Shown here: positions 1 to 27,663 of the stretch, in pieces
Layout of the letters: every line of letters starts with the position of its first letter
How positions within the stretch are numbered: the first letter of the stretch is position 1
Source: an uncultured archaeon
GTDB taxonomy: Archaea > Asgardarchaeota > Hermodarchaeia > Hermodarchaeales > Hermodarchaeaceae
NCBI GenBank assembly: GCA_964347045.1
Contig: CAYFXC010000026.1
Location: forward strand, 1 to 27,663
Length of the DNA stretch: 27,663 bases
Reading direction: 5' to 3'
The notes under the pieces: model-generated
The model's database searches: none
Told to the model about the DNA's origin: nothing
Seen by the model: the letters and a program-made list of their open reading frames with translations, nothing else
Translations under genes and position numbers: made by a program

Positions 1-61
1 TGCATCTCGCCATCTTCTGAATCAATAACAGGTTAATCACACTAGTTTTCACACTAGATCA

Positions 62-355
62 TTAGGGGAGTTTCTCAACGATTTTTGTCAGTTCTTCTAA
101 AGTGAAAGCCTTCATCGTCGTCGTCCGAACATTTCCACCGGCACCTAAAGTTAAGAGAAACTGCATAGCTACCTCGTCACTTGGTCCTGCGGCAATCGCC
201 ACATAGTCATATTCGCCCATCGTCGCATAAAATGCAATGATTTTCGCACCGAGTTGCTTCAGGTACTCCGTTGAGGCTTCAAACCGTTTGGGGAAGTTTT
301 TCATGTCTTTAATGCCTTGCTCCGTTAATTTCATCAAAGATATATAGAGTGGCAA
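62..355 (-). CDS. GYD domain-containing protein
   Basis: 97-aa ORF with the typical pattern YISLMKLTEQG...YATMGEYDYVAI...GNVRTTTMKAF. TTG start preceded by GGAGG. Confidence 0.85.
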   Translation of the reverse strand: MPLYISLMKLTEQGIKDMKNFPKRFEASTEYLKQLGAKIIAFYATMGEYDYVAIAAGPSDEVAMQFLLTLGAGGNVRTTTMKAFTLEELTKIVEKLP

Positions 356-452
356 TGGGCTCCCTCCAACATAAACTAAGGTATCGTGCTACTTAACTCC
401 TATCGGTTATCTCCCACGTACAATGCCGCCTGAAACTGCAAATTCATGTTAA

Positions 453-1898
453 TTAGGGTTTGAGCATTAAGAATAACTCTTTGAGGGCTTGAACGACACC
501 GCGTCGCATCATGTAGCGATAACAGGTGCGTTTGACTTTATTTGTTGAGAAGAGTCCGGAGATTCGGCGGCTCCAGGAGCCAAAGAAGTTCTGATAACAC
601 CGATAGAGTTCCCGTTGGACTTCATGACGGGAAAGGTGTTCCGTGGGCATAATGGCATGGATCATATCATAATGGGCCCAGTTTTCATCTTCGATCCAAC
701 CGTTTCGTTTGGCTTGGGTGTATATTTCAGTGCCCGGGTAGGGTGTTAAAATCATAAAGATGGCAATATCAGGGTCGACTTCGTCAATCCATTGGCGAAA
801 GGCTTCAATCGATTCATGGGAGTCACTGCGTTCCCCAATGATCGCTGTGACTTGAGCCATGATACCGTTCGCTTTCAGCAATTCCATTGCCTGTTTGGCC
901 ATAGATGGTTCGAGACCTTTTCGGTATTTTTCAAGGGTGACCGGGTTATAGGTTTCCACACCAGCCATTGCCCAGTGCAAACCCGTTTGTCGCATTTTTG
1001 GCAGAAGGTGTTGGTCCTTGATGATATCATCGGCTCGAACTTGCATAAACCATAGCAGATCATCCTGTATATTCCGTTGCATCAGTTCATCACAGAACTG
1101 GTCCATCCATTTACCGAGGGTGAGATTATCATCGGTAAGCCACAAGAACCGACTACCAAATTCTTGATACACGTATTCGAACTCGTCTGCAACCCGTTTG
1201 GGAGATTTACGTCGACACCGTCCCCAATATCGCCATTGGGTGCAGAAGGTGCATTTATGGTCACACCCTCGGGATGCCTCGATTAATGCATACGGGTTCT
1301 TTTTGCCTGCCATCATGAGAAAATGGTATTGCTTCATATGGTCTCGGACAAAATGATAGCCCGGATACGGAAGGGTATCTAAATCCGTGATGGGTGCGCG
1401 ATCCGGAGTGTGCACGATTTTCCCCTCATACCGGTAGGTCAACCCATGTACCTGCGCGAGCGTGTGTTTTCCCTCTAAAGCCTGAACTAACTCCAACAGC
1501 GTTTGTTCTCCTTCACCCCGCACTACAAAATCAATCTCAGGATACGTAGCAAGCGTCTCGTCTGATAGTGTGGAAAAATGGATGCCTCCTACCACCGTTA
1601 TGATTTCCGGATTAACTTTCTTGGCTAACTGGGTCGTTCGAGCGACACGATAGGTGTTAGCCGTTGTAAGCGCACCAGGACACACCATCTCGGGTTTATA
1701 CTCTGTGATTCGGTTTTCTAAGCCATCCCATTGCAACTTTTCAGCTTGACAGTCTATGACACTAATTTCTACGTTGTCGAGATGCGCTTCTAGGTATGCC
1801 GCCAAGCATAGTAGTCCCAACGGTGGGGGACGGTATTCGCCCATAATGAACCAGAAGTCCTTTGGGGGCTCCACAAAGAGAATGCGCATCTCTTTCAC
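453..1898 (-). CDS. Cobalamin-binding radical SAM protein (BchE/class B-like)
   Basis: N-terminal B12-binding region (PPLGLLCLAAYL, VVGGIH, VVRGEGE), radical SAM motif CDHKCTFC, and LTPYPGT. Confidence 0.92.
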   Translation of the reverse strand: MKEMRILFVEPPKDFWFIMGEYRPPPLGLLCLAAYLEAHLDNVEISVIDCQAEKLQWDGLENRITEYKPEMVCPGALTTANTYRVARTTQLAKKVNPEIITVVGGIHFSTLSDETLATYPEIDFVVRGEGEQTLLELVQALEGKHTLAQVHGLTYRYEGKIVHTPDRAPITDLDTLPYPGYHFVRDHMKQYHFLMMAGKKNPYALIEASRGCDHKCTFCTQWRYWGRCRRKSPKRVADEFEYVYQEFGSRFLWLTDDNLTLGKWMDQFCDELMQRNIQDDLLWFMQVRADDIIKDQHLLPKMRQTGLHWAMAGVETYNPVTLEKYRKGLEPSMAKQAMELLKANGIMAQVTAIIGERSDSHESIEAFRQWIDEVDPDIAIFMILTPYPGTEIYTQAKRNGWIEDENWAHYDMIHAIMPTEHLSRHEVQRELYRCYQNFFGSWSRRISGLFSTNKVKRTCYRYMMRRGVVQALKELFLMLKP

Positions 1899-2025
1899 AA
1901 GTCCAACAAGTTTTGATTTTTGCTCAAAGCGCCTAGCATAGATACGTTCACTGTTTTCCCTTAAATGTCATGGATTATCGGTCTTGGATACAACAACGTA
2001 ACCTACCGCCGTCATTAGGTATTAT

Positions 2026-2847
2026 TTGGTGGGAAGATTAGGGCGTTATGAGAATTGGAGGCGGCTCTTCTTGAGGAAGCGAATTCAAGATTTAATTTTA
2101 TACATTGTAATTATTGTATGTGCATTTCTTCCAGTTATCACTACTATTCCTTCTTTGCCATGGGAACGTCCATTAGTGGTACTTGAAGTGATCCTGTCCT
2201 CAGCGGCGCTCTACACAATAGAGTAGCGTATTTTGCTCCATGTTGTGACCTTACTTCTCATGGTTTTGTTGATCCGTTACGGTCAACAAGTTGGTCGGGT
2301 TGTGGCTACTTTTTTTGGTATTCTTTTTCTCTTTCATGCATTCACCCAAAACATCGCTATCACCCCAACGTTTGGTCTTTCCATCCTCACTGGGAATCTA
2401 GTCATTATTGCAATCGCTGGCATATTTTGGCTCTGGGAAGCCTACAATCCACAAAACAATTACACCTTTCGACGACTTTCTCTTTGGCGATACTGGGTCA
2501 TTCCCTTTGTCATTCTCGCATACTGGTTTCCAGTCGGTCCGGGTCTAATGCCCTACTTCCATCCGATTCTCCTCTTAACCTCTGATTTTGGTGTTATGTT
2601 TTGTCCAACGGCACCATTGGTGATAGCGATTCTCACGCTCTTCTATCCCCGCGTCAATCTCCGCCTATTACGGGTGACTAGCCTCGTTGGATTACTCATT
2701 GGAAGCTTTAATATTCTCGCCGCCTTCGTCATGCCTGGTTATACACTTTGGATGCTGTTTCTCCACACACCGCTAATTTTCATCTCCCTTTACGGGCTCA
2801 TTCTTCCGCTTATCGTCAAAGATTCGACGCCGCCAACTGAATCCTAA
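2026..2847 (+). pseudogene. Multi-pass membrane protein interrupted by one in-frame TAG (2224-2226)
   Basis: ORFs 2026..2226 and 2233..2847 are in the same frame (GAG TAG CGT ATT TTG) and both are hydrophobic. The start position is uncertain. Confidence 0.6.
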
Positions 2848-2971
2848 ACGCCTTGAGTTGCCGCACCAAGTTCCTTTTGGCATATAGTAAATCCGGAAAT
2901 TACAAAACCAATTACTGGTCTTAACACTGTAAAGTATTGGCTTTCTTTTATCAAGCAAGGAGAACCCTTCA

Positions 2972-3829
2972 ATGACCGAATATCGTAAAATCAAACAATT
3001 CTGGAATAGTCGGCCAACCCTAGAAGGTGCAGGGGTCAGGCTGAAACGGGCTTTCGGTGGGCAAGAAGTGCCACGTCTTGATCCGTTCTTACTTTTAGAT
3101 GATTTTCATTCTAATGATCCTCAAGATTATCTTGCCGGGTTCCCCCGGCATCCCCACCGCGGAATCGAAACAATCACCTACATTCTCCATGGCGCCGTCG
3201 AACACGGAGATAGCCTCGGCAACGGGGGTGTCATCGAATCCGGAGATGTCCAATGGATGACTGCAGGTAGCGGAATCATTCACCAAGAAATGCCCAAACA
3301 AACCAACAGTTTGCTGCAAGGCTTTCAATTGTGGGCGAACCTTCCCGCAGCTCAAAAAATGATGGATCCACGGTACCGAAACATTACCCGAGACCAAATT
3401 CCCACCGTCTCCTTGGAAAATAATGTGGAGGTCAAAATCATCAGTGGAGAAATCAAAGATACCCAAGGACCTGTGCAAGATATCATCACCGAACCCGAAT
3501 ACTTTGATGTAACTGTGCCAAAAGGTGCTGAATTCCAACACCTCGTTCCATCGGATCACAACATATTTGCCTATGTCATCGAAGGAAAAGGACGCTTCTC
3601 ACCCAAGCACACTCACCTTTTGGGTCCTGAACACCTGATCCATTATGGTGCTGGTGACGGAGTGGCAATTAAGGCGGAAAAACAATCGGTTCGATTTCTC
3701 CTCATTTCGGGAAAACCTATCGGAGAACCAATTGCCTGGTATGGACCAATTGTGATGAACACTGATGAGGAACTTCGAATCGCCTTCGAAGAATATCGGA
3801 ACGGCACCTTCATCAAATACAAACCTTAA
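2972..3829 (+). CDS. Pirin family protein
   Basis: DPFLLLDDF, GFPRHPHRGIETITY, VQWMTAGSGIIHQE, GPIVMNT. Confidence 0.95.
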   Translation: MTEYRKIKQFWNSRPTLEGAGVRLKRAFGGQEVPRLDPFLLLDDFHSNDPQDYLAGFPRHPHRGIETITYILHGAVEHGDSLGNGGVIESGDVQWMTAGSGIIHQEMPKQTNSLLQGFQLWANLPAAQKMMDPRYRNITRDQIPTVSLENNVEVKIISGEIKDTQGPVQDIITEPEYFDVTVPKGAEFQHLVPSDHNIFAYVIEGKGRFSPKHTHLLGPEHLIHYGAGDGVAIKAEKQSVRFLLISGKPIGEPIAWYGPIVMNTDEELRIAFEEYRNGTFIKYKP

Positions 3830-3846
3830 GCCAACTATGCTGTACT

Positions 3847-5016
3847 TCACGAATGGGTTTTGAAGACTACTTTGACATCCTTGCCGATCATCATTTGACC
3901 CATCGAATGTGCCTTATCTAGGAGCGCATTTTTCGTGCTACGACCTACTCGCTGGAAGAGATTCACCGTAATCGTATCCGTTGGCTCTTCAAAGACTTGG
4001 TTCCAGGTTCCTACAATTTTTCCCTTGATTAGTACGGTGGGATTTGCCGCTCCTCCCGCATAAACGTGCTTCTCAAATTCTGGTTGTACAAGTCGACGTC
4101 GGAGCAGGTAGCCTTTCGTATACGGATCTTCATATGGAAGCATCAGAACAGGAAGCGTACGAGGTGCTTTGAATTTCTTCATGAGAACGTAATCGGATTC
4201 CAGCATGATGTACTCTTCAGAGAACTTCTTAATCTTGATGGGTAGTAGCTCGGATTCGAGTGCACCAAGAGCTGTTTGAATTTTTCCTTTCCCTAATCCG
4301 GTCCACCAAACCACATCCTGTTCTGTAACAGGCCCAAAGGTGCCAATATACCGTTTCACCAGCTGCACCTGCGCCTCATCGGGCGTTAGGGTTTCAAGGT
4401 TGAGTTGTGGATACACCATACGTATCAGCGCATAGCGATTAGCATGACGAGTCAAAATGGGATCCGCAAATTTTTCACTGAATACTTTTCCTTGACGCAT
4501 CAGAACGGTTAACACGATATTGACATTAGTCATTCGAGCAACATTCCCACCGATTTGACGCTCAAGAGTACGCACCAGTCCTGGAGACATGGCCTGCTTT
4601 ATCAGATGAAGCGGTTGCCCGCCATCCTTGATTACCGCAAAGATCGTTTCTGCAATTTTCTGATATTCCGAGTGGGGGATACCCCACGTTTGCAGAATTT
4701 GCATTATCCGGCTTTCAGGCATACGGGTTGCCTGAAACAAGATTGGGGCGAGATTTGTAGAGGTAATGAACAGGGTCCCACGCAGCGTTTCCAGCCGGAT
4801 GAGGGTTCGGTTGGCATATAATTCTCGGTCTAATTGGCTTCGCTGGAACTGTTTCATACGCGCAAACAAGGAGAGATACGGGGTGGAGGCACGCGTGGCA
4901 TGCAAGGCAATGATATCGTTGACGACCTTAAGCACAGTGTTGGTCTGTGAAATCTCGAGCAGGTGCTGTTTATGGAGTAAATACTTTGTTAGCTCTGCCT
5001 CTTTCACTTTCTTCAT
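3847..5016 (-). CDS. AlkZ/YcaQ-like (HTH_42, winged-helix) DNA glycosylase family protein
   Basis: PYLSLFAR, TLRGTLF, RYIGTFGPVTEQDVVWWTGL, MLPYEDPY, VLIKGKIVGTW. Confidence 0.8.
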   Translation of the reverse strand: MKKVKEAELTKYLLHKQHLLEISQTNTVLKVVNDIIALHATRASTPYLSLFARMKQFQRSQLDRELYANRTLIRLETLRGTLFITSTNLAPILFQATRMPESRIMQILQTWGIPHSEYQKIAETIFAVIKDGGQPLHLIKQAMSPGLVRTLERQIGGNVARMTNVNIVLTVLMRQGKVFSEKFADPILTRHANRYALIRMVYPQLNLETLTPDEAQVQLVKRYIGTFGPVTEQDVVWWTGLGKGKIQTALGALESELLPIKIKKFSEEYIMLESDYVLMKKFKAPRTLPVLMLPYEDPYTKGYLLRRRLVQPEFEKHVYAGGAANPTVLIKGKIVGTWNQVFEEPTDTITVNLFQRVGRSTKNALLDKAHSMGQMMIGKDVKVVFKTHS

Positions 5017-5111
5017 GATTAACCCAAACGCGACTCAGTAAATCACTTATCTTTTATGTTCCTTAAAATATAAATTCGGACGAACAACTCGTTATTACCA
5101 AGGTGTCAATC

Positions 5112-5288
5112 ATGAGTGAAGACGAAACCATTTTACAAGCCATGAAAAAGGCGGGGAAACCGCTCCGTCCTGGCGAAATCGCCGACCTCACGGGACTCGA
5201 CAAAGATGTTGTTTCCAAGGCGATGAAATCATTGAAAAAAGAGGGGAAAGTGGACTCTCCAAAACGCTGTTACTATGCCCCAACCTAG
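5112..5288 (+). CDS. Small winged-helix (MarR-like) DNA-binding protein
   Basis: 58 aa from ATG 5112 with AGGTG upstream. Contains LRPGEIADLTGLDKDVVSKAMKSLKKEGKV..PKRCYY. Confidence 0.8.
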   Translation: MSEDETILQAMKKAGKPLRPGEIADLTGLDKDVVSKAMKSLKKEGKVDSPKRCYYAPT

Positions 5289-5305
5289 CCTGTAGCTAAG
5301 TCCTG

Positions 5306-5704
5306 GTGGAAACTTTCACGTCGAACAAAAATCAACCAACTGCTACATTAGACACCCTTATCATTTCCACACCTCGGATGCAGGAATTAGCCCAATTTTA
5401 TCAAGACGGCCTGCAACTGGATCCACCCCATGCCCATAGTGAGAACCATCTCGGGTTCCCCCTCAAAGATGCCTATCTTAGCTTTGATTTAGTGGAAGAT
5501 ATCTCATTCGAATATCCGGGGGCTATTTCACTGTGGTTTCGCGTCGATGATCTTGAAGCCACCTTCAACCGATTCAAACAACTGGGCGCAAAGGTCAGGT
5601 ATCCTCCTACGACAAACCCCTTTGGTGATGTCCTAGCCGCGATCTTTGACCTCGATGGTAACATGTTTGGATTAGCCCAACGCAAACTCGAAGAAACCGT
5701 TTGA
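5306..5704 (+). CDS. VOC / glyoxalase-bleomycin resistance family protein
   Basis: AQFYQDGL, LWFRVDDLEATF..LGAKV..PP, FDLDGNMFGL. Confidence 0.85.
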   Translation: METFTSNKNQPTATLDTLIISTPRMQELAQFYQDGLQLDPPHAHSENHLGFPLKDAYLSFDLVEDISFEYPGAISLWFRVDDLEATFNRFKQLGAKVRYPPTTNPFGDVLAAIFDLDGNMFGLAQRKLEETV

Positions 5705-5806
5705 TAGCAAACCACGATTTTACGCTAGCCTGACCCCCTCTTTGGATTCGCCACAACGAATCGAAAAATCAAATCAATAAAAAGGACCTCTTGCCTAATA
5801 CACGGT

Positions 5807-6844
5807 ATGCGTAAGCGTGGTTTAATCATCATTCTTGGATTCCTCATTGTGTTTTCACTCATACAAACGACCGCCGCCCACGTTCCACTTTTCATGGAAG
5901 GGGGGCATTCGATTGATGAAGCCGTACCAATTGAAAATCCAACCAAATCCTGGGTTATCTACTCACTCATTCATGAGGCCGCCGAACCACATTATTTTGC
6001 CTTTGATTTACCGGCGGGAGCACACATCCGGCTCATGCTTATGGTCCCCGTACTTGAGGCGGCTATCGGCTTTCGTCCCGAACTAGCGCTCATGGGCAAT
6101 GGACTTACAAACCTCAGCACTCCTCCGGGCTATCTGGAGATTCCCAGCGGTGCACAAGTAATGATCCTGGAACCCACTTCCCCCCATCCTGAGTACGAAG
6201 GCTTTACTCCGACCTCCTTTTCTCAGCTCTACGACTTGGATATCGTTGCTCCCACGACAGGGCGCTATTATCTTGCCTACTATGAACCAAACATGGCTGG
6301 TAATTTTGCCATTGCCATTGGGTATGAGGAAAGCTTCAGCTTCGTGGAATGGGTGACTATCCCGTTTTCGGTGCTTGTCACGCATATCTGGAACCATCAG
6401 ACGCCTGCCGGATTAATTGCTCCGGTTCTTATTACGCTCCTACTCGGCTTTCTTCTCATCTTCTGGCGCTTCCCTGCCCTTCGCACAAGAGCTCAGCTAT
6501 CATCATGGCTGGGTATCACCACGGGGCTTCTATTCATCGCCAGCGGCGTCTTCCTCTTTTATCAGATGGGACTAGCTCTTTTGTTAGTCCCATTGAATGC
6601 CCAAGTCGCTATTACTATCATTTTTGCGACGCTGCCCATTGTGTTGGGTGTGTTCACTATCCGTAGTTGTGTGTCCACTGATTGGCCGCACCAGCCTCGG
6701 CAACTCATTATCCTGATCATTCTCAGTTTACTAGCTCTCTTCCTCTGGGCAGGCTGGATAATTGGTCCCGTGCTTCTATTAATTACAGCAACCATTCCGT
6801 CTATTCAACTAATCCTCGCCCGTCGAACAACTGCAGCATCTTAG
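5807..6844 (+). CDS. Membrane protein with signal peptide, extracellular domain and ~4-5 C-terminal TM helices
   Basis: 345-aa ORF with a signal-like N-terminus ending TTAA-HVP, a soluble middle and a hydrophobic C-terminus. Confidence 0.75.
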   Translation: MRKRGLIIILGFLIVFSLIQTTAAHVPLFMEGGHSIDEAVPIENPTKSWVIYSLIHEAAEPHYFAFDLPAGAHIRLMLMVPVLEAAIGFRPELALMGNGLTNLSTPPGYLEIPSGAQVMILEPTSPHPEYEGFTPTSFSQLYDLDIVAPTTGRYYLAYYEPNMAGNFAIAIGYEESFSFVEWVTIPFSVLVTHIWNHQTPAGLIAPVLITLLLGFLLIFWRFPALRTRAQLSSWLGITTGLLFIASGVFLFYQMGLALLLVPLNAQVAITIIFATLPIVLGVFTIRSCVSTDWPHQPRQLIILIILSLLALFLWAGWIIGPVLLLITATIPSIQLILARRTTAAS

Positions 6845-6897
6845 GGTGCTGCATCCCCCTCTATATTCCTGAAAAAGAAACTGGTTTACAGGTTTCG

Positions 6898-7875
6898 TTA
6901 CTTCTGATGTTCCTTTGGAATTTGCACCGCAAACTTACAATGCAACGCCCCTGTCAGTGCGGTTTCAATGGGCTGCACGGCCACAGGTTGATTGAAGACG
7001 AAATCCCAGTATTTCTTGGTAAACCCCGCACTACAATGACAGAAATTAGCGGAAATCTCGTCGTCCGTTCCATCTTTAATCGCACCTCGCACCCACGGAC
7101 AATAACAAACATAATACCGTTTCATCCGAGGATCTTCGGCTTCTAGCATCGCTTTGATTTGGAAGGGTATCTTCGTTTGAATGATTTTATCTCCTTCACG
7201 AATGCCTGGTGAAATAGTCGGGGTATTCTCTACATAGGCAACCACATCATCATCGACATACTGGGCCCATTCTATGGTCCCCTCTTTCTTGTGCTTCCGA
7301 AAGCGGTCAACGACTTCCTGATGCTTCAACGCTAAGAATTCATCAATATCATTTAGCTGGAGAAAATCCTGGCGGGCTTTCGGTTCATCAGGGCGTCCAT
7401 GCAAGCAGGGAGCTAGTAACTCAACGGTTTTCGCTTCTCCAACCTGTGCTTCCAAGCGTTTCATCACAACTTTAGTGACGTCACTTTTCGTGTCAGGATC
7501 GACTCCTAAAGGTGGTATGTCAATATCAGCAAACACCGCATTGCGAACCTCTTCTCCACATTCTTTTCCGATTCGGTCATACAACGTATCCATCGCATTA
7601 AACGCTTCAGCGATTTCAAGCACCTCTGCCACATAATCGTAGTTCTCAATAAAATTACCATAATGGATGAAGGCACGTAGGGTATCCAAAACTGCGTCTG
7701 TGTTGGTTTTGACAAGATGTTCTGTATACCGTAGAAGTGCGCCCTTGGGGAGATATTCAACATTTTTAGTTTTTAGAAACGCGCGCATTGCTTCCAAGTG
7801 GTTTACGAGTAGAGTGGATTGTTCTAGATCCACCTTCTGTTCGAACAAGTATGTGCGAAATGCCAGTTCATTCAA
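6898..7875 (-). CDS. DUF6144-like Cys-rich protein
   Basis: 325-aa ORF with the C-terminal Cys pattern YVCYCPWVR...FCHCSAGFTKKYW...HCKFAV. Confidence 0.7.
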   Translation of the reverse strand: MNELAFRTYLFEQKVDLEQSTLLVNHLEAMRAFLKTKNVEYLPKGALLRYTEHLVKTNTDAVLDTLRAFIHYGNFIENYDYVAEVLEIAEAFNAMDTLYDRIGKECGEEVRNAVFADIDIPPLGVDPDTKSDVTKVVMKRLEAQVGEAKTVELLAPCLHGRPDEPKARQDFLQLNDIDEFLALKHQEVVDRFRKHKKEGTIEWAQYVDDDVVAYVENTPTISPGIREGDKIIQTKIPFQIKAMLEAEDPRMKRYYVCYCPWVRGAIKDGTDDEISANFCHCSAGFTKKYWDFVFNQPVAVQPIETALTGALHCKFAVQIPKEHQK

Positions 7876-7917
7876 CTTATGTCACCTGTGTGAGTTTGGG
7901 TTATTTTCTGCATGTTT

Positions 7918-8229
7918 TTATTCATCGAGGCGTTCAAGCTTGAAGCAGACGGGTCGGACACCATCGGAGCAGGCGGTGTACATGATGCCGTCTTCCATCC
8001 AGCCAGTGAAGTTCCCGCCCCAATAGAGAACGGAGAGGTCTTTGTAAAGATCATACCAAGCCCAAGTGCAGAAGCCTTCTGGCATCTGAAGTTTTTCGAG
8101 GAGGAATTCTTCACCGTCCTTGAAGCTTTGGCATTTAGGGGCAGTTTTACCTTTGGGTGTGACGTAGTCTTTACCGAAAACATCTTTGGGATGAAATCGT
8201 TTAGTGACAGTGATTTTCATTTTTACCAT
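7918..8229 (-). CDS. TIGR04076 family protein
   Basis: C..F.DGEEF, PEGFCTWAW, ACSDGVRPVCFKLER. Confidence 0.85.
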   Translation of the reverse strand: MVKMKITVTKRFHPKDVFGKDYVTPKGKTAPKCQSFKDGEEFLLEKLQMPEGFCTWAWYDLYKDLSVLYWGGNFTGWMEDGIMYTACSDGVRPVCFKLERLDE

Positions 8230-8462
8230 TGCTTCTCACCTTTAGCGAGCCCTGTCTCAGTAGCTGAGATATTTAATCATTTGGCTACCGGCTAGTGCGA
8301 TTTTCAGTGAAAGATTGTTTAATGAACATAATCAAGCAACATTCGCAAGTTTCTGCTCTCCCTTTTCCGATCGGCACTAGGTTTCTGGAAAGTTCAAGTA
8401 TTAAAGGGAAAACACGCCGTTAGTTATTCGATATGGTAGTAGCGTCTCAAGGGGGTTAGTCC

Positions 8463-9080
8463 TTGTCTGAAGATCCGGATTGGCTTGAGGAATATTATGA
8501 GCGAATTATCGCTGAAAAAAATAACAATCTATTACGTAAGGATGGCTTCACTAATTGGGCTTTGGTCACCCTTCTTGGCTTTTTCGCAATCTATGGACAG
8601 CTCTTTTTAATTTCCCTTCCTGCTTTCATCAGCTTCGCCGTCTTGGCCATTGCGCTAATTCTTATTTTCCGATTCTATTTGCGTTCTTGCATCAGCTATG
8701 CTGACATTCGTCGACAAAACTACCTTCAGCGATTAATCGAACGGCATTGGATGCATGGTAAGCCCTCAATGAACCGCATTAAAGCGCTCATTAAAATCTT
8801 TGATCATGAATGCTGGGCCGTTGACCCTCTTGGTCGAACCCTACGCAGCCAACTCAAAGCTGGCTTTTTAGTCCTTTTCCTCGCCCCTTTCATCGCACTT
8901 TGTTGGGAAATCATCAACATCCATATCCAATTCTTCTCTTTTCTTCTCCCATTGGAAACGCTGCTTTTCAGCTATGTGGTTCTCGGGTTCCTCATCATCT
9001 ATATTGCTCTTGAGCTCATCAGTGTTAGCCGTCATCAACCTCTTCAACAAAAACCACAAACATCAACAGCTAACAAATAA
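8463..9080 (+). CDS. Hypothetical membrane protein (~4 TM)
   Basis: 205-aa ORF with four hydrophobic segments. TTG start after a G-rich SD-like stretch. Confidence 0.65.
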   Translation: MSEDPDWLEEYYERIIAEKNNNLLRKDGFTNWALVTLLGFFAIYGQLFLISLPAFISFAVLAIALILIFRFYLRSCISYADIRRQNYLQRLIERHWMHGKPSMNRIKALIKIFDHECWAVDPLGRTLRSQLKAGFLVLFLAPFIALCWEIINIHIQFFSFLLPLETLLFSYVVLGFLIIYIALELISVSRHQPLQQKPQTSTANK

Positions 9081-9122
9081 CCCTTTACAAGGGAATATCG
9101 GTGGCAGTTGTTTGCAAGAATA

Positions 9123-11090
9123 TCAACAACTTATCGTAGAATATACTTGTTTGACCAACGTTGTTGTAAATGTGCTCATCTGGTCCTCGATCGCTGTATG
9201 AGGAACAATGGGGCTTCCATATTTTAGTAACGCCAACAGCTTTGTGGTGGTAAATCGCGGCTTATGGGTAATAAATGTTAGAACTCGCAGTAGGCGAGTG
9301 ATATCCCGTTCATCGTTTTCGAGGCCTATACTCACGCGGATAAGTCCTGGCAAGATATTACTCATCAGTTCTGGAGTGAAATTAAATAAGACCTTACTAG
9401 AGGCAACTCTGGATGATGAGATTTTCATTAAGCGGCTAACGAGCATGTGGGCACAAAAACAGCCATTACGTACGCCAATTCCGCCAAGCTCCGCTAGTTC
9501 TTTTGCTACAATGTTATGCGGAACTGTTTTCACACTCAACGCAATGATTCCTAACCGTTCTACAAATCGTGGTGACTTCGTATCCTGAAGACCATAGACT
9601 CTAATACCTGGGATTTCCACGAGACCATCCAATGCTTGTTGAGTGAGCTTCCGTTCATACTCTTCGATTATTTTTAAACCGATTCGTTGAAGAAGAAGGA
9701 AGGCTTTCCCCATTGCGGCGATGCCTACCACATTTTCCTCACTAGAAGCTCGGATTTTTGCCAATACTGAAGAATCAAGATCCAAAAGTCCCTTCTTGAC
9801 AATTAAGGCTCCGCTACCAAATGGGGCATAGCTTTTGTGACCTGAGAAGGCAAAATAATCAATGCCGCTTTCTGTCAATGAAATTCGGCGGTGAGCTACC
9901 AGTTGAGCCCCATCGATGACGAGGCGTGCATTATAACGATGGACAATTTCACTGACAGCTTGAAGGTCATTAGTCGTGCCGAGAACGTTAGAGGCTCCAC
10001 TTATTGCCAAAATGCGAATGCGCTTCGTCCCATGCTTCTTTTCCTGATTATATTCGCGCAAAAGCGCTTCAAGCCGATGCAAGTTTAGGAAGCCTGTTTT
10101 ATTGACTGGAAGCTGGATAACTGAAGCGCCAGAGACATACCGCCACGGGAGCTCATTCGAATTGTGCTCTAATAGCGTGGTTACAACGACTGGTGTTGTG
10201 CTTTCTTTTGAATCCGCGGCAAGATTTTGTGCGATGATATTGATGGCTTCGGTGGTATTGGCGGTGAAAATAACTTCATATTCATTCATTGGGGCTCCCA
10301 AAAATTCTGCACAGATTCTGCGAACCTCTTGGATAATTATTGGATACTCAGACTTTGGTTGCCGTAATACCATGCGTACCGTGTTCCATATTGGTGCAAA
10401 GGTAGGTGTGCTAGCGCCATTATCTAAATTTACATAGGGTCGGGCTCCTAACACGGTTGGAACTTGTACATCACCGCCGACTAGAGTTTTGCGGAGCTCC
10501 GACAATAGTGCCGTGCCCGTATATTCAGTTAGATTATCATGATGTAGAATTTCAGAAATCGGAGTGCCTTTGCCTTTTGGTCCTTGGAAAACATCCTTTC
10601 CGCGGTGTTTGACTAACTGAAGAGCTTTGGCTAAGGCAATGGCATTGATAACGCTTGGGGTTCCTGCTTCAAACCGTTTTGGTGTATCCGACCAAACGAC
10701 CGCACCAGAGTAGACCATTCGGACGGTTCCCCCACCGGTATCAAAAATCGGGCTTTTCGGTAACTTCTTTCGCTCAACCGCCACAGCTTGTATTCCAAAG
10801 GGGAGACCTAGTTTATCACTTGACACAATGTGCACACTTTGTGGGTCAAAATACTTTTTGTATGCTTCACTTCTTCGAGGAGTGCAGAAAATCACCTCGT
10901 AGCGGTCTCTATCCAATTCTAAAAGCTCTAGGATAACCACTCTTGCTTGTTCATACATTGTTGTGGTAACCATGGAGTGATGGCCTGTGCCCCGGTGAAC
11001 ATTCGAATATGTTTGTAAGGCTAAATACAAACTGTTCTCCAGTTCTCCTATAGCTTTCTCAAAGCGGTTGCCTGATTTCCGTTTCACCAT
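9123..11090 (-). CDS. Class-V PLP aminotransferase (cysteine desulfurase/selenocysteine lyase-like) with a degenerate N-terminal duplicate domain
   Basis: YVNLDNGAST, NTTEAIN, EHNSN, SGASNVLG, DGAQ, FSGHK (PLP lysine), VRNGCFCAH (catalytic Cys region). Confidence 0.85.
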   Translation of the reverse strand: MVKRKSGNRFEKAIGELENSLYLALQTYSNVHRGTGHHSMVTTTMYEQARVVILELLELDRDRYEVIFCTPRRSEAYKKYFDPQSVHIVSSDKLGLPFGIQAVAVERKKLPKSPIFDTGGGTVRMVYSGAVVWSDTPKRFEAGTPSVINAIALAKALQLVKHRGKDVFQGPKGKGTPISEILHHDNLTEYTGTALLSELRKTLVGGDVQVPTVLGARPYVNLDNGASTPTFAPIWNTVRMVLRQPKSEYPIIIQEVRRICAEFLGAPMNEYEVIFTANTTEAINIIAQNLAADSKESTTPVVVTTLLEHNSNELPWRYVSGASVIQLPVNKTGFLNLHRLEALLREYNQEKKHGTKRIRILAISGASNVLGTTNDLQAVSEIVHRYNARLVIDGAQLVAHRRISLTESGIDYFAFSGHKSYAPFGSGALIVKKGLLDLDSSVLAKIRASSEENVVGIAAMGKAFLLLQRIGLKIIEEYERKLTQQALDGLVEIPGIRVYGLQDTKSPRFVERLGIIALSVKTVPHNIVAKELAELGGIGVRNGCFCAHMLVSRLMKISSSRVASSKVLFNFTPELMSNILPGLIRVSIGLENDERDITRLLRVLTFITHKPRFTTTKLLALLKYGSPIVPHTAIEDQMSTFTTTLVKQVYSTISC

Positions 11091-11190
11091 AGTCTACAAG
11101 CTCAACGAATTAAATAACTGCTAAATAGCAACAAAGCTCCTACAAAAACTCTGAGGTTGGAGACGTATTTAACCGGAAGAGCAAATGGCG

Positions 11191-12651
11191 CTACTGAATC
11201 TGGGCAAGCCGTTTGGCAAACTGTTTCTTATTTTCTATATTAGCAAGTCGATTTATCATAATGCGTTGTGCTTGAGGGGATCCTGCACCATGCATTGATT
11301 CCGTTAAGTAGCCTACTGCTGCGCGCCCTAATGTGAGGTTCTCAATCAGTCGCAAGATTTTGATCCGGTTGATGGTGCTGACTTCTTCAACTCCGATGAG
11401 ATACTTTTCGATGATGTCTCGGGTTTCCGGGTTCTGTAATTCCTTGGCACTGGGGCACGTGACAAATAATCCACCTGCGATGTCTTGCAGTAATCGTGCA
11501 ATTTCGAAGGGAAATCGTGTTACATTCTGTTTACACACATTTGCCAACAAAATGTCGACGAGGTAGTTTCCTGCTGGAGTAGCATTGCCACAGCTGGAAC
11601 AAGCCATTCCGCAGGCAAATAGCGTTTCATTTAGATGCACCATTTCTGTGAGTTTATCTTTGATATGCGATGCCTTCTCAACACCGTTATATTCGGCAAT
11701 GGTAGCCGCTGCACCAATCAGGACATCCCCAACGCCCACTTTGCAGCCCCCGTAGCTTTGGCGGTGATATGCCGCAAAACTTTCGACAAGGCGCCCACAG
11801 AATTCAGTCTCGCCATTCATGAAAATTCGCTCTGTGGGTACAAAGACATCTTCAAAGATTACCAGACATTCTTGTCCACCGAATTCAGGGTTCCCACAGT
11901 CAATATCTCCTTCCGTGCTCTGGTCCAATCGGCGTAAATCACTGGCCTGTCTTCCATAGAAATAGGTGATTCCTTCGGCGTCCGCGGGAACTGCGCAACA
12001 GATCGTGAACGCCTTTTCCTCATTACGCATCGCGATGGTAGGCATAATCAAATGTTCATGCGAGTTCACAGCACCCGTTTGGTGTGCTTTCGCCCCCCGG
12101 ATGATTACTCCACCATCACGTCGATCGACCACATGCACGAAGACGTCAGGATCCTTTTGTTCCGAAGGTCGCTTACTCCGATCACCTTTGGGGTCCGTCA
12201 TGCAGCCATCAATGACCCAGTCATGGGTTTCAGCTTGTTTCACATACTCACTGAAACGTTTATGATACTGTGTTTGATGCTTTTGGTCAATTTCATAGGT
12301 TGTCAGATACACTGCATTCAGTGCATCCATTCCTACGCAACGTTGGAAGCAGGTCCCACACTGTTGTCCCAGCAGCCGCAGCATTTGCACCTTCTTTTCA
12401 AGATCCTCGGTGCTTTGGTGCAAATGGCAAAACCGATTTATCCGATTCCCCGTCAACGATGACGTCGCCGTCATCACATCTTGCACCTGCGGGTTATGTG
12501 CCAAATCATAGGTCAAAGCCACGGAATTGATTGACGCCTGCACAATCGGATGCTTCAACGGGTCTTTGAGCCGCTCACCAGTAAAATACACTTTCAATGG
12601 GCCCCGTTTTCTAAGACTCTTTCGATACTCGTCACCAGTCATAAGCACCAT
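11191..12651 (-). CDS. abfD: 4-hydroxybutyryl-CoA dehydratase / vinylacetyl-CoA isomerase
   Basis: CFQRCVGMD and YHRQSYGGCK Fe-S ligand motifs, MTDPKGDRS, ESMHGAGSPQAQ. Confidence 0.92.
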   Translation of the reverse strand: MVLMTGDEYRKSLRKRGPLKVYFTGERLKDPLKHPIVQASINSVALTYDLAHNPQVQDVMTATSSLTGNRINRFCHLHQSTEDLEKKVQMLRLLGQQCGTCFQRCVGMDALNAVYLTTYEIDQKHQTQYHKRFSEYVKQAETHDWVIDGCMTDPKGDRSKRPSEQKDPDVFVHVVDRRDGGVIIRGAKAHQTGAVNSHEHLIMPTIAMRNEEKAFTICCAVPADAEGITYFYGRQASDLRRLDQSTEGDIDCGNPEFGGQECLVIFEDVFVPTERIFMNGETEFCGRLVESFAAYHRQSYGGCKVGVGDVLIGAAATIAEYNGVEKASHIKDKLTEMVHLNETLFACGMACSSCGNATPAGNYLVDILLANVCKQNVTRFPFEIARLLQDIAGGLFVTCPSAKELQNPETRDIIEKYLIGVEEVSTINRIKILRLIENLTLGRAAVGYLTESMHGAGSPQAQRIMINRLANIENKKQFAKRLAQIQ

Positions 12652-12780
12652 ACAATTTCACCCTGATACAAACATCAGATACCGCATACCTGTGTAGAAA
12701 CACTACTTGTGCATTTCTCATCGAATACACCATTACTGAGAGTTAGGGGGCAAGAGGGCGTTCATAATCTATGGTTTTGA

Positions 12781-13683
12781 TTACTTTGCATGCTGTGTAA
12801 TTGCGGCGATAATTTGAGGTGCTACTGCTACCGGAATATCATGTCCCATGCCTTCGATAATGACTAATTTTGCTCCGGGGATGGATGCCGCCGTATCCTT
12901 GCCGGCTTCAACTGGAACCAATGGATCGGCATTTCCATGAATGATCAGAGTGGGAACTTGCACGTTTTTCAATGCCTCAGTACGGCTTCCCGAAGCAAGA
13001 ATAGCTGCCAACTGTCGCATTGTGCCTTGCGGATAAAAACTCCGGTCAAAGGCCCGACCCCCTAGCTCACGAACAGCAGCCTCATCTATAGGGTAATGCG
13101 GTCCAGACAAGATCTGTTGTCGCTGCACGGTATACTCAATGAACTCTGCACGAGTATCCGGCGGGATTTGTTGCAATAACATCAAGGCTTCAGGTTTCGG
13201 TGGGGGCAAATCCGGGTTCCCCGTCGACGACATAATTGAGGTTAACGTCCGCACTCGTTTCGGAAAATGGATAGCAACTAACTGGGCAATCATCCCACCC
13301 ATCGAGACTCCAACCACATGAGCCACCTCAATATTTAACACATCAAGGAGCCCTACGGCATCCTTCGCCATATCTACTACCTTATACGGAGCCGAAACTG
13401 CAACCCCTTGTTGTGCTTCCTGCAACAGGGTTATCACATTCGGTATCCCGGCTTCCTCGAATTTCGTTGATTTTCCGACATCCCGATTATCATACCTGAT
13501 GACCCAATACCCCAAGGATGCAATTTGCTCACAGAATACTTCTTGCCATCGAATCATCTGTGCACCAAGCCCCATAATCAAAAGCATCGCAGGGTCTGTC
13601 GGCTTCCCAAAACTGTCATAGCATAGTTCCACACCATTAATCTTTACGAGCTTTTCTTTACTCTGCGTAGCTTTATTCAACAC
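12781..13683 (-). CDS. Alpha/beta hydrolase (esterase-like)
   Basis: LIMGLG, RYDNRDVG, nucleophile elbow GVSMGG, IHGNADPLV, GMGHD. Confidence 0.92.
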   Translation of the reverse strand: MLNKATQSKEKLVKINGVELCYDSFGKPTDPAMLLIMGLGAQMIRWQEVFCEQIASLGYWVIRYDNRDVGKSTKFEEAGIPNVITLLQEAQQGVAVSAPYKVVDMAKDAVGLLDVLNIEVAHVVGVSMGGMIAQLVAIHFPKRVRTLTSIMSSTGNPDLPPPKPEALMLLQQIPPDTRAEFIEYTVQRQQILSGPHYPIDEAAVRELGGRAFDRSFYPQGTMRQLAAILASGSRTEALKNVQVPTLIIHGNADPLVPVEAGKDTAASIPGAKLVIIEGMGHDIPVAVAPQIIAAITQHAK

Positions 13684-13802
13684 AATCCCCCGCTGATAAT
13701 ATTTCCTTCCACGGCTATAATCATTATCTCAGAGCGCTTCTACGCATCCTAGTCTTCCACCCTATCATTAGACCTCGAAACAAAAAAATCTAGCATGAAC
13801 TG

Positions 13803-13868
13803 AAAAGTGACTGTACACGACACCGCGAATCGTCTAACAATGGTGCTCCTAAAGCAAGCCATCCAAAG
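13803..13868 (-). repeat. Degenerate partial copy of the 16S-trailer repeat
   Basis: aaaagtgactgtacacgacaccgcgaatcgtctaacaatggtgctcct aligns by eye with 23803 aaaagtgatcgtccacaccagcggatcgtacaacacctgtgttgct. Confidence 0.6.
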
Positions 13869-14023
13869 TTAGTTTTTGGGTCTAACGAGTTTAAAAGAAT
13901 AATTAGAGTTTTCTCAATAATATTCCTAAATCGAAAGAATGACCAATGCCTTCTTTAACTCGCTGACGTACTTCTAGCTTTCACATTCTAGGTGTGATAC
14001 TACTCTTCAGCGGGTGAAAAGGA

Positions 14024-14848
14024 ATGAAAAAATCTCATACAATATGCCTGTTTTTACTCGGATTACTCGTTGCATTCTCTCAGACACCGATAGTCCTAAA
14101 TCAACGAGTTTCCGGATCCACCGAACAGTTTCTTGTTCCCATCGATTTGGTACCTAATTGGGATTTCGCCGACACTGAACCTGGTGGCTGGGATGGGAAT
14201 GACCATAATGTGTCTAAACCCACTTTTTGGCACTTCAGCGGAGATACTAACGGTCCTAAAGAACAATATCAGGTCATCAATGATACAGAAAACGACGGTG
14301 ACGCCGATACCCTGTTCATTCAACCTACTCGCACAAACCAAGAACATACCATTATGTTTTGGCAAGATTTCACTCCACTCGATATCAACAGCGTAACCAT
14401 CCAGTATCGGAGTTGCGCCACCGGGCCCTCCGCCGTCATTCTGCTTTATGGACTAAATGACAGTGTCACATCGGACACACCCCTCCCCAACGGCACACTT
14501 CCTTGTCTAACTTATCTCAATCCCGTCTTTAACGAAACTCCCGGTTATTGGTGCAACTACACCACAGTAACTGTCTCCCTTTCAAATCTTAGCAATTCTT
14601 ATCATCATTATCGTATTCACTGGCAAATAATCGAAGCCCCTGGAAAACCTGACGCTCAACTTTACATTGCTTACTGCCGGGTCACCGGAAATCAGATTCC
14701 ACTCCCGCCTCTCCCACCGTTCCTTTGGTCATTACCAACCATTCACGTGCTCATCATCGTAATTGCTACAATCGTGATCTTTGTCATCATGGCACTCTTC
14801 TACCTCAAGCAAGAAGGCAAACTCCATTTTCCCAAAATTGGTCAATAG
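14024..14848 (+). CDS. Secreted/surface protein with C-terminal membrane anchor, probably N-glycosylated
   Basis: Signal-like N-terminus, sequons NVS, NDT, NDS, NGT, NET, NYT and NLS, Pro-rich linker, C-terminal TM helix. Confidence 0.75.
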   Translation: MKKSHTICLFLLGLLVAFSQTPIVLNQRVSGSTEQFLVPIDLVPNWDFADTEPGGWDGNDHNVSKPTFWHFSGDTNGPKEQYQVINDTENDGDADTLFIQPTRTNQEHTIMFWQDFTPLDINSVTIQYRSCATGPSAVILLYGLNDSVTSDTPLPNGTLPCLTYLNPVFNETPGYWCNYTTVTVSLSNLSNSYHHYRIHWQIIEAPGKPDAQLYIAYCRVTGNQIPLPPLPPFLWSLPTIHVLIIVIATIVIFVIMALFYLKQEGKLHFPKIGQ

Positions 14849-14859
14849 GGCTTGGCTGG

Positions 14860-14952
14860 AAACGTAGGCGTCCATCCCCTCAGATCAAAATCCACTGCTT
14901 TTTCCAGCGCATAACATCGTTCCAAGATGTTCTGAACGACATATCAGAGAAG
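14860..14952 (-). repeat. Internally deleted copy of the 16S-trailer repeat
   Basis: aaacgtaggcgtccatcccc..agat...cac...tttccagc matches the 20405 copy. tccaagatg...agag matches the 25175 copy. Confidence 0.7.
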
Positions 14953-14969
14953 TTCAATTTAGAAATGGT

Positions 14970-15524
14970 TCAGATACGCTTTTCCTGAGCCTTTTCAGCG
15001 CGTCGCCATGGTCGAGGAATAATCAACGGCGTTGTCTTCTTGTAGACGCGGTACGCATCACCAAACCGTTTCTCCAACTTTGGCTCTTCAAGCCGTTTCA
15101 ACCACACCCAGAATAGGAAAAACGCTACCAGCGGCACAACAATGATTGCCGTGATCGACTGTACCAACCAACCAATCCCGCTGAGCAGGATTAAAAATCC
15201 CAGTATCATTGGATTTCGCGTATATCTATACAATCCCGTTGTCACCAATTCCGTTGACTGCGCGGCTTCATCTATATCCCCCCACGGGAATCCTTTCCCA
15301 GCTCGATATAACTGATACATTGACCCCAAAGATAACGTTGCGGCAATCGCAAGAGCACCTATTCCAATAATGAGATTGAATGGAAAAGGAGGGAACATTG
15401 GCAACCATAGCACGGCATCCACGACTTTTCCCACCCAAAATGTTGTCAACGGAATTACAACTAAAAATAACAAGACCACAAAGGGTATCACCCGCCTTGA
15501 TAACTTGCGTTCTCGCTGTTCCAT
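14970..15524 (-). CDS. Isoprenylcysteine carboxyl methyltransferase / PEMT-like membrane protein
   Basis: LVTTGLYRYTRNPM, EEPKLEKRFGDAYRVYKKTTP.IP. Confidence 0.9.
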   Translation of the reverse strand: MEQRERKLSRRVIPFVVLLFLVVIPLTTFWVGKVVDAVLWLPMFPPFPFNLIIGIGALAIAATLSLGSMYQLYRAGKGFPWGDIDEAAQSTELVTTGLYRYTRNPMILGFLILLSGIGWLVQSITAIIVVPLVAFFLFWVWLKRLEEPKLEKRFGDAYRVYKKTTPLIIPRPWRRAEKAQEKRI

Positions 15525-15567
15525 CTTTTATTCCTCTATCTACGCATACATTACTCAATAACGCTGA

Positions 15568-16047
15568 TTAACTTTTCATTTGTCGGCGAAAACGATAGGC
15601 GAGTCCAAATATTATCAAGGTCATGACGGTTCCAAGAATCGCTGCGATGCTAAAGTGGAGCAGCAGAATTTCACCGGCGAACAAAAAAAACCGGACAATG
15701 AAGTACATTAGAACCCAATAGATGGGGCTTGTGATGAGTCCCGGTGAAAACTTGCGTAGTGCAATACTTTGAATCAGATGCCAGAGTCCATTGGTCACAA
15801 ACATGAAGGCAAAACTCAACGGCCATATCACCCACACCCCTCTAAAGATCTCAAACATAACTATACCCGCCACAAACACCAGAAAGATCATGAGATTGAA
15901 TCCAAAGAACATCCGCCCTGAATATTCCGGGTAAAAGGTCTCCTGCATCATCTTCACAAACCCTTCTCCCACAGCCACCTCTTCAATAACATGCACACAA
16001 TAAGCCATCACGTACCCCCAAAACACAACACTCAACGATATTTCCAT
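15568..16047 (-). CDS. HXXEE domain membrane protein
   Basis: HVIEE, NGLWH, FSPGLITS. Start placed at ATG 16047; the ORF track extends to 16089. Confidence 0.8.
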   Translation of the reverse strand: MEISLSVVFWGYVMAYCVHVIEEVAVGEGFVKMMQETFYPEYSGRMFFGFNLMIFLVFVAGIVMFEIFRGVWVIWPLSFAFMFVTNGLWHLIQSIALRKFSPGLITSPIYWVLMYFIVRFFLFAGEILLLHFSIAAILGTVMTLIIFGLAYRFRRQMKS

Positions 16048-16244
16048 CAATGGACGATTCACCAAACAACACATACAGCTACCTACCAACTGCTAAAAAA
16101 GACTAGCAGTGCGCATTCATCCCATCCGTATTAGAAGAGTCCAAAGAGTGGACAAAAATCGCTATCAACTAATCATGGTTTCGAAATTTTCTCATTCAAA
16201 GTTATCTTTTGTTTCATATTTTGAAGGAAGCTTTGGAACTGCAT

Positions 16245-16279
16245 AAAAAAGAAAGAGGGGGTGCGAGTTGCACCCTTTC
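16245..16279 (-). terminator. Hairpin plus U-tract, probable terminator of the 16338 gene
   Basis: Minus strand reads GGGTGC-AACTC-GCACCC followed by CCTCTTTCTTTTTT, ~60 nt after the stop codon. Confidence 0.5.
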
Positions 16280-16337
16280 AAATACAAAATAGGGGTTTAC
16301 CGCTGTTAACTAGCAATACTAGAGCATTTTGTTCAGT

Positions 16338-17070
16338 TCAAGACTTCGCTGCTCTTAGAATCCGTCCTTGGAAGAAATAGCTGATCAGGATAAGGTACCA
16401 GCCAATTGCAAGGGCACTGACGAGCATGGTTGCTTCAGCGCTGAAGAACTCGGTGAAACCCGGAAGACCATAAAGCCACCCACCGAAGAGCATAGTCAAC
16501 CCAATGGCCCAGAGGAGGGTTCCAAGCATAAACACCCATATCCATATCACTCGGGGCGACCCTCGCATTCTATCCTGTCGCGTGTACTGAAACACAGCGT
16601 ACAGGGGAATCAGGATCATATAGAGTATGACAAGAACGAGCGCTGTCGCGAGCCAGGCTGTACCATACAGTGGAAAAGAGATAGCGAAAGCACTGACCAT
16701 CAGACCCACATAGGCGATGAACCCAATGAGGGGAAGAATCACTATCCATTTGCGTTCATTAAAGAAGTCAGGAAAGGCTAGGATAATCGCATAGAGCACG
16801 ATGAGCAATACATAAAATCCCTTCATGCCGAAGTCGACCTACCGGCCCCATAGTAGCCAATCTGACGGGGCGATTATACCCCATTTAGCTAATTGGATCG
16901 CTACCTGGGCAACCAACACACTAAGGAAAATTAAAAATCCTAAAAAGGAGAGTGTCCTACTTCTCCCAGAGCTAGCAAAGACGCCTCACAACATGAGGAC
17001 AACCAACAGGACAACTGGAATTAAACCCAGTAATCCTATACTGTGTACAAAAAGTTCAAATTGTATCCAA
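16338..17070 (-). pseudogene. Multi-pass membrane protein with two in-frame stops in its 5' third
   Basis: The frame of ORF 16338..16826 continues upstream as hydrophobic sequence (IQFELFVHSIGLLGLIPVVLLVVLML*GVF...LLWGR*VDFGMKGF), with TGA at 16986-16988 and TAG at 16839-16841. The 5' end is approximate. Confidence 0.6.
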
Positions 17071-17392
17071 AAATCCTCCGTAACCGCCCGCTACGATAGA
17101 ACTGGGACTTAAATTACTACTATAATAACAAGAATATCGGTTTCAACCAAAATTTTAGCCTAAACACAAGCAAGCACATCAACTGCTCGAGGAACACGAC
17201 AATAATCCACTCTACGAAATTACAATGCGTAAACCTCCCCTGCTTTAGTGTTGGAGCAAAGCCGAAGAAGCTCATTCCTAATTAATATTTCAAAGAATTG
17301 GTGTGACGACAAACGGCTTCAAAAGATATGTTTATTATAACTAGGTTTTGGAATAATATTCTCCAATCTAGAACTTTATGGAAGCCAGAACC

Positions 17393-18040
17393 ATGAGCTG
17401 TTGTCAACGGCAAATCCTCGAAACCACCTTCGATCAGAGCGTGGCAGAAACCGAACTCAAGCAGTATAGGGAGAAGGGAATGATTAAAACCACCCGACTT
17501 CTCGTTGACGCACTTAAAAGCCAAGGCGTGAAGGGGAAAACGCTACTCGATATTGGTGGCGGAATCGGAGTAATTCAGCACGAATTATTAAAATCTGGTT
17601 TGCGTCACAGCATTAACGCCGAAGTCTCCCAAGCGTATATTGAGGCGACGAAGCAGGAAGCCGCGCGTCAAGGGCATGAAGACCGCATTAGTCATCATCA
17701 TGGCGATTTTGTCGACCTTGCTCATACGATTTCTTCCAGCGATATTGTAACACTTGACAAAGTTATTTGTTGTTACCACGATTGGCAGAGCCTTGTGGAA
17801 CAATCCTCCTCACTTGCCCGCAACTTATATGGCATCGTAATTCCGCGGACGAATTTAATGAGTAAACTCTCCATCGGGTGGGGGAATTTCATCCTATGGA
17901 TAAGACGCCACCCATTTCGAACCCGTATCCACCCCGTCGACGCTATTGATACGATGCTTCAAGGCAAGGGCTTCAAACAACGGGTTCATCAAAAAACCTT
18001 TATCTGGCATATGATAGTCTATTCGCGCGAACCCTCATAG
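17393..18040 (+). CDS. Class I SAM-dependent methyltransferase (BchM-like)
   Basis: LLDIGGGIG, GDFVD, DIVTLDKVICCY. Start at MSCCQ (alternative start 17378). Confidence 0.85.
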   Translation: MSCCQRQILETTFDQSVAETELKQYREKGMIKTTRLLVDALKSQGVKGKTLLDIGGGIGVIQHELLKSGLRHSINAEVSQAYIEATKQEAARQGHEDRISHHHGDFVDLAHTISSSDIVTLDKVICCYHDWQSLVEQSSSLARNLYGIVIPRTNLMSKLSIGWGNFILWIRRHPFRTRIHPVDAIDTMLQGKGFKQRVHQKTFIWHMIVYSREPS

Positions 18041-18078
18041 GAAACATGTAATAACCGGTACATCTTGAACCATGAACC

Positions 18079-18654
18079 ATGAACAAACATACTCTGGGCC
18101 CGAAAGCGGTTTTGTACCCGATGCCAACGGTTCTCGTTGGAGCAAATGTTGAAGGCAAACCCAATTTTATAACAATCGCTTATTGTGGTATTCTGAGTGG
18201 GACTCCTCCAATCATTTATGTTTCCATTTATGGGACGAAGAAAAAAACGAGTCTAGGCATCACGGAAAATGGTACCTTCAGTGTCAACATTCCCTCCGTA
18301 GAGATGGTCACCATCACCGATTATGTGGGAATATACTCCGGACACACCGTGGATAAATCTACTCTCTTTGAAACCTTTTATGGACAATTGAAGACCGCTC
18401 CAATGATTACCGATTGCCCTCTTAACCTGGAATGTAAACTGATCGACGCACCCACCTACGGAACCCACACCGTCTTCATAGGGGAAATCACCGAAGTCTA
18501 TACCCAAGAGCGGTTCCTCACCGATAACACCCCTGATATCACAAAAATTAACCCAATTGTTTATGCCACTGGAACTAAAACCTACCACCAAGTCGGACAA
18601 CTCATTGCCCATGCCTTCTCTATCGGTAAACAACTGAAATCCAACATCCAATAA
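18079..18654 (+). CDS. Flavin reductase-like / flavoredoxin family protein
   Basis: YPMPTVLVGA, GTFSVNIPS, YVGIYSG, APMITDCPLNLECK, HTVFIGEI. Confidence 0.92.
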   Translation: MNKHTLGPKAVLYPMPTVLVGANVEGKPNFITIAYCGILSGTPPIIYVSIYGTKKKTSLGITENGTFSVNIPSVEMVTITDYVGIYSGHTVDKSTLFETFYGQLKTAPMITDCPLNLECKLIDAPTYGTHTVFIGEITEVYTQERFLTDNTPDITKINPIVYATGTKTYHQVGQLIAHAFSIGKQLKSNIQ

Positions 18655-18753
18655 AAGAAAATAAAACCATTATCGAACCTCAATTACGCCCTAAAGGGTA
18701 CTTCACTCAACCCCATTTATTTACCTAATCAGAAATATTACAATGAGACAATT

Positions 18754-18795
18754 TGGTCATCAGCCACAACCAGAAGACTAGCATTTGTTTTTCTC
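18754..18795 (-). repeat. Weak partial copy of the 16S-trailer repeat
   Basis: tggtcatcagccacaac...gcatttgtttttc compared with consensus tggtcgtccaccacaac...acactagtttttcc. Confidence 0.4.
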
Positions 18796-18841
18796 CTCTT
18801 GGCTTTTTTTAGATATTCTCATTCTGCTTTGGGTGTGAAGG

Positions 18842-18882
18842 AAAAAATGGAGGATAGAAATCCTCCGACGTGGAGGATTTCT
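18842..18882 (-). terminator. 11-bp inverted repeat plus U-tract downstream of the 18894 gene
   Basis: agaaatcctcc (18856-18866) pairs with ggaggatttct (18872-18882). T6 on the minus strand at 18842-18847. Confidence 0.5.
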
Positions 18883-18893
18883 CTTGTGAGGTG

Positions 18894-20288
18894 TTACCAT
18901 TCGGAAGGTGGTTCTTCCATGAAACGATCTTTACCTGATGCTTCCCAGTCGGCTTGGGCGTCTTCAATTGTATCACGGTAGGCCTTTGGTAATCGGCTGG
19001 GTAGTGTAAAACTGCTTTCTTCGTCGAGTGCGTACGAAAACATGAACGTTCGGTACGCGGTATTCAGTGGTCGGAATATGAAATAACTGGGTACGGAGGC
19101 AAAAATGCTGAAGAAGATGGCGAAGATGATACCGGCAATTAGTGCGAGGAAGAGATTTGCTAGGAGAATGATGGCGATTATATATCCGAAGAGAAACCCG
19201 ACGGCGAAGAAGCCTAGGCTAAGGAGCCCACCAAAGAAGCTGAACACGGTCGAAACACCGGTTTCGGCTATGTAGACGTCGACTAGGTATTGCCAAGTGA
19301 CACTGACGGACCGCTTGATTGAATCAATCAGTCGCTGTTTTTCAATTATAATGGCGGGAAGAGTGAAGTAGTTGATGAAACGAAAGATGGCCCCGATGAT
19401 TCGGGCGAAAATTCCACCGATTAAAGCCCATATTCCGCCCTGTCGAGCGCTTCCTTGGCGAATGGCACTCTGACCGACTGCCACTGCCGTGCGTAGAGCG
19501 GCGAATTGAATAATCGTTCCTAATACTTGTCGGACTTCTCGGACCCCACCACGTAGTACTGGATCTTCTTCTCGAAACCAAGTGTGTGCGATGGAGATGT
19601 TAATGCCTTCAAAGATATAGAAGGCTGAGAAGTAAATGAAAAGATATGGGATTTGGATTAGGATGCTTAGGATGAAGAAAATCCAGGAATCAGATGGAAT
19701 CCCGATTAAGGGTAGCCATGTGTACATGGCGCCATAGGTTGCCATCATGAGAATGCCGGTCAGCAGGCTGAACACCGCAGTAACCAAGGGAATTATGAAC
19801 ATCTCTTTTTCTTCAAGCAGCAGTTGTGCTGTGAATTCAACCAGTTTGCCAGCGCGCTCGATTTTTTGTCGACGTCGGAACCAGACCCATAACTGAATTA
19901 TTCCAATGAAAGGAAAAATCAACCCAAAAATCCCAATGGGTCCTAAGAAGATGAGAAGAACGATTCCAATCGCGATCATAAATACCGCTTGGAGTATCCA
20001 GAGAACGCGTAATGTTCCTGCAGCTGCGCGTTTCATTAATTGTAGAATGATATACGCGAGCCCTAACCCCAAGACAATAAGGATTATGATGAAGGCTAGT
20101 CCAGCCCACCAGAAACCTGCGAGCCATGGGACTGCCAGGTTAATGAAATCGATGATAATCGGTAAAAAGGGAGAAACCAAGAAGAGCAGATTGTAAAAGC
20201 CAAAACTGTACAACAAAATAATTCCTATCGCTAACAGAACGATTGGGCCCACTGGCCCACGATCTGTCACCTCTTCTCTAGGCGTCAT
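18894..20288 (-). CDS. Polytopic membrane protein, DUF6159 / choline-transporter-like resemblance
   Basis: About 10 TM segments, with EEKEMFIIP, DPVLRGG and YFTLPAIIIEKQRLIDSIKRS. Start placed at ATG 20288; the ORF track extends to 20342. Confidence 0.65.
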   Translation of the reverse strand: MTPREEVTDRGPVGPIVLLAIGIILLYSFGFYNLLFLVSPFLPIIIDFINLAVPWLAGFWWAGLAFIIILIVLGLGLAYIILQLMKRAAAGTLRVLWILQAVFMIAIGIVLLIFLGPIGIFGLIFPFIGIIQLWVWFRRRQKIERAGKLVEFTAQLLLEEKEMFIIPLVTAVFSLLTGILMMATYGAMYTWLPLIGIPSDSWIFFILSILIQIPYLFIYFSAFYIFEGINISIAHTWFREEDPVLRGGVREVRQVLGTIIQFAALRTAVAVGQSAIRQGSARQGGIWALIGGIFARIIGAIFRFINYFTLPAIIIEKQRLIDSIKRSVSVTWQYLVDVYIAETGVSTVFSFFGGLLSLGFFAVGFLFGYIIAIILLANLFLALIAGIIFAIFFSIFASVPSYFIFRPLNTAYRTFMFSYALDEESSFTLPSRLPKAYRDTIEDAQADWEASGKDRFMEEPPSEW

Positions 20289-20404
20289 AGCGGCTATTAT
20301 CCCCTTAAAGCAAGAAAAAACCTTTGCTTTCCCTGTCACCAATTTAAACTAGATTCGCCCGCAACTGTAAATTTCGACTAGTCGGGAACAAGTCCAATAA
20401 CAGG

Positions 20405-20527
20405 AAAAGTAGCCGTCCACCCCACTAGATTGTTACAACACCCATGTTTCCAGTAGATTCCACTCAAATTCCTTACCGCACATAAGTCTCCAACTATTTC
20501 CTTTTGAGGTATTTTCGAGGTAATGAA
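20405..20527 (-). repeat. Copy of the 16S-trailer repeat
   Basis: cgtccacccca, caacacc..tgtttcc and an exact tccttaccgcaca are shared with 26900-27035. Confidence 0.85.
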
Positions 20528-20558
20528 CTGTTCAGTGCCGTTCAATTTACTTTAGAAA

Positions 20559-22079
20559 TTAAATCTTCTCCCATACACCCAAGGTTTCACAAATCGCTTT
20601 GCCCGCTAAAAATCCAGAAGCTTGACATGGACCGTAGCCATGCCCTGGTCGTGTCCACTGTCCCGCGAGCCACAAGTTTGTAATAGGCGTCTTCTGATCG
20701 GGTCGAAGAGGGCCGATCTGATCTGGTGTCGCATCATAGCCATACGCTGTACCCCACTCAGTCCAAAGATATCGCTCAAACGTTCGGGGGGTTGAGGTTT
20801 CCACGTGCTCCAGACGTTCTCCCAATCTGAGTCCCATTTTCTTTTGTACAAAGTGTAGAATTTGATCTGTGGTTTGTTGTTTCATTTGTTTATATTGTGG
20901 TGTATTTCGTGTCGGCCAACGGTTGATGGAGTCGAGAAGTGTTACTACCACATTACTTTTTCCGGAAGGGGCAAACCATTGGCTTCCAAGTTTTGTATAA
21001 TTGGTAATTAGAAATCCCGCCGCTTCGGGTTGTCCCTTATTAATGCTGTTCTGCAGGGTGGCTGCTGAAATCTTCCCTGGATACCAAAGCTGTTCATAGT
21101 CTGGTAGGTAGTCACTGAGATCTCCATCAACGCCTAAAAAGAGTGAAGTAAAGCTTATGGTGCCTTTCAATTGAGCTAATTTCTCCCCATACTCCATGAT
21201 ATTCGTGGATGGATTACCTTGAAGCCTCTCCCGAAAGAGTGGACCCGCTGAACCATTCCACACGAAATAACGTGCCCGAACCTGTTCTCCGTCGCTGAGC
21301 ACCACATGCTGTGCTTGATTCTGATCAATGTGCACGCCTTCGACGGGAGTTTTCACCCGAATCTCGGCCCCTGCTTCTGCAAGCCGCTTCGCATAGGCCT
21401 GAGCCAGTGATTGAGACCCTTCATGGAGTTGCCAACCGCCACCTTGAAGGTAGGACCTAAAGCCAATCGCAAAGTTGATAACGCTTTGAGTATCGGGGCC
21501 TTGTCCCAGCCAATTCCACGCGCCACTTACCGCAAGTTTTGCCCCCTCATGCTCCTTAAAGAAATAATCCAGGGCTTCTTGAAGGGTTTTCATCCCCCAG
21601 TCCGTGAGAAATCGAAATGAACCTTTCACGGGTGGGGCATATCCCATCAAACTCATAATTTCTTGCTGGAGCGTCTCGACAAACTCAAACCACGCTCGAA
21701 TATTCGCTTTGGCTTTCGGAAACGCCTCCACCAACGCATTCTCCGCCGCCTCCCAATTTAAAGGCATACGAAAATCTAGCTGATCCCCCCCTGGAACCTT
21801 CTCTACTTGCACTCGATACCAGTCCTTGAGCTGAATGGGTCGAATCAGAGGTAACAGCTCAAAAAACTGCAGAATCTGGCTGTCCTCTGCCCGCCCATTA
21901 ATTGCATGCAGCGACACCTCAAAGTTATACCCTTTCCGCTTAAAACTCGACGCACACCCACCCACTTTGTGATGCTGTTCAAATAGCACCACATCTAATC
22001 CGTGCTTCGCACAGGTCAAAGCCGCCGCCAAACCACCTAGCCCACCACCCACCACGAGAACATCACGAACTGTGCTCAT
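20559..22079 (-). CDS. FAD-dependent oxidoreductase, phytoene dehydrogenase / retinol saturase-like
   Basis: VVGGGLGGL..A, EQHHKVGGC, GSQSLAQA, STPRTFERY...GTAYG, NLWLAGQWTRPGHG. Confidence 0.9.
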   Translation of the reverse strand: MSTVRDVLVVGGGLGGLAAALTCAKHGLDVVLFEQHHKVGGCASSFKRKGYNFEVSLHAINGRAEDSQILQFFELLPLIRPIQLKDWYRVQVEKVPGGDQLDFRMPLNWEAAENALVEAFPKAKANIRAWFEFVETLQQEIMSLMGYAPPVKGSFRFLTDWGMKTLQEALDYFFKEHEGAKLAVSGAWNWLGQGPDTQSVINFAIGFRSYLQGGGWQLHEGSQSLAQAYAKRLAEAGAEIRVKTPVEGVHIDQNQAQHVVLSDGEQVRARYFVWNGSAGPLFRERLQGNPSTNIMEYGEKLAQLKGTISFTSLFLGVDGDLSDYLPDYEQLWYPGKISAATLQNSINKGQPEAAGFLITNYTKLGSQWFAPSGKSNVVVTLLDSINRWPTRNTPQYKQMKQQTTDQILHFVQKKMGLRLGERLEHVETSTPRTFERYLWTEWGTAYGYDATPDQIGPLRPDQKTPITNLWLAGQWTRPGHGYGPCQASGFLAGKAICETLGVWEKI

Positions 22080-22151
22080 TCAATCCACCTTAGCACTCCT
22101 CAACCACATCCCCTTCTATTTATGATTTTATTATCCACAACTCAACCCAAA

Positions 22152-22282
22152 GAAAAAATAGCTGTTCACCACAACTGGCGTATACAACACTAGTTTTTCC
22201 AGCATCATACATCCAGACACCTCACTAGACAAAGAGCCTTGCAAGGTTTCCCTACTAGGTACCTTAGAAGAAATGGGTTTCT
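22152..22282 (-). repeat. Copy of the 16S-trailer repeat
   Basis: A-tract, caacac, tttccagcatcatacatccagac and caaggt...taccttagaagaaatg are collinear with 26900-27035. Confidence 0.85.
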
Positions 22283-22363
22283 GACGCAACATCCTTAACG
22301 AAATTGTATTGCTGCAGTTGCAGGATCCTCGCCGACCTCAGGGCATTTTTAAGCTTCACTTAA

Positions 22364-22711
22364 TTAGCCCGCTTGCTCCACCGCCACTAAGATCCCCGCG
22401 ACGAATATTAACACCCCACCAACAAGATACGACCCAATAGCCGCAATCACACCGAAAATAATGAAGTATAGAGCCGTAGCCTGCCGATCTTGGTCCATCC
22501 TCGGCACACAATAAAACAGAACGATGAACCCAAAAACCACCGCCATAATTGCCAAGGAAAACCACAGAACCGTTTCAGCTGCAATACCATGCTGCCCACC
22601 AAACTCCTCATACATCACAAGACCATTCAATACCCCCGCAAGAATTCCTAAAATGATGGTCACAATTGAACCCGCTTTCGCCAAGATGTTCGCCGTATCA
22701 ATTAATGCCAT
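22364..22711 (-). CDS. Small hypothetical membrane protein (~4 TM)
   Basis: Hydrophobic ORF ending GGVLIFVAGIL. Start placed at ATG 22711; the ORF track gives 22741. Confidence 0.7.
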   Translation of the reverse strand: MALIDTANILAKAGSIVTIILGILAGVLNGLVMYEEFGGQHGIAAETVLWFSLAIMAVVFGFIVLFYCVPRMDQDRQATALYFIIFGVIAAIGSYLVGGVLIFVAGILVAVEQAG

Positions 22712-22831
22712 ACTAAATTCCACCAATTCACTCAAAATCAATAATCACTTTAGATTCAATCAGTCGGTGTAGATAAAACTTCTTCAACTTAAAACAACGC
22801 CTTAAAAAACTGCGAAATAATTAGATGCCAC

Positions 22832-22900
22832 AAAGTAGGTCTCCCCTACCAACACGAGCAAATAATTTTCGATGTAATTACATAATACATATTGGACTGC
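22832..22900 (-). repeat. Possible highly decayed copy of the 16S-trailer repeat
   Basis: aaagtaggtctcccc followed ~46 nt later by cataatacat. The consensus has catcataca at ~45 nt. Confidence 0.3.
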
Positions 22901-22976
22901 AAGTGTAGTCTATTCCTTGGAGGGCGGCACTTCACTGACCCACGCTATTTGAAGTGGATGTATTCGGAGGAAAACC

Positions 22977-23759
22977 TTGATGAACGTAAAAGCTAGAAAG
23001 AAAGAACCCGGACAAGATTCCATGTACCTTGATGGCCGATTTTATGACCTTGTCATACACAGTCAACAAAACACGGATCTGGGTATTGCGTTTTACCTTG
23101 AACACGCGAGGAAGTATGGCGACCCCGTGCTAGATCTCGCCTGCGGCACAGGACGCGTAACAATTCCGTTAGCTGAAGCTGACCTTGATGTGGTCGGTCT
23201 TGACATCTCTGAACCCATGTTAGACCAGGCGCGGGAGAAGGCCAAGCGTAAAGCTATCCCACTTGAATTAATCCAAGGCGATATGACGAATTTCACACTG
23301 AACCGCAAGTTCAACCTCATTATTCTAGCAGGCAATACCATTGCCCACCTCGAAACCGTTGATCGCTTTGAGCGCTGTCTATCCTCGGTCCAACAACATC
23401 TGACTAAGAAAGGCCGCTTCATCTTTGGCGTCTTCAACCCGGACCTAGAATATCTAACACGAGACCCCGCAACGCGATTTCCCGTCACCGAGTTTACCGA
23501 CCCCGATACCAACGAAAAGGTCATTGTCACCGAAACCACAACCTACGATAAGGCCCACCAACAGTATCGAATCCGACGCTATCATCGCATAGGCCAACAC
23601 GAAACCTCTTGGGATTTCACCTTCAAGATATACTTCCCCCAAGAACTTGACGCCCTCCTCAAATACAACGGCTTCATCATCGAAGCCAAATATGGTAACT
23701 ACGACCAAACTTCCTTCACATCTGACTCCCGATTTCAAATTCTTATATGTCACACATAG
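22977..23759 (+). CDS. Class I SAM-dependent methyltransferase
   Basis: VLDLACGTGR, GLDISEPML, GDMTNF, YFPQELDALL. GGAGG SD at 22966. Confidence 0.92.
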   Translation: MMNVKARKKEPGQDSMYLDGRFYDLVIHSQQNTDLGIAFYLEHARKYGDPVLDLACGTGRVTIPLAEADLDVVGLDISEPMLDQAREKAKRKAIPLELIQGDMTNFTLNRKFNLIILAGNTIAHLETVDRFERCLSSVQQHLTKKGRFIFGVFNPDLEYLTRDPATRFPVTEFTDPDTNEKVIVTETTTYDKAHQQYRIRRYHRIGQHETSWDFTFKIYFPQELDALLKYNGFIIEAKYGNYDQTSFTSDSRFQILICHT

Positions 23760-23800
23760 GAGAATCCCACGCATTTTTGCCCATTAACAACACCTATGGC

Positions 23801-23933
23801 AAAAAAGTGATCGTCCACACCAGCGGATCGTACAACACCTGTGTTGCTGACATCATACACCCGCTCTGATACTAGAAATAAGTCTTTCAAGGTATCCCCA
23901 CGGGACACCTCAAAGCAAATGCTTCCTTAAGGA
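23801..23933 (-). repeat. Copy of the 16S-trailer repeat
   Basis: aaaaaagtgatcgtccac, caacacctgtgtt, catcatacaccc, aagtctttcaaggtatcc...gggacacct, aaatg. Confidence 0.9.
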
Positions 23934-24038
23934 ATATCGAACTGGTTTTTGTAATTATGACGTGATAGATAATTTGTCTCAAATTAGCGATAGTTTCTGG
24001 AGCTCATAATTGTAGCAGAATTTGAGAAGATTGAAATA

Positions 24039-24659
24039 TTGACAGGGGCTATATCCTCTTTGAGAGGCTCATTGATGGCTTCAAGTGCCGATTTGATGAT
24101 GGGAGTGGTCAGATTGTATAATCAAATTCGTTCACTAATTGGACTTCAAATAGATCCATCCAACTTTCCTCGATGGATCTTTGACGCCCTTGTTTGGGGA
24201 TGCCTAGTGTTACTCATTGAAGGCCTCCTCATTGGAGTGGTGCTTCTGATTCAAGGACGCCGCATTCGCAGCCAAGCCGAGGACGCCGGCGTTGAAGCCC
24301 CCCTCCCCCAAAGTTCACGGCAGTTTAAGCCCTTTGGCATTGATGAAGCCTATTGGTTCATCGCCGGCATCATTCTTGCCGCCATCGTTTGGGTTACTGC
24401 GCCCCTCATCCGCATCACATTCACCGAGACACAAATCGTTGCCACTGTGTTCTTGATTCTTGCCGGCGTAGCTTGGTTCTCTGCGTTCTACGGGATCATC
24501 TACATTCTCCGCGAATACCCCAAACGACAACGGCTGCTACACGAAGCCATTCACCACAAAGCCATCAAACGCCCATCACCCCCTCAGTGCTCAACCTGCG
24601 GAACTCCATTACAAGAAGATGAACACTTCTGTAGCCAATGCGGAACCAGCACAAAATAA
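24039..24659 (+). CDS. Membrane protein with C-terminal zinc ribbon
   Basis: Three TM segments followed by CSTCG...FCSQCG. The start is uncertain. Confidence 0.75.
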   Translation: MTGAISSLRGSLMASSADLMMGVVRLYNQIRSLIGLQIDPSNFPRWIFDALVWGCLVLLIEGLLIGVVLLIQGRRIRSQAEDAGVEAPLPQSSRQFKPFGIDEAYWFIAGIILAAIVWVTAPLIRITFTETQIVATVFLILAGVAWFSAFYGIIYILREYPKRQRLLHEAIHHKAIKRPSPPQCSTCGTPLQEDEHFCSQCGTSTK

Positions 24660-24716
24660 ACCTAAAGCCCCCTCTTCCTTACCTTACAAAGCCAAGCATA
24701 CTATTCATCTCAACAA

Positions 24717-24830
24717 CAAAACGTGGTCGTCCACCCCGGCAAGGGTACAACACCCGTGTTCCATTGAGACTCCTATCAGTGAGACGCTGTTCGGCAGTAC
24801 CCTCGACAACGGTACGTAGAAATAATAGGA
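24717..24830 (-). repeat. Copy of the 16S-trailer repeat
   Basis: tggtcgtccacccc (14 nt) and caacacccgtgtt (13 nt) are identical to the 16S-adjacent copy. agactcct and a residual gtacc/ggtac stem are also present. Confidence 0.88.
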
Positions 24831-24873
24831 ACCACCAATTTTTACCCACGGTTTCATTGTGGGAGGTGATCCA

Positions 24874-25101
24874 ATGGCAAGAGCATACCGCATTCTCCTC
24901 GCAATCCTCGCCGTCGTAAACCTCGTACTCGTCACCCTGAATGTCGTCATTCCCCTCGTCGCCTTTCCCATCGTAGGCACCCCAACCCCCACTCAAGCCA
25001 TCCTCATCTACATCTACTTGGGTACCTTCACCTGGCCCATACTCACCGGCCTCATTCTCCTCCTCGACATCTTCAAACCCGGCGGCGGCGCCACCGGATG
25101 A
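24874..25101 (+). CDS. Small two-TM hypothetical protein (75 aa)
   Basis: ATG 24874 directly after GGAGGTGATCCA. Two hydrophobic helices. Confidence 0.65.
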   Translation: MARAYRILLAILAVVNLVLVTLNVVIPLVAFPIVGTPTPTQAILIYIYLGTFTWPILTGLILLLDIFKPGGGATG

Positions 25102-25174
25102 TAAGACGGCGGCAGCACCACCAAACAATCACTTGATCGAACAAAGAGAATTGACAAAACCCATTCAAGAATCT

Positions 25175-25298
25175 AAAAAAGTGGTCGTCCCCCGCAACGG
25201 CTCGTCTGCAACACCGGTGTTTCCAGCGCCTACACCTGCTCCCATTGCCTACACCACTCCAAGATGCCCCGGAGGGCACCTTAGAGGAAATGATTTCC
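25175..25298 (-). repeat. Copy of the 16S-trailer repeat
   Basis: aaaaaagtggtcgtcc, caacaccggtgtttcc, tccaag...acctt, aaatgatttc. Confidence 0.9.
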
Positions 25299-25387
25299 AG
25301 ATATCTCGATAGGACCTTTGAGATACCGGTAATAATTAAAATCTTGAGCAGTGAAGAGGATGAAAATCAATACTTGGAGGCATTCCA

Positions 25388-26053
25388 TTGATTCTCGAAA
25401 TGACATTAGCGGGGTTTCTCTTTCTGTTCATTTTGGCTCTAAACCTTGTAATGAGCGCTTTGGGCTATAAAATCGAACTAGGTGACGTTGACACCGACGC
25501 GATGCTGCAAACGGTTAACACCCATCCAACGCGATTCAAAACGAGTATCGTGTTCGCGCTGATCGAACATGTGAGCATCATTGTCCTGGCGGTCCTGCTG
25601 TTTCGTGTATTTGGTCCCTATAGCCTACTACTGGGCATTGTATGGACCACCTTTCGAATCGGCGAAGGCCTGATCCAAAGCTATAACGAAATCAACTACT
25701 GGGATCTTCTCAACATCGCCAAACAATACTCCGCTACGAGTGATGCAGAACAAACCGCGCTCAGTGCTTCAGCTCAGACTCTTCTTCAAACCAAACACAC
25801 CCGATTCACCATCGCCATGGTCTTCTGGTCTATCGGCACCCTCGCTTACTCCATTCTCTTTATCATCTACGGACTGGTCCCACCACTCATTGGCTGGTTA
25901 GGCATCTTTGCCAGCCTCACCTCAGGCATCGGTAACGGCATAAGACTCATCAAACCCAACTTCCAACTCCTATCCGCCATAGGAGGCCTCTCAGCCATTC
26001 TCTTCGAAATCCTCATCGGCGGATGGCTCATCTACTATTCCCTCATTATCTAG
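25388..26053 (+). CDS. DUF4386-like membrane protein
   Basis: Hydrophobic 221 aa with LAVLLFRVF, FRIGEG, LVPPLIGWLG, FEILIGGWLI. GGAGG SD. Confidence 0.8.
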   Translation: MILEMTLAGFLFLFILALNLVMSALGYKIELGDVDTDAMLQTVNTHPTRFKTSIVFALIEHVSIIVLAVLLFRVFGPYSLLLGIVWTTFRIGEGLIQSYNEINYWDLLNIAKQYSATSDAEQTALSASAQTLLQTKHTRFTIAMVFWSIGTLAYSILFIIYGLVPPLIGWLGIFASLTSGIGNGIRLIKPNFQLLSAIGGLSAILFEILIGGWLIYYSLII

Positions 26054-26209
26054 CGAACATCGCAGAAATGATTGAGACGAAGAAGAGAAGGAGAAGAAGA
26101 CATGGCATTGTAACAAATACCCACCATCACTTCGCTAATCCATGATACCCTAACAAACGCCAACGAGCATATCCACTCCGAAGACAGCTTAAAGACTGTA
26201 GACACGACC

Positions 26210-26464
26210 TTAGGTCCGGCGCTTTACGTCCCGGTCATACTTTTCCCAGTGGTCTTTGTAGTCGGGCTTTTCCTTTGCTAACTCCTCTAACACACGCATC
26301 CGAATCACTAAGCTCTCTAAAGATTCAGCAGGATCTGCTTCAATATCGCTAGCGATTCGCCGTGAAAGGTCGATGGGTGCTCCAGCCTTCAGGCACGAAA
26401 CAACTATCTTTTCTTTGGTGAACGGCTCGGTCTCCCCAGACCGCTTCACCACACTCTTAACCAT
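26210..26464 (-). CDS. Stand-alone ATP-cone domain protein
   Basis: MVKSVVKRSGETEPFTKEKIVVSCLKAGA...IRMRVLEEL...WEKY. ATG 26464 with AGGTGG upstream. Confidence 0.88.
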   Translation of the reverse strand: MVKSVVKRSGETEPFTKEKIVVSCLKAGAPIDLSRRIASDIEADPAESLESLVIRMRVLEELAKEKPDYKDHWEKYDRDVKRRT

Positions 26465-26583
26465 AGTCCCACCTGATAATACTACTTTACACCGTGCTTT
26501 TTCCCTCTTTCCATCAAAAAAGGTCAAATCACCGCATCAAAAGAAATACCGGTTAGGAAGCGCACTATACACACTTCTTCAGA

Positions 26584-26718
26584 CTACCTAAGAAACCCGC
26601 CACACATCGGGCACCGATCATCGTTCACTACTCCACACTCACGACAAACGTAAATCCCACACCCCAAACAGACCACATCAGTACGCTTATGCTGACAGAC
26701 CGAACACAACTCCATCAT
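26584..26718 (-). CDS. 44-aa protein with four CxxC motifs (RING/C4C4-like zinc finger), absent from the ORF track
   Basis: MMELCSVCQHKRTDVVCLGCGIYVCRECGVVNDDRCPMCGGFLR*, with GGTGGAG upstream. Confidence 0.8.
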   Translation of the reverse strand: MMELCSVCQHKRTDVVCLGCGIYVCRECGVVNDDRCPMCGGFLR

Positions 26719-26899
26719 CAATCTCCACCCATAAACCGGAACCACCAAATACTGTAAACAAAAGCCTGGATAAAAACATCTTGATTAGCGATAACCACTC
26801 AAACCCGGACTCCATATCATCCCAAAAAGGCTTCCCTAAACCCATTTACCAAACCCCAAGCACTAAAACAATGGTACCAAAAATTGGAACACGAAATAA

Positions 26900-27035
26900 G
26901 AAAAAGAAAAATGGTCGTCCACCCCAAAAGCATGGGTCAACACCCGTGTTTCCGGCATCATACACCCAGACTCCTTACCGCACAAAGTCTTCCAAGGTAT
27001 CCACAGCGGGATACCTTCGAAGAAAATGATTTCTT
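26900..27035 (-). repeat. 16S rRNA 3' trailer (hairpins plus terminal U-tract); reference copy of the dispersed repeat
   Basis: Abuts the 16S 3' end. The minus strand forms AAGAAA/UUUCUU, AAGGUAUCC/GGAUACCUU and AGACUUU/GGAGUCU stems and ends in UUUUUCUUUUUC. Confidence 0.85.
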
Positions 27036-27056
27036 AGGAGGTGATCCAGCCGCAGG

Positions 27057-27088
27057 GTAAGGAAGTCAGAGAACGTATCTCCAACCTT
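27057..27088 (-). other. 32-nt BHB-type intron after the A1519 equivalent (h45 loop)
   Basis: Removal restores GGGGAA|CCUGCGGC. GGGG/CCUU central helix, AA|A and AC|C bulges, 10-bp intron stem. Confidence 0.8.
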
Positions 27089-27094
27089 TTCCCC

Positions 27095-27153
27095 TTACCG
27101 CAAGGGCCCGCTCGCAAGCGGGATTTGATCAGTCCAACCGTAGCTAGACTGGT
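27095..27153 (-). other. 59-nt BHB-type intron after the A1513 equivalent (h45 5' strand)
   Basis: Removal restores GCCGUA|GGGGAA. GCCG/CGGU central helix, UA|A and AA|G junctions, two internal hairpins. The boundary is ambiguous by 1 nt. Confidence 0.78.
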
Positions 27154-27184
<31 letters not shown>

Positions 27185-27280
27185 TGCCGAGCCCCGATTC
27201 GACACCACCCACCCATCCGCCGAAGCGGGCAGGTGGACAGCGGCTCATCCAAACTTGACTCGGGTGGAGCGACGGGCGGT

Positions 27281-27343
<63 letters not shown>

Positions 27344-27663
27344 CTGGTGTTGACAGGCGATTACTAGGCATTCCATGTTCACGACGGCGGGTTGCAGCCG
27401 TCGATCCCGACTGTGCCCGGGGTTGTGAGATTGGCTTCCCCTTTCGGGGTTGCGGCCCATTGTCCCGGGCTTTGCAGCCCGCGTGTGGCCCGGGGGTTTC
27501 GGGGCATACTGACCTGCCGTGGCCCCCGCCTTCCTCTGCTTTCTCAGCAGCGGTCCCCTTAGTGTGCCCGGCTACCCCGAAGGGTATCGCTGGCAACTAA
27601 GGGTGGGGGTCTCGTTCGTTGCCTCACTTAAGAGGACAGCTCACGCCACGAACTGGCGACGGC

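Follow-up and report, generated by a model that had tools for sequence, protein, structure and literature searches.

Copies of the 16S rRNA trailer punctuate a hypervariable gene-cassette array across a genus of Hermodarchaeota

Why does the tail of a 16S rRNA gene recur between unrelated genes, and how are the genes between the copies gathered? The question is raised by a stretch of 27,663 nucleotides from an uncultured member of the Hermodarchaeaceae (the window), which comprises an entire contig and whose right end lies inside a 16S rRNA gene with small insertions at approximately 27058-27123 and 27268-27300. The mature 3' end of that gene was placed at position 27036, where the minus strand reads GGATCACCTCCT, and the first repeat copy begins exactly there. 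A first-pass annotation had listed near full-length, intergenic copies of the trailer in one orientation (at 26900, 25175, 24717, 23801, 22152 and 20405), and both nhmmer and a covariance model (CM R1) recovered all six as strong full-length copies between genes on the minus strand, which is the strand of the 16S gene (E-values from 1e-20 to 1e-35; 86-133 bits). The left 13.7 kb, described there as free of copies, indeed yielded none. The features of the window are collected in Table 1.

Table 1. Repeat copies, 16S anchor and cargo genes in the window
Feature	Position	Strand	Remarks
Archaeal 16S rRNA gene, 3' part (anchor)	27036..27663	-	cut by contig end; Rfam RF01959, 330 bits
Repeat copy 1, native 16S 3' trailer	26898-27038	-	CM R1 132.7 bits; 88-90% identity to native trailer of G008
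ATP-cone protein, 105 aa	26210..26527	-	Pfam
DUF4386 protein (fam14)	25388..26053	+	fam14 also in G007 array, other position
Repeat copy 2, type-B middle	25168-25303	-	CM 99 bits
Small membrane-protein ORF	24869..25101	+	perfect Shine-Dalgarno sequence
Repeat copy 3, middle partly deleted	24710-24839	-	CM 86.4 bits
206-aa protein, C-terminal zinc ribbon	24039..24659	+	
Repeat copy 4	23794-23932	-	CM 118.1 bits
SAM-dependent methyltransferase	22977..23759	+	
125-aa protein (fam8)	22364..22741	-	cassette also in G006 and G013
Repeat copy 5	22145-22286	-	CM 116.6 bits
FAD amine oxidase-like protein (fam13)	20559..22079	-	G007: fam13 and downstream repeat, different neighbours
Repeat copy 6, co-inherited with fam13	20396-20536	-	CM 114.6 bits; inside blastn tract 22143 to 20404 against L027
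Older array part, repeats worn down	14024..20342	.	genes cassette-borne in sister species; Pfam, family maps
Choline-transporter-like	18894-20342	-	older array part
Possible worn repeat core	18743..18793	-	intergenic; nhmmer E 0.5-1.2, not significant
Flavin reductase	18079-18654	+	older array part
Methyltransferase (fam0)	17378-18040	+	older array part
fam7	16338-16826	-	older array part
HXXEE protein (fam1)	15568-16089	-	older array part
PEMT/ICMT protein (fam12)	14970-15524	-	older array part
Probable worn repeat, 3' core only	14858..14966	-	marginal: nhmmer 14858-14911, E 0.03 within window; CM 13.5 bits
fam6	14024-14848	+	older array part

The repeat unit measures about 135 nt and consists of the last bases of the 16S gene together with the 3' trailer. 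The trailer runs from a covarying hairpin (P2) through a middle part to box A (AACACNGGTGTTG), a variable loop, box B (GGGGTGGACGACCA) and a T-run; in copy 1 the middle is of type A, and boxes A and B lie at 26938-26950 and 26912-26923, respectively, again between hairpin P2 and a T-run. In the array copies 13 of the 14 pairs of P2 show compensatory changes. The inner parts of the boxes, GGTGT and ACGACC, make up an imperfect inverted repeat in which one base is bulged, and the spacer between them varies in both length and sequence. The non-native copies retain as many as 12 nt from the 3' end of mature 16S (GGATCACCTCCT, CACCTCCT or only CCT), and the repeats therefore derive from the 16S end and its trailer. 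To this extent the earlier proposal of a recurrent capture site at the 16S 3' end is supported in part. The weaker copies of the first-pass annotation fared less well: the one at 14860 is marginal and the one at 13803 is detected by no profile, and the weak match at 18754 lies between genes on the right strand but is not significant, whereas that at 22832 is likewise missed by all profiles. By eye, a compact remnant resembling boxes A and B can be seen at 22832.

Pairwise identity among the copies is about 55-75%, and those of this genome are nearer to copies of other species than to one another; copy 2 is closest to the native trailer of G006 and not to that of its own genome (identity table). 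In the rest of the 2.58-Mb genome only two further copies were found, both at the start of contig C19 (64-201 and 1083-1220). A scattered MITE or REP element is ruled out, since the exact conserved boxes occur nowhere else in the genome. Across the relatives, copies cluster only downstream of 16S, as had been anticipated: the covariance model identified same-orientation arrays in 12 of the genus's 14 genomes, whereas 46 genomes from elsewhere gave none. In every case where the 16S gene is assembled, the first copy adjoins it, as in the window, in two sister genomes (G008:C48 and G006:C71) and on four public contigs (L040, L041, L042 and L053). A chimeric contig built from the 16S flanks of several strains had been a concern, given that the genome is metagenome-assembled in 83 contigs, that rRNA flanks are hard to assemble and that one fork adjoins the C19 copies. 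We regard such an artefact as extremely improbable: the same architecture recurs in 12 other genomes and on contigs obtained independently from ENA, JGI, NCBI and Logan, and the copies within the contig, at only 55-70% identity, differ too much for an assembler to confuse them.

The cassettes between the repeats are shuffled among the species. Ten gene families (fam0, 1, 3, 4, 6, 7, 8, 11, 13 and 14) recur across sister species in differing order, e.g. fam34-fam0-fam3...fam4 in G008 versus fam4-fam3...fam34...fam0 in G013; the family maps bear out the predicted variation in content and order. Each family keeps a fixed orientation relative to the repeat. The ATP-cone cassette, with 330 nt of non-coding DNA between the gene and copy 1, has a homologous stretch in G007 and matches L027 at 84-88% (blastn). 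Homology breaks at the repeats, and specifically between box A and box B. For fam4, compared in three genomes, homology ends exactly after GTGTTG with a common box B variant upstream, and the fam11 copies, which are 94% identical, break at the same place. The co-travelling unit is not the trailer with its downstream gene, as first proposed, but box B and the T-run of the upstream repeat, one to three genes in either orientation, and the next repeat up to box A, from which it follows that exchange takes place between the two boxes. The crossover is not always located there, because the entire downstream repeat of fam15 is co-inherited; fam13 likewise carries its downstream repeat.

Such a layout recalls integrons, and a strictly integron-like system would have a site-specific recombinase, or a housekeeping Xer-like enzyme, act on the box A/box B core, excising and inserting circular cassettes made of a box B tail, a gene and the repeat up to box A. 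The likeness is genuine as regards layout: every one of the small cassettes, mostly of 1-3 genes, ends in a single structured site of the same orientation, the cargo is accessory and its content and order vary among relatives, and the junctions cluster at the imperfect inverted repeat with its bulged base. On one strand G-U/G-T pairs outnumber A-C pairs (265 versus 41), the strand-biased folding expected of a site that folds as a single strand. Archaeal attC clusters, mostly of the kind without an integrase (CALINs), are moreover reported to be enriched in Asgard genomes (Ghaly et al. 2022, PMC9668308). The parts, however, do not match. Neither a tyrosine nor a serine recombinase is encoded in the window, no IntI was found for the array, and a search of 13 genomes from the genus returned no serine recombinase; just one tyrosine recombinase is widespread, a 315-aa Xer-like gene that occurs phylum-wide and never near the arrays, and the others are sporadic. 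No attC architecture was found, in line with the first-pass annotation: RYYYAAC/GTTRRRY ends are missing from the repeat, which does not form one single hairpin. A spacer of variable length and sequence is expected to suit simple tyrosine-recombinase strand exchange poorly, and the integron-like scheme leaves unexplained why, upstream of its crossover, every site has 90 nt of trailer together with the 16S end. Unlike integrons, the array begins at an rRNA gene and not at attI, its genes lie in either orientation and exchange falls between two internal boxes. We consider this explanation unlikely.

A further feature not predicted by an integron-like system is a polar enrichment of G+T that each repeat opens on its own strand and that dies away within about 600 nt. 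GC skew declines from +0.37 to +0.05 across 0-700 nt after the repeats, and third-codon-position skew at the start is +0.50 for sense and +0.62 for antisense genes, i.e. the gradient is independent of gene direction. It agrees with exposure of single-stranded DNA beginning at each repeat, and its source could also be transcription initiating at, or reading through, each repeat. The latter option leads to the view of the repeats as chiefly functional RNA elements, transcribed from each copy as a small RNA resembling the trailer, a terminator or a processing module, with the cassette-border position and the skew as by-products of transcription. Covariation and G-U bias suit an RNA on the 16S strand, the gradient on the non-template strand suits read-through, each copy ends in a T-run, which is an archaeal terminator signal, and the G006 trailer is colinearly complementary to its own 16S leader, like a processing stem. 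That complementarity is statistically weak (z about -2), though, and no Rfam family matches the repeat. As the sequences upstream of the copies are unrelated, any shared promoter must lie inside the unit. Neither the joint movement of a gene and its downstream copy nor the retained 16S bases would be explained, and we judge this view quite improbable.

No orphan recombinase of the kind suggested earlier is co-distributed with the arrays; the gene that goes with them is nuclease-like instead. In sister species the first slot behind the native trailer holds fam35, an antisense gene encoding a PD-(D/E)xK nuclease-like protein of 419 aa. A repeat lies on either side of it in all 7 distinct contexts, and it directly follows the native trailer in all four lineages whose sequence reaches 16S. 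The first-slot copies share only 44-78% amino-acid identity among these lineages, with invariant residues E239, P275-D276, E294-x-K296 and Q313. In the AF2 model (pLDDT 82) the C-terminal domain resembles the nuclease domains of MspJI, AspBHI, AF1548, LlaBIII and FokI, middling matches with Z of 5.5-7.3, below 8. The window lacks fam35, and the genome holds no intact copy but a 36-codon remnant behind the second copy on C19; its array may therefore be frozen. Such a decayed first-slot gene, lying behind the repeat copy that is the most distal of those assembled, fits the idea that older units are pushed outward. In the actin array of the same genome the first slot is occupied by an antisense gene with two LAGLIDADG-like motifs (identified by motifs only); the first-slot nuclease types of the two arrays, LAGLIDADG-like and PD-(D/E)xK-like, are unrelated.

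It might be argued that no dedicated machinery is needed: the 16S gene and the repeated trailers would be homology anchors for ordinary homologous recombination, the array the product of old tandem integrations, and fam35 an unrelated resident or selfish gene. The low identity among copies does look old, a large array exists here in a genome without fam35, and the crossovers fall at the longest conserved stretches, where homology-dependent exchange is expected anyway. Against this, fam35 has stayed in its place, after the native trailer and before the following copy, while diverging to 44% identity, and its catalytic residues are invariant; the actin array holds an unrelated nuclease type in the same slot. 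Hairpin P2 is maintained by compensatory changes, and the strong gradient begins anew at each copy, which points to a process directed at the repeats. This explanation, too, is doubtful.

The reading that we favour, with a probability of roughly 0.45, is nuclease-started, homology-guided copying akin to that of the yeast WHO elements rather than to an integron. The array would be built and shuffled by DNA copying initiated at a break or nick: fam35, as a site-specific PD-(D/E)xK nuclease, would cut or nick trailer copies, and the upstream end, terminating in box A, would prime synthesis on another array of the same or a related cell. Copying would then take in box B, the gene or genes and the next repeat, and the event would end with re-annealing at the conserved box that follows. 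As in WHO homing, a gene's 3' end would be replaced and the old ends pushed outward, and the outcome would be integron-like because unrelated cargo genes ride along. Counting against nuclease-started copying, most cassettes contain neither a nuclease gene nor a remnant of one, which sets them apart from WHO clusters; the four native trailers that were compared follow 16S in two clades, and so give no sign of frequent trailer replacement. Moreover, the exact place of a junction within the invariant boxes is not resolvable, and the same pattern would hence be left by a site-specific recombinase that acts at these boxes.

Among known systems, tandem islands at tRNA or tmRNA 3' ends (e.g. at ssrA of Dehalococcoides) also have direct repeats of an RNA-gene 3' end dividing successive downstream insertions. 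Those islands measure kilobases to tens of kilobases, many with their own integrase, and their repeat is short, about 20 nt, whereas in the 16S array the units measure 0.4-2 kb, the entire 135-nt trailer serves as the repeat and an integrase was not found. The WHO elements lie at FBA1 in Torulaspora and Lachancea yeasts (Coughlan et al. 2020, PMC7282813). Both systems have a site-specific nuclease gene (putative in the archaeal case) directly behind a conserved host gene, co-oriented 3' fragments of that gene that stack downstream and act as repair homology, and older units that move outward and decay, for which the fam35 remnant on C19 is an example. The 16S array differs in its archaeal host, in its target, a non-coding rRNA end and trailer, and in its nuclease, PD-(D/E)xK-like and not of the intein-type LAGLIDADG class. 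Its units are mostly unrelated cargo instead of nuclease genes and pseudogenes, cassette order differs between species, and chimeric evolution was not detected among the four native trailers. We found no published description of such a 16S-trailer cassette array in the literature.

In the Hermodarchaeota of this genus, then, the row of accessory genes downstream of 16S changes fast, and its genes are each closed by an old copy of the rRNA tail. Because sister species carry the gene for a DNA-cutting enzyme in the first slot, the array looks like an undescribed, nuclease-linked route for gathering and shuffling genes.

The bin that holds the window (genome G000) comprises 2.58 Mb in 83 contigs and is 89% complete, and the window is its complete 27.7-kb contig C26. 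The right end is occupied by the 3' portion of a minus-strand archaeal 16S rRNA gene, whose mature end GGATCACCTCCT finishes at 27036. Using an HMM and a covariance model of the repeat (R1), six full-length copies of a unit made up of the 16S 3' end and the 3' trailer were located in the window, all six intergenic and all on the minus strand.

Full-length copies of the 16S trailer repeat in the window
Feature	Position	Strand	Remark
Repeat copy, full-length	26898-27038	minus	Directly abuts 16S; HMM + R1
Repeat copy, full-length	25168-25303	minus	HMM + R1
Repeat copy, full-length	24710-24839	minus	HMM + R1
Repeat copy, full-length	23794-23932	minus	HMM + R1
Repeat copy, full-length	22145-22286	minus	HMM + R1
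Repeat copy, full-length	20396-20536	minus	HMM + R1

The first-pass annotation had listed weaker copies as well, which were scanned for with nhmmer profiles built from a 48-copy alignment. The one at 14860 was recovered marginally (E 0.03), the one at 18754 was not significant, and those at 13803 and 22832 were missed by every profile. The sequence GGATCACCTCC at 24872 was considered as a second 16S end and rejected, as it is the reverse of the Shine-Dalgarno sequence of a plus-strand ORF (24869-25101). A 77-aa membrane-protein ORF has as its ribosome-binding site a perfect 11-nt anti-16S match (GGAGGTGATCC, within 24859-24880), which is unusually long for a Shine-Dalgarno sequence. A search of G000 with RF01959 and RF02540 returned no rRNA despite the 16S fragment in the window, and this result was set aside. 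The 16S fragment itself carries an insertion of ~60 nt just before the 3' end (27058-27123), common to genome G008 and missing from G006 and the public contig L042, as well as a second, smaller insertion in the 1390 region (about 27268-27300). In G006 the 16S gene (L038 619-4212) spans 3.6 kb and contains internal ORFs of 157-211 aa; taken together, these features indicate that the 16S of the genus is intron-rich.

Two further copies were found in a genome-wide scan of G000, at the start of contig C19. Profile searches gave no copies in the genome beyond the window and C19, and the exact conserved boxes are absent elsewhere. The eight copies thus occupy two contig regions in a single orientation, which disposes of the dispersed MITE/REP-like element against which the first-pass annotation had asked its array to be checked. 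Weak matches were seen at C55:1546-1582 (3' core, E 0.003 genome-wide) and C21:14253-14313 (5' half, E 0.11); these contigs are joined in the assembly graph, and the matches may mark a worn second array. In the same graph (L001 1-90) the end of contig C44 has two alternative continuations, C2 and C19, which have 86 nt in common and then split exactly at the hairpin start of the first C19 copy. This fork may reflect variation between strains or a junction of a second type.

R1 detected 2-11 copies per genome in 12 of the 14 genomes of the genus, and none in the 46 genomes outside it, four of the sister genus and 42 from elsewhere in the phylum. In the genus the copies of an array all share one orientation and often lie at contig ends. 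Wherever a 16S end was assembled it is directly abutted by the first copy, in the window, in G008 (contig C48), in G006 (contig C71) and in the public contigs L040, L041, L042 and L053. Since this abutment recurs in independent public contigs, an assembly artefact is ruled out.

All seven of these loci have the first copy directly at the mature 16S 3' end. The copies in general start at the 16S end, retaining 3 to 12 of its final nucleotides. Read on the 16S strand, the 5' start consists of the last 16S bases (CCT, up to the complete mature end in some copies), followed by a short A/T-rich stretch and a 14-bp hairpin, P2, which shows compensatory changes at 13 of its 14 pairs (48 copies, 13 genomes). 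The middle part occurs as type A (GGAGACTTATGTGCGGTAAGGAGTCTGGG) or type B (GGAGTGGAGTGGGCAATGGGAGCGGG). The 3' domain contains, in order, box A (AACACNGGTGTTG), a variable loop of 10-17 nt, box B (GGGGTGGACGACCA) and a T-run, such that the ends of the unit read CCTAAGAA... and ...GACGACCA plus the T-run, and P2 and the 3' domain are separate. In the helices, G-U pairs outnumber A-C mismatches by 265 to 41, a ratio that overstates the case, given the G+T richness of this strand and the fitting of the alignment to the model; the excess points to the 16S-sense strand as the one that folds, as RNA or as single-stranded DNA. In G006, the sole genome with a complete 16S and leader and hence the one in which leader pairing was examined, trailer and 5' leader show colinear, antiparallel, weak complementarity (z about -2; 10-13 of 300 shuffles). 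Its resemblance to a processing stem is suggestive only.

ORFs were called in 20 array loci and clustered into families. The arrays vary throughout the genus: fam0 (methyltransferase), fam1 (HXXEE), fam3, fam4 (methyltransferase-CdhD-ferredoxin), fam6, fam7, fam8, fam11 (ferredoxin), fam13 (FAD amine oxidase) and fam14 (DUF4386) recur between species in other orders and with other neighbours. G008, for instance, has the order fam34, fam0, fam3 ... fam4, whereas G013 has fam4, fam3 ... fam34 ... fam0. The orientation relative to the repeat is constant for each family. The cargo is accessory in nature, consisting of methyltransferases, oxidoreductases and proteins of the membrane and surface, together with a small GTPase and an OLD-TOPRIM gene that looks defence-like; the distal flanks are ordinary core operons, common to species pairwise. 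In L040, a G006-like metagenome contig, the cassettes near the 16S include a defence-like OLD-TOPRIM/AAA_21 gene (5007-6566) and a uracil-DNA glycosylase gene (1385-2077). The left 13.7 kb of the window was not counted as array; fam5, at 453-1898, lies there reversed relative to the repeats, though it is cassette-borne in G014 and G012.

The limits of the exchanged unit could be read from cargo shared between species. The window and G007 share homology around fam13 from right behind the T-run of the upstream repeat through the entire downstream repeat, and for fam15 the whole downstream repeat was likewise carried along. The three pairwise comparisons of fam4 (G003, G008 and G013) all stop exactly after the GTGTTG of box A, and the upstream box B moves along with the gene, in a derived variant shared by G003 and G008. 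The same break is seen in copies of fam11 that are 94% identical. From these breaks it follows that box B with the T-run, the gene or genes, and the next repeat up to box A are inherited together. Junctions can be placed between GTGTTG, which is invariant, and box B, the invariant bases permitting no finer placing; in most cases exchange lies between the two boxes. The copies in G000 resemble those of other species more than one another; copy 2 is of type B, as is the native trailer (the copy abutting 16S) of G006, and the native trailer of G000 is of type A. Plain homologous recombination between such copies, with no dedicated enzyme, is one possible explanation.

A site-specific recombinase acting between box A and box B is another possibility. 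Serine recombinases (PF00239) gave zero matches in the genus. The matches to PF00589 comprise one widespread Xer-like gene of 315 aa, which is also present in other families of the phylum, and sporadic others; genus-wide, none lies near an array. G000 has a second, non-Xer tyrosine recombinase of 350 aa at a contig end (C9:121378-122266), and sporadic integrases at contig ends, with no array link seen, occur also in G011, G006, G001 and G008.

In these searches no IntI-type tyrosine recombinase was found beside the array or in the genome. Clusters of attC sites without integrase (CALINs) lack IntI by definition, and a missing IntI is thus compatible with a CALIN. As in integrons and CALINs, a cassette consists of one or more genes plus one site, the sites are co-oriented, and cassettes are reshuffled among relatives. 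However, attC is one imperfect hairpin of 55-141 nt with core sites RYYYAAC ... GTTRRRY, which the two-domain repeat does not match. The integron crossover falls between G and TT of the R' core site; the array junctions, placed as far as the interval from the invariant GTGTTG to box B, may or may not correspond to it. Judged on its sequence and predicted folding, the repeat is outside the definition of attC. The integrase-less Asgard 'integrons' of Ghaly et al. 2022 (PMC9668308) may overlap such arrays. A full-text literature search found no published account of archaeal cassette arrays anchored at an rRNA gene; the mobile elements in the aloposon and Atabeyarchaeia papers are of other kinds.

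One gene family is linked to the anchor itself. In G008 and G006, fam35 (P0001; 419 aa) occupies the interval from the native trailer to the next copy, in antisense orientation, and every homologue in public contigs is likewise placed between two repeats, giving seven distinct contexts in all. It sits directly behind the native trailer in all four lineages that reach the 16S (G008, G006/L040, L042 and L053), with an amino-acid identity of only 44-78% among them. The window lacks fam35, and G000 keeps only its last 36 codons behind the second C19 copy (C19:1244-1351), as expected of an old unit that was pushed outward and decayed. Distant relatives (P0015, P0017 and P0018) are found in unrelated small operons, on short contigs without an annotated 16S.

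The protein has no Pfam match, and its family comprises 8 representative clusters at E ≤ 1e-3 among 1.84 billion proteins. Across 12 homologues E239, P275-D276, E294-C-K296 and Q313 are invariant (motif E ... PD ... ExK ... Q), and alignment and model secondary structure place this motif on the alpha-beta-beta-beta-alpha-beta core of PD-(D/E)xK nucleases. The model built with the 12 homologues reached a pLDDT of 82 (34 for the single-sequence fold). Its residues 229-416 match the nuclease domains of MspJI (Z 7.3), AspBHI (6.9), AF1548 (6.6), LlaBIII (6.3) and FokI (5.5), and the McrC cleavage domain within the same range (Z 5.5-7.3), all middling scores; the best Foldseek match is MspJI (E 4e-4). 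A beta-barrel domain is predicted in front of the cleavage domain. Recognition domains with a separate PD-(D/E)xK cleavage domain, as the model has them, are the layout of enzymes that cut away from their site, and if fam35 cuts in this way, the variable loop that separates the two conserved boxes would be a suitable place for the cut.

The arrays also carry a polar footprint in strand composition. Pooled over 54 repeats from 20 array loci of G000 and 12 sister genomes, all read in repeat sense, the first 100 nt behind a repeat show a GC skew of +0.37 and a TA skew of +0.21; the two values have dropped to about +0.05 by 600-800 nt and are near zero immediately ahead of the next repeat. The result is a sawtooth, in which G+T enrichment on the repeat-sense strand resets behind each repeat and fades in about 600 nt. 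At third codon positions the GC skew starts at +0.50 in repeat-sense genes and at +0.62 in antisense genes, and this common sign in both gene directions shows that the effect is not a coding effect. Genes in the 14-27 kb part of the window share the sign of the skew whichever way they point, and the 20-25 kb region ranks in the top four of 477 genome windows for skew. Such a gradient would be expected from C to T loss on the repeat-sense strand, if this strand were repeatedly single-stranded from each repeat in the direction away from 16S. It is consistent with DNA synthesis or strand displacement that is primed at the repeat, or with transcription reading through from each repeat. Resection starting at a break in that repeat does not fit, as the strand exposed downstream would then be the opposite one.

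The strongest GC skew in G000 is found on contig C30, where an actin gene forms the anchor of a second array (C30:2930-5250; L044 1474-3818). Its first slot, the interval directly behind the anchor gene, is occupied by an antisense gene of 377 aa with two LAGLIDADG-like motifs (LITDGGAG and LAMSTEGS) and no Pfam match.

Among known systems, the logic of the array is closest to that of the WHO elements, the 3'-end-replacing homing elements of yeast (PMC7282813). In both, an endonuclease-type gene lies directly downstream of the target (here fam35 behind the native trailer, in the sister genomes and not in the window), and co-oriented fragments of the target's 3' end share a common start point, here the 16S end. 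WHO clusters, however, consist of nuclease genes and pseudogenes, whereas the array holds cargo genes with one nuclease remnant seen, and its cassette order is shuffled, unlike that of WHO clusters. The four native trailers compared form two clades, and their 16S 3' regions group identically; the discordance between trailer and 16S that the chimeric evolution of WHO elements predicts was not seen in these four taxa, a sample too small for a verdict.

By this analogy the fam35 nuclease would cut or nick trailer copies, and repair by copying from another array would move the cassettes. We propose, tentatively and with a probability of roughly 0.35, a class of Asgard gene-capture platform without integrase. 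Copies of a conserved host gene's 3' end (the 16S trailer and, elsewhere, actin) would serve as recombination sites, and a dedicated first-slot nuclease would start polar, homology-guided copying at every copy, leaving a measurable single-strand deamination scar and moving accessory genes between species.

The arrays break assemblies beside the 16S gene, and may thereby bias genome bins. What they offer for testing is an array with an rRNA anchor, an exchange site made of two boxes, a candidate nuclease family and a polar mutational footprint visible in sequence alone. No closer relatives of eukaryotes than the Asgard archaea are known, and the ways in which these archaea gain and reshuffle accessory genes, on which the arrays bear, are poorly understood. 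If the nuclease drives the array, the yeast WHO/HO logic would have a counterpart among prokaryotes, one that has assumed an integron-like, gene-collecting role, and this could account for some of the integrase-less 'integrons' that have been reported as Asgard-enriched (PMC9668308).

Follow-up and report, generated by a model that had tools for sequence, protein, structure and literature searches.

The window analysed here (27,663 nt) is an entire contig, C26, of an Asgard archaeal (Hermodarchaeia) MAG, and its last 630 bases hold, on the minus strand, the end of a 16S rRNA gene that corresponds to the 3' third of an archaeal 16S (Table 1). The archaeal SSU model RF01959 matches 27663-27124 (cmscan, Rfam; 330 bits, E 2.4e-94, model positions 997-1478), and the contig ends inside the gene and cuts off its 5' part. 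Three inserts, I-a, I-b and I-c, interrupt it, the first in the decoding centre and the other two in helix 45, where the minus strand reads GGUAGCCGUA, 59 nt, GGGGAA, 32 nt and CCUGCGGCUGGAUCACCUCCU. Positions in E. coli numbering at helix 45 were obtained by counting back from the 3' end of the 16S. The original prediction had described two inserts of these lengths with GGGGAA between them, and its coordinates match the minus strand exactly; I-a is additional to what it described.

Table 1. Features of the 16S rRNA gene end, in window positions and in gene order (SSU, small-subunit rRNA)
Feature	Position	Strand	Basis or remark
16S exon, SSU model positions 997 to ~1343	27314..27663	-	cmscan
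Putative intron I-a, 33 nt, after C1397	27281..27313	-	splits GCACAC and ACCGCCCGUC, decoding centre
16S exon, helix 44 up to GGUAGCCGUA (helix 45 5' strand)	27154..27280	-	sequence and cmscan
Putative intron I-b, 59 nt, after A1513	27095..27153	-	two hairpins and 3' motif CGGUAA (27100-27095)
I-b hairpin 1, 9 bp	27151-27130	-	UNCG-type
I-b hairpin 2, 6 bp	27122-27107	-	UNCG-type
Micro-exon GGGGAA (G1514-A1519)	27089..27094	-	sequence; holds KsgA/Dim1 targets A1518, A1519
Putative intron I-c, 32 nt, after A1519	27057..27088	-	single 10-bp hairpin, then CCUU (27062-27059) and AC
I-c hairpin, 10 bp	27087-27063	-	
Terminal 16S exon CCUGCGGCUGGAUCACCUCCU (helix 45 3' strand and anti-Shine-Dalgarno tail)	27036..27056	-	identical in relatives

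Taking out all three inserts restores the universal GCACACACCGCCCGUC and GCCGUAGGGGAACCUGCGGCUGG exactly, and the insert-free sequence can be aligned over its whole length with the 16S of a relative from the same family (G016, locus L004). The junction of I-b could be moved one base to the left, and only position 1513 satisfies the bulge-helix-bulge (BHB) rule that is described below. The inserts are ORF-less. The two hairpins of I-b carry the loops UACG and UGCG, and I-b also has a short CAA:UUG helix. Four independent metagenome contigs (L037-L040) carry the twin arrangement of helix 45, one of them identical to the window and the other three differing from it by substitutions and a 1-nt length change, which indicates that the inserts are real DNA. 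A contig of the DNA run X1, with three substitutions, spans 27027-27180 and thereby both helix-45 inserts. These contigs answer the doubt, raised with the original prediction, about whether DNA reads support the inserts.

The MAG consists of 83 contigs and is 88.9% complete, and the fragment on C26 is its only assembled 16S; DNA searches and a motif scan of this 88.9% complete assembly found neither a second 16S copy nor another 16S 3' end. The end of contig C33 (G000:C33:11999-12073) matches the leader upstream of the 16S in G016, which indicates that the missing 5' part of the gene is merely unassembled; C33 and C26 probably lie next to each other, the gap between them being the first 1000 nt of the 16S, which were not assembled. 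The stretch of ~150 bp directly after the 16S 3' end (26880-27035) recurs in diverged copies (73-85% identity, same orientation), which lie between genes in the window (20396-20493, 22185-22282, 23803-23928 and 24724-24760) and also on contig C19 of the same assembly (87-195 and 1087-1216).

The inserts also disturb the recognition of the gene by covariance models. The helix-45/3'-end part of the SSU model was placed by cmscan on hairpin 1 of I-b (27141-27124), and the resulting gene end, 27124, comes ~90 nt before the true one at 27036. A genome-wide family search with RF01959 gave no match, despite the 330-bit partial 16S in the window. Truncated, intron-laden rRNA genes can escape such a search, and gene annotation pipelines would truncate this 16S gene.

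In the window, the Rfam scan found SSU rRNA only and no match to an Rfam intron family. With lengths of 32-59 nt and no match to an Rfam intron model, the inserts do not qualify as group I or group II self-splicing introns. Nor do they sit where expansion segments or intervening sequences would be placed, which is in variable helices exposed at the surface and remote from functional centres (PMC7594248), the sites being the helix-45 tetraloop and the 1392-1406 strand of the decoding centre. When the three introns were compared with the whole assembly (blastn-short), no further copy was found, and a mobile repeat family was rejected on this ground.

The archaeal splicing endonuclease acts on two bulges on opposite strands, each of which immediately follows a 4-bp helix on its 3' side, and it cuts after the bulge's second base. 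Our test for this motif used boundaries that homology fixes and no others; exon bases -6 to -3 were compared with intron bases -6 to -3, and at least three of the four pairs were required. The central helix is complete (4/4) in I-a (GCAC:GUGU), I-b (GCCG:CGGU) and I-c (GGGG:CCUU), and both junctions lie 2 nt 3' of it in each insert. With a slash for the junction, the 5' and 3' bulges are AC/A and AA/A in I-a, UA/A and AA/G in I-b, and AA/A and AC/C in I-c; I-a has 8 and I-c 10 contiguous closing pairs. The earlier claim of a 4-bp exon/intron helix with junctions two nucleotides into each bulge therefore holds for both helix-45 inserts. The same cutting rule is kept, with at least 3/4 pairs, in all 20 distinct homologous inserts at the three loci. 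At arbitrary boundaries in this fragment, a 4/4 helix occurs in ~2% of cases, and a 4/4 helix together with at least five contiguous closing pairs in 0.01-0.04%.

Only the relaxed form of the motif is present. The strict hBHBh' motif, with two 3-nt bulges and with central and outer helices, was not found. The outer helix between the exons is absent in I-a and I-b, which are of the bulge-helix-loop type. I-b has a single contiguous closing pair, and its hairpin 1 follows directly after the 5' bulge to give a three-way junction, while I-c requires a 4-nt 3' bulge (AC/CC) to keep A1513-U1522 and the helix-45 stem in register. In short sequence contexts, the enforced BHB form lies ~2 (I-a), 3.5 (I-b) and 8.4 kcal/mol (I-c) above the minimum-energy fold (ViennaRNA). 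The minimum-energy fold of I-a essentially coincides with its BHB form. For the twin precursor of 140 nt, the gap is ~6-7 kcal/mol, and 11 with both motifs enforced (ViennaRNA). The BHB forms are less stable because a mature-like pairing of helix 45 competes with them; in variants with CCCU or CCCG in place of CCUU, the BHB form comes within 1-2 kcal/mol. The energy gaps and the missing helices mark the motifs as relaxed, and capture during transcription or stabilisation by the enzyme would be needed.

Two other pairings were considered and given up. The minimum-energy fold has a helix between the 3' ends of I-b and I-c (GGUAAGGG:CCUUACC), and this was rejected since two variants (L002 and L037) break the pairing without compensation. 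Hairpin 1 of I-b contains CUACGGUUGGA, which resembles CUGCGGCUGGA of the helix-45 3' strand, and a role as a decoy of that strand was dropped as a mechanism: the stretch is the 3' strand plus loop of a covariation-supported 9-bp hairpin, and a decoy pseudoknot with the upstream exon (exon 1) would leave a 1-nt loop across 6 bp. The likeness may be due to chance or may be the relic of a local duplication.

Compensatory changes were counted in alignments of distinct variants, which are small and related samples of four to six per intron. In each of the three introns, three pairs have changed on both sides, all of them within hairpin 1 in the case of I-b. The proportion of cells that are paired is 92.9% for I-c (six variants), 98.9% for I-b (four variants) and 100% for I-a (four variants), and it falls to 43-68%, 20-40% and 21-65%, respectively, when the partner strand is slid. 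These changes are supportive of the intron hairpins, short of proof. The central helices themselves are invariant in I-a and I-b, and that of I-c varies on the intron side alone (G-C vs G-U); they cannot covary because invariant exon bases are involved.

The distribution of the inserts among relatives is patchy. Within the genus, both helix-45 inserts are present in G008 and the 32-nt one alone in G006 (Ca. Hermodarchaeum yapensis); G016, from the same family, has neither and reads GCCGUAGGGGAACCUGCGG. Farther away, a member of the Freyarchaeia (G053, CP147778.1) has a 32-nt insert at 1519 that shares 22 of 32 aligned bases with the Hermodarchaeia intron, and at 1513 an insert of 167 nt is found in the closed 2.8-Mb genome G029, probably a member of the Atabeyarchaeia described in PMC11291895. 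Homologues of the 1397 insert, 31-33 nt long, are present in G008, G006, G016 and G029; in total, the 1397 insert was found in all four family members with that part of the gene and in G029, that is, in 5 of 400 sampled Asgard genomes.

A further scan, with one genome per species for 185,579 prokaryotic species, looked between exact GCCGUA and CCUGCGG flanks for a total of 20-50 additional bases. There were six matches, all of them in Asgard archaea: those at 1519 come from Hermodarchaeum and Freyarchaeota, and those at 1513, with inserts of 31-34 nt, from three Heimdallarchaeota MAGs and one 'Promethearchaeati' MAG. The survey of positions 1513 and 1519 that had been suggested earlier has thus shown both sites to be occupied in other Asgard archaea. 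Every 1513 intron, in four Asgard lineages and at lengths of 31-167 nt, ends in CGG[U/A]AA, followed across the junction by G. Overall, of the ~200 Asgard genomes whose assembly includes the 3' end of the 16S, only a handful are carriers.

Two further 16S genes deserve mention. In G021 (L023, C23), the helix-45 3' strand has a 31-nt insert after CCUGCGGA (E. coli 1527) that fits the BHB rule, with the central helix UGCG:CGCA, the bulges GA/A and AG/U, and the closing helix AUACAU:AUGUAU; 1527 is a third predicted helix-45 intron site in Asgard archaea. In G006 (L003, C71), a gap of ~720 nt (1320-2042) separates SSU model positions 824 and 862 of the 16S, which suggests a large intron near E. 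coli ~900, possibly with a homing endonuclease gene inside.

The genome encodes the proteins that such introns would require. A 186-aa EndA has both Pfam domains and the Tyr/His/Lys catalytic triad, and among PDB entries it matches best the catalytic subunits of the heterotetramers from Aeropyrum pernix and Pyrobaculum aerophilum. In a 199-aa paralogue the catalytic His is replaced, and this protein also matches the structural subunits 3p1z_A, 3ajv_A and NEQ261. Together, they suggest an endonuclease of the two-subunit, alpha-beta type, which is known for its broad specificity towards relaxed motifs (PMC3239211). RtcB (571 bits) and KsgA/Dim1 are encoded as well, and the host endonuclease and RNA ligase expected for a BHB intron are accordingly present as two EndA paralogues and RtcB. 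Of 36 tRNA genes, 18 have an intron according to ARAGORN, and this number indicates that the splicing system is heavily used; several of these introns sit at non-canonical positions, and a few of the calls are doubtful (691 and 1444 nt).

Our results argue that the inserts at 1397, 1513 and 1519 are ORF-less, relaxed-BHB, protein-spliced introns that are tolerated and not regulatory, a reading to which we give a probability of roughly 0.85 and which appears well supported by the comparative and structural evidence. The original prediction had read the helix-45 inserts in the same way, as ORF-less relaxed-BHB introns that must be removed; the geometry, the patchy presence with exact restoration and the encoded EndA, RtcB and KsgA bear out the class, and we infer the removal from these features. 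In the pre-rRNA, the four exon bases upstream of each 5' junction would pair with four bases near the intron 3' end, and each junction would thereby come to lie two bases 3' of a helix of 4 bp. A cut at both junctions by the splicing endonuclease of the two-subunit (alpha-beta) type would follow, and RtcB would ligate the exons and probably circularise the introns. Splicing at helix 45 would yield the joined sequence GCCGUAGGGGAACCUGCG.

The two helix-45 motifs have bases in common. GCCG (1508-1511) belongs to the central helix of I-b and also to the outer helix that I-c would form with exon 3 (1524-1527), and G1514 serves twice, as the last base of the I-b bulge and in the first pair of the I-c central helix. 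These shared bases prevent both motifs from forming fully at the same time, so sequential removal is expected, and the two introns are most likely removed successively. Either order is plausible, because genes with the 1513 intron alone (Heimdallarchaeota) and with the 1519 intron alone (G006, Freyarchaeia) exist. The helix-45 stem (1506-1513 with 1522-1529) could hold the exons between cutting and ligation.

The loop GGGGAA at the tip of helix 45 contains A1518 and A1519, which are universally methylated and are the targets of KsgA/Dim1. The sequence GCCGUAGG/GGAA/CCUGCGGC would fold as helix 45 and be dimethylated only once both helix-45 introns are gone; since the loop is absent beforehand, dimethylation of A1518/A1519 would have to follow splicing. 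In Haloferax volcanii, which has no such introns, dimethylation by KsgA is late anyway (PMC10351888).

In the RNA data, Logan contigs of three wetland metatranscriptomes (X7, X17 and X18) were placed on 26960-27663 together with those of the DNA run X1. There are RNA contigs that skip the inserts, but their joints have universal flanks of 19-28 nt that fit any archaeon, and many of them bear loop variants of other organisms; none carries organism-specific sequence over a junction. The RNA contigs are short, and over 27080-27151 their number is zero, a figure that is uninformative. Near matches were found to the organism-specific tip of helix 44, with 2 differences (depth ~1100-1900), and to the trailer, with 0 differences (depth ~120-160). 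One RNA contig of X7 (26986-27056) ends exactly at the 3' junction of I-c, where the X1 DNA contig continues.

The inserts could instead stay unspliced, either kept in the ribosome as expansion segments or excised without ligation, as bacterial intervening sequences are, to leave a fragmented 16S. This is very unlikely. It is true that splicing is deduced here from sequence, with RNA joints that are not assignable to this organism, and that, in the minimum-energy folds, a mature-like helix-45 stem persists from which the inserts branch off sideways. However, the sites lie in the helix-45 tetraloop and beside C1400, which are universally conserved functional centres, and expansion segments avoid such centres (PMC7594248). 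If the inserts were excised and the ends left unligated, the 6-nt piece would be lost and the anti-Shine-Dalgarno tail detached. In either case the 'helix plus 2 nt' geometry that is kept in every instance would have no role. The 16S copy in the window might also be a pseudogene in decay, or an artefact of assembly, with an intact copy elsewhere feeding the ribosomes, given a MAG that is incomplete and spread over many contigs and a gene cut by the contig end. We find this hardly credible, since the remainder of the gene fits the SSU model well, the assembly has one 16S fragment and no other 16S 3' end, an X1 DNA contig spans both introns, and other species and independent metagenome contigs share these introns, compensatory changes included.

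A different question is whether the introns serve a purpose. The original prediction had tied splicing to a checkpoint of ribosome maturation, and in its adaptive form this would mean that the two rounds of splicing before KsgA/Dim1 were selected as a device for quality control or timing. One part of that claim stands, trivially: the GGAA loop truly cannot form before both introns leave, and KsgA/Dim1 is encoded. Moreover, the likeness of the 1519 introns of Hermodarchaeia and Freyarchaeia indicates that the element may be old. The regulatory part is weak in view of the relatives of the same genus and family that lack one or both introns and of the small number of carriers among the ~200 Asgard genomes with a 16S 3' end; KsgA is already late in the intron-free Haloferax volcanii (PMC10351888), and the sequence has no sign of regulated splicing. 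A selected gate of this kind is therefore quite improbable. A broader version is unlikely too: the pair, with its shared motif bases, would be an obligatorily ordered two-step unit that includes an ancient 1519 intron, and helix-45 formation, its dimethylation and the final maturation of the small subunit would have depended on the tRNA-splicing machinery since early Asgard archaea, as a timer or quality gate. Here the RNA would refold between the rounds of cutting and ligation, and the 6-nt exon would be kept by base pairing alone. The relatives of the same genus and family without one or both introns argue for tolerated selfish or neutral elements and not for a regulatory device, and the most fitting view of the introns is that of heritable elements which are tolerated and now and then lost.

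Several kinds of rRNA and tRNA introns offer points of comparison. Jay and Inskeep (2015) listed 13 archaeal 16S intron loci (374, 548, 722, 781, 803, 901, 908, 919, 978, 1093, 1205, 1213 and 1391), none of them in helix 45 (PMC4496867), and papers on Asgard archaea describe introns in tRNA only (PMC11291895). In the papers searched for Asgard or helix-45 rRNA introns we found no report of archaeal 16S introns at 1513 or 1519. The original prediction had likewise named none as reported at these positions, and the search agrees, the loci listed by Jay and Inskeep ending at 1391 (PMC4496867). The introns resemble the 'HP' class of BHB 16S introns (<50 nt) of Thermoproteales, Desulfurococcales and Aigarchaeota, which are ORF-less, 30-odd nt long and built on a single hairpin that maintains the BHB, lie in conserved functional regions, are patchy among relatives and interrupt universal primer sites (PMC4496867). 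I-a (33 nt) and I-c (32 nt) belong in this class of single-hairpin introns under ~50 nt, and I-b, with 59 nt and two hairpins, lies outside it. The sites 1397, 1513 and 1519 and the Asgard host also set the present introns apart, and both are apparently new for this known kind of intron.

Introns only 7-8 nt apart are already known in Thermoproteales (PMC4496867). In Pyrobaculum oguniense, Pog.S1205 and Pog.S1213 lie 8 nt apart, and at loci 901/908 the distance is 7 nt, in each case with a micro-exon between protein-spliced introns (PMC4496867). Unlike those pairs, the 6-nt micro-exon described here is the helix-45 loop itself, the BHB motifs share bases, and both introns are without a homing endonuclease, so that endonuclease-driven co-conversion cannot now explain the pair. 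The twin arrangement is an extreme case of closely spaced 16S introns and no new principle.

Relaxed-BHB introns of tRNA genes (hBH, HBh' and bulge-helix-loop) share the cutting geometry, the relaxed or missing outer helix and the (alpha-beta)2 family of EndA (PMC3239211), and Atabeyarchaeia and Freyarchaeia have intron-rich tRNA genes (PMC11291895). Here, in contrast, the substrate is rRNA, and the architecture and specificity of the enzyme are predicted from its sequence. Helix 45 is also an insertion hotspot of group I introns, as shown by S1506 and S1516 of eukaryotic nuclear 18S rDNA (PMC1299323); those are self-splicing ribozymes of several hundred bases, whereas the 32-59 nt found here are too small for such a core.

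Taken together, these observations extend the map of protein-spliced rRNA introns to Asgard archaea and to the sites 1397, 1513 and 1519, with 1527 in a relative; each site falls within the small-subunit RNA's most conserved functional regions. At 6 nt, the micro-exon is below the reported 7-8 nt and offers a compact natural substrate for the handling of overlapping motifs by EndA and the ligase. The 1397 intron splits the 1392-1406 universal primer site, and lineages with such introns may be under-counted in amplicon surveys.
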